From positions 1,956 through 65,955 of the forward strand of contig JAHJJU010000101.1 of the NCBI GenBank assembly GCA_018822805.1: 64,000 nt of DNA, read 5' to 3'. The notes beneath the pieces were generated by a model. The model saw only the letters and a program-made list of their open reading frames with translations. It was not told where the DNA came from and did not search any database. This DNA comes from a bacterium (GTDB lineage Bacteria > Campylobacterota > Campylobacteria > Campylobacterales > Sulfurovaceae). Numbering within the stretch: position 1 is the stretch's first letter; every line of letters begins with the position of its first letter. Both the position numbers and the translations under genes were made by a program. This document shows positions 1-64,000 of the stretch, piece by piece.

Positions 1-380
1 ACTTGGGCTGTTTTTGGAAAGGTCGGTAACAGCTCATTAATCTTCTCGGCAACCCTATCACGAGAGAAGTAAATATCATGCCCCTCTTCAAAAATAACAT
101 AGACCAAAGCGTTCTCAAACGAACTAAAAGCCCGAACCGTCTTTGCTCCTGCCACCGACATTAGAGCATTGGTCAATGGGTAGATAATCTGGTCTTCAAT
201 AAGCTGAGGAGACTGCCCCTGCCACTTCACCGAGACAATAATCTGTGGAGGAGTCAAATCAGGCAAAGCATCTAAAGGTGTCTCTTTAATAGCCCATAGT
301 GACCCTAAAAGCAGTAGTATGGTCGTGGCGATGATTAAAAATCGGTTTTTCCATGAAAAGTTTATGAGAGATTCTATCAT
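1..380 (-). CDS. CusA/CzcA-family heavy-metal efflux RND permease, N-terminal part (runs off left edge)
   Basis: Manual translation from ATG at 378-380 (RBS GGAG at 387-390): MIESLINFSWKNRFLIIATTILLLLGSLWAIKETPLDALPDLTPPQIIVSVKWQGQSPQLIEDQIIYPL..., the typical CusA N-terminus; open to window edge. Confidence 0.88.
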   Translation of the reverse strand, partial: MIESLINFSWKNRFLIIATTILLLLGSLWAIKETPLDALPDLTPPQIIVSVKWQGQSPQLIEDQIIYPLTNALMSVAGAKTVRAFSSFENALVYVIFEEGHDIYFSRDRVAEKINELLPTFPKTAQ

Positions 381-511
381 TGTAAACTCCTAGTTGTATT
401 AGGAGTAGTTTAGCTTTTATTTTGTGTAGGGGGTGTGGAGAGGTTAGATTAGCGAAGGAAACTCATTAAGCCTTTCGGCAAAGATTTTATTTTATGCGAA
501 TTTTTATTGAT

Positions 512-535
512 GGTGCGATGGCAATCGCACCCTAC
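512..535 (-). repeat. GTAG-type REP-like palindrome
   Basis: Minus strand GTAGGGTGCGATTGCCATCGCACC: GTAG tetranucleotide followed by a GGTGCGAT/ATCGCACC stem; its TAG is the stop codon of the 532..765 ORF. Confidence 0.7.
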
Positions 536-765
536 GCGACATTCAATTGATAATCACGAATATCTACTTTTACTCCACTAGCTAGAATCTCTCGACTCTT
601 TTTTAGCAGAACCGAAGTTACCTCACCTTTTACATATTTTTCACCACAATTGTCACAAACCAAAGCAGGTACCTGTTGAAATACAATAGTTGCCCCATTT
701 TTCTCTAAAGTCACTGTAGTAAATCCATCAATGGTTTCACCATGTTTACAAATCATACATTTCAT
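532..765 (-). CDS. YgiT-type zinc-finger protein (MqsA-like antitoxin domain), no adjacent toxin
   Basis: MKCMICKHG...VPALVCDNCGEKY: two CxxC pairs with the VPAxVCxxCGE signature; RBS AAAGG upstream. Confidence 0.8.
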   Translation of the reverse strand: MKCMICKHGETIDGFTTVTLEKNGATIVFQQVPALVCDNCGEKYVKGEVTSVLLKKSREILASGVKVDIRDYQLNVA

Positions 766-790
766 TTTATACCTTTCTTGTTTTTAAATC

Positions 791-796
791 ATTATA
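791..796 (-). promoter_or_regulatory. Putative sigma70 -10 box for the YgiT-type gene
   Basis: TATAAT on the minus strand 26 nt upstream of the ATG at 765. Confidence 0.45.
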
Positions 797-834
797 TCCT
801 AAAACAGTAAAAGCTTAAAATTGCCCATAACGAC

Positions 835-1929
835 TCATCTCATCCTATTTCTCAAATAAGGCTCCACAAAAAACCACCCAACAAATCCCCACAACACAAC
901 ACTAGAGAGCATAGAAATCACTCCAACCTCTTCATATAGATGTACCAAAGATTGAGGGTCAATCTCTGAAGCTAAAAAGAGATAGTCCAACCCCAAACCA
1001 AATAGAACACTCCCCACAACAATACTTCCCAAGTAAATATAAAGTGAACGCGTACCCAACATCTTTTTTACCACACCAATGGTCACGGTATTGGTCGCTG
1101 GACCAGCCGATAAAAAGACAAAGGCAGCCCCTGCACTAACGCCTGAGAGCATTAACCCTGCTGCAATGGGCAAGGATGCTGTGGCACACACATACATAGG
1201 AACAGCAATAACAATGACAATAAGGTAAGAGAGCCATGAGTACTGCACCAAAATATCACTTAAGTTTTGAGGAATAGCCACGGTGATTAATGCCCCAATA
1301 ATTAAACCCCAAAACAACGGTTTAGCAATGTCACCTAAAAGGGTTAGAAACGCATATTTCACAGCAGATACAAATGAAAAACCTTTTTTCTCTGGCTGGG
1401 TTACACAACAACTTGTCACCTCTTTTGGGCTTGAAGCAACAGCAAATGAAGTTGGTGAAAAGCTTGAAACACTCTTGTTGTTCACAGCTGAAAACCTGGG
1501 TTTTACCACCTCTTCTTCTTTGTCAAAAAGATTGGTTAAAATCCCTGCTATCATGGCAATAAGCATCGAGGTAATGACACGATAAAGGGTAAATATCCAT
1601 CCAAATATTCCATAGGTCGCTAAGATAGAGTCTACCCCTGTAATGGGTGTTGAGATAAGAAACGAAAGTGTCGCCCCTTTACTAGCACCAGACTTTTTAA
1701 TGCTCGTAGCCAAAGGAATGACCCCACATGAACAGACAGGCAGAGGAATCCCAAAGAGTGTTGATTTTACTACAGACCAAATGTTCTCTTTGCCTAAATG
1801 TTTGGTCACCAAAGTATCAGGTACTAGCTCATGTAAAATCCCTGCAAAAAGCAGTCCAAACAAGATGTAGGGAGCCATGGCATTACTTAGGTCGACAACA
1901 GCGTTTAAAAAAAGTGTTAGGTATTCCAT
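835..1929 (-). CDS. SO_0444-family (DUF318 permease) Cu/Zn efflux transporter
   Basis: GIPLPVCSCGVIP, FLISTPITGVDS, PMYVCATASLP and GPATN motifs; multiple TM segments; Cys-Cys in the central loop. Confidence 0.85.
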   Translation of the reverse strand: MEYLTLFLNAVVDLSNAMAPYILFGLLFAGILHELVPDTLVTKHLGKENIWSVVKSTLFGIPLPVCSCGVIPLATSIKKSGASKGATLSFLISTPITGVDSILATYGIFGWIFTLYRVITSMLIAMIAGILTNLFDKEEEVVKPRFSAVNNKSVSSFSPTSFAVASSPKEVTSCCVTQPEKKGFSFVSAVKYAFLTLLGDIAKPLFWGLIIGALITVAIPQNLSDILVQYSWLSYLIVIVIAVPMYVCATASLPIAAGLMLSGVSAGAAFVFLSAGPATNTVTIGVVKKMLGTRSLYIYLGSIVVGSVLFGLGLDYLFLASEIDPQSLVHLYEEVGVISMLSSVVLWGFVGWFFVEPYLRNRMR

Positions 1930-1969
1930 TTTTTATCCTTTTATTCTCATGGTTATATCACTTTAATCT

Positions 1970-2944
1970 TTAATCCTCCCCATTTATCACCACATCACTA
2001 TCCAATAAAAACAGAGAGTTATTAACCACCACAGCACCCTCTTTAAGCCCAGAGATTATCTCGAACTCATGGCTGTTAATGCGTTTGGCTTCTACCATTT
2101 TACTTTTATATTCACCCTCATACTCGCTAGGAATAAAGACCAAATGTTTAGCCCCTTTGGTCACCACAGCTGTATTGGGTAAAATTAATTTATTTTGCGT
2201 TGGATTTTTTAATATGATGGTCGCATAAGCGTTGGGCTGAATCTTTCCATTTTTATTTTTAAGTGTTATTCTAAAATCAATGGTCTTGTTCACAGGGTCA
2301 ACCAAAGGGTATATAAAATCTATGCTTGCTTTATAGACCACTTTGTCACCATTGAACATCACTTCAACATTACTACCTTTTTGTATAAATGCTCGGTCTG
2401 CCTCATACGCTTTAGCAACCACCCACACGCTGGATAAATCAGCAATTTTATAAACAGCCATTCCTTTTTTTACAGCAGAACCTTCGGTGACTTGTTTCTC
2501 TACCACGATTCCAGAGTATGGCGAATAGAAAGGTAGATATTTTGAAGCTTGATTACTCTTTTTAATGGCTTGAATATTTCGCTCACTCACATCATAAAGT
2601 TTCAGTTTGGTCTCAATATTTTTTGCCAATGAAGCACTCACTCTTTTTGCAGAAAGCAGTTCAATTTGAGCCTTATAAACCTCGGGGCTATAGAGTTCAA
2701 AAAGCTTTTTACCTTTGGTCACTTTGTCGTAAATACTAGGAGCCGTTAAATTACGAATAAACCCATCTTGGGTCAAACTAATGGTATAGATTTTATCATC
2801 AGCTATCTGTACATAACCGTTATAGGTTTTAGAGTTCTCAACAGTTTGATTTTTCACTTGAATGGTTTTGACATTAAAGAGTTGCTCAACCGTTACGGCT
2901 TGGGCAAGTGTTACTAGCGTTAAAAAAAGGACTGTTTTTTTCAT
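1970..2944 (-). CDS. Efflux RND periplasmic adaptor (CusB-like MFP)
   Basis: Signal peptide; LFELYSPE, SPYSGIV, YKIADLSSVWV and IDFIYP motifs of membrane fusion proteins. Confidence 0.88.
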   Translation of the reverse strand: MKKTVLFLTLVTLAQAVTVEQLFNVKTIQVKNQTVENSKTYNGYVQIADDKIYTISLTQDGFIRNLTAPSIYDKVTKGKKLFELYSPEVYKAQIELLSAKRVSASLAKNIETKLKLYDVSERNIQAIKKSNQASKYLPFYSPYSGIVVEKQVTEGSAVKKGMAVYKIADLSSVWVVAKAYEADRAFIQKGSNVEVMFNGDKVVYKASIDFIYPLVDPVNKTIDFRITLKNKNGKIQPNAYATIILKNPTQNKLILPNTAVVTKGAKHLVFIPSEYEGEYKSKMVEAKRINSHEFEIISGLKEGAVVVNNSLFLLDSDVVINGED

Positions 2945-4143
2945 TATCTCACTCCTAATAGTTGGTCTATCTGATTCTCACTCAATGCAATCGCCAATCG
3001 TTTTTGGTTCACTGCTAGTTGGTTGTTTGTTTGCTGTGTAAAGAGTTCATAATAATGTACCAAAGAGCCTCCACTTGACAACGCTGCTTTAGCATTGGCA
3101 ATCAATCGGTCTATTTTGTTGTGACTCTCTTGAAGTATTCGTAACTCTTGATACAAAGATTTTAATTCGTGTAGGGTTATTTTCAAACCCTGTTCCAGCT
3201 GCACTTTGGTTTGAGCATAGGTTAAGCCTTGAATATTCGCTCGTTTCATCGCTTGAACTTTTTGTTTGGACTGTTTGTCATGAATATAAAGAGGATACGC
3301 CACGGAAACAGAGACATAATCATTACGGTCAAACCGTTGATAGTACCCACCTGTCACAGTAATATCAGCTTGTTCTTTGGCTGTGGCTAACTCTATGCCT
3401 TTGTTTGCCACCTCTTTTAAAACAGCCACCTTTTTAAGCTCAGGACTCTGTATTTCAAGTTGGGTGAGTAAGGCATCAAGTGATTGTAAATGGTAATTTT
3501 TCAAAGCTACCTCATCAGAGAAACTCTCTACTTTCAAGTTACCTATCAGCTCTATACCCTCTTTGGCTATGGCAATGCGTTGCAACCAGTTTTCTCGTTG
3601 AAGTTTATAGTTTTGTTGAAGCAGTTGCGTTTTAATGTACTGCTCTACAGAGTTTTTCTCAACAGCTGAAAGGCTAATGATTAAGCTCATTGGGGTTTGT
3701 AAAAAAGAGATATACTTATCTAAAATTTTCAAATTATCTTGGGCATTTTTAGCCTCTATAAACGCCTTACGAATACCAAAAGCAATGTTTACTTTTAAAA
3801 TATCTTGTTTCTTCTCTACTACCTTCTGTTTCTCTTTTTCTATTTGTGAAGAGAGTTCCAGTTTATTGGAGAGAGGGATGCTTTGAGACAAAGCCACAAA
3901 CTGATTTTGCATCGCCTCTACATCTCTACTCAGAGGGTGGTCAGATTGAATATCATTCATCCCTACTTTTAAAATGGGGTCAGACCATGTAGACTCTATC
4001 TCTGCTTGTCGGTCAATTATTTCTGATTCCTCTTGGAGAATTTGAAGTTGGTAATTGTTTTGTAGGCTGTAGTCTATGACTTCTTGTAGGGTTTGGGCTT
4101 GGAGTGACAGAGATAAGAGTAATAGGGTGTATAGAGCTTTCAT
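2944..4143 (-). CDS. TolC-family outer membrane efflux protein
   Basis: Signal peptide, helical Q/L-rich repeats, position in the RND operon upstream of the MFP. Confidence 0.8.
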   Translation of the reverse strand: MKALYTLLLLSLSLQAQTLQEVIDYSLQNNYQLQILQEESEIIDRQAEIESTWSDPILKVGMNDIQSDHPLSRDVEAMQNQFVALSQSIPLSNKLELSSQIEKEKQKVVEKKQDILKVNIAFGIRKAFIEAKNAQDNLKILDKYISFLQTPMSLIISLSAVEKNSVEQYIKTQLLQQNYKLQRENWLQRIAIAKEGIELIGNLKVESFSDEVALKNYHLQSLDALLTQLEIQSPELKKVAVLKEVANKGIELATAKEQADITVTGGYYQRFDRNDYVSVSVAYPLYIHDKQSKQKVQAMKRANIQGLTYAQTKVQLEQGLKITLHELKSLYQELRILQESHNKIDRLIANAKAALSSGGSLVHYYELFTQQTNNQLAVNQKRLAIALSENQIDQLLGVR

Positions 4144-4192
4144 TTTTATCTCCTTTTTTATTTAATTTAGAATGCTTATTTATGCGAACATC

Positions 4193-4219
4193 GGGTCGAC
4201 ACATGGGTACGACCCCTAC
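4193..4219 (-). repeat. GTAG-type REP-like palindrome
   Basis: Minus strand GTAGGGGTCGTACCCATGTGTCGACCC; further flanked by a TATGCGA/TCGCATA inverted pair (4181-4187, 4223-4229). Confidence 0.6.
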
Positions 4220-4261
4220 AAGTCGCATAGGTGAAACACATTTTTTTAACCTATTGAACCT

Positions 4262-4288
4262 GTAGGGGAAGAGCCATGTCTCTGCCCT
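4262..4288 (+). repeat. GTAG-type REP-like palindrome
   Basis: GTAGGGGAAGAGCCATGTCTCTGCCCT; near-identical copies at 56997-57023 (1 mismatch) and 58957-58983 (minus strand, 2 mismatches). Confidence 0.75.
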
Positions 4289-4320
4289 TCATTCACACAA
4301 AATAAAACCCACAAAACCCG

Positions 4321-4716
4321 TTAAAGTATCACCGAACTAGCATGCTTATACTTCTTTCCATCTTTCTCAATAAAAATCTTCACCTGCCACGTACCACCCA
4401 TAGAAAAATTCATATTACCAATGTATTTGTTGGCAACTTCGCTCATGGTTTGTGTATCTTCCATATAGGGCATACCGGGCATTTCAGGCATAAAAACTTT
4501 CATCTCTACTTTAGCTCCTTTGACCACTTGACCATTGTTTGTCACTTTAATATCAATATGGTTGTCACCAACCACCAATGGTTTAGCAGAGCTGTACGTT
4601 ACAGCCAAATTTCCGGCTTTACCACTTTTAGTAAAGCCTTCAGAGGCACCATCGCCACATGCTACAAAAAAGAGACCTAAGGTTAAGAGTGATGCCAGTT
4701 TAAGTAATTTTTTCAT
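4321..4716 (-). CDS. FixH/YtkA-like lipoprotein
   Basis: Lipobox FFVAC; MPEMPGMPYM motif and FSMGGTWQVKI typical of YtkA/FixH-like domains. Confidence 0.75.
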   Translation of the reverse strand: MKKLLKLASLLTLGLFFVACGDGASEGFTKSGKAGNLAVTYSSAKPLVVGDNHIDIKVTNNGQVVKGAKVEMKVFMPEMPGMPYMEDTQTMSEVANKYIGNMNFSMGGTWQVKIFIEKDGKKYKHASSVIL

Positions 4717-4785
4717 TTTGAAATCCTTTAATATTTGTTGTTAAAGGAAGTATAAGATTTTATGTGTGCAAAGTGTGTGGAGAAA

Positions 4786-5943
4786 TTAAAAGGTTAATGT
4801 AAATATCGTCCCCTCACCCACTTTTGATTCAAAATCAATCCCAATACTATAGGCTTTACACACTTTATAGACAATATTTAAACCCAATCCAAAACCACCC
4901 ACTTGGTGAGTCGCTCGATAAAACCGTTCATAAATCTCAGATTGATGCTCTTTGGGAATGCCTACTCCTGTGTCTTTAATCGTAATGGTATTCTCTTTAA
5001 TAACAACGTCTATGGCTCCACCAACAGTGTTGTATTTAATCGCATTAGAAATCAAGTTATGAATGAGTCGAACAAAACTCTCTTTGTCTATTTTGAAATG
5101 AATTTCATCTTCATAATGAACGGTAAGTTGTATCTTTTTTTTCTCTGCTAACAAAGACAAATAGCTCAGCTCCTCTTTAATGACATCATTTAAAAAAAGT
5201 TCATTAAGCTCTTTAGGTTTGGTACTTTCAGAGTCCAGCATCAAATAGGTCAAATCTTTGTGTATGTCAGAAATACGCGTGGCACTCAATTTGATGCGTT
5301 CAATATTTTTAGGACGTTCTAAATGTGGAGCATTCACTGAAAGCATCAAAGCTGTTACAGGGGTGTTGAGTTCATGGGTACTGTCTTTTATAAAATTGTC
5401 CAGTTGAATCCGTTTCATCTGTATGGGTTTAATAAAAAGCTTGGCTAAAAAATAGCCCACAATCGCAAGAATACAATAAATAAAAAGTAAAAAAAGAAGT
5501 ATCTGATGTTGCAAGTTTTTAACAAAAGTTGCCACCCCGTTTTTTTCGATAACAATGCTTGCAACCCCCAAATGCCCAAAGGTGCTTTTGTCTACCAATA
5601 TCATCTTGTTGCCTTCTTGATAGAGCTGTTTTGAAAAATCTATTTTCTCTTTTATGTTCGAGATAATGGGTTGATTTTGGGCATCATAAAAACCTATTCT
5701 ATCTGTAAAATTGTTTACCACCCAGTCCAAAGAGAACTTGGAACCACTCATATGAGCATGAATAATTTTAGACGAAAGCCTACTGGCATCCATCTGCATT
5801 TGGGTACGGGTATTGTCGTAAAAAAAACGGTACTCATTTTCATAAAATAGGTAAGCAATAATGGCAAAAAGAATAAAAGAGGAACTCAAATAGAGCAAAA
5901 GAAACTGCAAAAGTGTTCGCTTCTCCTCTTTAATTAAAGACAT
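4786..5943 (-). CDS. Two-component sensor histidine kinase (HisKA + HATPase)
   Basis: H-box DSTHELNTP, N-box NLISNAIKY, G-boxes DTGVGI and GFGLGL; start moved to the ATG at 5943 overlapping the regulator stop. Confidence 0.9.
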   Translation of the reverse strand: MSLIKEEKRTLLQFLLLYLSSSFILFAIIAYLFYENEYRFFYDNTRTQMQMDASRLSSKIIHAHMSGSKFSLDWVVNNFTDRIGFYDAQNQPIISNIKEKIDFSKQLYQEGNKMILVDKSTFGHLGVASIVIEKNGVATFVKNLQHQILLFLLFIYCILAIVGYFLAKLFIKPIQMKRIQLDNFIKDSTHELNTPVTALMLSVNAPHLERPKNIERIKLSATRISDIHKDLTYLMLDSESTKPKELNELFLNDVIKEELSYLSLLAEKKKIQLTVHYEDEIHFKIDKESFVRLIHNLISNAIKYNTVGGAIDVVIKENTITIKDTGVGIPKEHQSEIYERFYRATHQVGGFGLGLNIVYKVCKAYSIGIDFESKVGEGTIFTLTF

Positions 5944-6586
5944 ATCCCACCCCTCGAATGGTCGTGATTGTCTCTTCACCTAAGAGTCGTCGTAAGTTCT
6001 TAATGTACGTCCGAATGGTGGCTGGTGTTGGGGATGTCTCGTACGACCAAACATTGACCATCAGCTCATCATTAGAGATAACTTTGGCTCGATTATGTAA
6101 AAAATAAGCTAAAAACTCTCCCTCTTTTTTAGAGAGTTTCTCCTCTTTGGCCCCCAAATAAAGCAAGTACTTAGCACTATCGTAACGCACCTCATCTTTA
6201 ATCTGAATAAGCGATGATTCATCTATTTTAAAATGCCGTCTGATGTTCTCTATACGGGCTTTTAACTCTATCATCTCAAAAGGTTTTTTAAGATAATCAT
6301 CTGCCCCCAATGCAAAACCTTTTTCAACGTTTTGTGGCGTGTTCATGGAGGTTATAAAGATAACAGGGGTCAAATTATTAGAAGCACGTAACTCTTTAAT
6401 CAGTTCAAATCCATTAAGTAAAGGAACATTGACATCCAAAAGCAGTAAATCAAACTTCTCTTTATAGACCAGCTCTTCTGCTTCTAAGCCATTAAAAACA
6501 GGCGTGACGTTATAGTTATAATATTCAAGATGTTCTACGATAACTTCGCTTAATATCGGGTCATCTTCTAGGAGGAGTATTTTCAT
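5930..6586 (-). CDS. OmpR-family response regulator
   Basis: MKILLLEDD, LLLDV, GADDYLKKPF and C-terminal TIRGVGY winged helix. Confidence 0.93.
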   Translation of the reverse strand: MKILLLEDDPILSEVIVEHLEYYNYNVTPVFNGLEAEELVYKEKFDLLLLDVNVPLLNGFELIKELRASNNLTPVIFITSMNTPQNVEKGFALGADDYLKKPFEMIELKARIENIRRHFKIDESSLIQIKDEVRYDSAKYLLYLGAKEEKLSKKEGEFLAYFLHNRAKVISNDELMVNVWSYETSPTPATIRTYIKNLRRLLGEETITTIRGVGYVFN

Positions 6587-6654
6587 AAAGTATGATAGAG
6601 TTTTTGACCTATAAAGTCAAGCCCTCTATCTTTGTTGTGCAGTCTATTAAAGTG

Positions 6655-7161
6655 TTATATATCTAACTTAATACCGAAAGTATAATTTTTAGTATCCATT
6701 TTACTGGTATCTATACTATTAATATCAAATTCTTTACCGTAATCCGTATAACCCACAAAAAGTGCGATGTTGTCATTATAATGATAGTTCGCTTCTAAAC
6801 CATAGGTAAACTCTGTTGATGAATCTGAAACAGTCTGTACCGTATCTTTAACAGTAAAATCTCCATCAGCTTTTGTTAAACCAGCTTTTGGTGTAATAGA
6901 AAAAGAAGAAGTCAATGGCAATGTATACGTTGCGAACAATCCATAACGACTGATGTCTTCTTTTGAAAACTCAGCATGTTCTGAAATATTTTTAGTGTAT
7001 TCTAGTCGCAAACCAATGTTTCCTAACACATTAATTCCTGCAAAACCGGTGGCAAAATTACCCTCTTCGTCACCCTGAGAATAGCCCAAACCAACCTGTG
7101 CAAAACTTCCTGCCATAGCCAAACCACCGGCTAAAACCAAACTCATTATTATTTTTTTCAT
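6655..7161 (-). CDS. Outer-membrane beta-barrel protein (OmpA-like TM domain)
   Basis: Signal peptide, alternating amphipathic beta strands, FTYGLEANY and YTFGIKLDI ends. Confidence 0.7.
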   Translation of the reverse strand: MKKIIMSLVLAGGLAMAGSFAQVGLGYSQGDEEGNFATGFAGINVLGNIGLRLEYTKNISEHAEFSKEDISRYGLFATYTLPLTSSFSITPKAGLTKADGDFTVKDTVQTVSDSSTEFTYGLEANYHYNDNIALFVGYTDYGKEFDINSIDTSKMDTKNYTFGIKLDI

Positions 7162-7332
7162 AATTGCTCCTTAATTGTTAAAGATTAATTATAGAGTAAA
7201 TTGATTTAAGGGGTTATGATTAAGGAAACATTTTTAAATTTGTTTGATTTAAACTTCAACTACAATTCAGGATTAAGTCTAGCTATACTATAGTATTGCT
7301 TCATAAAAATAAAATTTTTAAGGTAAAATAAA

Positions 7333-8172
7333 ATGATTGAAGTCTTTAATGCCGTCTCCAATATTGCAGTACATATAGAAAAAGATGTTTTTCAAAGTTG
7401 CACAGATTTTTTAGATACAACAAAATCAGATGAAGCAATTCACCATGATGTTTATGAACATTGTAGAAGAATTATAGAGAGTGAGTTTGAAAAAGTCAAA
7501 AGCGTTAAAGGGGCTATGGGAAAAGACAAAAAACAATTTTGTACCATCAACAGTGAAGGGAAATACCTTGTCTCTTATGTTGCTGTTGACAATATAGAAC
7601 TTTTAGATGTTGACTTTTCACTCGGTTCCATGTTTGCCATCTATGAAAATGAATTTAATGCTGCATCATTAAAAGCTTCTATCTACATTACCTATGGACC
7701 AACCTTTCAAGTAGTTTTTGCCTCAAAGGAGGAAGGTGTTAAATTCTTCTCTTACAAACATGGTGAATTGGTACAAAAAGACTCTTTTGCACTTGAACAA
7801 AAAGGTAAAATTAACTCAACATCCGGTATTCAATCACAATGGAGTCCAAAACACAAAGCGTTAATAAAAAGCTTTTTTGATGAAGGCTACCGATTACGAT
7901 TTAGTGACAGCTTAACCCTTGATACCCACCAAATACTCTTTAAAAAAGGGGGTATTTACTCTTCACCTGCAGCAACATCCCATCCTAATGGGATAGTGGA
8001 ACTCCTCTTTGAAGCGTACCCTATTGCCTTTATTATGGAGTTGGTCAATGGAGAAGCCATCGATGGAGAGCAAAGAATTCTTGATATCGAATGTACAGAG
8101 TTTCATCAGAAAACACCGATCTATTTTGGTTCAAAATATGAGATTCAACGGGTTAGAGAATTTTTAAAGTAA
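7333..8172 (+). CDS. fbp: Class 1 fructose-1,6-bisphosphatase homologue with degenerate catalytic motifs
   Basis: Scaffold motifs GKYLVSY, LGSMFAIY, YGPT, EGYRLR, HQILFKKGGIYS, LFEAYP, TPIYFGS; DPLDGS reads VAVDNI. Confidence 0.8.
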   Translation: MIEVFNAVSNIAVHIEKDVFQSCTDFLDTTKSDEAIHHDVYEHCRRIIESEFEKVKSVKGAMGKDKKQFCTINSEGKYLVSYVAVDNIELLDVDFSLGSMFAIYENEFNAASLKASIYITYGPTFQVVFASKEEGVKFFSYKHGELVQKDSFALEQKGKINSTSGIQSQWSPKHKALIKSFFDEGYRLRFSDSLTLDTHQILFKKGGIYSSPAATSHPNGIVELLFEAYPIAFIMELVNGEAIDGEQRILDIECTEFHQKTPIYFGSKYEIQRVREFLK

Positions 8173-8203
8173 CCTACGAACAACTCCGTGCATTTGGTTA
8201 GTT

Positions 8204-9814
8204 TCATCGATCCAAATGCTTTAACGAAAGTTCCACAAGACGAGACGACAACTCATAGTTTGAATCAATAAAATCAATATTTTTTACCTCTTCAAAATGA
8301 TGTCGTTCTTTATCTGTATCGACTTTTATAATAATATTTGCATCGCTATAATAATCTGTTACGGCTTTACTTATCAAACTTTTGATGTGTTCACTCTTTA
8401 CCGTTATTATAATACTCGCACTCTCTTCAACTTTTAACGACTCTAGAACAGGAAGTTTATTAAGATGTCCGAAATATGCCATAAAGTTAATTCTTCGTGC
8501 CAAAAGAACATGTTTTAAATTATCGGAGATAATAATAAAATCGATACCTTTGGCATGAAGCTCTTTGGCTACGGCCCTTCCTAAGGTACCAAATCCTACG
8601 ATAATAATATGATTTTTCTTATTGATCGGTGTAATGACATCGGACTCATAAAACTCTTTTTCAAAATAAGAGGAGAGTTTATAGATATTGTTCAGTATAA
8701 ATGGAGTGACTATCATCGTTAAAAAAGTGGTAATGAGTAAAAAGTTTTCTAAATCAGAACTCAACATGTGATGGGTAGATGCCATATCAAATACCACAAA
8801 AGCAAACCCTCCTACTTGTCCCAAAGCAAGAGCTGTTTTTATAGACGTATTGGTATCTGATTTTCGTCTTATAATCAAATAAATAACAGCTGTTTTAACC
8901 AGCATAACCAGTACAAATACGACAAAAATCTTATGAAAATTAGAAAGCAAATAGAACACATCAATCTTTGTTCCCACACTAAAAAAGAAGATACTTAAAA
9001 GCAAATCTTTATAACTTAAAATATCCGATTCTACTTTAATATTGTATTTGGTATCGGCAATCAAAACTCCTGCAATAAATGCTCCTAAGGAATAAGTAAA
9101 CCCTATCTCATGGGTTAGAATGGACATCCCTATCACAATTGCTAAAATTGCACCTAAAAAAATCTCTTCAAGTTGTGTGGTGGCAGCAAATTTTAACATC
9201 GCTTCAACAATTTTATCGCCAACATATAAAATAAACCCAACAATAAAAATAACTGCCAATATGGTTTTAACCACCACTTCTCCAATGGAAACTTCACTCC
9301 CATAAGATAAAAAAGTCATCAACAACAAAATAGGAATGACCGATAAATCTTGAAAAATCAGAATACCTACCGATTTTTTTCCATAAGGAGTATAGATATC
9401 TTTAGACTCTTTAAGATAAGGTAAAACAATTGCCGTTGCAGAGAGTGAAAATGCCAATGAAATAATAAGAGAAGTTTGAAAATTTAATTTAAAAAGATAA
9501 AAGGCTAAAAGAAAAAAGAGTAACACACTCAAAATCAATTGTAACATCCCATTGATAAGCAGTGTCTCTTTCATCTTTTTGATTTTTTCAAAACTCAGTT
9601 CTAAACCAATCGTAAACATCAAAAAAACAATACCAAATTCACCAATCAAATTAAGAGAGTCAATTTTAAGCGTATTAAAATCAAACAGATAAGAGATAAT
9701 CGTACCTGTAAAAATATATCCCAAGATATGCGAAATATTATATTTTTTAAAGATAATATTCAGCAGTGTTGCCAGAAAAATGGTTGCAAAAATTGCTAAT
9801 AATAGAGTTTCCAT
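8204..9814 (-). CDS. CPA2 cation:proton antiporter with C-terminal KTN/NAD-binding domain (KefB/KefC-like)
   Basis: EFGIVFLMFTIGLE, GILIFQDL, LGAFIAGV and GFGTLG Rossmann motif. Confidence 0.9.
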   Translation of the reverse strand: METLLLAIFATIFLATLLNIIFKKYNISHILGYIFTGTIISYLFDFNTLKIDSLNLIGEFGIVFLMFTIGLELSFEKIKKMKETLLINGMLQLILSVLLFFLLAFYLFKLNFQTSLIISLAFSLSATAIVLPYLKESKDIYTPYGKKSVGILIFQDLSVIPILLLMTFLSYGSEVSIGEVVVKTILAVIFIVGFILYVGDKIVEAMLKFAATTQLEEIFLGAILAIVIGMSILTHEIGFTYSLGAFIAGVLIADTKYNIKVESDILSYKDLLLSIFFFSVGTKIDVFYLLSNFHKIFVVFVLVMLVKTAVIYLIIRRKSDTNTSIKTALALGQVGGFAFVVFDMASTHHMLSSDLENFLLITTFLTMIVTPFILNNIYKLSSYFEKEFYESDVITPINKKNHIIIVGFGTLGRAVAKELHAKGIDFIIISDNLKHVLLARRINFMAYFGHLNKLPVLESLKVEESASIIITVKSEHIKSLISKAVTDYYSDANIIIKVDTDKERHHFEEVKNIDFIDSNYELSSRLVELSLKHLDR

Positions 9815-9898
9815 TGGTGTATTATAATAAAAAAATAATTTTTAATCATAAAATATTGTATATATATCATGCATTTTGAAATACTCTAATTAAAACAT

Positions 9899-10864
9899 CT
9901 ACGCTATCATATTCTTAGCTAAATTGGTTAAATGATTTTTTATTTGATATCTATTTGAATTGACATAATCGATGCTAACAAATTCAAATTTTGACGCTTT
10001 ATAGACCACCACCACTCCCTCTTTAAAATCATTATTTAACAATTGATCTACAGCATACGTTACAAACTCTATTGCCATCAGTCTGTCATGTACGGTTGGG
10101 TTTCCACCCCTTTGTGTATGCCCTAATATGGTAGCTCGTGTTTCAATACCAACATCCTCTTCGAGCCACTTAACAATATTTTTTGTCTGTTTGGTTCCTT
10201 CGGCTACAATAGCAACAATATAGCGTCGTCCATTTTTCATCTGATTTTTTAATTTTTTTTCTAAACTCTTTAAATTATAAGGCAACTCAGGAATAATACA
10301 TACTTCTGCACCACAAGTTATGGCTGAAACCAAAGCCAAATAGCCACAATCTCTGCCCATCGTTTCAATAACACAGCCTCTTTTAAATGAAGCTGAGGTA
10401 TCTCTTATGGCATCGCTTGCACTCCGTATCATATTTAAAGCCGTATCCACACCAAGGCAATAATCGGTTCCAAATATATCATTGTCTATGGTCGCAGGAA
10501 TACCCACAAACGGCACAGAAAAATCTTTATAAAACTGGTCTAATGCTCTAAAGGAACCATCGCCACCCAAGATGACCAATTTATCAATACCATGTTCTTT
10601 TAGATTGTTATAGGCTTGTTCTCGGTAGTCATACTCAAAAAACCGTTTTGAGCGTGAAGACCGTATTTTTGTACCTCCTTCATGCATGATTCCTGCCACA
10701 TCAGCATGAAAAGCTTTTTTTATATCCCCATCAATTAAACCTTCTAATCCGTCATAAATAAGATAGGGTTGAATATTTTTATAAAAACAGTAATCTACAA
10801 AATGTTTGATAGCAGGATTCATACCTGCACAATCTCCACCGGATGTCAAAATAGCAATAGACAT
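9899..10864 (-). CDS. pfkA: ATP-dependent 6-phosphofructokinase
   Basis: TSGGDCAGMN, GGDGS, PATIDND, ETMGRDCG and LGHTQRGG motifs; start set at MSIAIL. Confidence 0.92.
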   Translation of the reverse strand: MSIAILTSGGDCAGMNPAIKHFVDYCFYKNIQPYLIYDGLEGLIDGDIKKAFHADVAGIMHEGGTKIRSSRSKRFFEYDYREQAYNNLKEHGIDKLVILGGDGSFRALDQFYKDFSVPFVGIPATIDNDIFGTDYCLGVDTALNMIRSASDAIRDTSASFKRGCVIETMGRDCGYLALVSAITCGAEVCIIPELPYNLKSLEKKLKNQMKNGRRYIVAIVAEGTKQTKNIVKWLEEDVGIETRATILGHTQRGGNPTVHDRLMAIEFVTYAVDQLLNNDFKEGVVVVYKASKFEFVSIDYVNSNRYQIKNHLTNLAKNMIA

Positions 10865-11023
10865 GACTTGTAACCTTTTTTTTTTCAAATTATACTATAA
10901 TTAATTATGTTGCCTTATAATAGACAGCAAATAAGAGTAGTGTTAAACTTAATTATGCTATTCTATTATTTAAGTTTTTCTTAAATAATAAAAATAATTT
11001 TAAAATACAAGGAAATTAAGTAA

Positions 11024-12664
11024 ATGTCACTACACCCATACCCATTTCATAAAGATTATAGCAAACCCATTGCCTATTTTTCAATGGAATTCGCCATACA
11101 CCAAGCACTAAAAATATATTCAGGTGGACTTGGATTTTTAGCAGGTTCGCACATGAGAAGTGCTTATGATTTAAAACAAAACATCATCGGTGTGGGAATA
11201 CTTTGGAGTTATGGTTATTACGATCAAGCCAGAGATGAACATAGAAATTTAAAAATAGAGTTTAGACGAAAACATTACTATTTTTTAGAAGATTTAAATA
11301 TTAAAGTAAGTGTCCAAGTGAATGGTAAACCTGTTACAGTCAAAGCCTTTATGCTTCCTGCTGAAACATTTGGTTCAGCACCCCTTATTTTATTGTCAAC
11401 AGATGTTGAAGAAAATGATTATTTATCAAGAACCATTACGCATAAACTCTATGATACCCATGAAGAGACAAGAATCGCTCAAGAAATTGTATTGGGTATA
11501 GGAGGAGTTAAAGTACTTGAAGCACTGGATCATAAAGTTGATATTTATCACATGAATGAAGGTCATGCCCTACCTATGGCATTTGAACTTTATCATAAAT
11601 ATCCAAAATTAAATGCCATAAAAGAGCGCATTCGATTTACAACCCATACGCCGGAAGCTGCCGGAAATGAAATTCATGACATACATCTGTTACAGAAAAT
11701 GGGATTTTTTAACTCTATAGATTTAGAAAAAGTACGAGAACTGACACAAACATATGATGATAATTTTAGTTTAACTGTTGGAGCATTAAGGGTTGCAAAA
11801 ATTGCTAATGCTGTATCGGAAATACATGCTAAAGTAGCGAACAGTATGTGGAATGAGTATCAAAATATTTGTAAAATTATTGCTATAACCAATGCACAAA
11901 ACAAACGCTATTGGGCAGATAAATCCATGTTAAAAGCATTGGAAGAAAATAATAATGCTGAACTGATAGCTAGAAAAAAACACCTTAAACGGGCACTCTT
12001 TAATACCGTAGCCAATCAAACAGGAAAAATGTTTCATCATGATGTTTTAACCATTGTATGGGCAAGAAGATTTGCTGAATATAAACGTCCTGGATTATTA
12101 AAATATGATTTTGAAAGATTTAAAACCTTAATCAATAACACAAAACAACCTGTACAAATCATTTGGGCCGGAAAACCTTACCCTTTTGATACCAATGCGA
12201 TTAATATTTTTAATGAACTTACCTATATCGCTAGAGGTTTTAAAAATATAGCCGTATTAATTGGCTATGAACTTGAACTCTCAATGACCTTAAAAAAAGG
12301 GTGTGATGTTTGGCTCAATACTCCACGCATTACCAGAGAAGCGAGTGGAACAAGTGGTATGACTGCTGCCATGAATGGAGCCATTAACTTCTCCATTGCT
12401 GATGGATGGCACCCTGAGTTTTGTAAAGATAAAATTAACAGTTTCACCATTTTAGGAGCCGATGCTTCCCTTAGTATTGAAGAGCAAGATAAAAATGACA
12501 ATAAAAGCATGATGGACATCCTTGAAAATGAGATTATCCCTACCTATTATAACGATCAAGAAAAATGGATCAATCTAATGAAAAACTCTATGAATGATGT
12601 ATTGTCTCAATTTGACTCGGGTTCAATGGCAGATCAATACTATAAAAAAATGTATACAATTTAA
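11024..12664 (+). CDS. glgP: Short (546 aa) alpha-glucan phosphorylase, GT35 family
   Basis: YFSMEF, YSGGLGFLAG, HMNEGH, FTTHTP, WARRFAEYKR and EASGTSGM motifs; Thr where the PLP lysine normally sits. Confidence 0.88.
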   Translation: MSLHPYPFHKDYSKPIAYFSMEFAIHQALKIYSGGLGFLAGSHMRSAYDLKQNIIGVGILWSYGYYDQARDEHRNLKIEFRRKHYYFLEDLNIKVSVQVNGKPVTVKAFMLPAETFGSAPLILLSTDVEENDYLSRTITHKLYDTHEETRIAQEIVLGIGGVKVLEALDHKVDIYHMNEGHALPMAFELYHKYPKLNAIKERIRFTTHTPEAAGNEIHDIHLLQKMGFFNSIDLEKVRELTQTYDDNFSLTVGALRVAKIANAVSEIHAKVANSMWNEYQNICKIIAITNAQNKRYWADKSMLKALEENNNAELIARKKHLKRALFNTVANQTGKMFHHDVLTIVWARRFAEYKRPGLLKYDFERFKTLINNTKQPVQIIWAGKPYPFDTNAINIFNELTYIARGFKNIAVLIGYELELSMTLKKGCDVWLNTPRITREASGTSGMTAAMNGAINFSIADGWHPEFCKDKINSFTILGADASLSIEEQDKNDNKSMMDILENEIIPTYYNDQEKWINLMKNSMNDVLSQFDSGSMADQYYKKMYTI

Positions 12665-12671
12665 AAGGATC

Positions 12672-13886
12672 ATGATGTTAAGCAATATAGAGTTCATGCA
12701 AAAAGTACAATCGTTAAAACAGATAGATATAAAAGACAAACGCGTTTTAATCAGAGTTGATTTTAATGTGCCTATGGATTCCCATCATGTTATTACCGAT
12801 GATATACGAATCAAAGAAGCACTTCATACCATTAATTACTGTATTGACCATCAAGCCAAATCCATTGTTTTGGTCACCCATTTAGGGCGACCAAAAGGGA
12901 AAGCCAATGATGACTTCTCTTTAAGACACATCATCAAAAGAGTAGAAAGACTTTTAAATAAAAAAGTGACCTTTATAGAAGATTTTATTAATCATAAAGA
13001 TCGTATTTTAGAAAGCAATGAAGGTGAAATTTTTTTATTGGAAAATATACGATTTTATGAGGGTGAAACCAATAATGATGAGACACTCTCCAAAGAGTTG
13101 GCATCCCTATGTGATATATTTGTCAATGATGCCTTTGGTACCAGTCATAGAGCGCATAGTTCAACGGTAGGAATTACAAAATTTGTCCAGACCAATGTGG
13201 CAGGATTCTTACTTAAAAGAGAGATAGATGCCTTTGCAAAAGCACTCTTTAAACCCGTCGCACCCGTATGTTTGGTCATAGGTGGGGCGAAGGTCTCTTC
13301 TAAAATCACCCTATTAAACAATATTATTCCCAAAGTCAATAAGATTATTATAGGAGGAGCCATGAGCAATACCTTTTTAAAAGCCTTGGGCAATGAAATG
13401 CAAAACTCTTTGGTTGAAGATGAGTATCTAGAAGAAGCTCTTAAAATTTTAAACTCTGCAAAACAAGCCAAAGTGAATATCTATCTTCCTGTTGATGTCG
13501 TTATTACCGACAATATTGACCACCCTATTGATACCAAAATCGTACCTGTTCAAGATATTTTAGAAACGTTTACAGCTGTAGACATTGGTCCGGCTACTGT
13601 TAAACTTTTTGAAGAAGCGATTGGACTGTCAAATACCATTGTATGGAATGGACCTATGGGAATTTTTGAGATTGATCGATTTTCAAAAGGCACCTATAGG
13701 ATAGCACATGCCATTGCTGATACTTATGCCTACAGTATTGTTGGTGGAGGCGATACAGCCAGTGCTGCTGATAAAGCTGGAGAAAAAGAGAACATAAGCT
13801 TTATATCAACCGGTGGTGGAGCCAGTCTGGAGCTTCTTGAAGGAAAGATACTTCCGGGATTTGAAAACCTTCAAAAAATCTCATAA
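12672..13886 (+). CDS. pgk: Phosphoglycerate kinase
   Basis: RVDFNVP, THLGRP, LLENIRF, NDAFGTSHRAH, VWNGPMG, GGGDT, STGGGASLE; start after RBS AAAGGA. Confidence 0.96.
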   Translation: MMLSNIEFMQKVQSLKQIDIKDKRVLIRVDFNVPMDSHHVITDDIRIKEALHTINYCIDHQAKSIVLVTHLGRPKGKANDDFSLRHIIKRVERLLNKKVTFIEDFINHKDRILESNEGEIFLLENIRFYEGETNNDETLSKELASLCDIFVNDAFGTSHRAHSSTVGITKFVQTNVAGFLLKREIDAFAKALFKPVAPVCLVIGGAKVSSKITLLNNIIPKVNKIIIGGAMSNTFLKALGNEMQNSLVEDEYLEEALKILNSAKQAKVNIYLPVDVVITDNIDHPIDTKIVPVQDILETFTAVDIGPATVKLFEEAIGLSNTIVWNGPMGIFEIDRFSKGTYRIAHAIADTYAYSIVGGGDTASAADKAGEKENISFISTGGGASLELLEGKILPGFENLQKIS

Positions 13887-13986
13887 AGATTAAAAAACAC
13901 TGTTATTGAATTGTAATTTAAAAAAGATAGAGTTAATAAAAAGTTCCTTTGAAACATTGAGAACTTTTTCTAAATAAGGAGTATGT

Positions 13987-14565
13987 ATGTATATAAAATA
14001 TGTGGGAGAGAAACCTACAATATCACAGCATGGTGTAACGTTTAATCATGCCAAAGAAGATAAATATGTTTATCTAAAAGGTGCCATTCATATACTCCAT
14101 CTCATTGACCCAAAACATAAAAAAGAGTTTGACAATAACATACCCGATAATGAAATTTCAATCATCCTTCAAGAGTATGAGCCAAATATCGAAATAAACA
14201 TTCAAAAAGAGGAACTAAAATATGAAAAAAAACTACAACATGAGATAAAAAATGTTCAACAGAACAATACTTTAAAAGAGATCGAAAAAGAGGTTTGGAT
14301 AAAGAATATAAAATTAATGCAATCCTACAGAATACAAAGAAGCATTAATAAAATTTATTATGAACACGCTATAAAAATCATTGAAAAAGTTATTAAAAAA
14401 GAACAAATTACCAAAATTGTTCTTCCCTTTGATAAATACTATTTTCATCTCTTAAAAAGTATCAAAAGTAAATTAGAAATCGGTCGAAGCTATCTTGATA
14501 GTGATATCAAAATTGAAATGGATCATGACCTCATGATATTAGAATTTAATATAAAGGTAAATTAA
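13987..14565 (+). CDS. Hypothetical protein
   Basis: 192-aa ORF with RBS AAGGAG and genome-like composition; no motif recognised. Confidence 0.65.
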   Translation: MYIKYVGEKPTISQHGVTFNHAKEDKYVYLKGAIHILHLIDPKHKKEFDNNIPDNEISIILQEYEPNIEINIQKEELKYEKKLQHEIKNVQQNNTLKEIEKEVWIKNIKLMQSYRIQRSINKIYYEHAIKIIEKVIKKEQITKIVLPFDKYYFHLLKSIKSKLEIGRSYLDSDIKIEMDHDLMILEFNIKVN

Positions 14566-14567
14566 AA

Positions 14568-15944
14568 GTGAAAAACAAAAAAACAAATATAGTCACAACA
14601 GATATATTGATAATAGGTGCAGGACCTGCCGGAATGGTGGCTGCTATGACAGCGATGCAACATAACCCAAACAAACAGATAACGGTTATACGTTCCTATG
14701 AAAAAAGTCAAGTCCCTTGTGGTATACCCTATGTTTTTGGTACAACATTGGGTTCTGTAGAAAAAAATGCCATGGCTTGTGGAGGTAACCCGGCTGCTGA
14801 TAAAATTGAAAAAATTATAGACACGGTTACCGGTGTTGATATAGAAAAGAAAATGGTAACAGCACTCAATCATAGCATCAACTTTGATAAACTTATTTTT
14901 GCTACAGGTTCAATCCCTTTTGTACATAAAAACTTTCAAGATACAATCAATCTTGACAATGTATTTACCATCAGAAAAGAGTATCATGAAGTTGAAAAAC
15001 TTAAAAATTATTTAGAAAACAGACAAAAAATAATTGTCATTGGTGCTGGTTTTATTGGTGTAGAGATGGCTACAGAGCTTATAAGTAAAGGTAAAGAGGT
15101 GATCCTTGTAAGTGGTGGTCATGTATTGGCCGACTCGTTTGATGAAGATATGGCGCTTAAAGCAGAAGAGATTGTCAAAAACCTTGGAGTTAAATTGGCT
15201 CTAGGGCAACATGCAAATCATATAACACACAAAGATGAAATGGCAACAGGAGTTGAACTCTGTGATGGAACAACTTTAGATGCTGATGTCATTATTTTAG
15301 CAACAGGCTACGAACCCAATACTAGGCTAGCAGCAGAAGCAGGGCTTAAATTGGCTCGATATAAAGGTATCTGGGTTGATGAATACATGAGAACAAGAAA
15401 TAAAGATATTTTTGCCGTGGGTGATTGTTGTGGAAGAAGAGACTTTATTACAAGAGATCCATCTAAAGTAATGTTAGCATCTACTTCAGCATCAGAAGCT
15501 AGAATAGCAGGAGGTTCTCTTTATAAATTAGAACATCTGAAAGGGTTTGATGGAACCATTGCCATCTTCTCAACCATGATAGGTGACCGTGTGTTTGCCT
15601 CTGCAGGGGTTACAGAACAAAGAGCAACTGATGAAAATATTGACTATGTATCAGGATTTTTTGAAAGTATGAACCGACATCCCGGAACCATTCCTGATGC
15701 TTCAAAACAATCGGTAAAACTCATTGCCATGCGAAGCAGTGGTCAGATTATAGGTGGTCAGGTTATAGGAGATAAAGAAGCAGGAGAAATCATTAATATC
15801 CTCGGATTAGCCATAGAATCTAAGCTAACCGTACATTCACTGATTTCACTACAAGTGGCAACGCAGCCTCTGCTTACCTCAGCACCAACGACCTATCCAA
15901 TTGTTATGGCTGCTCAAGCTGTACTTGCAAACAGTCAAAGGTAA
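14568..15944 (+). CDS. FAD-dependent pyridine nucleotide-disulfide oxidoreductase (NADH oxidase / CoA-disulfide reductase-like)
   Basis: GAGPAG FAD motif, single redox Cys in VPCGIPY, GAGFIGVE NAD(P)H motif, IFAVGDC, dimerisation domain; GTG start. Confidence 0.85.
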   Translation: MKNKKTNIVTTDILIIGAGPAGMVAAMTAMQHNPNKQITVIRSYEKSQVPCGIPYVFGTTLGSVEKNAMACGGNPAADKIEKIIDTVTGVDIEKKMVTALNHSINFDKLIFATGSIPFVHKNFQDTINLDNVFTIRKEYHEVEKLKNYLENRQKIIVIGAGFIGVEMATELISKGKEVILVSGGHVLADSFDEDMALKAEEIVKNLGVKLALGQHANHITHKDEMATGVELCDGTTLDADVIILATGYEPNTRLAAEAGLKLARYKGIWVDEYMRTRNKDIFAVGDCCGRRDFITRDPSKVMLASTSASEARIAGGSLYKLEHLKGFDGTIAIFSTMIGDRVFASAGVTEQRATDENIDYVSGFFESMNRHPGTIPDASKQSVKLIAMRSSGQIIGGQVIGDKEAGEIINILGLAIESKLTVHSLISLQVATQPLLTSAPTTYPIVMAAQAVLANSQR

Positions 15945-15969
15945 GGGAGAAACTAAACTCCCTGCCATC

Positions 15970-18900
15970 TTAATAGGGGAACCCTGTTGTCCCGTCTACA
16001 TCCAACGTACTCTTACTTAAAAATGCTCCATAGGTATCATCTGATTTACAGTAGCCATTTGGGGTAGAGACGAAGAACGCTTTAGGTACAGCTGTATAGT
16101 TAAAACTTGCCACTTGATCAGAAGCTTTTTGACTGTACTCTATGCCCATCATGCTTAAATAATCACGGAAATCAAGTCCACTTGCAAAAGAGAAGGAGAC
16201 CAACAACCAGTCATTGTTTCTCATGGCATTAAACTCATCAAGTGTATAAGAATCAAATCCAAGTGAAGCTTTGTTTGCTTCCCAATCAACTTTGGCTTGG
16301 GTTATCTCACGCTCTAAAATATGCAGTCGTGCCAATAAGTGCCAACCATTATCAAGTTTACCCATTTTTTGTGTGTGCATCATTGCTTGAATGGTGACTA
16401 AAACTTGATGTGACCAATTTGAACTTTCCCATAAATTAGTTTTGAGATATTCAGTTGAATTACTTTCAGCTACACTGGATTGAAGCTTTTCAAAGACCTC
16501 TTTAAACGGTAAGTTTTGACAATCAGGCTCACCACCCGTGGTCTCATTGTATTTTGATTTGGTATAATAAGAGTAAGGATTCGTAATTGCATGCAGTTCA
16601 AACCCTTCAAATTTAAAACGTGATTTTTCAAGACCATGACCCAATTCATGTACATCCCCGTGACCTATCGGTGAAAATGCCCAATAGGCATCATAAGGGT
16701 TTCCTGAACAGCCATAACCACAAGTTGCTTGGTCAGCATTCATGTGTTTGACCAAATCTAAATTTTCTATCGTTAAACTGTTTGTCGCTGCAAAGTCATG
16801 AATCTCCTCTACCACATCAATTCCAGGACCTTTAAAACCTGCTAGAACATGAGGAAAATTACTCATATAACGCTGGGTTGCAGCTGCCAATGCCTCTGCT
16901 GTGCCCCATTTAGCATCAGCTACCGATTCACGCATTTTATCTAAAGTAGAGTGAACCTCAAATGCAGAAGTCACTACCTCTGCCCAATCAAAATTTCCTG
17001 CATCAAGTTTTTGGGTAAACGAATCATCATCGGCTGGACTTGCCCAATAAGCGTGTTCTCCTATGTTTTCAAAGGTAAATGAGACGTCTAAATCATTGAT
17101 ATTAAAAGCAATATGCACAGGACCACCATAAGGAGAGGTAAGTTCGATACTCTCTCCTGACCCTATCGTAAACGATGGTGTTTGCAGGAACTTAGGTCGC
17201 TTATAACCATTGCTCTCAAACTCATGGGTTGCTCCTGAACGTAAAGAGTTAATAAAAACTTTGGTTGTAACAGCCGAATTATCATTTCGTGTTACACGCA
17301 TGGTTTGCCCAGGGAGAGCATAGACACCTGTTGAACGGAAGTTCTTTTTGCTGGTCAAATTTACTGTTTTACTGTATGGAGTAATATGAGAAAAGTCACT
17401 TCGGCTAAAATTTCCCATATCTTTTTGAACAGGATTGATAAATCTATAATTATAAACTGCATGGTCACTGTAGTAAGCTTTCATAAACTCATTGTCATCT
17501 GTTGTTGCTTTATCCATGGGGTATGCAACACTCTGTCGGAACCTATCACCAATTAAAACCAAAAGTTTTTGAAGACGATAACCAGTCGATAAAAAAATAT
17601 TTTTCTTACTACCATCTAAACCATTCATCATCTCTCGTACTTTTGTTGCACCTTTTTGAAACTCAGAATTTAACCCTGCTACATCAGCACATTTATCATA
17701 TTGTGAACCGAAAGCTCCGTTACCATCGGTACACTGATTCCAGTCAAAGTTATAGTCTCCATCTTGAAAATGTGTCAACATGGTATCTATCGATGCATAC
17801 CCAAAGCTATTAAAGAGAGCTAATTGCATCTCCTCAATATTTGTCCATAAAGCTGCATCGTTTGCCCAATAGTTTCCTCCGTATGGAAATGAAAATTCAA
17901 ACAGATCAGCAACCACTTGAGACAAACTGTTTTGACCCCAATTATCATGTACGTATAAAATAGATTTGGCTGCAGTTAGCATCTTTGGTAGTACACTACG
18001 CATTGCTTCTGCATCAGCATCTGTACCTGAACGACCTAAAAGAATTAAATCAGCATCACCATAACAACTCTCTAAAGTAGCTTTATCATTACAACTTTTT
18101 AGACTCCAGTTTGGATAGTTTTTTGTTATCCAACGCTCCACAGCACTACTGTCACTTACAAAAGAGAGTGCAACGGTTTTGTCAGTGTTCGTAAGATTCA
18201 TATCGATCGGTTCTTCACCAATCAACCATACAAAGACTCTTTTCATATAGGACTCATACTCCAAGTTTTCATCTCTATCGAAAAAGTAGAGAGGATTAGA
18301 AGCAAAAACAGAAAACCTACCCGCTTCTTTTTGTCCTGCAATAGCCAATACATTGTTCTTATTCCCGTATAAAATAGGGAATGTTTTACTGCCATCTCCA
18401 TACATATTAATAAGTTGAGAGTGATAATTTCCTGAAGTATACGAAATAGAACCATTTTGGTATAGTTGAGACAATAAAGAGTTACCTACTTTTAAACTAC
18501 TGATCTCATCTCTTGCTGCTTGAATTAGCTCCTCTTCGGTAACATTCAGAACAGAACCTGATACAAGTGCTTCTTCAACAGCATTTGCTGTCGTTGCTTG
18601 AATAGTTATTGGTGTTGAGGCACTATTGACTCCATCACTCACAAGCACATCAAAGTGATACTCTTTTCCCCCTAGTGTGCCATTTACCGTAATATTTCCA
18701 TTATTATCAATCGTAAAGGGAACATCGCCCACAATAGAGTAAATTAAACTATCACCTTGATAATCCAAAGCCTCAATAGTTGCTACTTCAGTACCATTGG
18801 CTGTTGTGCCTTGAATTAAATAGTTACTCTCATGAGTTTTAAACTCAGGTCTATCTGACAAAACACCATAAACCTCAACTTCAGCAACATGAAGACAATT

Positions 18901-20745
18901 CGTTCCATCTCCTTTAAGTAGTAAATAGTTCCCCTCTTTCATAGGTGAGTAGTTAAAACTTTGAGCTTCTCCTGAACCGGTCAATGTCTCTATATCATTA
19001 CTTTCTATTAAAGTACCATTGTACTCTTGAGTTCCAAGATACAGTTTTGTTCCGTTTAGTCGTGCTGTTTGTCCACTACGATTATAAACAACCACTTTGG
19101 CTACTTTAGAAAGTTTTGGTAACTCTAATTGCCACCAGTTTTCTGTTTCAGTACATTGCGTATGGTTCCATGTACTCAAATTCCCATCGATAGCATTTTC
19201 AGGAGCATCATAATAATAGTACCCATTTTTTGGAGGTTGTGTTGCTTTGCCATACCGGTGTGCTATCTCCACTTGATTATACTTAACGAGTGCAATTTTG
19301 AGTGCATTGATAATCGTTTCTCGCTCTTCACTGCGTACCTCATAACTCTGTTCAACATGAATAAATCGATGTGAAGAGTTTGAAGCTGCACTACTACAAA
19401 CATTCGATGAACCATTGGTAAACCTAGCTGTCGTATTCATCGTTCCACCAAGTGATGAAGTATAAATATCATCAGCACCACTGTTATTGGCAGGGCTATA
19501 GATACAACTCTTTATAGTGCTGTTATTGGTAATCTCCTCATGAAAAAGATGCATAAAGCTTGAACTATTTAAGTCATCAATACCCTCACTAATATTGATA
19601 ATTTTAGTATTCTGACCACCATCACATTGACTCCATATCGTCTCTCTTGTGGTGTTTCCAAATCCATGAAGTTCTATAAAAAGTGCTTTGTTATCCAATG
19701 TTGAGATTGCTTTATGTACATGAAAAAAAGAGTGTGCAGTATTATGAGAAGCATCACTCTCTTTATAGGAGGATTGACAGCTACTATCTGTTAATGAGCT
19801 TTTTCGATGTGTTCCAGAGATAAGAAGATATCGACTATTTAAGGCTACATATGTCTCTATCCCCTCTTTATCAGTATTGGTATCAAAAACAGGGTGTGGA
19901 ACTTGAATAGCAGAGTTTGTACCTTTAGGATTAAATACATAAGTACCACCCAATGCATGGTAATTCTCATCACTAAAACGCTCCAAGTCAAGATGTAGAA
20001 CATAATAGGCGCTATCACCATCTACTACTTTAAGGAGTTCACCATTGAGTGTTTTTGCTTTAGTATGCGCCTCTATATATTGACGATTTAAAATATCGGT
20101 GACAATGTTACCTACTAAAGCTTGTTGTTCCGTAGTACTGCTCTTCCAGAAATTATCTCCCTCTGTACCAAATTTCATCTTTTGTAAATAGGTTGATAAA
20201 GGTTCCGTTCGTATAGGTAGTTCTTTTACAATACTCTCTTTTTTTGAGATAAAAGGTGTTCCCAGGCTCCCTTTAACCCAATAACCATACCCATTGACCA
20301 GTCCATCAAGATTTGAAACTCCAGCATTTACACCGGTATAAAGTGTATTCCCATTTTGATTTTGAATCTCTTCAAACTGACTCATATCAATATCAGATTG
20401 AGCGATATCTTCACATGCCCCAATGAGACTCCATCCATTTCGTTTTAACGGTTTAACCAATAGACCTTGTGCCTCTCCACTTTCAAATTGGATTCCAGAT
20501 TCACCTTTAACCCAATAAGCATACCCTGCTTCCAAAGTATCTAGATTCGAGTACTCAGACCATTCCCTACCGTATATGGTGGCTCCATCCTGACGCTGAA
20601 TTTCAGAAATATTACTCATATTAACATCTGAACGATTGATATCCTGACAAACAGCAATCAAGTTCCATCCATTTCTTTCTAATGTGGCACTATGACCAAA
20701 CAGTGTTAATATAGCCCCTAAAGTCATTATCCATCTCAATCTCAT
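15970..20745 (-). CDS. Secreted multidomain IMPa-like (M60-like/M88) zinc metalloprotease with F-type-lectin-like and cadherin-like domains
   Basis: Signal peptide; CGYGCSGNPYDAYWAFSPIGHGDVHELGHGLE (HExxH) resembling P. aeruginosa IMPa; AIDGN..HT..WWQLEL..V.VYNR discoidin/F-lectin motif; cadherin-like ALDYQGDSLIYSI..FTID..G.I..VSDG. Confidence 0.8.
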   Translation of the reverse strand: MRLRWIMTLGAILTLFGHSATLERNGWNLIAVCQDINRSDVNMSNISEIQRQDGATIYGREWSEYSNLDTLEAGYAYWVKGESGIQFESGEAQGLLVKPLKRNGWSLIGACEDIAQSDIDMSQFEEIQNQNGNTLYTGVNAGVSNLDGLVNGYGYWVKGSLGTPFISKKESIVKELPIRTEPLSTYLQKMKFGTEGDNFWKSSTTEQQALVGNIVTDILNRQYIEAHTKAKTLNGELLKVVDGDSAYYVLHLDLERFSDENYHALGGTYVFNPKGTNSAIQVPHPVFDTNTDKEGIETYVALNSRYLLISGTHRKSSLTDSSCQSSYKESDASHNTAHSFFHVHKAISTLDNKALFIELHGFGNTTRETIWSQCDGGQNTKIINISEGIDDLNSSSFMHLFHEEITNNSTIKSCIYSPANNSGADDIYTSSLGGTMNTTARFTNGSSNVCSSAASNSSHRFIHVEQSYEVRSEERETIINALKIALVKYNQVEIAHRYGKATQPPKNGYYYYDAPENAIDGNLSTWNHTQCTETENWWQLELPKLSKVAKVVVYNRSGQTARLNGTKLYLGTQEYNGTLIESNDIETLTGSGEAQSFNYSPMKEGNYLLLKGDGTNCLHVAEVEVYGVLSDRPEFKTHESNYLIQGTTANGTEVATIEALDYQGDSLIYSIVGDVPFTIDNNGNITVNGTLGGKEYHFDVLVSDGVNSASTPITIQATTANAVEEALVSGSVLNVTEEELIQAARDEISSLKVGNSLLSQLYQNGSISYTSGNYHSQLINMYGDGSKTFPILYGNKNNVLAIAGQKEAGRFSVFASNPLYFFDRDENLEYESYMKRVFVWLIGEEPIDMNLTNTDKTVALSFVSDSSAVERWITKNYPNWSLKSCNDKATLESCYGDADLILLGRSGTDADAEAMRSVLPKMLTAAKSILYVHDNWGQNSLSQVVADLFEFSFPYGGNYWANDAALWTNIEEMQLALFNSFGYASIDTMLTHFQDGDYNFDWNQCTDGNGAFGSQYDKCADVAGLNSEFQKGATKVREMMNGLDGSKKNIFLSTGYRLQKLLVLIGDRFRQSVAYPMDKATTDDNEFMKAYYSDHAVYNYRFINPVQKDMGNFSRSDFSHITPYSKTVNLTSKKNFRSTGVYALPGQTMRVTRNDNSAVTTKVFINSLRSGATHEFESNGYKRPKFLQTPSFTIGSGESIELTSPYGGPVHIAFNINDLDVSFTFENIGEHAYWASPADDDSFTQKLDAGNFDWAEVVTSAFEVHSTLDKMRESVADAKWGTAEALAAATQRYMSNFPHVLAGFKGPGIDVVEEIHDFAATNSLTIENLDLVKHMNADQATCGYGCSGNPYDAYWAFSPIGHGDVHELGHGLEKSRFKFEGFELHAITNPYSYYTKSKYNETTGGEPDCQNLPFKEVFEKLQSSVAESNSTEYLKTNLWESSNWSHQVLVTIQAMMHTQKMGKLDNGWHLLARLHILEREITQAKVDWEANKASLGFDSYTLDEFNAMRNNDWLLVSFSFASGLDFRDYLSMMGIEYSQKASDQVASFNYTAVPKAFFVSTPNGYCKSDDTYGAFLSKSTLDVDGTTGFPY

Positions 20746-21012
20746 TTTTGCTCCTTTATATCAATTATACTGATTTCTGAACAGTCAAACTTTTTTGTAT
20801 GCAATTCACTTTTACTCTGTAATTATAAATTTTTAAACTGTCATTTTTATCTCTAAAACAAAAAATTTATAATAAAAATCTAAAAAGTTCATTATAACCA
20901 AAAAGCTATGTAAAAATTAAGAAAATGAGTAAAAGAGAAGAGAGGATATTAAAGAAAAAAAAGAATTACCCCATAAAACTAAAAAGTTCTATCGAGTAAA
21001 ATAGGTTAAAAA

Positions 21013-21531
21013 TTAGTGACAGCCACAACCTGTACCACAAGATCCACCTTCTGGTTGGTGACCACCAATTACCCCTGAAGAGATTTCGTCAGCTGTTGCT
21101 TCTCTAGCAGATAAAACTGTTACAGAGAACATTAAATCTTTACCGGCCAATGGATGGTTAAAGTCAATGTTTACATCAGTATCAGTAAATGATTTAACCG
21201 TTACTTGAACTGTTTGACCATCTTCTCCTTGACCATAAAGTGTTAGCCCATCTTTAAGCTCAACACCTTCAAATTGCTCAATTGGAAGAGTTTGAAGTGC
21301 TTCTTCATTATACTCACCATACGCTTCGATAGCCGGAACCATAATGTCCCCGGACTCATCTTTGCTCATACCACACAATGCATTTTCAAGACCTGGAATA
21401 ATCTGTCCTTGTCCCATAATAAATTCTAGAGGTTGCCCCGAACCTTTGTTACTGTCAACAACGTCAGTTGTTCCAGCTTCTTTTACTTCGTATTCAATAC
21501 CTACTACACAATTTTCGTTAGTAATTGTCAT
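21013..21531 (-). CDS. slyD: FKBP-type peptidyl-prolyl isomerase SlyD
   Basis: GQIIPGLE, AYGEY, DFNHPLAGKDLMF and Cys/His tail GSCGTGCGCH; start set at MTITNE. Confidence 0.93.
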   Translation of the reverse strand: MTITNENCVVGIEYEVKEAGTTDVVDSNKGSGQPLEFIMGQGQIIPGLENALCGMSKDESGDIMVPAIEAYGEYNEEALQTLPIEQFEGVELKDGLTLYGQGEDGQTVQVTVKSFTDTDVNIDFNHPLAGKDLMFSVTVLSAREATADEISSGVIGGHQPEGGSCGTGCGCH

Positions 21532-21677
21532 AAAGACTCCTATATTATTATTTCCAACATCATAGCAAAGCAAACTTTATTGTCACTTATACTATTTTAT
21601 TTTATTAGACTTCTACAAAATTTAAGGAGTAATTTTTTATGACACATCAACTTTTATTGAATTTTGCAAAAAATCTA

Positions 21678-22481
21678 TTATTTTGATAATCTACTTTTTG
21701 CAATAGAGGCTGACTTTTTGGTTGGATACGTGGAGATAACATGCTCATAAAAACTTTTTGCCTGTTCTTTCTCACCACTTTTATCTAATGAGATTGCTGT
21801 ATGTAAATAAAGGACATCCATGTAACCGGCTTTATCATAAAGTGATGCACTTTTTTTATAATACGCTACAGCATCAGTATACTGATGCGTGTAGTATGCA
21901 ACTTCACCTAGATAATAGTTGGTTGCTGCTGGTTTATAATTGTCGGACAATACCGTTTCAAAATGCTCTTTTGCAGCTTGATAGCTACGTTTAGCAAAAA
22001 GTTGAACCCCTTTTCTATAGGTATCGGCAGAGTTACCTCCTACGGAGGAACCAAGGCTTGCCTGTGGTCTACTTCCTGCCAATGCTTTTTTTAATTCATC
22101 CTTTGTGACATAAGTACTGTTAATTTTATCGAGAACCTGACCCATTTCTAAAAGTAAGGAGTAGGTTTCATTATTGTCTTGTACTCCTTGTCCCGAGCCA
22201 TCATTGTCCATAGCTAACTGCTCTTTAAGTGCCAAAATTTCTTTATTTTGCCCTTCAATAATCGTAGTAAGCCCATCAATCTTTCGTTGTTGCTCTGTCA
22301 CTTTATTGTAAAGCATCTGTAATGTTTTTTTATTTTCTAATACTGCTTGTTCCGTCTGTGTTAAACCATAAGGTGTTGCACTCTCGATATTGCCTGCACC
22401 ATATACCGATGGTTCATAAGCATATAGCAATGAAGCCGTACTTAAAACCCCCAATAATGTTATTTGTTTAAACCTTGACAT
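21678..22481 (-). CDS. Tol-Pal-associated TPR protein (YbgF/CpoB-like)
   Basis: Signal peptide, coiled coil and C-terminal TPRs; directly downstream of pal. Confidence 0.8.
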   Translation of the reverse strand: MSRFKQITLLGVLSTASLLYAYEPSVYGAGNIESATPYGLTQTEQAVLENKKTLQMLYNKVTEQQRKIDGLTTIIEGQNKEILALKEQLAMDNDGSGQGVQDNNETYSLLLEMGQVLDKINSTYVTKDELKKALAGSRPQASLGSSVGGNSADTYRKGVQLFAKRSYQAAKEHFETVLSDNYKPAATNYYLGEVAYYTHQYTDAVAYYKKSASLYDKAGYMDVLYLHTAISLDKSGEKEQAKSFYEHVISTYPTKKSASIAKSRLSK

Positions 22482-22504
22482 TTTTTGTCTCCTTGTACTG
22501 AATT

Positions 22505-23056
22505 TTATTGTACAACTTTAAATTCAACACGTCTATTTTTAGAATAACAATCGCTTGATGTACCCGTTGAACACTCCGGTGAACTTTCACCCATACTTAC
22601 TAAGCTTATGCTTCCTGCATTAATACCTTTCATTACCAAAGCATCTTTTGCTGCATTAGCACGTCTTAAACCCAATGCATAGTTGTACTCATCTGTACCT
22701 GTAGCATCACAATGACCTTCTAACTTTAACTTAGCACCTTGTGCAATGTCATTTTTTAACATACTTGCATTGTTCGCTATAATTGCCAATTTTTCAGAAG
22801 TAATGGTATATTGATCAACATCAAAATAAACACTCTCTACTCCTCCATTTGCATAAGCAGTACTGTTATCGTATGTACCTTTACCTGCACCATAAACACC
22901 ATTTGCATTTGGATCAACATTTTGATAAGCTAATGTTCCATCTCCTTCTCCATACTCTGTTCCGGTAGCATCTACTCCTGTAGAAACTGTTTTTTGAGCA
23001 CATCCACTCATAAGTAACGCCATTGTTGTTGCTGCTAATAATATTCTTTTTGTCAT
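22505..23056 (-). CDS. pal: Peptidoglycan-associated lipoprotein Pal
   Basis: Lipobox MSGC; VYFDVD, LEGHCD..GTDEYNYALGLRRA and NRRVEF OmpA-like motifs. Confidence 0.93.
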   Translation of the reverse strand: MTKRILLAATTMALLMSGCAQKTVSTGVDATGTEYGEGDGTLAYQNVDPNANGVYGAGKGTYDNSTAYANGGVESVYFDVDQYTITSEKLAIIANNASMLKNDIAQGAKLKLEGHCDATGTDEYNYALGLRRANAAKDALVMKGINAGSISLVSMGESSPECSTGTSSDCYSKNRRVEFKVVQ

Positions 23057-23078
23057 GTATTCTCTTTTAATAATTTTT

Positions 23079-24320
23079 TTACCAATCAATTGATTGTATT
23101 TTTCCACTCTGCATTGAGAAGAGTGCACTCTGTTTTGTTGCCAAGTTCATATAACCAATAGAGTTAGATCCACCACTTTGTTTAATATAAAGTATCACTT
23201 TCCCGTCTATTGAAAAGTGTGGTAATTGATTATTTCCATTACTGGTTAATGGTCTTACATAGGAACTGTTTGCAGAACCTAAATAAATATTGTTTGAACT
23301 TCCCTCTCTAACTGAATAGAGAAGATTTTGTCCTGAAGCATCACAAGAACTGTTGTTATTCCCATGATGTGCAGCTTTAGAAACTGAATTTGAACCTATA
23401 GACTTAATATAGATATTTGCACCTCCCACTCTGTCAGATACGAATGCAATTTGACTTTCATCACCAAGATATTTTCCATTTACATCAATACCTCTAAATG
23501 TTGTTAAGCGTTTTTTAGAACCTGAATTTACATAAAACTCATAAATATCCGGTTGACCGTCAGGTGCCATAGTTAATAACACTCTGCTACCGTCTTGGCT
23601 AACATCAGATGCCACCAACATGCCTTCTGAACTTACTATTTTTTGACGAGAACCGGAACTCATATTCACCTGAAATAATGTAGGTAATGATCCATTATAT
23701 GAGGTGTAATAAAAAGCACTTTGATTAGAATTCGCCCATTTTGGAAATAAATTTAACCCTCCACGTACCAATATTGAAGAAAACGATAAAGTATAATCTG
23801 CAATCCAAATTTCACTTTTTCTTGATCCTGTATATTTAGAAAAAAGAATATTACGTTTCATCCATGAAATATCTTCATATCCTAAAACTTTATTCACCTC
23901 CACTATAGCATTATGAGATAAGAATGGATAACGTGCAGAAACATTAACACTGTAATTGTTTTGGAAAAGAACTGTATTATCTGAGACCCTGACCAATTTA
24001 ATTTTTAATGTTGTTCCTGAAGTTCCATAACTGTACTTTAATAAGTACTCTCTGTCATGCAACTCAACCGGCAATATTCCATCATCAAAAGGAGCTCGTC
24101 TTAACTGCTGATCAACATTAAAATGTCCACTCATTTTCAAATCTGTCAACAATAAGTTAAACATCTTTGAATGGTTTGCCGTACTGCCGGCACTTGCCGT
24201 ATCTTCAACCAATGAAAGTGTTGCTTTAGATGCAACATCTTTTTCGATACTTAAAACAGCATCGAATCCTGTATCCGAATACAGACTCAAGGTTAAAAGA
24301 AAAAATAGTATATATTTCAT
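23079..24320 (-). CDS. tolB: Tol-Pal system protein TolB
   Basis: N-terminal domain plus WD40/PD40-like repeats (FPKW, SDVSQDG, IAFVSDR, PHFSIDG); upstream of pal. Confidence 0.9.
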   Translation of the reverse strand: MKYILFFLLTLSLYSDTGFDAVLSIEKDVASKATLSLVEDTASAGSTANHSKMFNLLLTDLKMSGHFNVDQQLRRAPFDDGILPVELHDREYLLKYSYGTSGTTLKIKLVRVSDNTVLFQNNYSVNVSARYPFLSHNAIVEVNKVLGYEDISWMKRNILFSKYTGSRKSEIWIADYTLSFSSILVRGGLNLFPKWANSNQSAFYYTSYNGSLPTLFQVNMSSGSRQKIVSSEGMLVASDVSQDGSRVLLTMAPDGQPDIYEFYVNSGSKKRLTTFRGIDVNGKYLGDESQIAFVSDRVGGANIYIKSIGSNSVSKAAHHGNNNSSCDASGQNLLYSVREGSSNNIYLGSANSSYVRPLTSNGNNQLPHFSIDGKVILYIKQSGGSNSIGYMNLATKQSALFSMQSGKIQSIDW

Positions 24321-24552
24321 ATATCTTCCTTATATTGACTTCTTGTAAAATGCAAGAAACCTTCTTAATTATTAAATGTATAATTCTAACTATAAATAGT
24401 AGTAAAATTGTACTATTATAAACTTATCTTTTTACAAAAAGAGAATTATACTAAAAGATTAGATTTTTATGCCATTATTCAAGAAAATTTTATAAAAAAT
24501 TCTATCTAAATATTTTGTCATTTTTGTGTTATGATTATAAAAAGGATAAATT

Positions 24553-26955
24553 ATGAAATACATAAAATTTTTTGATGAAATACGAAATAATGATGTTGCT
24601 TTGGTTGGTGGTAAAAATGCTTCTTTAGGTGAGATGTACCAACAACTTGTTCCATTGGGAGTAAATATTCCTAATGGCTTTGCAATTACTGCTAAAGCAT
24701 ACTTTTATCTTCTACAAGAAGGGGGGATACAAGACCAAATAGAAGCCCTGCTTCAAGGTGTAGATACCATTGACCTTGGTGTATTGCACAATAAAACCCA
24801 AAAAATCAGAGAACTTATCTTCTCTACACCCTTACCCTCTGACCTCAAAGAGGAGATTATGGCTGCGTATACCAAGTTAGGATTAGAGTACAACAACCAA
24901 GTGATTGATGTAGCTGTAAGAAGTTCAGCCACGGCTGAAGATTTGCCTGATGCCTCTTTTGCAGGACAACAAGATACCTTTTTAAATGTTCAAGGACTGA
25001 GTTCTCTGATTCACCATATCAAACTTTGTTTTGCTTCACTGTTTACAGCTCGAGCTGTAAGTTACCGGGAGTCACGAGGCTTTAAGCACTTTGAAGTGGG
25101 ACTCTCGATCGGTATTCAAAAAATGGTTCGTTCCGACAAAGCTTCAAGTGGGGTGATGTTTACCATTGATACTGAAAGTGGATTTAACAAAACTGTACTC
25201 ATTACCTCAGCATGGGGATTGGGTGAAAATGTGGTAGGTGGATTGGTCAACCCCGATGAATTCTATGTTTTTAAACCCACTCTAAAAGAGGGTAAACAGC
25301 CGATTATCAAACGTTCTCTTGGTACTAAAAATATTAAAATGATTTATGCCAATAAAAATTCAGGAAAAAATACACTTAACATTGAAACCACAACTAAAGA
25401 GAAAAATACTTTTTCCATTAATGATGAAGAGATACTTACCCTAGCCAAACAAGCCGTCATGATAGAAGAACACTACTCAAAAGAAGCCGGTAAATACCAA
25501 CCGATGGACATTGAATGGGCAAAAGATGGTCTAAATGGTGAACTCTACATTGTGCAAGCCAGACCGGAAACAGTACAAAGTCAAAAAGATAATTTTATCG
25601 AACAACGATATGCTTTAGAAAAAACCAATAACCCCATCTTAACCAAAGGTATTGCCATTGGTTCTAAAATCGGTAGTGGAAAAGTGCGGGTCATTAAAAA
25701 CTTAGAGGGTATTTGCGAATTTAAAGAGGGTGAAGTTTTGGTTACCGATATTACCGATCCCGATTGGGAACCTGTTATGAAAATAGCTTCTGCTGTTATT
25801 ACCAATCGAGGGGGTAAAACTTGTCATGCTGCTATTGTTGCGAGAGAGATAGGCGTTCCTGCTATTGTGGGCTGTCACAATGCTACGGAAGTTTTAAAGA
25901 GTGACATTGAGGTCACCTGTGATTGTGCCAGAGGTGATGAAGGATATGTGTATGAGGGGAACATCCCATTTATAACGGAAACCATAGACTTAAGCTGTCA
26001 AGAAAAAACAAAAACTAAAATCTATCTTAATGTCGGAAATCCCTCTCGTGCCTTTTCTTTTAGCCAAATTCCTAACGATGGAGTGGGGTTAGCAAGAATG
26101 GAGTTTATTATCAACAACTACATCAAAGTTCATCCTTTAGCATTGGAGGCACTAAATTTAGGTAAGCCTGTTGAACAAAAAGAAGAGATAGAAAAAATCA
26201 TCAGTGGATACAGTGACCCCAAAGACTTTTTTATTAAAAATATCGCCGAAGGAGTAGGAATGATAGCAGCCTCATTTTACCCAAAACCTGTTATTGTGCG
26301 AACCAGTGACTTTAAATCGAATGAATACAAAAAGATGGTCGGTGGAGCCAAATTTGAACCCATTGAAGAGAACCCAATGATTGGCTATAGAGGGGCGAGT
26401 CGTTATTACAGTGAAAGTTACAAAAATGCTTTTATATGGGAGTGTGAAGCCCTAAAATATGTACGAGAAAGCATGGGACTGACCAATGTTAAACTGATGT
26501 TACCCTTTGTACGCACGCCCCAAGAGGGTCGAAAAGTTTTAGCCATTATGAGAGAACAAGGTCTAATACAAGGCGTAGATGGCTTAGAGATTTATGTGAT
26601 GTGTGAACTGCCGAGTAATGTCCTTTTAGCTGATGAATTTCTCAAAGATTTTGATGGCTTTAGCATTGGTTCCAATGACTTAACACAACTTACTTTAGGG
26701 GTTGATAGAGACAGTAATTTGGTATCTTCTATTTTTGATGAACGAAATCCAGCCATGAAGATACAGTTCAAGAATGCAATAGATGCGTGTAAACGAGCAG
26801 GGAAATATGTAGGAATTTGTGGACAAGCTCCATCAGATTACCCTGAAGTGGCTGAGTATTTGGTGGAGTTGGGAATTGACTCTATCTCTTTAAATCCAGA
26901 TTCAGTCATAAAGACTAAAAAGAGGATTTCTAAGATTGAGAAAAAACTAAAATAA
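24553..26955 (+). CDS. ppsA: Phosphoenolpyruvate synthase
   Basis: [42 protein letters not shown] (phospho-His), GYRGASRY and SIGSNDLTQ. Confidence 0.96.
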
Positions 26956-26958
26956 GCT

Positions 26959-27232
26959 TAAGTACCTGACCATAATAAATGACATATTTTAATGAAATGA
27001 GTTTGCCTTAGATTTGTGACCAACTAGACGAAGGACTAGCCTTAGCTAATTCGAGGATAGTTGATTGCAAATATGAGGCAAAATCATTTCACCCTACGGG
27101 CGATAAGAAAAAGGCATATCTACTGCGTTAGATTTTCTTGACTTAGCTAAGGCTAGGACTTCAAAAATCTGTCTTGTACCTGCACATTTTTCTTATCGTT
27201 AAAATATGTCATTTATTATGGTCAGGTACTTA
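26959..27232. mobile_element. MITE-like non-autonomous element (270 bp core plus TA at each end)
   Basis: Perfect 34-bp terminal inverted repeat TAAGTACCTGACCATAATAAATGACATATTTTAA (26959-26992) with its reverse complement at 27199-27232; internal IRs; no ORF. Confidence 0.85.
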
Positions 27233-28150
27233 TCTAACAGTGAATGAAACTTGAATAGAATAGGGTGTTGACTTACTGTGTCTGCCTAAACCTATTCTAT
27301 TTAAAGTATCCAAATATTCTCTAAGAGAACTTTCTATGTTTCCATACCCACCACCGGTGATTCTATAATTAAACTTTCCACTGTTATAAATAGTCAAATC
27401 AATGGTTACGCGTTGTCCTTTATGTGTACTGGCTGCATCCCAATTATTCATATGTCGCTTAACTTTTGCAATATAGGCGTTTTGAACCCCCTTCTCACGG
27501 TTGTCATTTGAAACAGCTCCACTTTGATGAGAACTTTTAATTCTATCTGTAATCGAAGAGTTATGTTTAATGGAACTCTCTTCAGTTACCGGTGTTGGTA
27601 CTTTTTTAACCGGTTGAGTACTCACATCTTTTGTCTTCACTGAAGAAAAGAGGTCTTGTGCACTTTGCGTCTTTTTAGGTGGTGTCTCTTTTGGTTCCAC
27701 TTTTTTAGGTTCTATAACCTTTTTAGGTGCCTCTTTTTTTGGTTCTACTTTTTTAGGTATAACTTTTGGGGGCACAACTTCTTTTGGCTGAATGATTTTT
27801 TTAGGCTCTACTTTTTTAGGTACTGTTTCAGGTTCAACCGTTGGTTTAGGAATAACCTTTGAAGTACGTTCTGTTTTTTTCGGCTCTGCTTTAACCTCTT
27901 TTTTTATAGGTTGCCTCAAAGGTGCAGGAGGAACAACGGGTGTTGGTTTATTTTTATTTGAAACTTCATCACTTCTATTTAAAACCGTTTTATCACTGTT
28001 GACCAAAGTGACCGTAACTCTATCCGAGTTTTTTTCAACATAATTTTTTGCTTTTGTTTTATGAATATTGTAAAAAAATAAAATTAGAAAAATTAACCCC
28101 AAATAGATACTAAGAGCTGCAATACCAGAGAGTAATTTTCCACGATTCAT
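27230..28150 (-). CDS. TolA/TonB-like protein with Lys/Pro/Glu-rich spacer
   Basis: N-terminal TM anchor, repeated PKKVEPK-like motifs, TonB-C-like end; follows exbB-exbD. Confidence 0.82.
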   Translation of the reverse strand: MNRGKLLSGIAALSIYLGLIFLILFFYNIHKTKAKNYVEKNSDRVTVTLVNSDKTVLNRSDEVSNKNKPTPVVPPAPLRQPIKKEVKAEPKKTERTSKVIPKPTVEPETVPKKVEPKKIIQPKEVVPPKVIPKKVEPKKEAPKKVIEPKKVEPKETPPKKTQSAQDLFSSVKTKDVSTQPVKKVPTPVTEESSIKHNSSITDRIKSSHQSGAVSNDNREKGVQNAYIAKVKRHMNNWDAASTHKGQRVTIDLTIYNSGKFNYRITGGGYGNIESSLREYLDTLNRIGLGRHSKSTPYSIQVSFTVR

Positions 28151-28199
28151 CTATTTATACCTTTTTTTAACTCAATCATTGTAGCAGTAATTGGTGTAG

Positions 28200-28586
28200 T
28201 TACTGAGTAAGGAGTGAAACTTTTGTAAAATCACTCTGCTTAACCGTCTTTAACAAATAGATTACATTCTCATACGCAATCTCTTTATCAGCATTTATAA
28301 AAACAACTTGTTTCTTATCTAAATCACCTGTTTGTAATCGAAAGGCATCAGGAAAAGAATCCAAGGTAAATGTGTCATCTTTAAAATACACATTTAAATC
28401 TTTGTCAATACGCACCGTTAATGCTTTTGCATCACTCACAGCAGCTTTTTGAGAACCATCAGGAAGATTGATTTTCTCTTCATAGTGCATCACAGGTATA
28501 GTAATCATAAAAATAGCCATCAGTACCAACATCACATCGATTAAAGGTGTGATATTTAAGTCAGGATCTTCATCCCAGTGATACAT
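28200..28586 (-). CDS. ExbD/TolR family protein
   Basis: LNITPLIDVMLVLMAIFMI and FINADKEIAYENV motifs. Confidence 0.93.
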   Translation of the reverse strand: MYHWDEDPDLNITPLIDVMLVLMAIFMITIPVMHYEEKINLPDGSQKAAVSDAKALTVRIDKDLNVYFKDDTFTLDSFPDAFRLQTGDLDKKQVVFINADKEIAYENVIYLLKTVKQSDFTKVSLLTQ

Positions 28587-29167
28587 TATTGTACCTTTTG
28601 AGAGAGCATCAAATCTGATTGACTCTCAAGTAAAAGATTTAACTCATAGGCTTTTCTTTTTAAAATCAAATGAAAAGAATAAGCAAATGTTGCCACAGCA
28701 ATACCGGCAGCAGTCGCAACCAATGCCTCTGAAATGGCCGGAGCAACAATCGCAATTGATGTACCATTTTGTGTACCCAATGAAGAAAATGTCTCTAAAA
28801 TAGCAACAACCGTACCAAATAATCCAATAAACGGCGATGTTGAAGCGATAATAGAAAGTGCCGTAAGCCCACCTGTAGCATTTTTTACAGCAGAATTAAT
28901 GGCTGCAGAGAAGATAGCTTTATTCGGAATCAGTACTTTAGAAAGAAAGGTAAATAAAAGTGAATCTTTTTCTACAGTTTTAGAACGTCCCATATAAATT
29001 TTTTTCATTGATCTCTCTTCTATCGAAATTTTACTACGTAAAGTAAAGTACCGATATATAAAAATCCACAATACAAAAAAAAGGTAAATCGAGAGCACAA
29101 ACAATACAAAAATTGTAATGGCAGAACTCTTATCAAAATAAGCAAATAAACTACTAAAAATCCCCAT
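28586..29167 (-). CDS. MotA/TolQ/ExbB proton channel protein
   Basis: SPFIGLFGTVV..ILETF and ISEALVATAAGI motifs. Confidence 0.93.
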   Translation of the reverse strand: MGIFSSLFAYFDKSSAITIFVLFVLSIYLFFVLWIFIYRYFTLRSKISIEERSMKKIYMGRSKTVEKDSLLFTFLSKVLIPNKAIFSAAINSAVKNATGGLTALSIIASTSPFIGLFGTVVAILETFSSLGTQNGTSIAIVAPAISEALVATAAGIAVATFAYSFHLILKRKAYELNLLLESQSDLMLSQKVQ

Positions 29168-29392
29168 AATTAAACCCTATTCCCTATTCTATTTTTTATA
29201 AATTTCATTAATTCTTCCCTTTTATAATTTCGAAAAATATTATCATATTTGTCCTCTATAAAACCTTTAATAAAAAGTGAAGAGAGTTGAAAATAAAAAA
29301 GAATTGAAATATTTGATTTTTTACATGAGAGTTATCTCATTTTCCCAACCAAAAGGTTAGGAAAATAGATTAGAAGAGTTTGAACTGGGTTC

Positions 29393-29776
29393 TTATCTTT
29401 TTTTGATATTTTCGACTTTGCTAACAGCTGCAGCAATAGTCATACTTGATGATTGAGCTCTTTCGAGTAACTCTTTAGCTTCTGCAATTGCTTGTGCTAA
29501 ATGTGTGTCTTCTCCGGAAAGTGCAACAGCACCATCAACCACACACAATGTTTTCTCTTCTTCTACTTTAACGTAACCACCATTGATAGCAACAGAAACT
29601 TCTTTGTTGTCTTGTCTATCTATTGTAATTACACCCGTGTCTAAAAGAGAAACAAGTGCAGCGTGATCAGCCAATACACCAAACTCACCTTCGCTACCCG
29701 GAAGGGTAACTTGTTTTACTTCATCGTCGAAAATGACACCATCGGGTGTCACAATCTCAAGTTTAAGGAGTTTCAT
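29393..29776 (-). CDS. atpC: ATP synthase F1 epsilon subunit
   Basis: LEIVTPDG and LPGSEGEFGVLADH. Confidence 0.95.
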   Translation of the reverse strand: MKLLKLEIVTPDGVIFDDEVKQVTLPGSEGEFGVLADHAALVSLLDTGVITIDRQDNKEVSVAINGGYVKVEEEKTLCVVDGAVALSGEDTHLAQAIAEAKELLERAQSSSMTIAAAVSKVENIKKR

Positions 29777-29791
29777 AGTTGTCCTTTAGAC

Positions 29792-31204
<1,413 letters not shown>

Positions 31205-32095
31205 TTATTTCATCGATTCCATACCACTGATAATCTCAATGAGTTCAGTAGTAATCGCTTCTTGTCTAGCTTTGTTGTATTTAACTGAAAGCTTCTTCAC
31301 CATATCTTTAGCATTGTTGGTTGCTGAATCCATTGCTTGCATACGAGCAGAATGCTCAGCAGCCAATGAATCAAGTAGTGCATAATACATTGAGTATTCA
31401 ACATATTTTTTCACCAACGCATCCAACAATTCATCATTATCATCCGGTTCAATCTCTATCTCTGACATTGATACAGAGTTACTTAAATCAAGTGCTGAAA
31501 CATCAACAGGTAAAAGTTGTTGCTGAGAAACTTTTTGCATAATCATGTTGACATATCCATTATGGATAAGTATGATTTTGTCTGTTTTTCCAGCTACATA
31601 ATCTTCAACCAATGTTGAAATCAATTCAGTTGATGCTTCATAATTCGGTTTAGAACTTAAGTCAGCAATCTCATTGATCATCTCAACTTGATTGTATTTG
31701 AAGAAAGCAATACCTTTTTTACCAACACCACTTAAACGCACCTCTACATCAGAGTTTTTATACTCTGCCATAACTTCGTTAGCACGTTTAATGGTTTGGT
31801 AGTTAAATCCACCACAAAGACCCTTGTCCGATGTTACAAAAACAATATCAATCTTTTTAGGATTTTTATTTTCTTGGAAGAAAATATTGTCAATCCCATC
31901 AGCATTGTTTTGTTGCATCTTTTGAGCAATTTCACTCAAAAGCTCTGTTAACTTCGCTGCATAAACTTTAGAACGTTTAGCTATCTCTTCAGCTCTTTTA
32001 AGTTTAGCCGATGAAACAAGTTTCATCGCACGCGTTGTCTTTTGAGTACCTTTGACACTCGAAATTTTACGCTTTATCTCTTTTAAGTTAGCCAT
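31205..32095 (-). CDS. atpG: ATP synthase F1 gamma subunit
   Basis: TRAMKLVSSAK, SDKGLCGGFN, ARQEAITTELIEI. Confidence 0.97.
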   Translation of the reverse strand: MANLKEIKRKISSVKGTQKTTRAMKLVSSAKLKRAEEIAKRSKVYAAKLTELLSEIAQKMQQNNADGIDNIFFQENKNPKKIDIVFVTSDKGLCGGFNYQTIKRANEVMAEYKNSDVEVRLSGVGKKGIAFFKYNQVEMINEIADLSSKPNYEASTELISTLVEDYVAGKTDKIILIHNGYVNMIMQKVSQQQLLPVDVSALDLSNSVSMSEIEIEPDDNDELLDALVKKYVEYSMYYALLDSLAAEHSARMQAMDSATNNAKDMVKKLSVKYNKARQEAITTELIEIISGMESMK

Positions 32096-32104
32096 AATTT
32101 AGCC

Positions 32105-33619
32105 TTATGCTGAAAAAGATTCTTTAAAATCTTCTAATGCGTTTTTCAAATCAGCTTCATTCTCGTCAGTGATTTTTTTATTTTCTCTAATGCTGTCAAC
32201 TATAGAAGCATATTTAGCATCCATAAATGGATATAACTCAGCTTCAAACTTCGTTACAGAACCTACAGCAACATCATCAAGATAACCTTTGGTTCCTGCA
32301 AAAATCATAATAACTTGTTTTTCAATAGGAATTGGAGCATAAGGTCCTTGTTTAAGTACTTCAACCATTCTTGCACCACGCTCAAGTTGATTTCTACTGT
32401 GCTCATCAAGATCCGATGCAAACTGTGCAAATGCCTGAAGCTCTCTGTAGGATGCAAGATCAAGTCTTAATGTACCGGCAACTTGCTTGGTCGCTTTAAT
32501 CTGTGCAGCACCACCAACTCTAGATACTGAAAGTCCAACGTTAATTGCCGGTCTAACACCTGAGTTAAATAGGTCTGTTTCAAGGAAAATCTGTCCATCA
32601 GTAATTGAAATTACATTCGTTGGAATATACGCTGCAACATCTCCGGCTTGAGTTTCAATGATTGGGAATGCAGTAATAGAACCGGCACCATTAGCATCTG
32701 AAAGTTTTGCTGCTCTTTCAAGAAGTCTTGAGTGAAGATAGAAAACATCACCCGGATAGGCTTCTCTACCCGGAGGTCTTCTAAGAATCAACGACATCTC
32801 TCTGTAAGCAACAGCATGTTTAGTCAAATCATCATAGAAGATAACAGCATGTCTGCTAGAGTTCATGAAATACTCAGCCAATGTTACACCTGCATATGGA
32901 GCTAAAAATTGGAATGCTGCAGAATCAGATGCAGAAGCATTAACAACGATTGTATACTCCATCGCACCGGCTTCTTCAAACTTTTTAACAATAGATGCAA
33001 CGGTTGATTGTTTTTGACCAATTGCTACATAGACACACGTAACATCTTGACCTTTTTGATTGATAATGGTATCAATTGCTAAAGTAGTTTTACCCGTTTG
33101 TCTATCACCAATGATAAGCTCTCTTTGACCTCTACCGACCGGTACCAATGCATCAATCGCTTTAATACCCGTTTGTAATGGCTCATGAACTGATTTTCTA
33201 GCCATAATTCCCGGTGCTTTATCTTCAAGAAGCATAGACTCTGTAGTCTCAATTGGACCTTTACCGTCTACCGGTTCACCAAGAGGATTAACTACACGTC
33301 CAACCATTGCTTCACCAACCGGGATTCTAAGAAGTTCTCCACTTCTTTTAACGCTCATACCTTCTCTGATTCCTTCCATTGAACCAAGAACAACGATACC
33401 TACGCTTGCTTCTTCTAAGTTAAGTACCATACCTGTAACACCGGTTTCGAACTCAACGATCTCACCGGCCATAACATTATTAAGACCATATACAGATGTA
33501 ATACCATCTGCAACACCTACTACTTTACCAACTTCGTTGATATCAACATCAATCTCAAAATTTCCGATTCTCTCTTTGATTATTGAAGAGATTTCGTCTG
33601 CTTGTAATTTGTTTGCCAC
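32105..33619 (-). CDS. atpA: ATP synthase F1 alpha subunit
   Basis: GDRQTGKT P-loop, [21 protein letters not shown]. Confidence 0.98.
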
Positions 33620-33647
33620 TGCAACTCCTTCCGTTTAGATTACTATT

Positions 33648-34181
33648 TTATAGTGATTTTGTAATAAAATCAATTAATTGTTCTTTAACTCTCTGCTTAG
33701 AAAAGTTTACCTCAATACCCAAATCATCAACCGACACTTTAATTCCATCAAGATCTGATTGCTCTTGCGTTAAATTAATGATTGATCCAGTGTATGTTTT
33801 TAATGAAGTTTGAAGATCAGCAAGCTCTGCATCACTCAATGTGTTTGAACTTGTCACCACACCTTCATATTCATTTTTCTCTTTTTGAATAGCTTGATTT
33901 AATCTTCTAGCTATTGTCGGTAATAGATCTAAACGACCATTTTCACCGATAATTTTAATAAAGTTTTGTAAACTTTTATCAGAACCTTCACCTAAACCAT
34001 CTACAACAAATGCTGTTTTTTGATCCTTTGAGACCAAAGGAGAGCTTAACATCTCTGAGACGTTTGCATCATCAAAAAGTCCTGCTATTGTAGAAAGAAC
34101 TTCTGAAAATGCGACTCTCTGCTCAGCTGAAGTAACCTCTACCAATGCATTTACATATCTGTTTGCAATTAACTCTTCCAT
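33648..34181 (-). CDS. atpH: ATP synthase delta subunit
   Basis: IANRYVNAL N-terminus; position between atpF and atpA. Confidence 0.9.
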   Translation of the reverse strand: MEELIANRYVNALVEVTSAEQRVAFSEVLSTIAGLFDDANVSEMLSSPLVSKDQKTAFVVDGLGEGSDKSLQNFIKIIGENGRLDLLPTIARRLNQAIQKEKNEYEGVVTSSNTLSDAELADLQTSLKTYTGSIINLTQEQSDLDGIKVSVDDLGIEVNFSKQRVKEQLIDFITKSL

Positions 34182-34717
34182 TATGCTACCTTTTTCGAGA
34201 TAAGTGAAACCACTTTGGCTTCATCAACAGTAATGTCACTGTTTTCAAAACCATCGTTTAACAAAGTATCAATAGTTGCTCTGGTAGCTTTTTTACTCTC
34301 AAGAACTTTTTTCTCTTCAGATTGTTTTACTAAAAGTGTAAGTGTATTCTCATTTTTCTCAGCAATGTTTGCCGACAACATTTTAGCTTCGTTGTTTGCG
34401 TCAATAACAATCTCTTTAGCTTTTTCTTCAGCTTTTACTACATTCTCTTCAGCAGCCAAACGATCTTTCTTAGAAGCTTCTAACTTCTCTTCAATCTCTT
34501 TAAGCTGATTGGCAATTCCCTCTGTTCTTCCTGTAAAGAAAGCTTTGATTGGATGTGCTGCAAGATAATATAAAAGACCTGCAAAAATAGCAAAGTTGAA
34601 AACTCTATAGAAAAAGTCCGAGTTAAACATCGTAATATCATGATGCTCTGCACCTGATGCCAATACCAATGATGGTACAAGAACCGTTGCAATAAGAGCT
34701 ATATTTTTAATTCTCAT
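34181..34717 (-). CDS. atpF: ATP synthase F0 b subunit
   Basis: YRVFNFAIFAGLLYY TM helix plus coiled coil. Confidence 0.9.
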   Translation of the reverse strand: MRIKNIALIATVLVPSLVLASGAEHHDITMFNSDFFYRVFNFAIFAGLLYYLAAHPIKAFFTGRTEGIANQLKEIEEKLEASKKDRLAAEENVVKAEEKAKEIVIDANNEAKMLSANIAEKNENTLTLLVKQSEEKKVLESKKATRATIDTLLNDGFENSDITVDEAKVVSLISKKVA

Positions 34718-34727
34718 TCATCATCTC

Positions 34728-35150
34728 CTATAGGCTACTGAATTTAGTTTGTAAACTCTCTTTAAAAAGAGGTAACTCAGAGGAAAGTGATTTTTTCAAT
34801 TCCTCTTGATCAGCTGAAAGTTCCGTTAAAAACGTCTGGTAATTTTCATCAAGTTCTTTCACTTTACTCTCAATTTTACTCTCTGCCAAAGCTTTCGCTT
34901 CATTCGTAGCTTTCTCTCTGATTGCATTAGCTTCTGCTTTTGCTTCTGCTAAAAGTGCATCTGCTTTTGCATTAAGTCCATCACTATTATCTGACATCTC
35001 TTCAGCATTTTGTAAATCTTGTGCTATAGTAGCCTCTCTATCATCCATAAACTTAAGTAATGGTTGAAATAACATTTGATTCAACAAAAATAGAAGAGAG
35101 AAGAAAACAACAAGAACGAACAACATCAAACCGGGATTCAAGTCAAGCAT
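34728..35150 (-). CDS. ATP synthase F0 b' subunit
   Basis: MLDLNPGLMLF..LFQPLLKFMDDR b-type N-terminus; first gene of the atp block. Confidence 0.88.
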   Translation of the reverse strand: MLDLNPGLMLFVLVVFFSLLFLLNQMLFQPLLKFMDDREATIAQDLQNAEEMSDNSDGLNAKADALLAEAKAEANAIREKATNEAKALAESKIESKVKELDENYQTFLTELSADQEELKKSLSSELPLFKESLQTKFSSL

Positions 35151-35275
35151 TCAAACTCCTCCAAAAAATTTTGCGTATTATATCTTGATTGATGTAATAA
35201 TTTGATTAATATTTGGTTATATTATGGGCAGTGGGTAAATTTGTGAAGGGGACAAATTTCAGGGTTAAAATCTGT

Positions 35276-36124
35276 CTATTTTTGTAACATTTTTAAAAAC
35301 TTTTCAATTTCATTGTCATTTTTAAAGTTTATCTCTAAACTATTATTTTTGACTTTAAAGGAAAAAGGAAGCGTTTCTTTTAAGCTACTTTTATAATTTT
35401 CGATAAAACTAAATTTTTTTTCAGGAGCAACTTCAACTTGATCTTTATTTTTTTTATTTTTAGCTAAAACTTCACTCTCTCGTACACTTAGCTTCTGACC
35501 AATTATCGTGTCAACCAAAAGCTGTTGATCTTCTTCTTCAAAACCAACCAAGATTTTAGCATGACCTTGAGAAATAGCCCCATCAATGAGTTTATTTTGT
35601 ACATAAGTAGAAAGTGACAAAAGTCTTAAGGTATTGGTAATTTGAGAACGACTTTTATTGACCACTTCCGAGAGTTCATCATGCGTAATTTCATACACCT
35701 TAATCAGTTCATCATAAGAATGTGCCAATTCCATTGCATTTAGATCTTCTCTTTGAATATTTTCAATCAATGCCAACTCACGAAGTTTGGCATCATCAAT
35801 ATTCACATCAGCAATAACAGCTTTTATTCTATCCAAACCGGCTAATTTATGAGCACGAAGTCGTCGCTCACCGGCAACCAGTAGAAAACCATCATCTTTT
35901 TTAATAACAACAATTGGCTGTAATAATCCATGTCGTTTAATTGATTCACTTAATTCACGAAGTGCCTCTTGTTCAAATGTCTTTCGTGGTTGATAGGGAT
36001 TGGCTGAAATAGTATTAACATCAATTTCACGTATCTGATCAGCAGACGCTTCTGATACTTCATTGTCGTAAGCCTGTCCAACCTCTTCTAATATGGCACC
36101 AAGCCCTCTACCTAAAGCCATCAT
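35276..36124 (-). CDS. parB: Chromosome partitioning protein ParB
   Basis: ALGRGLGA, NPYQPRK, LVAGERRLRA, ENIQREDLN and HTH. Confidence 0.96.
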   Translation of the reverse strand: MMALGRGLGAILEEVGQAYDNEVSEASADQIREIDVNTISANPYQPRKTFEQEALRELSESIKRHGLLQPIVVIKKDDGFLLVAGERRLRAHKLAGLDRIKAVIADVNIDDAKLRELALIENIQREDLNAMELAHSYDELIKVYEITHDELSEVVNKSRSQITNTLRLLSLSTYVQNKLIDGAISQGHAKILVGFEEEDQQLLVDTIIGQKLSVRESEVLAKNKKNKDQVEVAPEKKFSFIENYKSSLKETLPFSFKVKNNSLEINFKNDNEIEKFLKMLQK

Positions 36125-36909
36125 TATTTACCCTTTACAATACACTTAGCTAAATTGTTATAAGCGACTGCACCTTTTGATTTCTGAGCATACTCAGTAA
36201 CAGGTTTTCCATAACTTGGACTCTCTGCTATTTTGATATTACGAGGAACAATAATAAACTCTTTTCGCTTATCTAAAAAGAGATTGTTCTTAAAATGGTG
36301 TGCTAAATCTTCAAGTACCTGTTTAGACAAATTGTTTTGATTTGAATACATTGTCGGTAAAAAGCCTTTAATCGCCAATTTCGGATTAATCGATTTTTTA
36401 AGAAGATTAATGGTGTTTAACAACTGTGCCAAACCTTCAAGTGCAAAATATTCACACTGTATAGGTATAATCACTGAATCTGCAGCACCCAGAGCATTAA
36501 TGGTAATCGGTCCCAATGCAGGAGGTGAATCTATAATGATATAATCATAGTTTTCTTTAATCGGTTGTATTGCTTTTTTTAAAAGTAGCTCACGATTTTG
36601 TTGCGTAGAAGAATAAAATTCCTTCTCTACTCCAACCAGACCAATGTTTGCAGGTACCAAATCAAGATTTTTTATTTTTGATGCTAAAATCACATCAGAC
36701 ATTTTCTTTATGCCAATCAATACATGATAAATATTATATTCATAATCATTACGATTGAAACCGAAACTTGTGGTCGCATTAGTCTGTGGATCAGCATCTA
36801 CTAAAAGTACTTTTTTACCATTTTGTGCTAATGCAGCAGAGAGGTTAACAGCTGTCGTTGTTTTACCCACACCACCTTTTTGATTTGCTATTGTAATAAT
36901 TTCACTCAT
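36124..36909 (-). CDS. parA: Chromosome partitioning ATPase ParA/Soj
   Basis: NQKGGVGKTT, DSPPALG and PIQCEYFALEG. Confidence 0.96.
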   Translation of the reverse strand: MSEIITIANQKGGVGKTTTAVNLSAALAQNGKKVLLVDADPQTNATTSFGFNRNDYEYNIYHVLIGIKKMSDVILASKIKNLDLVPANIGLVGVEKEFYSSTQQNRELLLKKAIQPIKENYDYIIIDSPPALGPITINALGAADSVIIPIQCEYFALEGLAQLLNTINLLKKSINPKLAIKGFLPTMYSNQNNLSKQVLEDLAHHFKNNLFLDKRKEFIIVPRNIKIAESPSYGKPVTEYAQKSKGAVAYNNLAKCIVKGK

Positions 36910-37541
36910 CTTAAACTGTATACTCTCTTATTATCTATTATTAATGACCCATCTTCCAATAAAGTCGCGTTTTTAAGGGGTTTATACTCCCCATCAATAT
37001 GTGCAAAAAATCCTCTGCTTCTCTCAAATTCTATCCTATATTCACTAAAGATTTGCTTCCATGTCAGAGACTTCTTGAGTTGTAAAAGATACCTTTCAAG
37101 TAGAAATATCGGTTCAATGTTGAGATTTAATGCTTCAAAGCCATTTTTATTTTTTTGTAAATTTATGCCCATTCCACAGACTAAAATATTATCAATTTTT
37201 TTCGTTATCGTACCACCGATTTTACTCTGATTCCGGTATAAATCGTTAGGCCATTTTAACCAAACATTCGAATTGTACTCTTTTAAAATTCTTTTCATAA
37301 TATATGAAAAATAGATTGAAGCTGAGTTCAATGTCAAATCATCCGGCAAGTCATCTAAGCTAAATGCAAAAGAGAAAAAAAGATTTCCCTCTCCTCCTTC
37401 CCATTTATTGTCACGACTGCCAACCCCATTGGTTTGTTTTTTTGCTACGATGGTCACCGGTTCAGAAAGTTTTTTAGACTTTAATGCTTCAAGTAAATAG
37501 GTTTGAGTGGATTCCAACTCATCAAAGTAATGTATGTCCAA
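36906..37541 (-). CDS. birA: Biotin--[acetyl-CoA-carboxylase] ligase
   Basis: QTNGVGSR..W, LKWPND and KIGGT. Confidence 0.93.
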   Translation of the reverse strand: MDIHYFDELESTQTYLLEALKSKKLSEPVTIVAKKQTNGVGSRDNKWEGGEGNLFFSFAFSLDDLPDDLTLNSASIYFSYIMKRILKEYNSNVWLKWPNDLYRNQSKIGGTITKKIDNILVCGMGINLQKNKNGFEALNLNIEPIFLLERYLLQLKKSLTWKQIFSEYRIEFERSRGFFAHIDGEYKPLKNATLLEDGSLIIDNKRVYSLR

Positions 37542-38433
37542 CTCTTAATCCTCTGCCTATACAATAGGCTTTAGCATTCACAGCTTTTTTTGATGCCGGT
37601 TGCAGTGTACCAATCTCTAAACTACCTTCAGCACAAGCCACAACAACCGTACCCTCTTTAATCTCTAAAATCGTACCCATTACATTACGGCTATTTGTTT
37701 CTACCAACTTAACATCTTTAATCTTCATGCCACCTTCAACAAAGATACCGGGCCAACCTTCAAAGGCCCTGTATTTATCATAAAACTGACTTGCCGATGA
37801 AAAATCAACCAAACCATCAGCCTTTTTTATCTTTTTACAATAAGTCGCATCAGCCCTTGTCTGTTCTAATGGAGCAATGCTATCAAAACGATGCAGTATA
37901 TCGGTTGTTAACGCACAGGCATCGTCACTCAAACGGTTCATTAGTTCAGGCAACAACATGGTTTCAGGAATTTTAAAATATCTGTAACCCAAAATAGGTC
38001 CCGAATCCAAGCCCTCTTCCATTAACATTGCTGTTACCCCTGTAAACTCATCACCATTAAGCAGTGACTGCTGTACAGGACTAGCACCTCTATACTGTGG
38101 CAACAAAGAAGCATGAAGATTAATGCACGGAGCAATATCTAAAATAGATTTAGGCAACAGCTGTCCAAAAGCAGCCACCACTATAAAATCCGGTTTTGCC
38201 TCAACAATGGCTTCATAAACTCCCTCATCACTCAACTTTTCAGGTTGCAGTATGTTCATCTCATGCTCTAAAGCCAACAGTTTTACATCAGGAGCTTTCA
38301 ACTCATTTTTACGTCCTGCTTTTCGGTCAGGTTGTGTTATAACTAAAGGTACTACTATTTTCTCATCGTCAATTAATGTTTGAAGTATCTCTTTTGCATA
38401 ATGGGGAGTCCCCATATATACTACGCTTATCAT
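37522..38433 (-). CDS. fmt: Methionyl-tRNA formyltransferase
   Basis: YMGTP, TQPDR, INLHASLLPQYRGASP, GLDSGP. Confidence 0.96.
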   Translation of the reverse strand: MISVVYMGTPHYAKEILQTLIDDEKIVVPLVITQPDRKAGRKNELKAPDVKLLALEHEMNILQPEKLSDEGVYEAIVEAKPDFIVVAAFGQLLPKSILDIAPCINLHASLLPQYRGASPVQQSLLNGDEFTGVTAMLMEEGLDSGPILGYRYFKIPETMLLPELMNRLSDDACALTTDILHRFDSIAPLEQTRADATYCKKIKKADGLVDFSSASQFYDKYRAFEGWPGIFVEGGMKIKDVKLVETNSRNVMGTILEIKEGTVVVACAEGSLEIGTLQPASKKAVNAKAYCIGRGLRVGHTLL

Positions 38434-38474
38434 AAAATTGTACCTCCCATTTTCTTTGCCGAATTATAGCGATT

Positions 38475-38966
38475 TTAAATTTCGATTATCGTTAATTGAG
38501 TTTTTGAAAGAATCACCCCATCCTCATCGGCATAAATCCACTCACCCTCATTAAAATCAACGCCACCAAAATTCAAAGTAATGCCCCGTTCAAACGCAGC
38601 CTCTTTGGCACTACGCCGTGGACAGGTTCCCAAAGCAAAGAGACCTGCATCAATATTTTTTGTAATACGTGTATCACGCACATACCCATTAATAATAATA
38701 CCGACCCAGCCATTTTTTGCTGCAAATCCCATTAAGTTGTCGCCCACCACTGCACAAAACTTTGCGTCAACATCCACAACAGCCACACGACCTTTGCCCT
38801 CTTCATCTCGAAGCATCGCTACCAAACCACGATTATCTTCATCGAGTTTAATGGTTACTATCTCTCCATAAAAACAATCCCGACCCCCATACGAATTGAG
38901 TTGTTGCTCTAAAACCTTTACCTCTGCTCCCTGCTCATCACACAAATCTGCTGTTGAAAACTGCAT
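38475..38966 (-). CDS. rraA: RraA-family protein
   Basis: STADLCD, AVVGDNL, INGYVRD and WIYADEDGV. Confidence 0.9.
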   Translation of the reverse strand: MQFSTADLCDEQGAEVKVLEQQLNSYGGRDCFYGEIVTIKLDEDNRGLVAMLRDEEGKGRVAVVDVDAKFCAVVGDNLMGFAAKNGWVGIIINGYVRDTRITKNIDAGLFALGTCPRRSAKEAAFERGITLNFGGVDFNEGEWIYADEDGVILSKTQLTIIEI

Positions 38967-39089
38967 CTATACTCCTATTTTTTGTGGAATTATATCAAAC
39001 TTCTTCTCATCAATACAAAAATCCAAATAACCTTCGCTCTACAACAATCTCATGCATTTTTATAGCTTTTTTGAAAAATTAAATTTCTA

Positions 39090-39109
39090 GGACTAGCCGT
39101 AGCTAATTC
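39090..39109 (+). repeat. 20-nt copy of an internal segment of the MITE
   Basis: GGACTAGCCGTAGCTAATTC vs GGACTAGCCTTAGCTAATTC at 27033-27052 (19/20 identical). Confidence 0.6.
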
Positions 39110-39121
39110 AAGCATTTTAGT

Positions 39122-39814
39122 TTATAAAATTTTACTTCCACTACTTATATAAAAACTATTGAGAATTTTTGGACGATTTTTACTAAAATCATATTCAGCC
39201 AAAAGTTCCAATCTTCCTTCAAACTTTTGATTTGTAAATTTGACAAAATTGGTAAGTGGTTGATTTGAAGTAAAGTTTTCGCTTTTGCCTTTGATAGGAT
39301 TTTGGGTGTAGTCTGTTGCTTCTTCAATACTTTCCAGTTTCATCAACCCAAATCCATAGCGACTATCTCCACCTATAAAAATCTCTTTTAGCTCTTTTAA
39401 TATCTCTTTATTACAATTTACATACCCAACCCAATAAAGGTTATTGGGCAAAATGACATCAAGCTCGTGAAGTGATTCATCTTTTGCATTGAGCGTATTG
39501 GGATTAATCGCTGTTGAAAGAAGCGTGGTGACATACTTTTGTCTGAATTTAGCTTCAGGAACATTATTTAAACAAAATTCACCATTTTTATATTGTGGTT
39601 TAAACTCAATCCATCTAATTTTAGGATAAAAACAGCTAAGATTCTCAAAAAGTGTTGCTTCATAGTCACCTGTTTGATGAAAATATGCATTGGTCAATGC
39701 CCCCCACATCATCTGCCCTGTGATAAAAATTCTAGTTTCATTAATGACACGGTGCTTTCTATGCCCCAAATGAATCGGTTGAAGCTGTTTAAATGTTACT
39801 TTGTACCAACTCAT
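39122..39814 (-). CDS. CRISPR RAMP protein, Cas5-group (Cmr3-like in III-C gene order)
   Basis: FKQLQPIHLG N-terminal strand, GQMMWGAL and G-rich loop IGGDSRYGFG; last gene of the operon. Confidence 0.75.
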   Translation of the reverse strand: MSWYKVTFKQLQPIHLGHRKHRVINETRIFITGQMMWGALTNAYFHQTGDYEATLFENLSCFYPKIRWIEFKPQYKNGEFCLNNVPEAKFRQKYVTTLLSTAINPNTLNAKDESLHELDVILPNNLYWVGYVNCNKEILKELKEIFIGGDSRYGFGLMKLESIEEATDYTQNPIKGKSENFTSNQPLTNFVKFTNQKFEGRLELLAEYDFSKNRPKILNSFYISSGSKIL

Positions 39815-39816
39815 TT

Positions 39817-40131
39817 TTAATCCATCGCTTTAGCGTGGTATCGTGCATAAGTGAGGGCTTTTTCTAATATCTCTTTGAAAAATAAAAGTTGATTTAAGTC
39901 TTTGGATAAATTTTGAAAATATTGCTCGTAATCATCATTCGATTCTAAGATTGCGTTTAGTGTTTCTAAAAGTTTATTTTCATCTATATCTTTTTTGGAT
40001 TTACAATACACCCACATCGCATAAACCCCATCTTGTGCCAAAACACCTAAGATTTTATTGATAAGATTTTCATCTATAACTTTAGATATTTCATACCCTG
40101 CCTTATTAATTTCTGCATCAAGATTTTTCAT
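39817..40131 (-). CDS. CRISPR type III small subunit (Cas11/Cmr5-like)
   Basis: 104-aa helical protein with LGVLAQDGVYAMW and C-terminal YARYHAKA, directly after cmr4. Confidence 0.72.
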   Translation of the reverse strand: MKNLDAEINKAGYEISKVIDENLINKILGVLAQDGVYAMWVYCKSKKDIDENKLLETLNAILESNDDYEQYFQNLSKDLNQLLFFKEILEKALTYARYHAKAMD

Positions 40132-41116
40132 TTAACGCTCCTAAAATTTTCATCCGTCCAAACCCTCTCGTCGTCATTCCACCAACTCCTAAACTCTCAT
40201 AGTATTGTTTAGAATCATTTAAAGCGTTAAATATATCATCTAAATTTAGCAGACCATTATCTCTTTGAAATCCTCTCACTTCCCCACAAAAAATAGTACC
40301 TCTAGGTATTGCTTCAGAAGTAAACAATGCAGTATCCTTAGCTGCTCCTGTGATGGGGTCGATGGAGACAGAGGTACGCACTTCTAGGTTAGCGTTGATA
40401 ATTTGAGAAATAAGAGAATCGGGTACAATGATGATGTCGTCAAGTTTTAATTTACTACTTTGTAAATCACTATCTTCTAAATTGTGTTGTCTTTGAACTT
40501 CTAAGTTTAACCACCCTAAATTAAGATACTTTTCATCACCTTTAGAGGTTAGTATTTTATTTTCTTGGATTGCTATATCTTTATCTAAAAGCTTTGGTGA
40601 AGTTATCCATTTAACACCCAATCTCGTATAAACAGGGAAAAACAAAATATTCAAATCACTAAAAAAGAGCATTCCTTGATTGGATAAATCTTTTTTGGAA
40701 AATCCAAACGATTTACAAACGATACAATGACCACAGTGACCTAACTTTTCTTTTGACTCTTCTAATGTACTTTCTGCTTCATCATCTTGACCAGCACATT
40801 TAATCGCTGAAAAACGATTACCATTAAAATTTTTCATCCACTCTTTTGGAGCGTTAAAAAGCTCTTGAATGTTCTCTTTTTTCTCTTCTCTTTTTTTTCT
40901 ATCTTGTTTGTACTCATCTTTAAAACTACTTTGCAACTCCAACGCCACATAATATCGCCAAGTTCCTGCCATACTACTACCAGGAATTTTGGGTATGCGA
41001 GTGATGGGGTCTCGTACGATGGTATTATCGACTCTACCAATAGTGAACCCACCTGTACCGATATGAATGGGGTCGATTGCCATTGCTATAATTTTTTTGC
41101 TTTCTACACTGCTCAT
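40118..41116 (-). CDS. cmr4: CRISPR Cas7-group RAMP Cmr4
   Basis: PIHIGTG..RVDNTIVRD..PKIPGSSMAG, RTSVSID, LFTSEAIPRGT and LGVGGMTTRGFG; Cys-rich insertion. Confidence 0.85.
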   Translation of the reverse strand: MSSVESKKIIAMAIDPIHIGTGGFTIGRVDNTIVRDPITRIPKIPGSSMAGTWRYYVALELQSSFKDEYKQDRKKREEKKENIQELFNAPKEWMKNFNGNRFSAIKCAGQDDEAESTLEESKEKLGHCGHCIVCKSFGFSKKDLSNQGMLFFSDLNILFFPVYTRLGVKWITSPKLLDKDIAIQENKILTSKGDEKYLNLGWLNLEVQRQHNLEDSDLQSSKLKLDDIIIVPDSLISQIINANLEVRTSVSIDPITGAAKDTALFTSEAIPRGTIFCGEVRGFQRDNGLLNLDDIFNALNDSKQYYESLGVGGMTTRGFGRMKILGALNEKS

Positions 41117-41118
41117 TG

Positions 41119-43815
41119 TTATATCTCCTTTAGTGTTGTATGATAATATGCGAACATATCAAGAAATTTTGTTATCTCTTTAAAACTACAATCATTTATC
41201 CCAAACTGTAATAACTCGATGTTCTCTTTTTTAAATGTTGTTTTGATAAAGCGTTCAAAGCTATCTTCTTCATCTTTCCAATCCTCCATCTTGCTATAGA
41301 TGAGGCTCACCAGTGTTTGAAGTTGATTGCTTTTGTTGGCAAATTGCTCTTTGAAGCGTTTAAATTGTTCCCACTCTTGCCAACTATAAGGGCGATTGGA
41401 TTTAAGCTCAATCGTTCGTTTACCACTCTTATAAAAAATATCATTTCGCCTACTGTTGGTATCGAGAAATTCAAAATCTATAGTGTTAAGATAAATTGTG
41501 AAGTTATCAGTAGTGTTGTATTTTTTGATTCCTTTACTTGATGGCAAAAGTGAAAAATCATACTCTTGATTATCTGTTTCATAAAGAGAGTAGAAATCTT
41601 GTGAATTATTATTGCTCTCTTTTACATCAAAATAAGAACTCAACTCTTTTAATTTTTCATTTGTACTTATTTCACTCCAATTTTTGACATCTCGGCGTAT
41701 ATTTCGCAAAGCTTTGATACCTACATAAAGAGGTTTTTTATAGTTTTGCACCACCACACCGATATGAAGTGGCAATTTACCATTGACATATTTGAAGTTT
41801 TGATAATAGAGCTTTTGGATTTTGTCGATAGTACACTCTAACTTTTCTGTTGGGATAATAAACTGCCAAGAGATAGGTGTGGGGTCGATGATGGAGAAGT
41901 ATTGTTTGTAAAATTCTTCCTTGATTTGTGATTCTAAATTTGCAAAATCTGGAACTTTTTGTACAAAACCTTTTTTTGTTCTAATTGTTTGAATACTCCC
42001 CAAAACATCATTTTTCACCTCATCAAAAAATCCTTCTGTACTCTCCCACACTCTTCGTAGCCTTGCAGGTGATGGGTTTTTTCGTAGGAGGAATTGTAAA
42101 ACTATTTTAGATAAAAAATTAAATTCATCATCAGTTAAAGTATCCCATTCAATTATTCTATTTTGAAAGTTAATTTTATTATTTACACCATCTTTGAGAA
42201 AATTTTCATAAATTGTGCCTATGGCTCTTTCGATAAACCAAGTTTCTACAACTTTTCTTAGTGGTTGATTAACTGGAATATTTTCACTGTAATTTTTGAT
42301 ATATAAAGTGTCATTTAATTCCTTGGCATCTTTTAATACAGCATAAATATCATTTACATAATCCTGATATCTTAATTGAGTCAAATCCAACTGTTGTCCC
42401 AATAAACTACTAAGTAAACTACCATTTAACCACTCAATAAGTTCAAATTTCAAAGTAACCATTGCTACACGGTTATTTTTATCAGCTAATTCACCTATCC
42501 AAATTGTTTCACCATCTTGTTTATTAAGCCACTTCTCAACTCGTCCTTGTTTTCTATTTTGGCAAATCTCGCACATAGGTATATCATCATTTGTTTTAGT
42601 TGCAAATCTACTTTGACAAACTTGGCAAATACCTATTGCATCTTCAATCTCATTGGGATTTTCTTTTTTTGAATAATCGGCTTTTAGGAAGTTTTCTTTA
42701 GCTTTTTCTAAAAAAGTAGTTAAATTCATTGTGGCTCGAGTAGGCTTACTTAAAAGAATCGCAGGATAAAATTCATCATTGGTAGTAGTATGAAAAATAT
42801 CTAAAATCTTATTTTTTATTTCATCTAAATCTGTATGCAGTTCATAAAAATCTCCATTTTCAACACCTTTTAAATTTTCGGAAACTAAAAAGTAAATCCC
42901 TGTTTCATCTCTATAAACTTCATTACCTAAAGCATATTTATTTTCAATCAAATTTTTTAATTTCAAATCAATTATTTTAGTCATTTTTCGATAAGTTTGA
43001 ATATGAGCAGGTTTGAGTCCTTTTTCTGCTAAAGAGAGTTTATCGTATTGGATTGCTAATATGCTCCAATTTATTTTTGATAAGTCATAATTATTGGTAT
43101 TGATTGGTTGTAAGTAAACTCCTGCTAAAAGTGCTTTGAACATTGAAGTTGCCATATAGGCTTGATCCCAAAGGGTTGTATCGTTGAGTGGAAATCTCGT
43201 ATCAGATGGTAAGTTTTTGTAAAGATTCTCAATAATGCTTAGAATTTTCTTTCTATCACTATAAAAATTAAAATCCGTTGTAGATAGCCTATTGAGTAGA
43301 ATGGTAATATCATTTGTATAAAGATTACGAGCTTCATCAAATAAATTGGGATTAGCCGTAGATTTAAAAGAACCAAAACTATTACTAAGCCAAGAATAAT
43401 CTCCTATAATTTGTTCTTTTGGACTTCCCTTTTCTATACCAGAATTTAACCCCTCGGAAGCACCGTAGAGTTTTTGTAAAATTTTTAATTGACTTGTAAT
43501 TTGATGAGGATTATTCCCTCTCCATTTTCGCCAATCTTTAAAAAAGTGTTGCCATAGATTTATTTCATTTTGATTTTGAGTATAGTTTGTCATTAATTTG
43601 GAAACATCTATTTTAATATTTTGAAAAGTAGTTTCTAAAATACTCTTTATTTCTTGATTTTGATTCTCATATAAAGCTGTTTCACAACTAAAATATCCAT
43701 TCTTTTTCCACCAACTCAAAAAAGTTTTTTCAATCAAAAATAGCAAACTCCCAATCTCAGCCTTTAAAATCTCATCTTTATTATCTGTTAAATCATTTAC
43801 ATTCATTTTTATCAC
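41119..43815 (-). CDS. cas10: Cas10-family large subunit (Csx11/III-C type) with no HD and no GGDD motif
   Basis: SDTRFPLNDTTLWDQAYM, LGNEVYRDETGIYF, CQVC..CEIC zinc finger, KNPSPARLRRVW, GKLPLHIG and DFEFLDT motifs of Csx11-like proteins. Confidence 0.82.
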   Translation of the reverse strand: MIKMNVNDLTDNKDEILKAEIGSLLFLIEKTFLSWWKKNGYFSCETALYENQNQEIKSILETTFQNIKIDVSKLMTNYTQNQNEINLWQHFFKDWRKWRGNNPHQITSQLKILQKLYGASEGLNSGIEKGSPKEQIIGDYSWLSNSFGSFKSTANPNLFDEARNLYTNDITILLNRLSTTDFNFYSDRKKILSIIENLYKNLPSDTRFPLNDTTLWDQAYMATSMFKALLAGVYLQPINTNNYDLSKINWSILAIQYDKLSLAEKGLKPAHIQTYRKMTKIIDLKLKNLIENKYALGNEVYRDETGIYFLVSENLKGVENGDFYELHTDLDEIKNKILDIFHTTTNDEFYPAILLSKPTRATMNLTTFLEKAKENFLKADYSKKENPNEIEDAIGICQVCQSRFATKTNDDIPMCEICQNRKQGRVEKWLNKQDGETIWIGELADKNNRVAMVTLKFELIEWLNGSLLSSLLGQQLDLTQLRYQDYVNDIYAVLKDAKELNDTLYIKNYSENIPVNQPLRKVVETWFIERAIGTIYENFLKDGVNNKINFQNRIIEWDTLTDDEFNFLSKIVLQFLLRKNPSPARLRRVWESTEGFFDEVKNDVLGSIQTIRTKKGFVQKVPDFANLESQIKEEFYKQYFSIIDPTPISWQFIIPTEKLECTIDKIQKLYYQNFKYVNGKLPLHIGVVVQNYKKPLYVGIKALRNIRRDVKNWSEISTNEKLKELSSYFDVKESNNNSQDFYSLYETDNQEYDFSLLPSSKGIKKYNTTDNFTIYLNTIDFEFLDTNSRRNDIFYKSGKRTIELKSNRPYSWQEWEQFKRFKEQFANKSNQLQTLVSLIYSKMEDWKDEEDSFERFIKTTFKKENIELLQFGINDCSFKEITKFLDMFAYYHTTLKEI

Positions 43816-44695
43816 TCCAAAAGCACTCTATTTTTATATCTTGACTTTTTCCCCAACCAAGTTTGGTTTTTGCACCAATGCCATTGTTTAGAGCTTTATT
43901 TATGCAGTTTTTTAAAAATTCTAAATCAGCCTTAGCCTCTTTTTCGATTTTCTCCTTACTCTCTAAAACAGCATCAAAGGGAATATAAACAATCTGCAAT
44001 TCTGATGTAGTCCCTTTGGGTACGACTTCATAATGGATAGGATTGGTTCCTGCTTTGGTTTTACGGTTATGAGGATTGATGATTTCAAGTGAAAGCTTGT
44101 CAAAATAAGTAGCGTAAAAGATGGCTCTGCCTTTCGCTGCTTTACTCTTTTTATACTTTTTAAAAATACTTTTCACATCTTCATTGACATCTATTATCAA
44201 GCCATTGAGCATAAAAAAGAGTTTAAAGTCATCATCATTCACCTTATCCACCACATTTTCAAATGCTTCTCCACCGACACCAAAGAGCCTAAAATAACTC
44301 TCTAGCTCTTCATAGCCTTTAACCAACTCTCTAGCACTACTTAACAATGCCCCTTTCCACCCACTCCCTCGCATCATTGGAACTTTAAAAACCTTTTCTT
44401 TTAAGCAAGGATTATTGATGATATAAAACTCATCGTCATCACTTGAATAATAGGGAGCTTGAAGAGTAAAGGTGGTTTGAAGTGCAAAGGAGTTTGGAAT
44501 AGAGATTTTGATAAGCTCTTTTGTATCTACTTTGAGTAATTTTTCTAGCTTTTGTTTGTCGCCCAATTGATAGGTTTTATTTGATTTAATAGAGTTTTTA
44601 AAAGTTGGTAGATTTGTATCCTTCTTTTCAAACCCATATTTGAGTTTTAAAAAAGTATTGTTGTGATTTTTATTTAAGATTGCTTCATAATTCAT
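43793..44695 (-). CDS. CRISPR Cas7-group RAMP (Cmr6-like)
   Basis: PMMRGSGWKGAL, LFG, IINPH..PIHYEVVPKG and GIGAKTKLGWG. Confidence 0.8.
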   Translation of the reverse strand: MNYEAILNKNHNNTFLKLKYGFEKKDTNLPTFKNSIKSNKTYQLGDKQKLEKLLKVDTKELIKISIPNSFALQTTFTLQAPYYSSDDDEFYIINNPCLKEKVFKVPMMRGSGWKGALLSSARELVKGYEELESYFRLFGVGGEAFENVVDKVNDDDFKLFFMLNGLIIDVNEDVKSIFKKYKKSKAAKGRAIFYATYFDKLSLEIINPHNRKTKAGTNPIHYEVVPKGTTSELQIVYIPFDAVLESKEKIEKEAKADLEFLKNCINKALNNGIGAKTKLGWGKSQDIKIECFWSDKNECK

Positions 44696-44708
44696 TTTTT
44701 AGCTCTTA

Positions 44709-45350
44709 TCATAGTTTTCTAATTCCCTGCTTATTGGTTTGACGATTCTTTTTAATATCATCTTGTTTATTTTTTTCATCAATTTCTTTATTTATTGCTA
44801 GTTGTGCTTGTATTCTTTTTGTATCATCTTCAGTTTTTTTTAGATTAGACTGTTTAATTTTGATTTTAAATTTTCCACCCTTTTGTTTTTTTTGACCTTT
44901 TCCAATATGTATTTCTTGCTTTTCTAGCCAAATTTTAAATTGATTGAATTCCTCTAAAAAATCATTGTCAATTAAAAAACTAACTGATTTTAAGGTAAAT
45001 TTATCTTTATCTGCTTCAATGGAATGAATAACTATCCGACTCTTCCACCTCGTACAGCCAAAAAGTTGTGATTCTAAAGATATTTCCTGTTCGTCAAGTA
45101 TCTCTTTAATATTTTTTTTACCTATTGATTTTTTAAATTTTTCATAATCAAGAATCTCATTAGGAACATTATTTACATTATCAAGTTTTGATAATTTAGC
45201 TGTATCATCTTTGTAACATTCACGAAAAGCAAACCGTAAACTCCCCATAATAGCCGTAGCTTTAAGCTCACTATTTTCACTCCATGCATCACCTGTCCAA
45301 ATAGGTGTTATGGTTTCAAACTCTATTGTTATCTCTTCTTGTTTTCTCAT
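44709..45350 (-). CDS. CRISPR RAMP (Cmr1-like), short
   Basis: ETITPIWTGDA, IMGSLRF and QLFGCTRWKSR; ATG overlaps the cas6 stop (TGATG); 213 aa with a Lys-rich tail. Confidence 0.72.
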   Translation of the reverse strand: MRKQEEITIEFETITPIWTGDAWSENSELKATAIMGSLRFAFRECYKDDTAKLSKLDNVNNVPNEILDYEKFKKSIGKKNIKEILDEQEISLESQLFGCTRWKSRIVIHSIEADKDKFTLKSVSFLIDNDFLEEFNQFKIWLEKQEIHIGKGQKKQKGGKFKIKIKQSNLKKTEDDTKRIQAQLAINKEIDEKNKQDDIKKNRQTNKQGIRKL

Positions 45351-46018
45351 CACGCCACAACCTCCAAAAATCCTAAATTTTTCATGGTGTCTTTTCCCAT
45401 GCCTATGGCTAACAACATATTGAGCATTTTCGTACTTGCTTTTATGTGATAGATAGCGAACCAAGATTTGATGGGTTGTTTACTGTAAAAAAAGAGTTTT
45501 GGTTGCTCTTTTTGGTAAACGACTTCTATTTCAAAGGTATCTTGATAGGGTTCATTAAAAAAGGTTTCATATTTTTGTAGGGCGTTGTTTTTGATAATCT
45601 CTTGAAACTTTGAGGTTTTGGGTTCTATGTATATTTTTCGTTTTTCATTGTTGCCATCTTTTATATCGACTGCTACGAAACCTTTTACTTTTAACGCATC
45701 TTTGGTGGTGGTTTTATCAACAAGTTGCACCGAGGTATCGGTAATGGTTACTTCTCCGAGTTTGAGTCCATTGGTCAAGACTGCTTGGGCTAAGCGTCTT
45801 TCATTTTGTGGGTCAAGTGAGGTAAATTCTATGGTTAAACTATAATCATAATAACCCACTCTAAAGTTAAGAGCTTTAAAGATTTTGCCACTGCTGTGTT
45901 GCTCTCCTTTATGTTCTTTGTCATCAAGATTGGTATAGATAAACGATTGTGTCAGTTTAGCCAACACCCGTTTAATGGGCAGGTTCTTAGTCGGAATTTT
46001 AGAGCTTATTTTTAACAT
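45350..46018 (-). CDS. cas6: CRISPR-associated endoribonuclease Cas6
   Basis: C-terminal G-rich loop GMGKDTMKNLGF; first gene of the operon, next to the leader; start set at MLKISS with upstream RBS. Confidence 0.8.
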   Translation of the reverse strand: MLKISSKIPTKNLPIKRVLAKLTQSFIYTNLDDKEHKGEQHSSGKIFKALNFRVGYYDYSLTIEFTSLDPQNERRLAQAVLTNGLKLGEVTITDTSVQLVDKTTTKDALKVKGFVAVDIKDGNNEKRKIYIEPKTSKFQEIIKNNALQKYETFFNEPYQDTFEIEVVYQKEQPKLFFYSKQPIKSWFAIYHIKASTKMLNMLLAIGMGKDTMKNLGFLEVVA

Positions 46019-46241
46019 TTTTTGCCTTCTTTTTTGTAAAAAACATATTGATGTGACACGTATTATAACCAAAAGAAGAAGCAAAAAAATCTAATGTCTC
46101 TTTTTAAAGCTATATTTAAGTTTCAAAGAATCATTGTTTTTAGGGCTTTTCTATTTTGTTTATTTTAAATTAAGTCTATTTTAAGTATAATTCAATGTTC
46201 AAATTTTAAATAAAAGCCCAATTTTACGGCTTTTTCTTGCT
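46019..46241. promoter_or_regulatory. CRISPR leader / divergent promoter region
   Basis: AT-rich non-coding segment; TATAAT on minus (46062-46067, toward cas6) and on plus (46186-46191, toward the array). Confidence 0.6.
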
Positions 46242-49200
46242 ATTTGAATTTGCCCTTTTAGGGTTTGAAACGTATGGTGCTAATGTTATTATAACTAAAA
46301 TCACATTCTATTTGAATTTGCCCTTTTAGGGTTTGAAACGTGCTACTGGTTTTTGTGTTTTGTGAAAAGTTTTACCATTTGAATTTGCCCTTTTAGGGTT
46401 TGAAACTCAGATAAAGACTTTTTGATTTTCCCTTTTTCTGATTTGAATTTGCCCTTTTAGGGTTTGAAACCAAGAGCTAGAAGAGGGTAGAGAGTATAAA
46501 GAAATTATTTGAATTTGCCCTTTTAGGGTTTGAAACAGAGTCCAAAAACTATAATACCGACAACCCCACCAATTTGAATTTGCCCTTTTAGGGTTTGAAA
46601 CTAAACATTGTATGTGAAGAGAACGGGTATGAGCCTAATTTGAATTTGCCCTTTTAGGGTTTGAAACCAGATGATACCTTGAGTGATTGGGAACAGCTTG
46701 GAACATTTGAATTTGCCCTTTTAGGGTTTGAAACGACTGAGAACAGATGGGGGTGATAACTATATTGTAATTTGAATTTGCCCTTTTAGGGTTTGAAACG
46801 TGACCATTTCATATCCAGTAGGGATTGAGCCATAATTTGAATTTGCCCTTTTAGGGTTTGAAACAAATATCTGAATAATTAAGCAAAATTTACCCTTTAA
46901 TTTGAATTTGCCCTTTTAGGGTTTGAAACGAAGAGGTTGAAGAGTACAAGTCTTTCTCTGAGATATTTGAATTTGCCCTTTTAGGGTTTGAAACACGTTG
47001 GTTTTGTTCATACACTTCTAACTCTAAGTATTTGAATTTGCCCTTTTAGGGTTTGAAACAATTTTCAATTCTAGTAAGTTCTCCATCGAACCAAATTTGA
47101 ATTTGCCCTTTTAGGGTTTGAAACAATTCCATCACAGATGCTGTAAATACAGCCAACTCAATTTGAATTTGCCCTTTTAGGGTTTGAAACTACGGTTGCA
47201 TCGTATATGATTTCACATCGTGTCGAATTTGAATTTGCCCTTTTAGGGTTTGAAACGTTAGTGTAGAGTAGTTCATAATGATTCCTTTAGTTAATTTGAA
47301 TTTGCCCTTTTAGGGTTTGAAACAAGACGCTAACTAAATAGCATCTTCTTCTGTTGCTGGATTTGAATTTGCCCTTTTAGGGTTTGAAACGTAAAATTTT
47401 TACTAAATCGTTCATAGTTTTCACCTCATTTGAATTTGCCCTTTTAGGGTTTGAAACAAAAGTATAATCACAGAGAGTATCTGTGAAAAAAATTTGAATT
47501 TGCCCTTTTAGGGTTTGAAACAAAAAGAAAATTCATTACAATCAGTAGTGAACGATCATTTGAATTTGCCCTTTTAGGGTTTGAAACCAAATACTGCATT
47601 AGCAATCTTAGCTTGTTCTTCAGATTTGAATTTGCCCTTTTAGGGTTTGAAACTTTTTAAGGGGTCTATGTACTAACCCCTCAACATATTTGAATTTGCC
47701 CTTTTAGGGTTTGAAACAATCTAGTCTATAGATTTGCGGAAGAATCCATGAAAATTTGAATTTGCCCTTTTAGGGTTTGAAACTTTAAATCTAAGAAAAT
47801 TTGATGTGGTATTCCAAAGATTTGAATTTGCCCTTTTAGGGTTTGAAACCTCATTTTCTTACCTTGTGTTTTATTTGTTTTATCTATTTGAATTTGCCCT
47901 TTTAGGGTTTGAAACTAGCCACATGTATCTTTTGCTCGTGAAAATTTGGTTAAATTTGAATTTGCCCTTTTAGGGTTTGAAACTCCTGTGTCGTCGACGC
48001 ATCAGAATCAATATCGTGATTTGAATTTGCCCTTTTAGGGTTTGAAACCATAAAGCCGTGAACATCTTGAACTCTGCAAGTGTATTTGAATTTGCCCTTT
48101 TAGGGTTTGAAACATCCCTAATTTGTTGGTGTACCAATGGTACTGGTATATTTGAATTTGCCCTTTTAGGGTTTGAAACTAGTTACATAGTGTATTTTAC
48201 CCTTACATTATATTATATTTGAATTTGCCCTTTTAGGGTTTGAAACGCTCTACATTGTAAGACTCTTCAATCTCCTCTATTTGAATTTGCCCTTTTAGGG
48301 TTTGAAACTGAAAATTTCTGTGAAGAAAATTCTAAAGAAGATATTTGAATTTGCCCTTTTAGGGTTTGAAACCTCTTGAAGCAGAAGCTGCACTTTCAGG
48401 AAGATATATTTGAATTTGCCCTTTTAGGGTTTGAAACAATAGTTTTCGCCAGTAAGTGAACCTTCAACAACTTATTTGAATTTGCCCTTTTAGGGTTTGA
48501 AACTCGCTTCATTAAAGCATAAACTATATATTTAACGTATTTGAATTTGCCCTTTTAGGGTTTGAAACTCATTTTGGTGAACTCCATTTTCTCACAATAG
48601 TTGATTTGAATTTGCCCTTTTAGGGTTTGAAACTCGTAGTTACTTGACGGCCCATATGTCCCTGATTTTATTTGAATTTGCCCTTTTAGGGTTTGAAACG
48701 TTTGAAAATACCAAAGAGGTACAGTCAGTACTTCAATTTGAATTTGCCCTTTTAGGGTTTGAAACATCTCTTTCAGCTCTGCATCACTGCAAAGCACCTG
48801 CATTTGAATTTGCCCTTTTAGGGTTTGAAACGGAGGAAAACTCCCAGTGTCGTATGAAAGTGCCGAGAATTTGAATTTGCCCTTTTAGGGTTTGAAACAC
48901 TTTATATTACGATGTTTAGCGACCATCTCGACAATTTGAATTTGCCCTTTTAGGGTTTGAAACCTAAATTTAAAAGCTTATTCCCATCGAAATTTAATAT
49001 TTGAATTTGCCCTTTTAGGGTTTGAAACTAACCTTCCCTAAGTTTACTGTTAGATCTTAGAGTATTTGAATTTGCCCTTTTAGGGTTTGAAACATTTCCC
49101 ATCCTGCCCAAATGGCTACGGCTTGTTTTATTTGAATTTGCCCTTTTAGGGTTTGAAACCTGAATGTTATGGTGGAGTATGCTACATTTATATATTTGAA

Positions 49201-50073
49201 TTTGCCCTTTTAGGGTTTGAAACGCCGAACTGTTAGCAGCATGTTGTCTCATATTATATTATTTGAATTTGCCCTTTTAGGGTTTGAAACGGACTGAATA
49301 CGTCTGAAGTAATAAAGACAGTAGGTATTTGAATTTGCCCTTTTAGGGTTTGAAACGGTAATACTGCTACAGGTGCTAGAGGTGCTTTAGATTTGAATTT
49401 GCCCTTTTAGGGTTTGAAACAGGCTTCTATTCTAGTAAGTTCTCCATCGAACCAACCATTTGAATTTGCCCTTTTAGGGTTTGAAACCTAAATGTAGCAT
49501 ATGCTACTGCCATAATGGCTACATTTGAATTTGCCCTTTTAGGGTTTGAAACAAAATAGCAAGTGATTTACAAGTGCAATTCACCAAATTTGAATTTGCC
49601 CTTTTAGGGTTTGAAACTATAAAATTGGTGAACTAAAATAAGAGCAAATCGATTTGAATTTGCCCTTTTAGGGTTTGAAACAAAATGGACTGGAGCTTGA
49701 GTATGAACTTTAGTAGATTTGAATTTGCCCTTTTAGGGTTTGAAACACGCCAGTACGGTAACGTTAAAAGCAGAGGCATTATTTGAATTTGCCCTTTTAG
49801 GGTTTGAAACTCTCGCTATAGTTTTCATTTTTCATTCTAAAATTAATTTGAATTTGCCCTTTTAGGGTTTGAAACACTTCAGCACCAGCACCAACAAATA
49901 CATCAGGATTTATATTTGAATTTGCCCTTTTAGGGTTTGAAACGCATCTCCATATCGTCATGAAGTCCAATCGTAGGAATTTGAATTTGCCCTTTTAGGG
50001 TTTGAAACGCAATTGATGGAGAAGACACATACTCAAATGTTTCATTTGAATTTGCCCTTTTAGGGTTTGAAAC
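46242..50073 (+). CRISPR. CRISPR array, 59 identical 30-bp repeats ATTTGAATTTGCCCTTTTAGGGTTTGAAAC with 58 internal spacers of about 32-38 nt, plus a 59th spacer and a 6-nt partial repeat to 50114
   Basis: Counted by hand from 46242 to 50044; repeat has a CCCT-TTT-AGGG hairpin and a 3' GAAAC end, which sets the orientation. Confidence 0.98.
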
Positions 50074-50122
50074 GTCTCTTCGGACAACGCAGGTGAATGT
50101 TATGATTGATTTGATATATTAA

Positions 50123-50180
50123 TGGTCGATAAATCGACCAAAAAATTATGGCTACAATGGTGCAATAAATTGCACCCTAC
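50123..50180 (-). repeat. REP-like palindrome cluster at the array trailer
   Basis: TGGTCGATAAATCGACCA (50123-50140) and, on minus, GTAGGGTGCAATTTATTGCACC (50159-50180). Confidence 0.65.
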
Positions 50181-50287
50181 AAGTTCTCTCACAGCTTCAT
50201 CATAGATCAGTCTAACCTCCCTAACCCATCACACCTCAAATTTAAACAATATCTGATAAAATTTCAGCACTAAAACAAGGTAGTAAA

Positions 50288-50692
50288 ATGAGAGTTGTCA
50301 CAGGTGTGGTAGGGAATGATATTCATGTGGTCGCCAATCGGCTCATAGAAATTTCCCTCAAAGAGAGAGGGTTTGAGGTATTTAATTTAGGGGTTAACAC
50401 CTATCTTGAAGAGTTTATCGATGCCGTAATAGAGACCGATGCTGATGTACTGCTCATCTCATCGCTCAATGGTGAAGCTGAAGGGTGGTCACGTGATTTG
50501 CTGTTTTTGAAAAGCCGTTTTGATTTGGATGGCGTGCTTTTTGCCATTGGGGGGAACCTGAGTGTGGGTGAAGCAACCAGTGAAGAGATTGTTCCAAAAT
50601 ACAAAGCCTATGGCTACGATTTGGTCTTTCATCAAGTTGATTTGAACACAGGAATTGATACCATAGAAGAAGTCTTAAAGGAGAGAGCATAA
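50288..50692 (+). CDS. glmS: Glutamate (methylaspartate) mutase B12-binding S subunit
   Basis: DIHVVA (DxHxxG variant), ISSLNG and GGNL cobalamin-binding motifs; overlaps the next gene. Confidence 0.85.
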   Translation: MRVVTGVVGNDIHVVANRLIEISLKERGFEVFNLGVNTYLEEFIDAVIETDADVLLISSLNGEAEGWSRDLLFLKSRFDLDGVLFAIGGNLSVGEATSEEIVPKYKAYGYDLVFHQVDLNTGIDTIEEVLKERA

Positions 50693-52044
50693 TGTTTCAA
50701 AGAGAACGAGAGATTATTACCAGTACTCCTTATACCGACAGTTTTGATTTTGATGAGATAAAAGCGTTCATTACAGGTGCGAGTAAAAACCTGTTTATCT
50801 CACACAAGTTTAAAACCTCTGACAAAATTTTAGTACAACCTCGTGGAGGTTTTCCTACTTACGACAAAGTCTTTGAACTCTACGGTGCATTTACAGGAGC
50901 TGGAGTAGACATACTTCCACTTACCATTGACTCTAACACAAGGCTGAATGACTATGAGATGGCTAGAAAGATGTTGGCATTATCTGAAGAGAACGATGAA
51001 AACATGCTCAACGGTTATCCATTGGTCAATCATGGCTATAGAACCACTCGAAAAATGGTCACCCATTATGACACCCCTATTAGCTTGCGACACGGAACCC
51101 CCGATGCCCGACTTTTGGTTGAGGTAGCCTTGGCTTCAGGTATTTTCGAGATAGAGGGTGGACCCATTACCTATCTACTCCCCTACTCTAAAAACTTTCC
51201 ATTAGACAAAGCCTTTTTATACTGGAAATATGTCGAACGCGTCTGTGCCGAGTATTCAGAGCTCAATGAACCCATTAATCGTGAGTCATTTGGACCCCTC
51301 TCGGCAACCCTTCAACCCCCTGCCATTGTGATTGTGATTCAGTTGCTTGAAATGCTCTTATCACTTGAAGAGGGCGTAAAATCATTCTCGGTGAGTTTTT
51401 CTCAAACAGGCTCGATGTCACAAGACATTGTCAGCTCAAACGTCATTAAAAAATTGGCTCGTAAATATGCTGAAAAAATCGGCTGTGGCGATGCCGATAT
51501 CCACCTGGTTTACCACCAATGGATGGGGGCTTTTCCACGAAACAAAGAGTTTTCAGACTCACTTATTAACACCTCAACCGTGATTGCATCCATGGTACGG
51601 GCTGACAAGATGATTACCAAAACCCGTGATGAAGCCTTTGGAATTCCAACCAAAGAGGTCAATGCTGCTGCTGTACGTAACACGCAATATACACTTAATA
51701 TGTTAAGAGGCATCCCATCCATCACCGATGAAGAGGAAGAAGCAAACCTCACCGAAATGGTGGACGACATTATGGAAGCTGTTTTTAATGACCCTGCCGA
51801 TACCTTATGGCGACAGGTCTTTAACTCGATTAAAAATGGAATTATCGACATTCCTTTTTCACCACATATTGCCAACCATGGTGAAGCGATTACCGTACGT
51901 GATAAAAATTATAATATTCGATTCTATGAACGAGGCAATGTCCCTATTAGCGACAAATGTTTGGCTTTTGAACGCTCAAAAATAGACTTGTGTGGAGCGT
52001 CATTGGTTGACCATATTATTCATGACATCGGGATCATGCTGTAA
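50692..52044 (+). CDS. glmE: Glutamate (methylaspartate) mutase E subunit
   Basis: QPRGG, TIDSNTRLN, LNGYPLVNHG, RHGTPDARLL, EGG, INRESFGPL, HQWMGAFP and KTRDEAFGIPT match Clostridium GlmE motifs. Confidence 0.9.
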   Translation: MFQREREIITSTPYTDSFDFDEIKAFITGASKNLFISHKFKTSDKILVQPRGGFPTYDKVFELYGAFTGAGVDILPLTIDSNTRLNDYEMARKMLALSEENDENMLNGYPLVNHGYRTTRKMVTHYDTPISLRHGTPDARLLVEVALASGIFEIEGGPITYLLPYSKNFPLDKAFLYWKYVERVCAEYSELNEPINRESFGPLSATLQPPAIVIVIQLLEMLLSLEEGVKSFSVSFSQTGSMSQDIVSSNVIKKLARKYAEKIGCGDADIHLVYHQWMGAFPRNKEFSDSLINTSTVIASMVRADKMITKTRDEAFGIPTKEVNAAAVRNTQYTLNMLRGIPSITDEEEEANLTEMVDDIMEAVFNDPADTLWRQVFNSIKNGIIDIPFSPHIANHGEAITVRDKNYNIRFYERGNVPISDKCLAFERSKIDLCGASLVDHIIHDIGIML

Positions 52045-52149
52045 TTTGACAATTACAGCATAAGTTTAACCCTATAGAATTATTGATATTAGGAGTATGT
52101 TTATGGGTAATTGGCTATATAAAATGTTAACGTTTTTATTAAATAATAG

Positions 52150-54153
52150 ATGTTGAAAATTGCTCAAAATATAGGTCTTATTGTATTATCGCTATTGGTG
52201 CATCTTTATTTCTACAACAGTGAACATATAAAAAAATTTGATTATGACTTTTATGACTTTCTAACCGTCCACTCCCATAAACTTGAAGCACAAAAAGAGA
52301 GTTTCTATCCCGTAATCATTGATATTGATGAAAAAAGTTTACATCAGCTTGGTCAATGGCCTTGGCCAAGAGTCATTGATGCACAAATTATTGATACCAT
52401 TAACCGTATGAATCCATCTGCCATCGGTGTCAATATACTTTTTCCGGAAAGAGACAGGGTCTCTCCTCGCTCTATTCAAAATTTTTATAAAAACTTTTTT
52501 AATTTAAATCTTCAATTTAGTGAGTTTCCTGAAGAGATGAAAGATAACGATAGGCTTTTATCTGCATCTATAAAAAAATCAGGAGCTACACTTTCAACCT
52601 ATTTTAGTAACAGCCCTTATACAGCTTCACATTGCCAAAACATATCCTATAAGCAAAATAACTTCTCTAACATAAAGAGTGACTTTAATGCCTCTTCCCT
52701 GCTGTGTAATTATGAAAAAATACAAAATGGCGTAGAAAATTTTGGTTTTATAAATGCTTGGACCGACAGTGATGGAATTTTTAGAAGGATTCCCCTTTTT
52801 ATGCATTATAAAGAAGAGACTTTCCCCTCTTTTGCCTTAGCAACCCTTTTGAGTTTTGATAACTATATCAATTTAAATACCAATGATTCTACTATTTTAG
52901 TCAATTTTTCTCATAAAAAACCTAAAATATTCTCTGCTATTGATCTCTTAAACGGTAAAGTTTCAAGCGATGATATTCAAGGTAAAATTGTTATTATAGG
53001 TTCTTCTATCGTTGGCTTAAACCCTACCTATCTTATTTCAAGTGGTGAAAAAATTTCAAACTCAATGATTCATGCTTTTGTTATAGACAACATTTTAAAC
53101 AACTCTTTTCTTACCCAACCGGACAGGTACAAACAGATTAATCTTTTCCTCTCTTTTTTACTTTCTATACTCATTATTATATTGCTTTCTGAAAAATTTT
53201 ATGTTTATACATTCGGTCTGATCTTTACAGCAAGTGGCATAAGTATTGTATGGTTAATCTATGCGTATACACATAACATTTATATCTCCATTGGCTATTT
53301 ATGGACACCATTTCTTTACTTTTTTATCGTTATGCTGGCTTATCATGCAAAAGTTATAAACAAAGAGAGACAAGAACAAGAAAAACTTTTAATTCGACAA
53401 AGTAAATTGGCATCAATGGGAGAGATGATTACACTTATCGCCCATCAATGGAGACAACCACTGTCGGTCATTAATGGTATTGTACTGAATATGGATATGG
53501 ATTATCGAAAACAAGATCTTCAGCCAAAAGAAATTTATGATAAAAAATTTGATGAACATTTAAATAAAATAGAAGAGACAACAGCCTACTTATCAAAAAC
53601 CATTAATGATTTTACCGATTTTTTTTCAAAAAATAAAAAAAGTGAACGCTTTTATATGGAAGAAGTTATCACTCAAGTTCAACACTTATCACTGATTTCC
53701 AATTATAAAAATATTCAAATAATTTATAGAAAAAAAGAAAATATTGCACTTATTGGATACAAATCTGAACTTATACAGTCGCTTCTAATTATTATAAATA
53801 ATGCCATTTGTGCTTGTGAACAAAATTTGCCTCTTACAAAACAAGGTCAAATTAGTATTAATACCTACCTCTTAAAAACCAATCTATTTATATCTATTGA
53901 GGACAATGGTGGAGGTATAGACAATAAAGATTTAAAAAAAATATTCGACCCTTATTTTACCACCAAAGAAAAACCTCATGGTACAGGTTTGGGGCTTTAT
54001 ATTTTGAAGCTCATTGTTGAAGACAGCCTGAATGGTAAAATTTCTGTAAGTAACAGTAAAAAAGGTGCTACTTTTACGATTAAAATTCCTATAAATATAG
54101 AAGAAAACAATCCAATACAAACAAGAAAATTATCTAGAAAATCACTACCGTAA
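52150..54153 (+). CDS. CHASE2-domain sensor histidine kinase (no adjacent response regulator)
   Basis: IIDIDEKSL..LGQWPWPR and DSDGIFRRIPL CHASE2 motifs, 3 TM segments, MGEMI..IAHQWRQPL H-box, DNGGGI and GTGLGL. Confidence 0.9.
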   Translation: MLKIAQNIGLIVLSLLVHLYFYNSEHIKKFDYDFYDFLTVHSHKLEAQKESFYPVIIDIDEKSLHQLGQWPWPRVIDAQIIDTINRMNPSAIGVNILFPERDRVSPRSIQNFYKNFFNLNLQFSEFPEEMKDNDRLLSASIKKSGATLSTYFSNSPYTASHCQNISYKQNNFSNIKSDFNASSLLCNYEKIQNGVENFGFINAWTDSDGIFRRIPLFMHYKEETFPSFALATLLSFDNYINLNTNDSTILVNFSHKKPKIFSAIDLLNGKVSSDDIQGKIVIIGSSIVGLNPTYLISSGEKISNSMIHAFVIDNILNNSFLTQPDRYKQINLFLSFLLSILIIILLSEKFYVYTFGLIFTASGISIVWLIYAYTHNIYISIGYLWTPFLYFFIVMLAYHAKVINKERQEQEKLLIRQSKLASMGEMITLIAHQWRQPLSVINGIVLNMDMDYRKQDLQPKEIYDKKFDEHLNKIEETTAYLSKTINDFTDFFSKNKKSERFYMEEVITQVQHLSLISNYKNIQIIYRKKENIALIGYKSELIQSLLIIINNAICACEQNLPLTKQGQISINTYLLKTNLFISIEDNGGGIDNKDLKKIFDPYFTTKEKPHGTGLGLYILKLIVEDSLNGKISVSNSKKGATFTIKIPINIEENNPIQTRKLSRKSLP

Positions 54154-54249
54154 TAAATTATGTTTAACTTAAAAAAACTACTTTTTTAGATATAATCTCT
54201 TTTCACTTTTCGAGAAAGGAAATAACACAATTTCAGTGTTATAGATTTA

Positions 54250-55443
54250 ATGAACAAACTACAAATAGATATAGGAAGTACCTACTTTAAGACCAATGCC
54301 AATGGTGAGATTAACCAACATTTTAGAAATTTTGATGTCGCTATTTATGATGATTTGCACAACAAATGTGCCGACCTTTTAGCCAACTATAGCAAAGAAG
54401 AAGTTCATATTTGTAGCTCTGCCAATGGGGGGCTTAGTACACTGATTATTGGGATTACCTCGCTTTTTTCTCTCAAATATGCCACCAACATTGCTTTTAA
54501 CTCAGGAATTAATATTATTGATACCATTCTCTACTCAACCATTGACAAGGCTGTGGCTCCTAAAGAGGTGATTGATGTGGTGATTGTGGTTGGAGGGATT
54601 GATGGGGTTGAATCTAAATTTGATGAGAAACTTATCAACTACCTCAAAAATGTTAACTATCAAAACATCGTCTATGTAGGTAACAAAGCAGACACGGTTT
54701 TTTTAAAGAAGCAGTTAAAAAATCTTGTGGTTTTACCAAACATTATCGGCGACAAACTCCAAGTGCAAGAAGAGGAACTTAAAGAATATCTAACCAACCT
54801 TTATCAATCCGATATTGAAGGGAAAGAGGAGATTAAAAAGCTTTATGAGATTACTTCCAATCAAATCTACTCAACACCCTACATTGTCAACAACGCCCTA
54901 CCTAAACTGGGAACACTTTTTGATGTGGCAGACCCTTTTTTGGTTATCGATGTTGGTGGAGCGACGACCGATATTCACTACAGTACCGACTTGGTAGAGA
55001 ACAAAAATATTATGACCAGCTCCGGGTATGACCGTTTGGTTTTTAAAAAACTGGGGGTCTTTAAATCACGAGAGAGTTTGGTTTTTGGTGCAAAAAACAA
55101 TGAGTTTGTTTATGAACTTTTGGATTATTTGGGTGTAAACGAACATATTTTAGATGAACATAGCGAACAAGCCACCACCACACTGATGCAATTGGCTATT
55201 TTCTTGGTACTCTATCAGGTATCAAAAAGTCACAACGACTATGTGACTTTAAAACTGGAGATTTTAAACTCTATTGTCCTGACAGGAGGTATTTCAAAAG
55301 TACTCACCGATGAGGAGATTGATAAAATTATGCGCTTTTTTTACAAAAAAATACTAAACTTTACCCAAACCCCCAATGTCATTACCGACAGAAATTATGA
55401 AATTTGGACGTTAGGAATAGAGGAGATACACCATGCCAACTAA
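54250..55443 (+). CDS. glmL: GlmL/MutL-like glutamate mutase reactivating ATPase (ASKHA fold)
   Basis: DIGSTYFK, CSSANGGL, VVGGIDG, YVGN and VIDVGGATTDIH. Confidence 0.82.
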   Translation: MNKLQIDIGSTYFKTNANGEINQHFRNFDVAIYDDLHNKCADLLANYSKEEVHICSSANGGLSTLIIGITSLFSLKYATNIAFNSGINIIDTILYSTIDKAVAPKEVIDVVIVVGGIDGVESKFDEKLINYLKNVNYQNIVYVGNKADTVFLKKQLKNLVVLPNIIGDKLQVQEEELKEYLTNLYQSDIEGKEEIKKLYEITSNQIYSTPYIVNNALPKLGTLFDVADPFLVIDVGGATTDIHYSTDLVENKNIMTSSGYDRLVFKKLGVFKSRESLVFGAKNNEFVYELLDYLGVNEHILDEHSEQATTTLMQLAIFLVLYQVSKSHNDYVTLKLEILNSIVLTGGISKVLTDEEIDKIMRFFYKKILNFTQTPNVITDRNYEIWTLGIEEIHHAN

Positions 55444-56992
55444 TACCATTCGAGAGCTACTAGAAATCGCCAATGAGCAATCTCCGACTAAAATTGCTTT
55501 GGTCGAAAACGAGAAGAGCTACAGCTACCAAGAACTCTTTACCAAAGTCAACCAATTGGCCAACTATTTTAACCAATTAGAGTTGGTTGAAGGTTCAAGA
55601 GTGGGTATCTACTCGAACAAAGATTCCGAGCAGGTTATCGCCATTCTTGCCCTGCTCTCTACACCCTATATCATCGTACCCATTACACGATTTTTAAAGC
55701 CTGAACAGGTGGAATACATTGTAAAAGATGCCGGTATAGAATGTATTATTACCGATAAGACCAAAATAAAAAATATCAAGGAGATCAACTTCCAAGGTCA
55801 AATCATTACTTTTGAGCCTATTTATGATGAGATGGTTTCATTTAAAGAGATATACAAATGTTTTAATACCAAATACAATTCTAAAATTGACCCTACAAGC
55901 TCAGCTGTTATCACCTATGGTTTTGGTTCTGACGGGTCACAAAAAGGAATTGTGATGAGTCACAAAAACCTAAGTGATGGAGCTAGAATTGTTTCAAACT
56001 ATTTGGAGTTAACATCAGACGATGTTGTCTCAGGACTACTTTCGTTTAACCTTGACTACGGACTGAATCAAATTTTCTGTACGCTACAGAGTCAAGCGAC
56101 TTTGGCACTGCACAAATTTATCTTACCAAGTGACTTTTTTGCTCACCTACTTAGAGATAAAGTCACGGTTTTAGCCCTAATGCCTGTACATATCGGAAAA
56201 ATGTTCGATGAAGACCCACATCGACTCCCAATGTCCAGTCAACTTGACCATGTACGTGTTATTACCTCTTCAGGGGGTAACATTACCACCAAAATGGTTA
56301 AAAAGGTAGACGACTACTTTAAACCGGCCAAGTTCTACTCGATGCATGGACTAACAGAAGCGTTGCGTTCTACTTATTTAGACCCCTCACAGATTCATAA
56401 TCGCCCAACCTCTATAGGAAAAGCGATTCCTGAAGTAGAGGTTTATATTATTAATGAAAAAGGTGAAGCGTGTCAAGCCAATGAGGTGGGTGAACTGATT
56501 CACAGAGGTTGTTGTATCTACCAAGGATACTGGAACAGCAAAGAGGAGACCCAAAAACGGTTTAAAAATATTGCCATTTTAGAAAAAGTCATCAGCATAG
56601 AAGATCCAAGCGAAATGGTCATTGCTACAGGTGATTATGTCTACCAAGATGAAGAGGGATACATCTACTTCGTCGACCGACAAGATGACATGATAAAGAC
56701 CAGTGGTTATCGTGTCAGCCCAAAAGAGATAGAAGAGGTGGTTTACAACAATTTCCCAACAGTAAGCAAATGTACCGTCTTTGGAATCCCAAATGACGAA
56801 ATAGAAGAAGAGATTGTCTTGGTCTATGCTGCAAACACAAAAATTCCTCAAAATGAGTTGGTGTTTGAGCTTAAAAAACATTTGGCGACCTATATGGTGC
56901 CTACAGTGATTGAGTATCGAGAAACACTTCCACTTAAAGCTTCACATCATGAGGTGGTGGATAAGGGTCTGTTAAAGAAAGAGTTTTTCTAA
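55433..56992 (+). CDS. ANL-superfamily adenylate-forming enzyme (TIGR03098-like acyl-CoA ligase), atypical motifs
   Basis: LLSFNLDYGLNQ, GLTEALRST, GELIHRG..YQGYWN and TGD..RQDDMIKTSGYRVSPKEIEE; P-loop and A10 motifs divergent. Confidence 0.85.
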   Translation: MPTNTIRELLEIANEQSPTKIALVENEKSYSYQELFTKVNQLANYFNQLELVEGSRVGIYSNKDSEQVIAILALLSTPYIIVPITRFLKPEQVEYIVKDAGIECIITDKTKIKNIKEINFQGQIITFEPIYDEMVSFKEIYKCFNTKYNSKIDPTSSAVITYGFGSDGSQKGIVMSHKNLSDGARIVSNYLELTSDDVVSGLLSFNLDYGLNQIFCTLQSQATLALHKFILPSDFFAHLLRDKVTVLALMPVHIGKMFDEDPHRLPMSSQLDHVRVITSSGGNITTKMVKKVDDYFKPAKFYSMHGLTEALRSTYLDPSQIHNRPTSIGKAIPEVEVYIINEKGEACQANEVGELIHRGCCIYQGYWNSKEETQKRFKNIAILEKVISIEDPSEMVIATGDYVYQDEEGYIYFVDRQDDMIKTSGYRVSPKEIEEVVYNNFPTVSKCTVFGIPNDEIEEEIVLVYAANTKIPQNELVFELKKHLATYMVPTVIEYRETLPLKASHHEVVDKGLLKKEFF

Positions 56993-56996
56993 ACCC

Positions 56997-57023
56997 GTAG
57001 GGGCAGAGCCATGTCTCTGCCCT
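56997..57023 (+). repeat. GTAG-type REP-like palindrome
   Basis: GTAGGGGCAGAGCCATGTCTCTGCCCT between convergent genes; stem AGGGGCAGAG/CTCTGCCCT; may also act as a terminator. Confidence 0.78.
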
Positions 57024-57052
57024 TTGTTTGAATGCATTAATATTTATTATTT

Positions 57053-57826
57053 TTAATCCTTACCCCGAAAGAGCGTTCCACCTTTCTGAATACCATCGAG
57101 TAAAAAACTCCGAACATCGTCCAAACCAAAACCTGTGGCTAAAAACATTTTTTTATTGTTGCTCAATAAAAAATCAGCTGCTTTGAGCTTGGTTACAATA
57201 CCACCCGTAGCAAACTCATTGTTAGCTGTAGGTGCTGCGTCTAACTCTGCTGGGGTAATAGAGTAAACTTCTTTTAAAACTTTTGCATCATCAAACTTTC
57301 TTGGATCTTTATCGTAGTAAGCATCAATGTCAGAGAGAATCACTAAAAGTTCTGCCTCAAAATTAAATGTCACATAAGCTGAAAGTTGATCATTGTCTCC
57401 AAAAACCAGCTCTTCAGTAGCAATGACATCGTTTTCATTAATAATCGGAACCACTCCATTGGCAAGCAGGTTGTTTATGGCTACTTGAGCCAAATTGGTG
57501 CGTTTTTTAGAATCCAAATCGGCTGCACTTAAAAGAACCTGTGAACATAAAATATCGTATTTTGCAAACTTTTCTTGATACATTTTAAGCAACAAAGGTT
57601 GACCAATCGCTGCTAAAACTTGTTTGTTCCCGATGCTTCTTTTGTCTAAAGGCAACACTGTATAGCCTGCTGAAACAGCTCCTGAACTGACCAAAATGAC
57701 TTCTTGACCTTTTGCCATAATGCTGGCTATTAAGTCAACCAAGTCTCGCATTCGATCTTTTGCCATCGCTCCATTTTCCGTTAAAACATGAGATCCAACT
57801 TTAATAACGATACGATTGCAATTCAT
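57053..57826 (-). CDS. proB: Glutamate 5-kinase (no PUA domain)
   Basis: [28 protein letters not shown] and [11 protein letters not shown]. Confidence 0.95.
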
Positions 57827-58941
57827 TACTCTGCTTTCTCTTGTTCTTCTACAGCATGTACATAACGTTTAAGTGCATAACGTAAAGCTTCTGTGTTTAG
57901 GTGAGAAACCGATGAAATGGGCAATACAAAAAGAGGCTCATTTTTTGGTAACTCTACTCCAAAATCTTCGATGAATCCATAAGAGACGTACTCTGGATTG
58001 GATTTAAATTTATTCAATGTTGTATTGACTTTTAATCCGATATCCTCTAAAAACTGTTCGGTCAATGCATTCACCTCTTCTACAGGGAAAGAGTCACATT
58101 TCGTAATGGCTACAGCAAATGGTCGTGTTGCCAATGCTTCTGAGTAACGTTGTAATTCCACCAACAAAGTCTCATACTGATACTTCATCTCACGATAGTT
58201 GGCTATATCTACCATAATCAATAGAGTTTTGGTTCGTTCAATGTGTTTTAAAAACTCTAAACCAAGTCCACGACCATCACTAGCCCCCTCAATAATTCCC
58301 GGAATATCTGCCATCATAAAAGAATCATATTCACCCACCATAACCACACCAAGATTTGGTGTTAAGGTGGTAAACTCATACGATGCTACTTTGGGTCGTG
58401 CATTTGACACAGCAGAAATTAAAGTTGATTTCCCCACACTTGGGTACCCCACAAGACCTACATCAGCAATGAGTTTCATCTCTAAACGAATCTCTTTTGT
58501 CACACCGGGTAAACCTGGCTGTGCATAAGTAGGTCGCTGGTTACTGGCACTCTTAAAGTGCATGTTTCCAAGACCACCTTTTCCACCTTCTAAAAAAAGT
58601 ACCCGTTCACCCTCTTCTACCAAGTCAAAAAGAACTTCATTTGTAAGAGCATCTACAATTTGTGTTCCTGGAGGCACAACAATATCAATACTTTGACCTT
58701 TACGACCATAACATTTACGACCTTCACCGGGGCGTCCATTTTCTGCTTTCATATGGTTACGACCTCGAAGAGCTGAAAGCGTATCGGTGTTGTTGTCTAC
58801 TACAAAATAGACAGACCCCCCTTTACCTCCATCACCACCGTCCGGTCCACCTTTGGCAACAAATTTCTCTGTCCAAAATGAAACACAACCCGGTCCACCT
58901 TTACCGGAACTCACCATTAAATCTACACTATCTACGAACAT
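57826..58941 (-). CDS. obgE: GTPase ObgE/CgtA
   Basis: [37 protein letters not shown] and TKCD. Confidence 0.97.
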
Positions 58942-58956
58942 ATACTTCCTTTGTTA

Positions 58957-58983
58957 AGGATAGAGACATGGCTCTTCCCCTAC
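58957..58983 (-). repeat. GTAG-type REP-like palindrome upstream of obgE
   Basis: Minus strand GTAGGGGAAGAGCCATGTCTCTATCCT, between a TATAAT (58994-58999, minus) and the obgE RBS. Confidence 0.72.
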
Positions 58984-59169
58984 ATAATCGCGAATTATAT
59001 CTAAAAGAGGATGTAGGTTTGATTGGAGCTAAAACCCCTTGCTTAAGATTTGATCCATCATGGTCCAAAATCTGGCGTGATTATTTGGGACATCGTAATG
59101 TTCATCGGCTTTATTTTTTATGGATTCCCCCCCCCATTTTCCACCTGCCAAAGCAATATAATCACTCTA

Positions 59170-59850
59170 TTATAACGCTGTCAATTTAAATATATATCCC
59201 TCAGATGCATAGGTCTCAATAAAGCGATGTTTTAATTTTGCACGTAAGCGACTAATCAATGTTCTTCTCCGGCTTGAATTGCTAGGTTTATCCGGCCATA
59301 TTTCATACTCAATGGTCATAAATGAGATAAGCATATTTTTATGATTTAAAAAAAGTTCTAACAATGCTCTCTCTTTTTTACTTAAATGCACCATCTCACC
59401 ACAACAAATGAGTTGTGAAGTATTGCTCTCAAAACTAAATTGAGTATCTAAAACCATATTACCTATTAGGGTATCTTCAGTGACGTTTAATTGACTTAAA
59501 CCAATTTTTATAGCAGCAAAAAGCTCTTTACGATTAAAAGGTTTGACCAAATACGCAATAGGATTCACAGTGATAGCTCTATCAATGGTCTCTTCATCTA
59601 TATAAGCTGTTAAAAAAATAATAGGCACTTCTTTTTTCTCTTTAATTCTCATTGCAGCATCAATGCCATTACTGTTCATAAGATAGATATCCATCAGTAT
59701 AAGATCAACCTCATGTTGCATTGCTTTCTCATAAGCCTCATTGGCTGTTGAACTGATAGCAACAACGTTGTACCCTAAGGTAGAAAGGTAACTCTCTATC
59801 TCCATGGATACAATACGTTCATCTTCTACTATTAAAATATTGGCACTCAT
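59170..59850 (-). CDS. Response regulator (receiver + winged helix)
   Basis: ILIVEDE, ILMDI, PIIFLTA, YLVKPF and C-terminal DNA-binding region. Confidence 0.9.
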   Translation of the reverse strand: MSANILIVEDERIVSMEIESYLSTLGYNVVAISSTANEAYEKAMQHEVDLILMDIYLMNSNGIDAAMRIKEKKEVPIIFLTAYIDEETIDRAITVNPIAYLVKPFNRKELFAAIKIGLSQLNVTEDTLIGNMVLDTQFSFESNTSQLICCGEMVHLSKKERALLELFLNHKNMLISFMTIEYEIWPDKPSNSSRRRTLISRLRAKLKHRFIETYASEGYIFKLTAL

Positions 59851-61703
59851 ATCTTGAACCTTATTGTATAGTGTGTTAAACCATTGGTTTTCATCTCAAT
59901 CGTTCCTTTTAATTGCTCATAGACCAAAGCGTGAATAAGTTTTAAACCAAGAGAAGTACTCTCTTTATTATAGATAAATCCCTTACCATTATCTTCAATT
60001 ATTAAAATATAAACATCATTTTCTTTATGCAATGAAATCGAAATAACACCAGAGTTGCCTTCAAAAGCATGTTTATACGCATTGGTCACTAACTCATTAA
60101 TAATAATACCAATATAAACAGACTCACGTAACGGAACGATCGCATCAATATCGGTTTCAATCTCAATCGTGTAATTGATTTCATCCATACTTTCTTGTAT
60201 ATCCTGTATCAGTGACTCGATGTACTCCTGCATGTCAATAGCATTTAAATCGTCTTCAGGTAACAACAAATTGTAGGTTTTTGCAATGGCATTAATTCGG
60301 TTTTCCAAATTAACAAACTTCTCTATCGTTGCTTTATTATTACTTTTATCACTTTGAAGTCGAACCATGGAAAGAATAATTTGTAAATTATTTTTAATAC
60401 GATGATGCACTTCTTTTAACAGTAATGCTTTTGTATCTAAAGCCTGATGAAGCTGGGCTGTTTTTTTTCTCACTTCGTTGGTAATTATTTTTTCTCGATT
60501 TTGAAAATTCTCTACAAGTGCTCTGTCCATCTTTACTTTCTCTTCTTCTAACAGTTTATATCTATCGGCAAAAGCTAAAGAGAGAATCAATGCTTCTATC
60601 GTTGAACACCACATTAATAAATTAGGAAATTCTTGTATAATAGAAAGCAACCCCAACGCATCTACTATCATTAAAACATAAGCCATAAAAACAATACTAA
60701 ACCCTACAATATAAAGTCGAGCCTCTTTATGTCCATGCAGATAACTTATAACTCCAGATAAAAGATTTAAAACAATAAACAGTGCTCCTGTTAAAATAAT
60801 AATTTGCATGTTATAAAACATCGGTAGACTAAAAACAACCATCTCTACGACAATCAATACTAAAAATAACTTATATATACGGTGTAACCATGGTATCTCT
60901 TGTGTTTTAAGAAAATGCATAGCAAACAGTGCAGAAGACAACATCATTGTACTTACTTTATAGACAGCAATTTTCATATCAAAAACAATACATTCATACG
61001 AACAGTAAATTTGAGTTAATCCCATGTACGTCAACTGTTGGTAAATAATAAATGCCAAATAGAGTGCATAATAAAAATAACTTTTGTCTTTCAAATAAAA
61101 TGAAACACTCAAGGCATACAACATCAATGCAAGCAACATTCCCATGAGTAAAACTGTAATCAATTGTTTAATATGATCCTCTTCTAAAAATTTCTTTTCA
61201 TCCTGTAATGTAATAGAAAAACCAAGGGGATTGTAGTAGGAGTGAACTTTTACATAATAGGTCATTTCATATAAAGGTTCTAAATGCAATTTATAATAAT
61301 AGGAAGTTGTTTTATGCTCACTTTGCTGGACAAAAAGACCTTTTAACTCCGATGTAGCATTCACACCTTTATACAAAGCAATGGACTCCAGAAGAGGAGA
61401 ACTAAACACCAATGCTTTGTCTATAGCAACGATAGAACTGTTTTTTAATTTAAATTTAATCCATACATAACTTTGAGAAACCCCTGCATTTAAATAACTC
61501 TGATGATAGGGCTGAAATGCTTTTTCTTGAAGTACGTTGTGCAGACTTAACTCTTGATTATTTAAAACAATTTCACTTTTTTCTAAGAGTGAAATACTCT
61601 CAATAGGAGACACTTCCACAAAAGAGAGTGCTGAAAGGTTTATTGAAAAAATGCTTAACAATAACAGATAATACTTGAAAACTTTAATGGTATTAAACAA
61701 CAT
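59847..61703 (-). CDS. 7TM-DISM sensor histidine kinase (HisKA_2 type)
   Basis: Periplasmic 7TMR-DISMED2-like region, 7 TM segments, EVHHRIKNNLQ H-box, NELVTNAYKHAF, EDNGKG and LGLKLI. Confidence 0.88.
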   Translation of the reverse strand: MLFNTIKVFKYYLLLLSIFSINLSALSFVEVSPIESISLLEKSEIVLNNQELSLHNVLQEKAFQPYHQSYLNAGVSQSYVWIKFKLKNSSIVAIDKALVFSSPLLESIALYKGVNATSELKGLFVQQSEHKTTSYYYKLHLEPLYEMTYYVKVHSYYNPLGFSITLQDEKKFLEEDHIKQLITVLLMGMLLALMLYALSVSFYLKDKSYFYYALYLAFIIYQQLTYMGLTQIYCSYECIVFDMKIAVYKVSTMMLSSALFAMHFLKTQEIPWLHRIYKLFLVLIVVEMVVFSLPMFYNMQIIILTGALFIVLNLLSGVISYLHGHKEARLYIVGFSIVFMAYVLMIVDALGLLSIIQEFPNLLMWCSTIEALILSLAFADRYKLLEEEKVKMDRALVENFQNREKIITNEVRKKTAQLHQALDTKALLLKEVHHRIKNNLQIILSMVRLQSDKSNNKATIEKFVNLENRINAIAKTYNLLLPEDDLNAIDMQEYIESLIQDIQESMDEINYTIEIETDIDAIVPLRESVYIGIIINELVTNAYKHAFEGNSGVISISLHKENDVYILIIEDNGKGFIYNKESTSLGLKLIHALVYEQLKGTIEMKTNGLTHYTIRFKI

Positions 61704-61767
61704 AGAGCATGTTATCTAAAAATCTATAAAAACGTCCAATTTTTATCTTTTTACTACATCTATCCTC

Positions 61768-62202
61768 TTAATCATTTTTAACCATCGTGTAAACACGTAT
61801 AAATTGAAACAACAATACTTCAGGAAAATTTTCATCACTCAAGCCCATTTGTACATGATTATCATCCAATACTTCTATTTTACCAACTTCATTACCACTG
61901 TAGTTGTAAAATGTGTACACATTTTCATGACGTTCCCAACATTTTTGTCGTTTTGAATTCTCTTTATTGGATTTTAATGTACAACTCCCCTCTTCACTAA
62001 ACTGTATAGTTTCCACGGAATTTAGCATCATCGATAACAAAAACGCTATATCTTCATCTTCCGTATACGCTTCAATACTTTTTTCAGCCTCACTTCTATC
62101 AACTTGCCACTGTCCTAGCAATACATTCTCTTCAGCATTAGCATACATCATAAAAAACACCCACCCTAGCAATAACTTAAATAACACATTTTTAACCTTC
62201 AT
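61768..62202 (-). CDS. Exported hypothetical protein (possible beta-barrel/lipocalin-like)
   Basis: Signal peptide, LLGQWQVD N-terminal motif; start after RBS AAGGA. Confidence 0.55.
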   Translation of the reverse strand: MKVKNVLFKLLLGWVFFMMYANAEENVLLGQWQVDRSEAEKSIEAYTEDEDIAFLLSMMLNSVETIQFSEEGSCTLKSNKENSKRQKCWERHENVYTFYNYSGNEVGKIEVLDDNHVQMGLSDENFPEVLLFQFIRVYTMVKND

Positions 62203-62320
62203 CTTAACATCCTTATACCTTTTTTTTATCACTATAGTATAAGAATGTTACGAAAATGTGGCAAAATGAAAAATTTTATAATTTTTCATTTAAAATGTAT
62301 CCATTTTAATCCTACCTTTA

Positions 62321-64000
62321 TTATTCAAATATTTTAAGCGTTCCAGCTTCCGTTCCATCACTTTGCCAAAGACTATATCCCCCTTCTCCATTATCGACCA
62401 ATAAATAGAGTTTATCATCAAAAGAAATCAAATTAAATATTGGCATATAGTAAGAATTGTTAGGAAGAATGTCTTTAACCATGTACGTTCCAAATTCCGT
62501 TCCATCGGTTCGCCATAATGCCCCACTATGTGCTTCATCAGTTGCTACAAAATAGACGATGCCGTTCATATCTACAAAACTTGCAGGGCTAGAATAATCG
62601 GTTGGGTGAATATCTTTAATCATCTTCGTTCCAAGATCTGTTCCATCACTTACACACGGCTCAATACCAGAATCTTGGTATCTTCCTCCAAAATAAAATT
62701 GACCATTTAGCACGGTGAGAGACATGGAAAAATCAACTTTTGTAGTGACCAATTGCGTTCCAACTTCCGTTCCATCACTTTGAAAAAGAGCATTATAATA
62801 CTCATCAGTATTTGCTATAAAATAAAGCTTACCATTAAGTTCAGTTAAAGAACGAGGGCTAGAACCATAAGCACTTCGAATATTTTTAACCATCTGTGTC
62901 CCAACTTCTGTCCCATCACTTCGCCAAAGTTCCTCTCCATGTTCTCCGTCATCAGCTGTAAAGTAGAGTACTCCATTTACTGCCATTAAACTGTACAATA
63001 TATAATCTTCTTGACTGTTCGGGTTAACATCTTTTACCATTTGTGTTCCAGCTTGCGTTCCATCACTTCGCCACAATGCAACACCATGCTCCAAATCGAT
63101 TGCTCCAAAATAGAGCATACCATTATAAGCAGTCAAGCTACGAAGCGAAGCATCTCCCTCAAAATGAATATTTTTAACCATTTTAGTTCCAGCTTCTGTT
63201 CCATCACTTTGCCATAGTTCCTCTCCGTGTTCTCCGTCATCTGCTCTAAAATAGAGTAGACCATTAAGGCTTGTTAGGTATCCTACAGCATCATTACCAT
63301 CAGGGTTAATATCTTTTATCCTTCTAGTTCCTGCTTCGGTTCCATCACTTCGCCAAAGTTCATAACCATAGCTATTGTCGCCTACTACAAAATAGCTTAC
63401 TCCATCTATTTGAACTATATTATTGGTAATAATTTGTGGTTTATATCCAATTTTACTGTTACCGATTGTTTTAACAAAAACCACATTTCCTTGTCCATCC
63501 AGTTTCATTAAATCTGTTTTTGTTTCATTCCAGTAGGTAAAGAAAAATACTGTGTCTTGAACATTAACCACATAGTTACCCTCAAAAGTATAGACTGTTG
63601 AAATACTAGCTCCATGTGTATCCGAAACCGTTAATCTAATTTTAAAAAGTGTACCTTGTGTATAGTTTGATACAAGTAGAGGATTGACCGTAGCACTACC
63701 ATTTATCGTCACACTTCCTTCAATTAAGTTCCAAACATAACTTAATGTATCGCTACTGTCATCACTGACATCTGCTGTTAAAGTCAGGTTTTCTTGAACA
63801 CTTTCCATTTTTAAACTTTGAATTGTCGGAGGTAGATTTAAAGAGAGTGCATTTACCTCAACATCATCCGATAACGTGATGGAAAAAACAGAAATGTATC
63901 TATCTCCTTGACCATTGGTTAATATAAGCCGGTAGCTATAAACACCGGCTGTTTCTGGTTTGTTATAATCCAGTTCCAACTGAACAATGGTATCGTTTTC
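62321..64000 (-). CDS. ELWxxDGT-repeat beta-propeller protein, C-terminal part (starts beyond right edge)
   Basis: Eight repeats of the (E/A/S)LW(R/Q)SDGTE(A/V)GT type; frame stays open from 63979 to 64000 (ENDTIVQLELDY). Confidence 0.88.
   Translation of the reverse strand, partial: ENDTIVQLELDYNKPETAGVYSYRLILTNGQGDRYISVFSITLSDDVEVNALSLNLPPTIQSLKMESVQENLTLTADVSDDSSDTLSYVWNLIEGSVTINGSATVNPLLVSNYTQGTLFKIRLTVSDTHGASISTVYTFEGNYVVNVQDTVFFFTYWNETKTDLMKLDGQGNVVFVKTIGNSKIGYKPQIITNNIVQIDGVSYFVVGDNSYGYELWRSDGTEAGTRRIKDINPDGNDAVGYLTSLNGLLYFRADDGEHGEELWQSDGTEAGTKMVKNIHFEGDASLRSLTAYNGMLYFGAIDLEHGVALWRSDGTQAGTQMVKDVNPNSQEDYILYSLMAVNGVLYFTADDGEHGEELWRSDGTEVGTQMVKNIRSAYGSSPRSLTELNGKLYFIANTDEYYNALFQSDGTEVGTQLVTTKVDFSMSLTVLNGQFYFGGRYQDSGIEPCVSDGTDLGTKMIKDIHPTDYSSPASFVDMNGIVYFVATDEAHSGALWRTDGTEFGTYMVKDILPNNSYYMPIFNLISFDDKLYLLVDNGEGGYSLWQSDGTEAGTLKIFE

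Follow-up and report, generated by a model that had tools for sequence, protein, structure and literature searches.

Can an alpha-glucan phosphorylase work without the lysine that anchors its cofactor? To our knowledge, PLP has been treated for decades as obligatory in every alpha-glucan phosphorylase. One ORF in the 64,000-nucleotide stretch of DNA analysed here (the window) encodes a phosphorylase homologue that has a threonine in place of the Schiff-base lysine. We propose that the encoded protein is probably an alpha-1,4-glucan (glycogen/maltodextrin) phosphorylase that functions independently of PLP, a member of the TIGR02094 branch of GT35 reduced to a minimal GT-B core; we infer its activity, the absence of PLP and a two-phosphate mechanism. 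Both the genes around it and the catalytic residues that it retains speak for phosphorolysis, and the precedent of a Methanococcus maripaludis enzyme favours, by analogy, working without PLP.

A short GT35 protein with threonine at the lysine position

The 546-aa protein is related to phosphorylases in both sequence and predicted fold. Its ORF (Table 1) follows a ribosome-binding site, AAGGA, at 11010-11014. In profile searches the protein exceeded the cut-offs of TIGR02094 "alpha-glucan family phosphorylase" (444.4 bits, cut-off 191.7) and PF00343 (56.2 bits, cut-off 27). It matched NF041129 with 344 bits in two stretches, the equivalog cut-off of that model being far above at 1500 bits. Two GT5 models scored below their cut-offs (PF08323, 18.1 vs 22.7 bits; NF001899, 14.9 vs 459 bits), so that by profile the protein is not GlgA. 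The AF2 model (pLDDT 92.7, pTM 0.91) predicts a GT-B fold of two Rossmann domains that is superposable on solved phosphorylases: the top Foldseek matches were 20YR/9L6I (E ~1e-44, TM-score 0.90-0.91 on the query), and all 50 matches listed were phosphorylases. What is encoded is a minimal catalytic core. The protein aligns to residues 109-710 of the 852-aa Segatella copri enzyme in 9L6I, and the extra N-terminal and C-terminal domains of that enzyme are absent.

The Schiff-base lysine is lost from this protein. A sequence-only reading of the locus had described a 546-aa phosphorylase with an intact RRFAEYKR and the motif EASGTSGM-T-AAMNG, and all three observations hold. In the alignments, Thr447 falls on the lysine of the GNMK motif in Dorea longicatena GP, an enzyme of the classical type, and on Lys609 of Segatella copri GP, to which PLP is attached in structure 9L6I (PMC12912991). 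The motif forms part of a loop (433-443) followed by a helix (444-449) in the AF2 model. The EASGT loop and the helix start are the elements that hold the PLP 5'-phosphate in classical enzymes.

The substitution is also not the sequencing error that the same reading had allowed for. The codon ACT differs from AAA/AAG at two nucleotide positions, and an independent run on the biofilm sample that also yielded this DNA gave a Logan contig (word depth ~367) with zero differences over 11410-12664. Moreover, position 447 is S or T in 120/120 of the closest homologues.

Table 1. Features of the phosphorylase gene, its product and its neighbours, in window coordinates
Feature	Position	Strand	Observation
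Lysine-less GT35 phosphorylase homologue, 546 aa	11024..12664	+	ATG start; sole long ORF in that interval
GGLG glycine loop, G34-G37	11123..11134	+	Conserved
Ser42	11147..11149	+	Asp in 114/115 lysine-bearing; S/G/A in lysine-less clade, D in only 3/23
Asn293	11900..11902	+	His in 108/115 lysine-bearing (TNGVH); D/N/S in lysine-less clade
RRFAEYKR, R348-R355	12065..12088	+	R348/R349/K354 align with R507/R508/K513 of Segatella copri GP
Lys424	12293..12295	+	Lys in 23/23 lysine-less; 0/115 lysine-bearing
Motif EASGTSGMTAAMNG, residues 439-452	12338..12379	+	E439, S441, G442, T443, S444, G445 conserved as in PLP enzymes
Thr447, codon ACT	12362..12364	+	At PLP Schiff-base lysine position; alignment and independent assembly
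His463	12410..12412	+	Trp in 106/115 lysine-bearing (DGWW); M/I/H/A in lysine-less clade
Fructose-1,6-bisphosphatase-like gene	7333..8172	+	PF18913
pfkA (6-phosphofructokinase)	9899..10888	-	PF00365, 334 bits; divergent from GP gene, 135-bp intergenic region
pgk (phosphoglycerate kinase)	12672..13886	+	ATG 8 nt past GP stop; AAGGA site abuts that stop

The lysine-less clade and its active site

The lysine-less sequences group together. With the 447 column removed, they form one clade in 60/60 NJ bootstraps, in which residue 447 is S/T/G/A in 26/26 representatives; lysine occupies that column in 115/115 lysine-bearing representatives and in 0/26 of the query's clade. The proposal of a short subfamily set by the lysine loss therefore stands, with a wider replacement (K to S/T/G/A) than the K to T first suggested, and the three mechanisms proposed alongside it (PLP bound non-covalently, catalysis without PLP, or a different reaction) are not separable by sequence. 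Judging by this distribution, the loss is real and ancient. Members of the clade belong to Campylobacterota, Bacteroidota, Patescibacteria/CPR, Vampirovibrionales and Desulfurellales. A one-genome-per-species collection yielded at least 600 matches to the lysine-less motif, in Campylobacterota, Bacteroidota and Desulfurellales; the Vampirovibrionales and CPR members come from cluster look-ups, not from that collection.

Where do the archaeal lysine-less enzymes stand? Protein searches with the query, with a profile of distant lysine-less sequences and with a profile of short lysine-bearing sequences, plus cluster look-ups, brought up Campylobacterota, CPR, Bathyarchaeia and Nitrospinota. Neither the 150 best 50%-identity representatives nor the protein-search matches, many of them nameless, included a GP identified as coming from Methanococcales. 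Because none surfaced, the Methanococcales enzymes may be further from the query than many lysine-bearing enzymes are. Literature searches turned up no relevant account of a bacterial lysine-less GT35 enzyme or of a Sulfurimonas glycogen phosphorylase.

The catalytic machinery is maintained across the clade. The GGLG loop, HTP, TN, RR..YKR, GK, EASGTSG and DGW.E are (near-)invariant both in the lysine-less clade and in the 115 lysine-bearing relatives. At ~33-50% overall identity, more than 40 active-site positions are (near-)invariant across phyla: E22, G34-G37, Q68, N131, Y143, H176, N178-E179, H208-T209-P210, N262, S265, H268, T289-N290, W297, R348-R349, Y353-K354-R355, G383-K384, Y415, D428, W430, N432, E439-G445, D460-G461 and E465. 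The aligned R507/R508/K513 of Segatella copri GP are its substrate-phosphate ligands (PMC12912991). This clade-wide maintenance argues for a working enzyme, and the glucosyl, substrate-phosphate and PLP 5'-phosphate subsites all appear to be retained.

The pyridoxal pocket is where the two groups part. Comparison of 23 lysine-less with 115 lysine-bearing representatives shows that six residues with 83-99% conservation among the lysine-bearing relatives (D42, H293, W463, G345, A385 and G24) change along with K447. In the query sequence the 5'-phosphate subsite keeps R348, K354, T443 and G35; the pyridoxal pocket loses D42, H293 and W463 and gains G24A, G345V, F346W and an aromatic F38. At the last of these positions, directly after GGLG, the Campylobacterota/Bacteroidota subclade has an aromatic residue and the lysine-bearing relatives have V/I. 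Because the Schiff-base lysine and several co-occurring residues are gone, the pocket is predicted to be remodelled.

Neither lysine that stood out in the same comparison looks able to take over the role of the lost one. Lys424, the sole clade-specific invariant lysine, lies near the C-terminal end of helix 417-426 in the AF2 model, with the crevice residue Y415 at the start of that helix. As it sits at the far end of a helix that leaves the active-site crevice, and so points off the ligand, K424 is an unlikely substitute anchor for PLP, in answer to the nearby lysine that the sequence-only reading had envisaged. K318, on the long inter-domain helix 311-333, does not look able to reach the pocket. 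Both assessments are drawn from Rossmann-fold topology, not coordinates. It is also unlikely that a phosphorylated Ser/Thr447 substitutes covalently for the phosphate of PLP, because this residue is Gly or Ala in part of the clade and the archaeal Lys-to-Thr enzyme showed no modification by mass spectrometry (bioRxiv 10.1101/2024.09.29.615707).

Gene neighbourhood

In the window, pfkA, the GP gene and pgk lie side by side. Because of the 8-nt spacing and the AAGGA site abutting the GP stop, GP and pgk are probably co-transcribed; their adjacency recurs in L001, L007 and L024. A scan of 10700-14700 for promoters and terminators found no excess over shuffled sequence (22 vs 20.1 and 2 vs 1.8, respectively). 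A fructose-1,6-bisphosphatase-like gene is present nearby, and fbp is near GP in L003 and L007 as well. We found no further glycogen genes in the rest of the 64,000 nucleotides.

Such genes do occur in related loci. Among 34 Campylobacterota and 2 Desulfurellales loci (the latter supplying one GlgA locus), the neighbours of GP include GH57 (15 loci), an NTP-transferase/PGM fusion (13), GlgA (12), Pgm (10), Pgi (9), GlgB (8), PfkA (6, all Campylobacterota and adjoining GP) and Pgk (4). The GlgA genes that adjoin the lysine-less GP are true ones, and in several loci a ROK glucokinase is directly upstream of GP. In a marine Bacteroidota member of the clade, a GT5-type synthase gene and an isoamylase-like one precede the GP gene. 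The lysine-less gene stands apart from glycogen genes in Cytophagales, Chitinophagales and CPR, and in two CPR genomes only housekeeping genes are beside it. One Campylobacteraceae locus, L027, has a lysine-bearing paralogue within the same glycogen cluster; since the two share a cluster, the lysine-less one may have diverged in role at that locus.

The glgA/glgB/pgm/pgi/glk/pfkA/pgk context is consistent with the predicted release of glucose-1-phosphate from an alpha-1,4-glucan. Stored glycogen would be converted to glucose-1-phosphate, which would enter glycolysis by way of Pgm, Pgi, PfkA and Pgk.

Mechanism, alternatives and comparison with known systems

How might phosphorolysis proceed without PLP? 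A precedent exists in the M. maripaludis enzyme (MmGP), a monomer of ~60 kDa with the same Lys to Thr change that is active on glycogen (2024 preprint, bioRxiv 10.1101/2024.09.29.615707). No PLP was detected in MmGP by UV, fluorescence, cyanohydrin assay or mass spectrometry. The enzyme retains the 5'-phosphate subsite and has a filled pyridoxal pocket, and ADP-glucose, UDP-glucose, ADP and PPi act on it as modulators (same preprint). By analogy, a second free phosphate (or other anion) probably fills the conserved 5'-phosphate subsite of the bacterial enzyme and would serve as acid/base.

The vacated pocket might instead bind a nucleotide or other phospho-ligand and support a different glucan reaction, such as NDP-glucose-dependent glucosyl transfer, nucleotide-assisted phosphorolysis or a glucanotransferase reaction. 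We think this unlikely. In GT-B relatives, the place of PLP is taken by the nucleoside monophosphate portion of the sugar donor, a moiety that PLP is thought to have replaced in GT-B evolution (Chem Rev 2024, PMC11046441), and the weak sub-threshold GT5 matches, the metabolites that modulate MmGP and the paired GPs of L027 point the same way. However, the GT5 scores are far under their cut-offs and the same weak match occurs in lysine-bearing relatives (P0211). Most Campylobacterota clusters already contain GlgA and have no other phosphorylase in the stretch of DNA examined around the gene, the substrate-phosphate ligands are all conserved, and the archaeal enzyme yields glucose-1-phosphate from glycogen and phosphate alone. 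It is likewise doubtful that a nucleotide or phospho-metabolite serves in the pocket as a dissociable cofactor or co-substrate, unlike the archaeal 'second phosphate' solution. In a milder version, the bacterial clade may have lost PLP independently of Methanococcales.

It is improbable that PLP, or another B6 vitamer phosphate, is still used and held in the pocket non-covalently. The aldimine itself is dispensable for phosphorylase chemistry, the 5'-phosphate holders (together with the helix start at 444) are kept, and so are the ring-flanking W297 and Y415. Nevertheless, the near-invariant D42, H293 and W463 of the lysine-bearing relatives vanish with the lysine, G24A, G345V and F346W make the pocket bulkier, and four methods detected no PLP in the archaeal enzyme.

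A non-catalytic glucan-binding or regulatory pseudoenzyme, suggested by the loss of a residue held essential in all classical family members, is very unlikely in view of the cross-phylum conservation of the active site, the operon-like placement with catabolic genes and the activity of the archaeal Lys-to-Thr enzyme. With an identical independent contig, an intact ORF with its ribosome-binding site and S/T throughout the closest homologues, an artefact, whether a misread or misassembled sequence or a pseudogene undergoing decay, is scarcely conceivable, and we found no evidence for one in ORF 11024-12664.

A PLP-independent phosphorylase is thus the reading we prefer, and the bacterial clade would be an addition to a recently described kind of enzyme that is itself not new. 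The idea of a PLP-free Lys-to-Thr GT35 enzyme lost its novelty with the 2024 preprint, which characterized an archaeal one. On whether the subfamily was already characterized, the sequence-only reading is answered in part: the preprint did not survey bacteria broadly, sampling them only from already-studied groups, and presented this sole reported exception as unique to Methanococcales (bioRxiv 10.1101/2024.09.29.615707). The same lysine loss now appears in a large, strongly supported bacterial clade, whose members include Campylobacterota from vents and sediments, Bacteroidota from soil and aquatic habitats, and Patescibacteria, which are poor in cofactors. Should the enzymes of this clade prove active in the absence of PLP, phosphorolysis without the cofactor would be widespread and ancient, not a curiosity. 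If the bacterial loss was independent of Methanococcales, PLP has been repeatedly dispensable in phosphorylases; if the pocket binds a nucleotide, this would be a GT35 enzyme whose activity or chemistry follows the cellular nucleotide pool. The co-varying residues (D42, H293, W463, K424 and others) are concrete targets for learning how the PLP phosphate is replaced. There is also a consequence for annotation: genes of the clade are now labelled ordinary alpha-glucan phosphorylases and counted as PLP-dependent in surveys of cofactor demand.

Known phosphorylases resemble the query to different degrees. The classical GPs (rabbit muscle GP, E. coli GlgP and MalP; TIGR02093) share its GT-B fold and retaining phosphorolysis machinery, and their KR..YKR and EASGT..M motifs align with it. 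However, they are only ~15-17% identical, have ~800 aa with regulatory N-terminal domains, and require PLP on Lys680 (rabbit numbering). The Thermococcales maltodextrin phosphorylase (NF041129) and other TIGR02094 enzymes belong to the same HMM family as the query, but have ~700-830 aa and carry PLP on the conserved lysine.

Among solved structures, the best match in sequence and fold is Segatella copri GP (clade 2 GP; 9L6I, 20YR; E 4e-65; PNAS 2026, PMC12912991), in which R507/R508/K513 and the EASGTSG loop align residue by residue with the query. Yet the two are very different proteins. Segatella copri GP has 852 aa, an N-terminal helical region, a C-terminal beta-sheet domain and PLP on Lys609, and forms AMP-regulated pentamers and decamers (PMC12912991), whereas the query has 546 aa and Thr447 and lacks D42, H293 and W463.

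MmGP differs from the query in being archaeal (Methanococcales) rather than bacterial. Like the query, it belongs to the broad branch of non-classical GT35 phosphorylases, is short and without the N-terminal regulatory region, and has Thr (Ser in some relatives) at the Schiff-base lysine position. Conservation of the substrate subsite is common to both, and the residues of the query suggest that it may also resemble MmGP in keeping the 5'-phosphate subsite while its pyridoxal pocket has changed.

The phosphorylase and its missing lysine

The window, AT-rich at 35% G+C and derived from a biofilm metagenome, encodes a GT35 phosphorylase (hereafter GP, or the query) with threonine in place of the lysine that anchors pyridoxal phosphate (PLP) as a Schiff base. 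The sequence-only reading had described the motif, its codon and the intact RRFAEYKR exactly, as we found on re-reading the window. GP scores 444 bits against NCBIfam TIGR02094, "alpha-glucan family phosphorylase" (cut-off 191.7), and 56 bits against Pfam PF00343. Its closest solved relative is the 852-residue Segatella copri glycogen phosphorylase (9L6I/20YR; E ∼4e-65), in which Lys609 carries PLP and R507, R508 and K513 are catalytic (PMC12912991). Thr447 aligns to the lysine of EASGTSGEK in that enzyme, and R348, R349 and K354 align to its R507, R508 and K513; in the classical-type Dorea longicatena enzyme, the Thr447 column holds the GNMK lysine. An AlphaFold2 model of GP built on 24 members of its clade is confident (pLDDT 92.7, pTM 0.91) and matches the S. 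copri enzyme with a query-normalised TM-score of 0.90–0.91; all 50 Foldseek matches listed are phosphorylases. GP amounts to the bare catalytic core: relative to the S. copri enzyme, ∼100 residues are missing at the N terminus and ∼140 at the C terminus.

The threonine is almost certainly genuine. A second run of the same sample gave a Logan contig (word depth ∼367) identical to positions 11410-12664, with 0 differences, and among the 120 closest database homologues (68–100% identity) the column holds serine in 102, threonine in 18 and lysine in none. These two results rule against the sequencing error that had been a worry at this codon. Two nucleotide changes would be needed to turn ACT into a lysine codon. 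Named homologues belong to Arcobacter, Halarcobacter, Sulfurimonas, Sulfurovum or unclassified Campylobacterota.

Features in the window and in related loci (L numbers: loci fetched around lysine-less GP genes)
Feature	Location	Strand	Description
GP ORF	11024-12664	+	ATG start, 546 residues; AAGGA 9 nt upstream
EASGTSGM-T-AAMNG	residues 439-452	+	includes Thr447 (ACT, 12362-12364)
RRFAEYKR	residues 348-355	+	phosphate-binding motif
pfkA	9899-10888	-	divergent, flanks GP
pgk	12672-13886	+	ATG ∼7-8 nt past GP stop; AAGGA ribosome-binding site abuts that stop; mechanical ORF opens at 12594, within the GP gene, likely true start ATG 12672
IMPa-type protein	15970-20745	-	1591 aa; IMPa-type (M60-like) metalloprotease N-terminal and helical domains, F5/8 type C (discoidin) domains; unusual in a Campylobacterota-like genome
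Type III cas genes	40118-43815	-	beside the CRISPR array; Csx11 (TIGR02682, 527 bits) and Cmr4/Csm3-like RAMP protein
CRISPR array	46242-∼50100		59 copies of 30-nt repeat ATTTGAATTTGCCCTTTTAGGGTTTGAAAC; spacers ∼35-38 nt
Four genes in a row	50692-56992	+	methylaspartate-mutase-E-like (374 bits, slightly under equivalog cut-off 390), sensor kinase, GlmL-like, exosortase-type acyl-CoA ligase
ROK-type glucokinase-like ORFs	L002:5255-5992, L021:5112-5942, L025:4150-4998, L032:4744-5595, L050:5235-6002, L074:698-1465		CGCG..C.E zinc motif
NTP-transferase/PGM fusion	L024:6061-8565		834 aa; sugar-phosphate nucleotidyltransferase (PF00483 and left-handed beta-helix), then phosphogluco/phosphomannomutase
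Lysine-bearing phosphorylase	L027:7-1143		EACGTSGMKAAVNG; NGVH, GFARR, GKAHP, DGWW hallmarks
Lysine-less GP of L027	L027:6001-7644

A widespread lysine-less clade

Of the 150 best matches to GP in a library of representatives at 50% identity, all full-length ones nearer than ∼38% identity have Ser, Thr, Gly or Ala in the Thr447 column, and lysine reappears beyond that distance. We built a neighbour-joining tree from 141 near-full-length sequences: GP itself, 135 of these representatives and five of its close homologues. All 26 without the lysine fall into one clade, whose sole lysine-bearing member is the nested sequence P0205. The longest branch parts this clade from all 114 others, and every one of 60 bootstrap replicates recovers the split after the lysine column is taken out. 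The short subfamily proposed from the sequence, for which a GT35 tree had been suggested, is supported. Since the lysine is present in the classical family and elsewhere in TIGR02094, one loss at the base of the clade would be the most parsimonious history.

P0205 (551 aa, from a Logan assembly) has lost two residues in its motif, EASGTSGMKA--NG. Its residue 42 is Asp, as in lysine-type enzymes, but 293 and 463 are of the clade type and K424 is missing; it could be an intermediate or a reversion.

A scan for the lysine-less motif in a one-genome-per-species collection returned at least 600 stretches, all confirmed as relatives. Among the best 80 of these, the nearest are Arcobacteraceae (80% identity), accompanied within Campylobacterota by Sulfurovum, Sulfurimonas, Sulfuricurvum, Sulfurospirillum, Nitratifractor and Nitratiruptor; the same 80 contain Desulfurellales and, from Bacteroidota, Pontibacter, Rhodocytophaga, Dawidia, Sediminibacterium and many Cytophagales and Chitinophagaceae MAGs. 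A profile search, together with look-ups of sequence clusters, extends the clade to Vampirovibrionales and many Patescibacteria/CPR lineages, including Sungbacteria, Paceibacterota, Spechtbacteria, Niyogibacteria and Nealsonbacteria.

Glycogen and glycolysis genes as neighbours

Besides pfkA and pgk, a fructose-bisphosphatase-like gene and ppsA lie near GP in the window. Across 34 related Campylobacterota loci and two Desulfurellales loci, genes of glycogen metabolism and upper glycolysis surround the lysine-less GP: a GH57 glucan enzyme (15 loci), a nucleotidyltransferase/phosphohexomutase fusion (13), GlgA (12), phosphoglucomutase (10), glucose-6-phosphate isomerase (9), GlgB (8), PfkA (6) and Pgk (4). 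The fusion, seen in L024, recurs beside GH57 in 12 other Campylobacterota glycogen loci, and may be a fused two-step route to an NDP-glucose donor. Directly upstream of GP in several loci is a ROK-type glucokinase, assigned by eye from its CGCG..C.E motif and not by profile; these ORFs end at or overlap the GP start, and in L015 the two read in frame. In a marine Bacteroidota member, an isoamylase-like gene and a GT5-type synthase precede the lysine-less GP. Unrelated genes surround the lysine-less GP in Cytophagales, Chitinophagales and CPR.

In most clusters the lysine-less GP is the sole phosphorylase within the fetched DNA. One glycogen cluster, L027 from an uncultured Campylobacteraceae, has a lysine-bearing paralogue as well, in the order GP(K), Pgm, Pgi, lysine-less GP, NTP-transferase/PGM, GH57. 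This co-occurrence suggests that the two types could have distinct roles.

A probably altered cofactor pocket and an archaeal precedent

A column-by-column comparison of 23 lysine-less and 115 lysine-bearing sequences shows that both groups keep, with little or no variation, the residues that contact the glucosyl unit and substrate phosphate in solved phosphorylases (E22, G34-G37, Q68, N131, Y143, H176, N178-E179, H208-T209-P210, N262, S265, H268, T289-N290, W297, R348-R349, Y353-K354-R355, G383-K384, Y415, D428, W430, N432, E439-G445, D460-G461, E465). This set includes what we take to be the holders of the PLP 5'-phosphate, equivalent to rabbit K568, K574, T676, the helix start at 677 and the glycine loop; rabbit equivalents were assigned from the S. 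copri/D. longicatena alignment and established numbering.

Other positions change together with the lysine. Residue 42 (Asp in 114 of 115 lysine-bearing sequences) becomes S/G/A, residue 293 (His in 108) D/N/S, and residue 463 (Trp in 106) M/I/H/A; the remaining changes are G345V, F346W, A385P and G24A. The residue after GGLG is aromatic (F38) in the Campylobacterota/Bacteroidota subclade and V or I in others. Newly invariant in the clade are K424, Y66, P385, N397 and F474. At the level of sequence, this is what one would expect had the pyridoxal ring site been given up and partly filled, with the anion subsite and the catalytic machinery retained. K424, the only clade-specific invariant lysine, is an unlikely stand-in for the Schiff-base lysine: in the model it sits close to the C-terminal end of helix 417-426; this helix begins at crevice residue Y415 and heads away from the crevice.

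A precedent comes from Archaea. Methanococcales phosphorylases have Thr, sometimes Ser, for the Schiff-base lysine, and the recombinant Methanococcus maripaludis enzyme (MmGP), a ∼60 kDa monomer, phosphorolyses glycogen at ordinary rates, with no PLP by absorbance, fluorescence, cyanohydrin assay or mass spectrometry (2024 preprint, 10.1101/2024.09.29.615707). Modelling of MmGP found the 5'-phosphate subsite conserved, the pyridoxal pocket filled (Phe26) and space for a second, catalytic phosphate (10.1101/2024.09.29.615707).

The best-supported reading is that GP is probably a PLP-free glycogen/maltodextrin phosphorylase. A free anion would fill the conserved 5'-phosphate subsite, and the glucose-1-phosphate released would pass through Pgm, Pgi and PfkA to Pgk. 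The earlier reading had offered three options—non-covalent PLP, no PLP, or a different glucan reaction—and these are now narrowed. Different chemistry, with a nucleotide in the vacated pocket, is unlikely. In its favour, PLP is thought to sit in an ancestral nucleoside-monophosphate site (PMC11046441), MmGP responds to ADP- and UDP-glucose (10.1101/2024.09.29.615707) and L027 retains both enzyme types, but the GT5 profile scores of GP are far below threshold and the clusters already have GlgA. That GP still binds PLP non-covalently is improbable, since D42, H293 and W463 are lost in concert and the archaeal data speak against it. A pseudoenzyme is not supported and would be very surprising.

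The preprint, whose bacterial sampling was limited to groups already studied, calls the substitution an evolutionary novelty of Methanococcales and asks why other phosphorylases had not evolved it (10.1101/2024.09.29.615707). None of our best 150 representatives, many of them unnamed, was recognisable as Methanococcales. Should the group truly be missing there, its enzymes score below many lysine-bearing ones against the query, and the lysine may have been lost independently in the two groups. The earlier reading had allowed that such a subfamily might already be characterised; MmGP is a precedent for the phenomenon. We found no description of bacterial lysine-less GT35 enzymes in the literature. 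A phosphorylase without this lysine is no longer unprecedented, but its wide bacterial distribution appears unreported. GP resembles MmGP in its defining features and probably works like it.

Follow-up and report, generated by a model that had tools for sequence, protein, structure and literature searches.

Organisation of the locus

The window, by which we mean the whole 64-kb stretch of DNA that was analysed, carries genes for the two subunits of a predicted glutamate mutase (GlmS and GlmE), a GlmL-like ATPase and a stand-alone adenylate-forming ligase (Table 1). These four genes had been proposed from the sequence alone; all prove to be real and to lie on the plus strand, and both of the claimed overlaps were found, one of 1 nt between glmS and glmE (TAATG) and one of 11 nt between glmL and the ligase gene. 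The terminator-like hairpin directly 3' of the ligase stop codon is the probable end of the transcription unit.

Table 1. Features of the module and of the insertions that split it, in window coordinates
Feature	Position	Strand	Details
RraA-like protein, fifth conserved module member	38475-38966	-	163 aa; PF03737, NF006875
Type III CRISPR-Cas locus	39122-50100 (end approximate)	.	cas genes and repeat array
cas genes of the CRISPR-Cas locus	39122-46084	-	RAMPs, Cas6, Csx11, Cmr4, Cmr6, Cmr1 matches
CRISPR array	46241 to ~50100		~59 repeats, family D1
glmS, B12-binding small subunit of glutamate mutase	50288-50692	+	134 aa; PF02310, NF002612
glmE, catalytic subunit of glutamate mutase	50692-52044	+	450 aa; PF06368
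CHASE2 sensor histidine kinase	52150-54153	+	667 aa; CHASE2, HisKA, HATPase_c domains
GlmL/MutL-like ATPase, ASKHA superfamily	54250-55443	+	397 aa; PF13941
Stand-alone ANL (adenylate-forming) ligase	55433-56992	+	519 aa; PF00501 and PF13193
Terminator-like hairpin	56997-57020	+	consensus scan only

The copy in the window appears to be an interrupted version of an autonomous module of five genes that is passed between species. The three glm genes are not contiguous here, as the kinase gene lies between glmE and glmL. This gene is a lineage-specific insertion outside the conserved module, with a GC content of 30% (42% for glmSE), and it is absent from the glmE-glmL junction in 80 of 80 genome loci; the sister contig L091 has it, together with FecR and OmpA genes. 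The type III CRISPR-Cas locus, which separates the rraA-like gene from glmS, is likewise an insertion and does not belong to the module; relatives have no CRISPR-Cas insert at this position. Both the kinase insertion and the RraA-like partner had been overlooked in the original prediction.

The mutase and its ATPase

GlmS scores above the cut-off of NF002612 (148 against 110 bits) and below that of TIGR01501 (94 against 136 bits). The base-off/His-on motif DxHxxG...SxL...GG is represented by D11-I-H13-V-V-A16 (with A16 in place of the Gly), S58-S-L and G88-G-N, B12-binding residues that do not vary among 57 orthologues. GlmE matches PF06368 with 389 bits (cut-off 27) and TIGR01503 with 374 bits, slightly below the equivalog cut-off of 390, and aligns to the crystallised clostridial enzyme (6H9E/1CCW) with an E-value of 6e-83 and 37% identity. 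In this alignment R51, R84, R133 and H134 correspond to R66, R100, R149 and H150, and E155-G-G, Y161 and Y165 to E171, Y177 and Y181, so that the retention of the substrate Arg motifs and of EGG, noted beforehand, is borne out against a crystal structure. The three Arg, His150, Glu171, Tyr177 and Tyr181 are presumably those that bind glutamate, as described in the structural literature; all are kept and are invariant across 62 orthologues. The prediction that GlmS and GlmE form an adenosylcobalamin-dependent glutamate mutase, converting glutamate to 3-methylaspartate, is well supported, and free glutamate is the simplest substrate because the equivalents of the carboxylate-binding Arg, Glu171, Tyr177/181 and His150 do not vary.

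The GlmL-like protein matches PF13941 with 99 bits (cut-off 27), and reaches only 80 bits against the equivalog cut-off of 475 in NF040745 and 57 bits against 204 in TIGR01319. Its identity to canonical GlmL is 23-27%, and DIGSTYFK, DxGGATTD and LTGGI are conserved motifs. It has the phosphate-1, phosphate-2 and adenosine motifs of ASKHA ATPases, and the Foldseek matches of its (poor) structural model are exclusively ASKHA proteins. From its family it is presumed to be a mutase chaperone or reactivase.

The ligase and its pocket

The ligase is sister to the TIGR03098 ligases, with 32-34% identity and a score of 447 bits, below the family cut-off of 592. Its best sequence matches in the PDB are the adenylation (A) domains of nonribosomal peptide synthetases (NRPS), and VinN is a distant match (E-value 7e-31). 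The original description of the enzyme as amino-acid-adenylation-like and TIGR03098-like is upheld by the A-domain matches, by this score and by a loop that it has in common with TIGR03098, GLTEA(F/L)RSTYLDP..RPxSIGKAIP, which includes R312. The AF2 model (pLDDT 88) has TM scores of up to 0.87 against ANL structures, 0.85-0.87 for 4CL and benzoate-CoA ligase, and the Foldseek list is headed by 4CL, MatB, MenE and benzoate-CoA ligase. The two subdomains and the A3, A5, A7 and A8 core motifs of the ANL fold are present, and TE, GD, the hinge R416/D418 and K422 are invariant. Such ligases are routinely misannotated as 'long-chain-fatty-acid--CoA ligase', and the GlmL-like protein as 'HigB'.

The catalytic machinery departs from the canonical form at two points. 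The A10 catalytic lysine (K517 of GrsA) shifts its position or is missing across the 82 ligase orthologues; at the A10 position the window ligase reads PLKASHHEVVDK, its clade has His-His, and all NRPS A domains and TIGR03098 members compared have NGK. The P-loop is also a variant. TIGR03098 members, in contrast, keep YTSGSTGKPKG and NGKFDR. Since the A10 lysine is not positionally conserved and the P-loop is variant, the usual adenylation chemistry is not guaranteed.

Conservation of the ligase is strong. At 57-90% identity between ligases, many pocket residues do not vary, and D208 (the equivalent of Asp235), Y209, N212, T278-S-S, M304, H305, R312 and K422 are invariant or nearly so, in at least 81 of 82 ligases. 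Compared with 14 alpha-amino-acid A domains, the R312 loop is shortened by about three residues. Relative to TIGR03098 the pocket differs at positions 236, 239 and 299-301, with A replaced by Y at 236 and ANT by TSS. In VinN, 3-methylaspartate is recognised by Asp230, a bulky residue at 231, Ser299, and Lys330/Arg331 on a shortened loop (PMC11253843). The ligase equivalents would be D208, Y209, S280 and R312, matched through these published criteria. This likeness appears compatible with a VinN-type pocket and not diagnostic of one, because a bulky residue (Tyr/Phe) at position 236 is also found in ordinary A domains.

Distribution and conserved neighbours

The ligase turned up in at least 327 species in a genome scan. 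Of 80 loci that were inspected, almost all those with enough flanking sequence have the order of a divergent rraA-like gene followed by glmS-glmE-glmL-ligase. The four-gene order, in which stop and start codons often overlap, is kept in Hydrogenimonas, Sulfurovum, Sulfurimonas, Nitratifractor and Arcobacter and in six gammaproteobacterial groups; carriers beyond Campylobacterota are Colwellia, Thalassotalea, Amphritea, Neptuniibacter, Granulosicoccaceae and Spongiibacteraceae. Neighbour-joining trees of GlmE and the ligase are congruent. The proposed link between a mutase and an adenylation enzyme is therefore not due to chance, as the gene order recurs and the two trees agree. The system had also been called uncharacterised in Campylobacterota: a literature search found no published description of the module, but it also occurs in marine Gammaproteobacteria.

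The surroundings of the module change from genome to genome, with 305 different neighbour-gene clusters and no Pfam family in more than 3 of 122 neighbours. A cell-surface product, as originally suggested, is not indicated, the neighbours being unrelated between genomes and a polysaccharide cluster adjoining the module in one lineage only. In some Sulfurovum genomes glmL-ligase is separate from glmSE.

At least 48 loci have a member of the RraA-like family upstream of glmS, in relatives usually ~25-150 bp away, and the window protein is 76% identical to the copy that adjoins glmS in locus L011. It matches PF03737 (127 bits) and scores above the cut-offs of NF006875 (168 against 136 bits) and TIGR01935 (147 against 124 bits) and below that of the aldolase model NF009134 (133 against 196 bits). 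We know of no RNase E in Campylobacterota. Among solved structures P. aeruginosa RraA (3C8O) is the nearest, and the protein is of the short RraA type without the C-terminal region that bears the second metal ligand of the aldolase (Glu199). An Arg-Asp pair, R97-D98, is invariant in 47 copies. In HMG/CHA aldolase/oxaloacetate decarboxylase this pair serves to stabilise a pyruvate-type enolate and to bind the metal, and pyruvate aldolase or oxaloacetate decarboxylase activity has been proposed for the majority of RraA homologues (PMC5065237).

Several expected partners were looked for. A tblastn search with two Mal (methylaspartate ammonia-lyase) proteins gave no hit to the 64-kb window or to 89 related loci (1.33 Mb), and the ORFs called in the window, annotated with Pfam, include no mal either, confirming the reported lack of this gene in the window. 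The adenosyltransferase of canonical clusters is likewise unmatched, both in the window and across the 1.33 Mb of module loci. An acyl carrier protein (ACP) and a PLP decarboxylase are what the vicenistatin and TIGR03098 analogies call for; neither a stand-alone carrier protein nor a PLP decarboxylase is present in the window, in the 1.33 Mb of related loci or near the module in ~80 genomes. Genes of the mesaconyl-CoA pathway, such as a hydratase, lyase or CoA-transferase, do not recur in the neighbourhood, and no aminotransferase is conserved with the module.

Comparison with known systems

The fermentative glutamate mutase operon serves the mesaconate pathway of Clostridia and some Enterobacteriaceae, and its canonical clusters consist of glmS-glmL-glmE-mal and an adenosyltransferase. 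The module resembles it in having S and E subunits with the same B12- and glutamate-binding residues and a GlmL-family ATPase. However, the order is S-E-L instead of S-L-E, the ligase and the RraA-like gene stand in place of mal and the adenosyltransferase, and the module proteins are distant (37% identity for GlmE, ~25% for GlmL, which is ~60 residues shorter). That the canonical Mal and adenosyltransferase are unmatched in the window and the module loci speaks against catabolism of the canonical kind.

In the vicenistatin-type starter-unit pathway of actinomycete macrolactams, VinH/VinI are the mutase. As in that pathway, a Mal-free glutamate mutase adjoins a stand-alone adenylation enzyme with compatible pocket hallmarks. 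There, the 3-methylaspartate made by the mutase is handled by a trio of adenylation enzyme, ACP and PLP decarboxylase, VinN/VinL/VinO (PMC10662134). The module neighbourhood has no ACP, decarboxylase, second adenylation enzyme, acyltransferase or polyketide synthase, and the module is found in marine Campylobacterota and Gammaproteobacteria in varied genomic contexts. The TIGR03098 ligases ('acyl-CoA ligase, exosortase A system-associated') occur with TIGR03099 PLP decarboxylases in polysaccharide loci, and TIGR03098 ligase, ACP and PLP decarboxylase correspond to the same trio. In Aureimonas both the ACP and the decarboxylase are next to the ligase; at the S. meliloti locus a PP-binding protein is listed and a decarboxylase is not, in a plasmid gene table that is incomplete. 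TIGR03098 is the closest named family and shares with the module ligase the Asp and the RSTYLDP...SIGKAIP loop, but the module ligase falls below the family cut-off and both partners are absent. As the vicenistatin and TIGR03098 analogies each require a carrier protein and a PLP decarboxylase, they are unsupported.

Other comparisons are looser. EpmB (a lysine 2,3-aminomutase paralogue) and the EpmA ligase beta-lysylate EF-P, and the module may follow a similar logic, in which the product of a mutase is a non-proteinogenic amino acid that a dedicated ATP-dependent ligase couples to a housekeeping target encoded elsewhere; however, the families are unrelated (a radical-SAM aminomutase and a class II aminoacyl-tRNA synthetase paralogue), and a protein target of the module would be hypothetical. 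The haloarchaeal methylaspartate cycle also uses glutamate mutase outside fermentation, but Mal, a mesaconate CoA-transferase, a hydratase and a lyase are essential to it, and the module is linked to none of them.

Proposed function and alternatives

The reading that we favour, tentatively and with a probability of roughly 0.45, is that of an autonomous, non-fermentative biosynthetic or tailoring module for the synthesis of 3-methylaspartate and its ATP-dependent activation. GlmS and GlmE with adenosylcobalamin would convert L-glutamate to (2S,3S)-3-methylaspartate, which is the well-supported step, and the GlmL-like ATPase, judging by its family, would keep the mutase loaded or reactivated. 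The ligase, whose pocket is predicted to be small and polar, would then bind 3-methylaspartate, with the amino group on Asp208 and a carboxylate on Arg312, and activate it with ATP; that 3-methylaspartate is its substrate is suggested by gene linkage and pocket resemblance. The equilibrium of glutamate mutase favours glutamate, so that an ATP-driven ligase step would pull the flux, like methylaspartate ammonia-lyase in fermenters. The acyl acceptor would be encoded outside the module, candidates being CoA, a housekeeping holo-ACP, an amine or a macromolecule, and the RraA-like protein may be either a metal-dependent oxo-acid lyase or decarboxylase acting on a derivative, or a regulator. A bolder version, which we regard as doubtful, is a widespread B12-dependent route by which marine bacteria would make a new 3-methylaspartate-derived molecule or modify a conserved cellular acceptor, with a non-canonical ligase and an RraA-type protein whose role is metabolic and unrelated to RNase E. 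Its options include a small metabolite such as an amide, a thioester or a compatible solute, or a 3-methylaspartyl group on protein, lipid, glycan or RNA.

A Pro in the A8 motif is typical of CoA ligases, and the A8 motif of the module ligase, IKTSGYRVSPxEIE, contains one. Together with the acyl-CoA ligases that head the Foldseek matches, and with the lack of a carrier protein near the module, which fits CoA as acceptor, this would suit a Mal-independent catabolic or assimilatory route, a bacterial variant of the methylaspartate pathway, in which the ligase forms a 3-methylaspartyl-CoA thioester that is deaminated to mesaconyl-CoA and enters central metabolism. The RraA-like protein would be a downstream class II aldolase or decarboxylase, in keeping with the activity proposed for most of its homologues (PMC5065237) and its invariant Arg-Asp pair. 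This route is nevertheless unlikely, as no mesaconyl-CoA pathway gene recurs near the module, and both the invariant Asp208 and the nearest relatives by sequence suggest an amino-acid adenylation that supplies a carrier. Many of the species with the module, moreover, are from genera known as obligate or facultative chemolithoautotrophs. The same Arg-Asp pair, and the fact that the RraA-like protein is the only conserved partner besides the ligase, also speak for a path from glutamate to the isoleucine precursor 2-oxobutyrate, through transamination to 3-methyloxaloacetate and decarboxylation by the RraA-like protein, with a regulatory or secondary role for the ligase. That isoleucine may be made from beta-methylaspartate was proposed long ago in biochemistry, but we consider this path highly unlikely here: it leaves no role for a ligase as tightly linked as RraA, the conserved genes include no aminotransferase, and the protein is of the short type without the Glu199 region, named by NCBIfam as the RNase E regulator RraA and not as an aldolase.

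It is decidedly unlikely that the mutase, the ligase or both act on other substrates (a glutamate analogue for the former; aspartate, glutamate or a dicarboxylic acid for the latter), or that the ligase of the window's clade is degenerate. The 37% identity of GlmE to characterised enzymes and its score just under the TIGR01503 cut-off leave room for this, as do the variant P-loop, the lack of a fixed A10 lysine and the pocket changes relative to TIGR03098 at 236, 239 and 299-301; against it stand the invariant mutase equivalents of the carboxylate-binding Arg, Glu171, Tyr177/181 and His150, and a strength of ligase conservation that does not fit decay. That the genes are merely syntenic, without a shared function, is scarcely credible: insertions are tolerated at the glmE-glmL junction and the two gene pairs stand apart in some Sulfurovum, but the order is conserved across two phyla while the surroundings change, the trees are congruent, and the overlapping stop and start codons suggest translational coupling.

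Implications

To our knowledge, glutamate mutase is known in two settings, glutamate fermentation, in partnership with methylaspartate ammonia-lyase, and a small number of natural-product pathways in actinomycetes; if the favoured reading of a biosynthetic or tailoring module holds, this would be a third. Sulfurovum, Sulfurimonas, Arcobacter and their relatives are important chemolithoautotrophs at vents and in sediments, and marine Colwellia, Amphritea and Granulosicoccus are also among the carriers. The module would thus represent a new marine B12-dependent function and a further cobalamin need of these bacteria, would give a metabolic context to RraA-like proteins in Campylobacterota, and would correct the misannotations of the ligase and GlmL. 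Cultured carriers of the module exist.

Gene content and conservation of the module

A glutamate-mutase-type enzyme whose active site is intact in sequence is closely tied in evolution to three partners, an ATPase of the GlmL type, an ANL ligase of the amino-acid type and a protein of the RraA type, and no lyase, carrier or decarboxylase accompanies this module. The original prediction had recognised the mutase components S, E and L and an adenylation enzyme, and was correct in this, because profile searches confirm the identities of all four genes (table). It had overlooked, however, a fifth conserved partner, the RraA-like gene, and a CHASE2 sensor histidine kinase that splits glmE from glmL. 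glmS and glmE overlap by 1 base (TAATG), and glmL and the ligase gene by 11 bases. Pfam annotation of the called ORFs returned only housekeeping and signalling genes in the rest of the window, and an Rfam scan gave no riboswitch or other RNA match. A search for expression evidence met the sequence only in DNA runs from a biofilm metagenome. In public databases, orthologues of the GlmL-like protein are often named 'mRNA-degrading endonuclease HigB' (JGI) and those of the ligase 'long-chain-fatty-acid--CoA ligase' (NCBI and UniRef sources); both labels look wrong.

Features of the module and its surroundings in the window
Feature	Position	Strand	Length	Profile match or remark
Secreted-type protein	15970-20745	-	1591 aa	
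rraA-like	38475-38966	-		76% identical to the copy at related locus L011
Type III CRISPR-Cas locus	39122-50100	- (cas genes)	11 kb	
glmS	50288-50692	+	134 aa	PF02310 (match, no cut-off listed); NF002612, 148 bits (cut-off 110)
GlmS B12-binding motif	50318-50335			residues 11-16
glmE	50692-52044	+	450 aa	PF06368, 389 bits (cut-off 27); TIGR01503, 374 bits (below cut-off 390)
Perfect hairpin	52035-52060			
CHASE2 sensor histidine kinase	52150-54153		667 aa	between glmE and glmL
GlmL/MutL-like gene	54250-55443	+	397 aa	PF13941, 99 bits (cut-off 27); NF040745, 80 bits (below cut-off 475)
ANL-family ligase	55433-56992	+	519 aa	PF00501 and PF13193 (match, no cut-off listed); TIGR03098, 447 bits (below cut-off 592)
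Ligase A10 region	56930-56965			residues 500-511

When one genome for each species was scanned with a ligase alignment as query, 327 species matched, and the best 80 loci were surveyed. Among these 80 are Campylobacterota (Sulfurovum, Sulfurimonas, Nitratifractor, Hydrogenimonas, Arcobacter and Marinarcus) and marine Gammaproteobacteria (Colwellia, Thalassotalea, Amphritea, Neptuniibacter, Granulosicoccaceae and Spongiibacteraceae). By tblastn, the order glmS-glmE-glmL-ligase holds in nearly all loci with enough flank, with identities to the window proteins of 64-96% for GlmE (71-96% save two loci) and 56-80% for the ligase. The neighbour-joining tree of GlmE agrees with that of the ligase, and the module therefore moves as a block, by inheritance and by transfer. 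The gammaproteobacterial copies (whole modules at L053, L058, L060, L062, L065-L067, L071, L072, L074, L077, L080-L082, L084 and L085) join those of Arcobacteraceae in both trees, which points to block transfer between phyla among marine bacteria.

The flanking genes differ almost everywhere, forming 305 distinct neighbour clusters, so that the predicted linkage of mutase and ligase is borne out by a gene order that is kept while its surroundings change. No neighbour function, such as glycosyltransferases, is enriched, every Pfam family occurring in at most 3 of 122 immediate neighbours. A cell-surface product, as had been proposed, is hinted at by L086/L087 alone (1-8829), a lineage with the closest GlmE (94% identity) where the module directly abuts a polysaccharide cluster (Wzx/Wzy/GT4/asparagine-synthase/WecG/acetyltransferase/DegT), which is to be regarded as a single-lineage coincidence until shown otherwise. 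At L013 (3028-5477), from a Campylobacterota MAG, the ligase is followed on one strand by Amidoligase_2, Peptidase_C26/GATase and RraA-like genes; this is a rearranged module with two extra amide-bond enzymes.

The mutase and the GlmL-like protein

GlmE matches 6H9E/1CCW with an E-value of 6e-83 and 37% identity. Its residues R51, R84, R133 and H134 align on R66, R100, R149 and H150 of 6H9E/1CCW, and E155-G-G, Y161 and Y165 on E171, Y177 and Y181, positions that in the clostridial enzyme include three arginines binding carboxylates and the Glu and Tyr residues of catalysis. Each of them is invariant across 62 orthologues. The B12-binding motif of GlmS reads D-x-H-x-x-A, Ala replacing the usual Gly, and is invariant in 57 module orthologues together with SSL and GGN. 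Because these active-site and motif residues are invariant, free L-glutamate would be the simplest substrate of the mutase. The GlmL-like protein carries all three ASKHA nucleotide motifs, but is shorter than canonical GlmL and only about 25% identical to it; its AF2 model is poor (pLDDT 67) and a fold search returned weak ASKHA matches only. Family membership alone suggests a mutase chaperone or reactivase.

The ligase

The best sequence matches of the ligase among solved structures are the NRPS adenylation domains LgrA, GrsA and TycA, while VinN, the adenylation enzyme of a vicenistatin-type pathway, is a distant match (E-value 7e-31). A search of a representative set of 1.84 billion proteins returned mostly giant multi-domain NRPSs and one representative of the same family. 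The AF2 model is confident (pLDDT 88), shows a complete ANL fold and superposes best on structures in the thioester-forming state (TM 0.85-0.87); the fold search upheld the ANL fold, within which VinN-type and other members are not separable. D208 corresponds to Asp235 of GrsA, the residue that binds the amino group of the substrate; like Y209, N212, Q213, T278-S-S, M304, H305, R312 and the A8 lysine K422, it is kept in at least 81 of the 82 orthologues. The P-loop is unusual and reads YSFGS(D/S/T)GxxKG. The A10 motif, too, is unusual: it has an insertion of 2-3 residues and its catalytic lysine holds no fixed position across orthologues. The window clade has PLKASHHEVVDK instead of P-x-x-x-N-G-K-x-D-R, so that the lysine is missing there, and in other clades it is shifted. 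The NGK is kept in TIGR03098 members and in all NRPS domains compared.

TIGR03098, the exosortase A-associated ligase family, is the nearest named family (32-34% identity to plasmid members, the outgroup ligases having been taken from a plasmid collection). The window ligase shares with it the loop GLTEA(F/L)RSTYLDP...RPxSIGKAIP, including R312, which in both families is about 3 residues shorter than in 14 alpha-amino-acid A domains; the pocket, however, differs at 236 (Ala to Tyr), 239 and 299-301. According to a review (PMC11253843), VinN takes the 3-methylaspartate made by the mutase as a beta-amino acid, recognising it with Asp230, the bulky residue Phe231, Ser299, and Lys330/Arg331 in a beta13-beta14 loop that is shortened. 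Compared through the criteria of that review, the ligase features are compatible with the VinN pattern but not diagnostic of it, because a bulky residue at 236 also occurs in ordinary A domains.

The RraA-like protein

Clustering of all neighbours of the 80 related loci yielded one conserved extra gene, whose RraA-like product has about 160 aa. In at least 48 loci this gene directly precedes glmS and is transcribed divergently from it. The product scores 168 bits with the NCBIfam RraA equivalog, above its cut-off of 136, stays below that of a putative HMG aldolase model (133 bits, cut-off 196) and has P. aeruginosa RraA as its closest solved structure. Campylobacterota are not known to have RNase E, and an enzymatic or module-specific role is therefore plausible. 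Seah and colleagues noted that RraA homologues also exist where RNase E is absent, most of them being probable class II pyruvate aldolases or decarboxylases (PMC5065237). All RraA-like copies compared keep the Arg-Asp pair, which in HMG/CHA aldolase serves to stabilise the enolate and to bind the metal (PMC5065237).

Absent partners and known systems

The window had been described as free of mal, the gene for methylaspartate ammonia-lyase, and both tblastn with two Mal proteins and Pfam annotation of the called ORFs agree across the 64 kb; neither Mal nor a PduO/CobA-type adenosyltransferase was found by tblastn in the window or across 89 loci that together span 1.33 Mb. Catabolic clusters of Peptoclostridium and an E. 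coli plasmid read glmS-glmL-glmE-mal, to which Peptoclostridium adds an adenosyltransferase, whereas the module has no mal and a different gene order; it is not the fermentative operon. A carrier protein and a TIGR03099-like PLP decarboxylase, suggested as partners to look for in the genome, were found neither in the window nor at related loci. No carrier protein was found within 4 kb of the module by small-ORF screen, motif search, BLAST with AcpP or tblastn with two TIGR03098-linked ACPs; tblastn detected no TIGR03099 decarboxylase in the window or the 1.33 Mb of 89 loci; and Pfam annotation of called ORFs revealed no cobalamin gene, carrier protein or PLP decarboxylase in the window.

In its working, the module most resembles the front end of vicenistatin-type pathways, a mutase and an adenylation enzyme (PMC10662134), and the trio of TIGR03098 ligase, decarboxylase and ACP. 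In Aureimonas, such a ligase is directly followed by an 'exosortase A-associated' PLP decarboxylase, with an ACP nearby in a polysaccharide locus; in S. meliloti, a phosphopantetheine-binding protein lies near the ligase in a similar locus, the decarboxylase being unlisted in an incomplete plasmid gene table. The proposed analogy does not extend to the carrier and the decarboxylase: the absent partners and non-canonical A10 set the module apart from both systems, and the score below cut-off further separates the ligase from TIGR03098.

Possible function and alternatives

We tentatively favour, at a probability of roughly 0.45, a pathway in which the mutase would convert glutamate to 3-methylaspartate, the ligase would activate this product with ATP, and the acyl group would pass to an acceptor encoded elsewhere, which may be CoA, holo-ACP, an amine or a macromolecule. 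The equilibrium of glutamate mutase favours glutamate, and ATP-driven activation would pull it. A catabolic route that is CoA-dependent and independent of Mal is the foremost alternative, if an unlikely one. Somewhat less probable is that the enzymes act on other substrates, or that the ligase is degenerate in the window clade.

Less probable again is a 2-oxobutyrate/isoleucine route through 3-methyloxaloacetate, with the RraA-like protein as decarboxylase, a protein that keeps the Arg-Asp pair and scores above the cut-off for RraA itself. For genes that stay together while their neighbours change, synteny without shared function is hardly credible. The combination had been described as apparently uncharacterised, and a full-text literature search agrees, having found no paper on it or on glutamate mutase in these taxa. 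Cultured carriers of the module exist and can be used for testing, among them Thalassotalea sp. ND16A, Amphritea sp. HPY, Arcobacter sp. CECT 8985 and Hydrogenimonas urashimensis.

Insertions into the module

In relatives, glmE abuts or overlaps glmL, and inserts at this junction differ among lineages; the CHASE2 kinase is therefore a lineage-specific insertion. It occurs there only in the window and in its sister contig L091 (2757-5708), where FecR and OmpA accompany the same type of kinase. As none of the 80 scanned genome loci has it at the junction, nor do the related loci L002-L004 and L086/L087, it was rejected as a pathway member. With a GC content of 30%, the kinase gene lies below both glmSE (42%) and the window as a whole (35%). 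In other Sulfurovum genomes a LysM protein occupies the junction, which thus takes insertions repeatedly and tolerates them, or the glmL-ligase pair is separate from glmSE. Where the kinase insertion begins on the left, the stop codon of glmE falls within a perfect hairpin, ATGCTGTAATT-TGAC-AATTACAGCAT.

The CRISPR-Cas locus sits exactly between rraA-like and glmS, which are neighbours in relatives, and parts them by 11 kb in the window. No cas1 or cas2 was seen in this type III locus; it encodes Csx11 (898 aa), RAMPs like Cmr4/Csm3, Cmr6, Cmr1 and Csm4, and Cas6, with an array of about 59 copies of ATTTGAATTTGCCCTTTTAGGGTTTGAAAC. Elsewhere in the window, the secreted-type protein combines an IMPa/M60-like metalloprotease with F5/8 type C (galactose-binding) domains.
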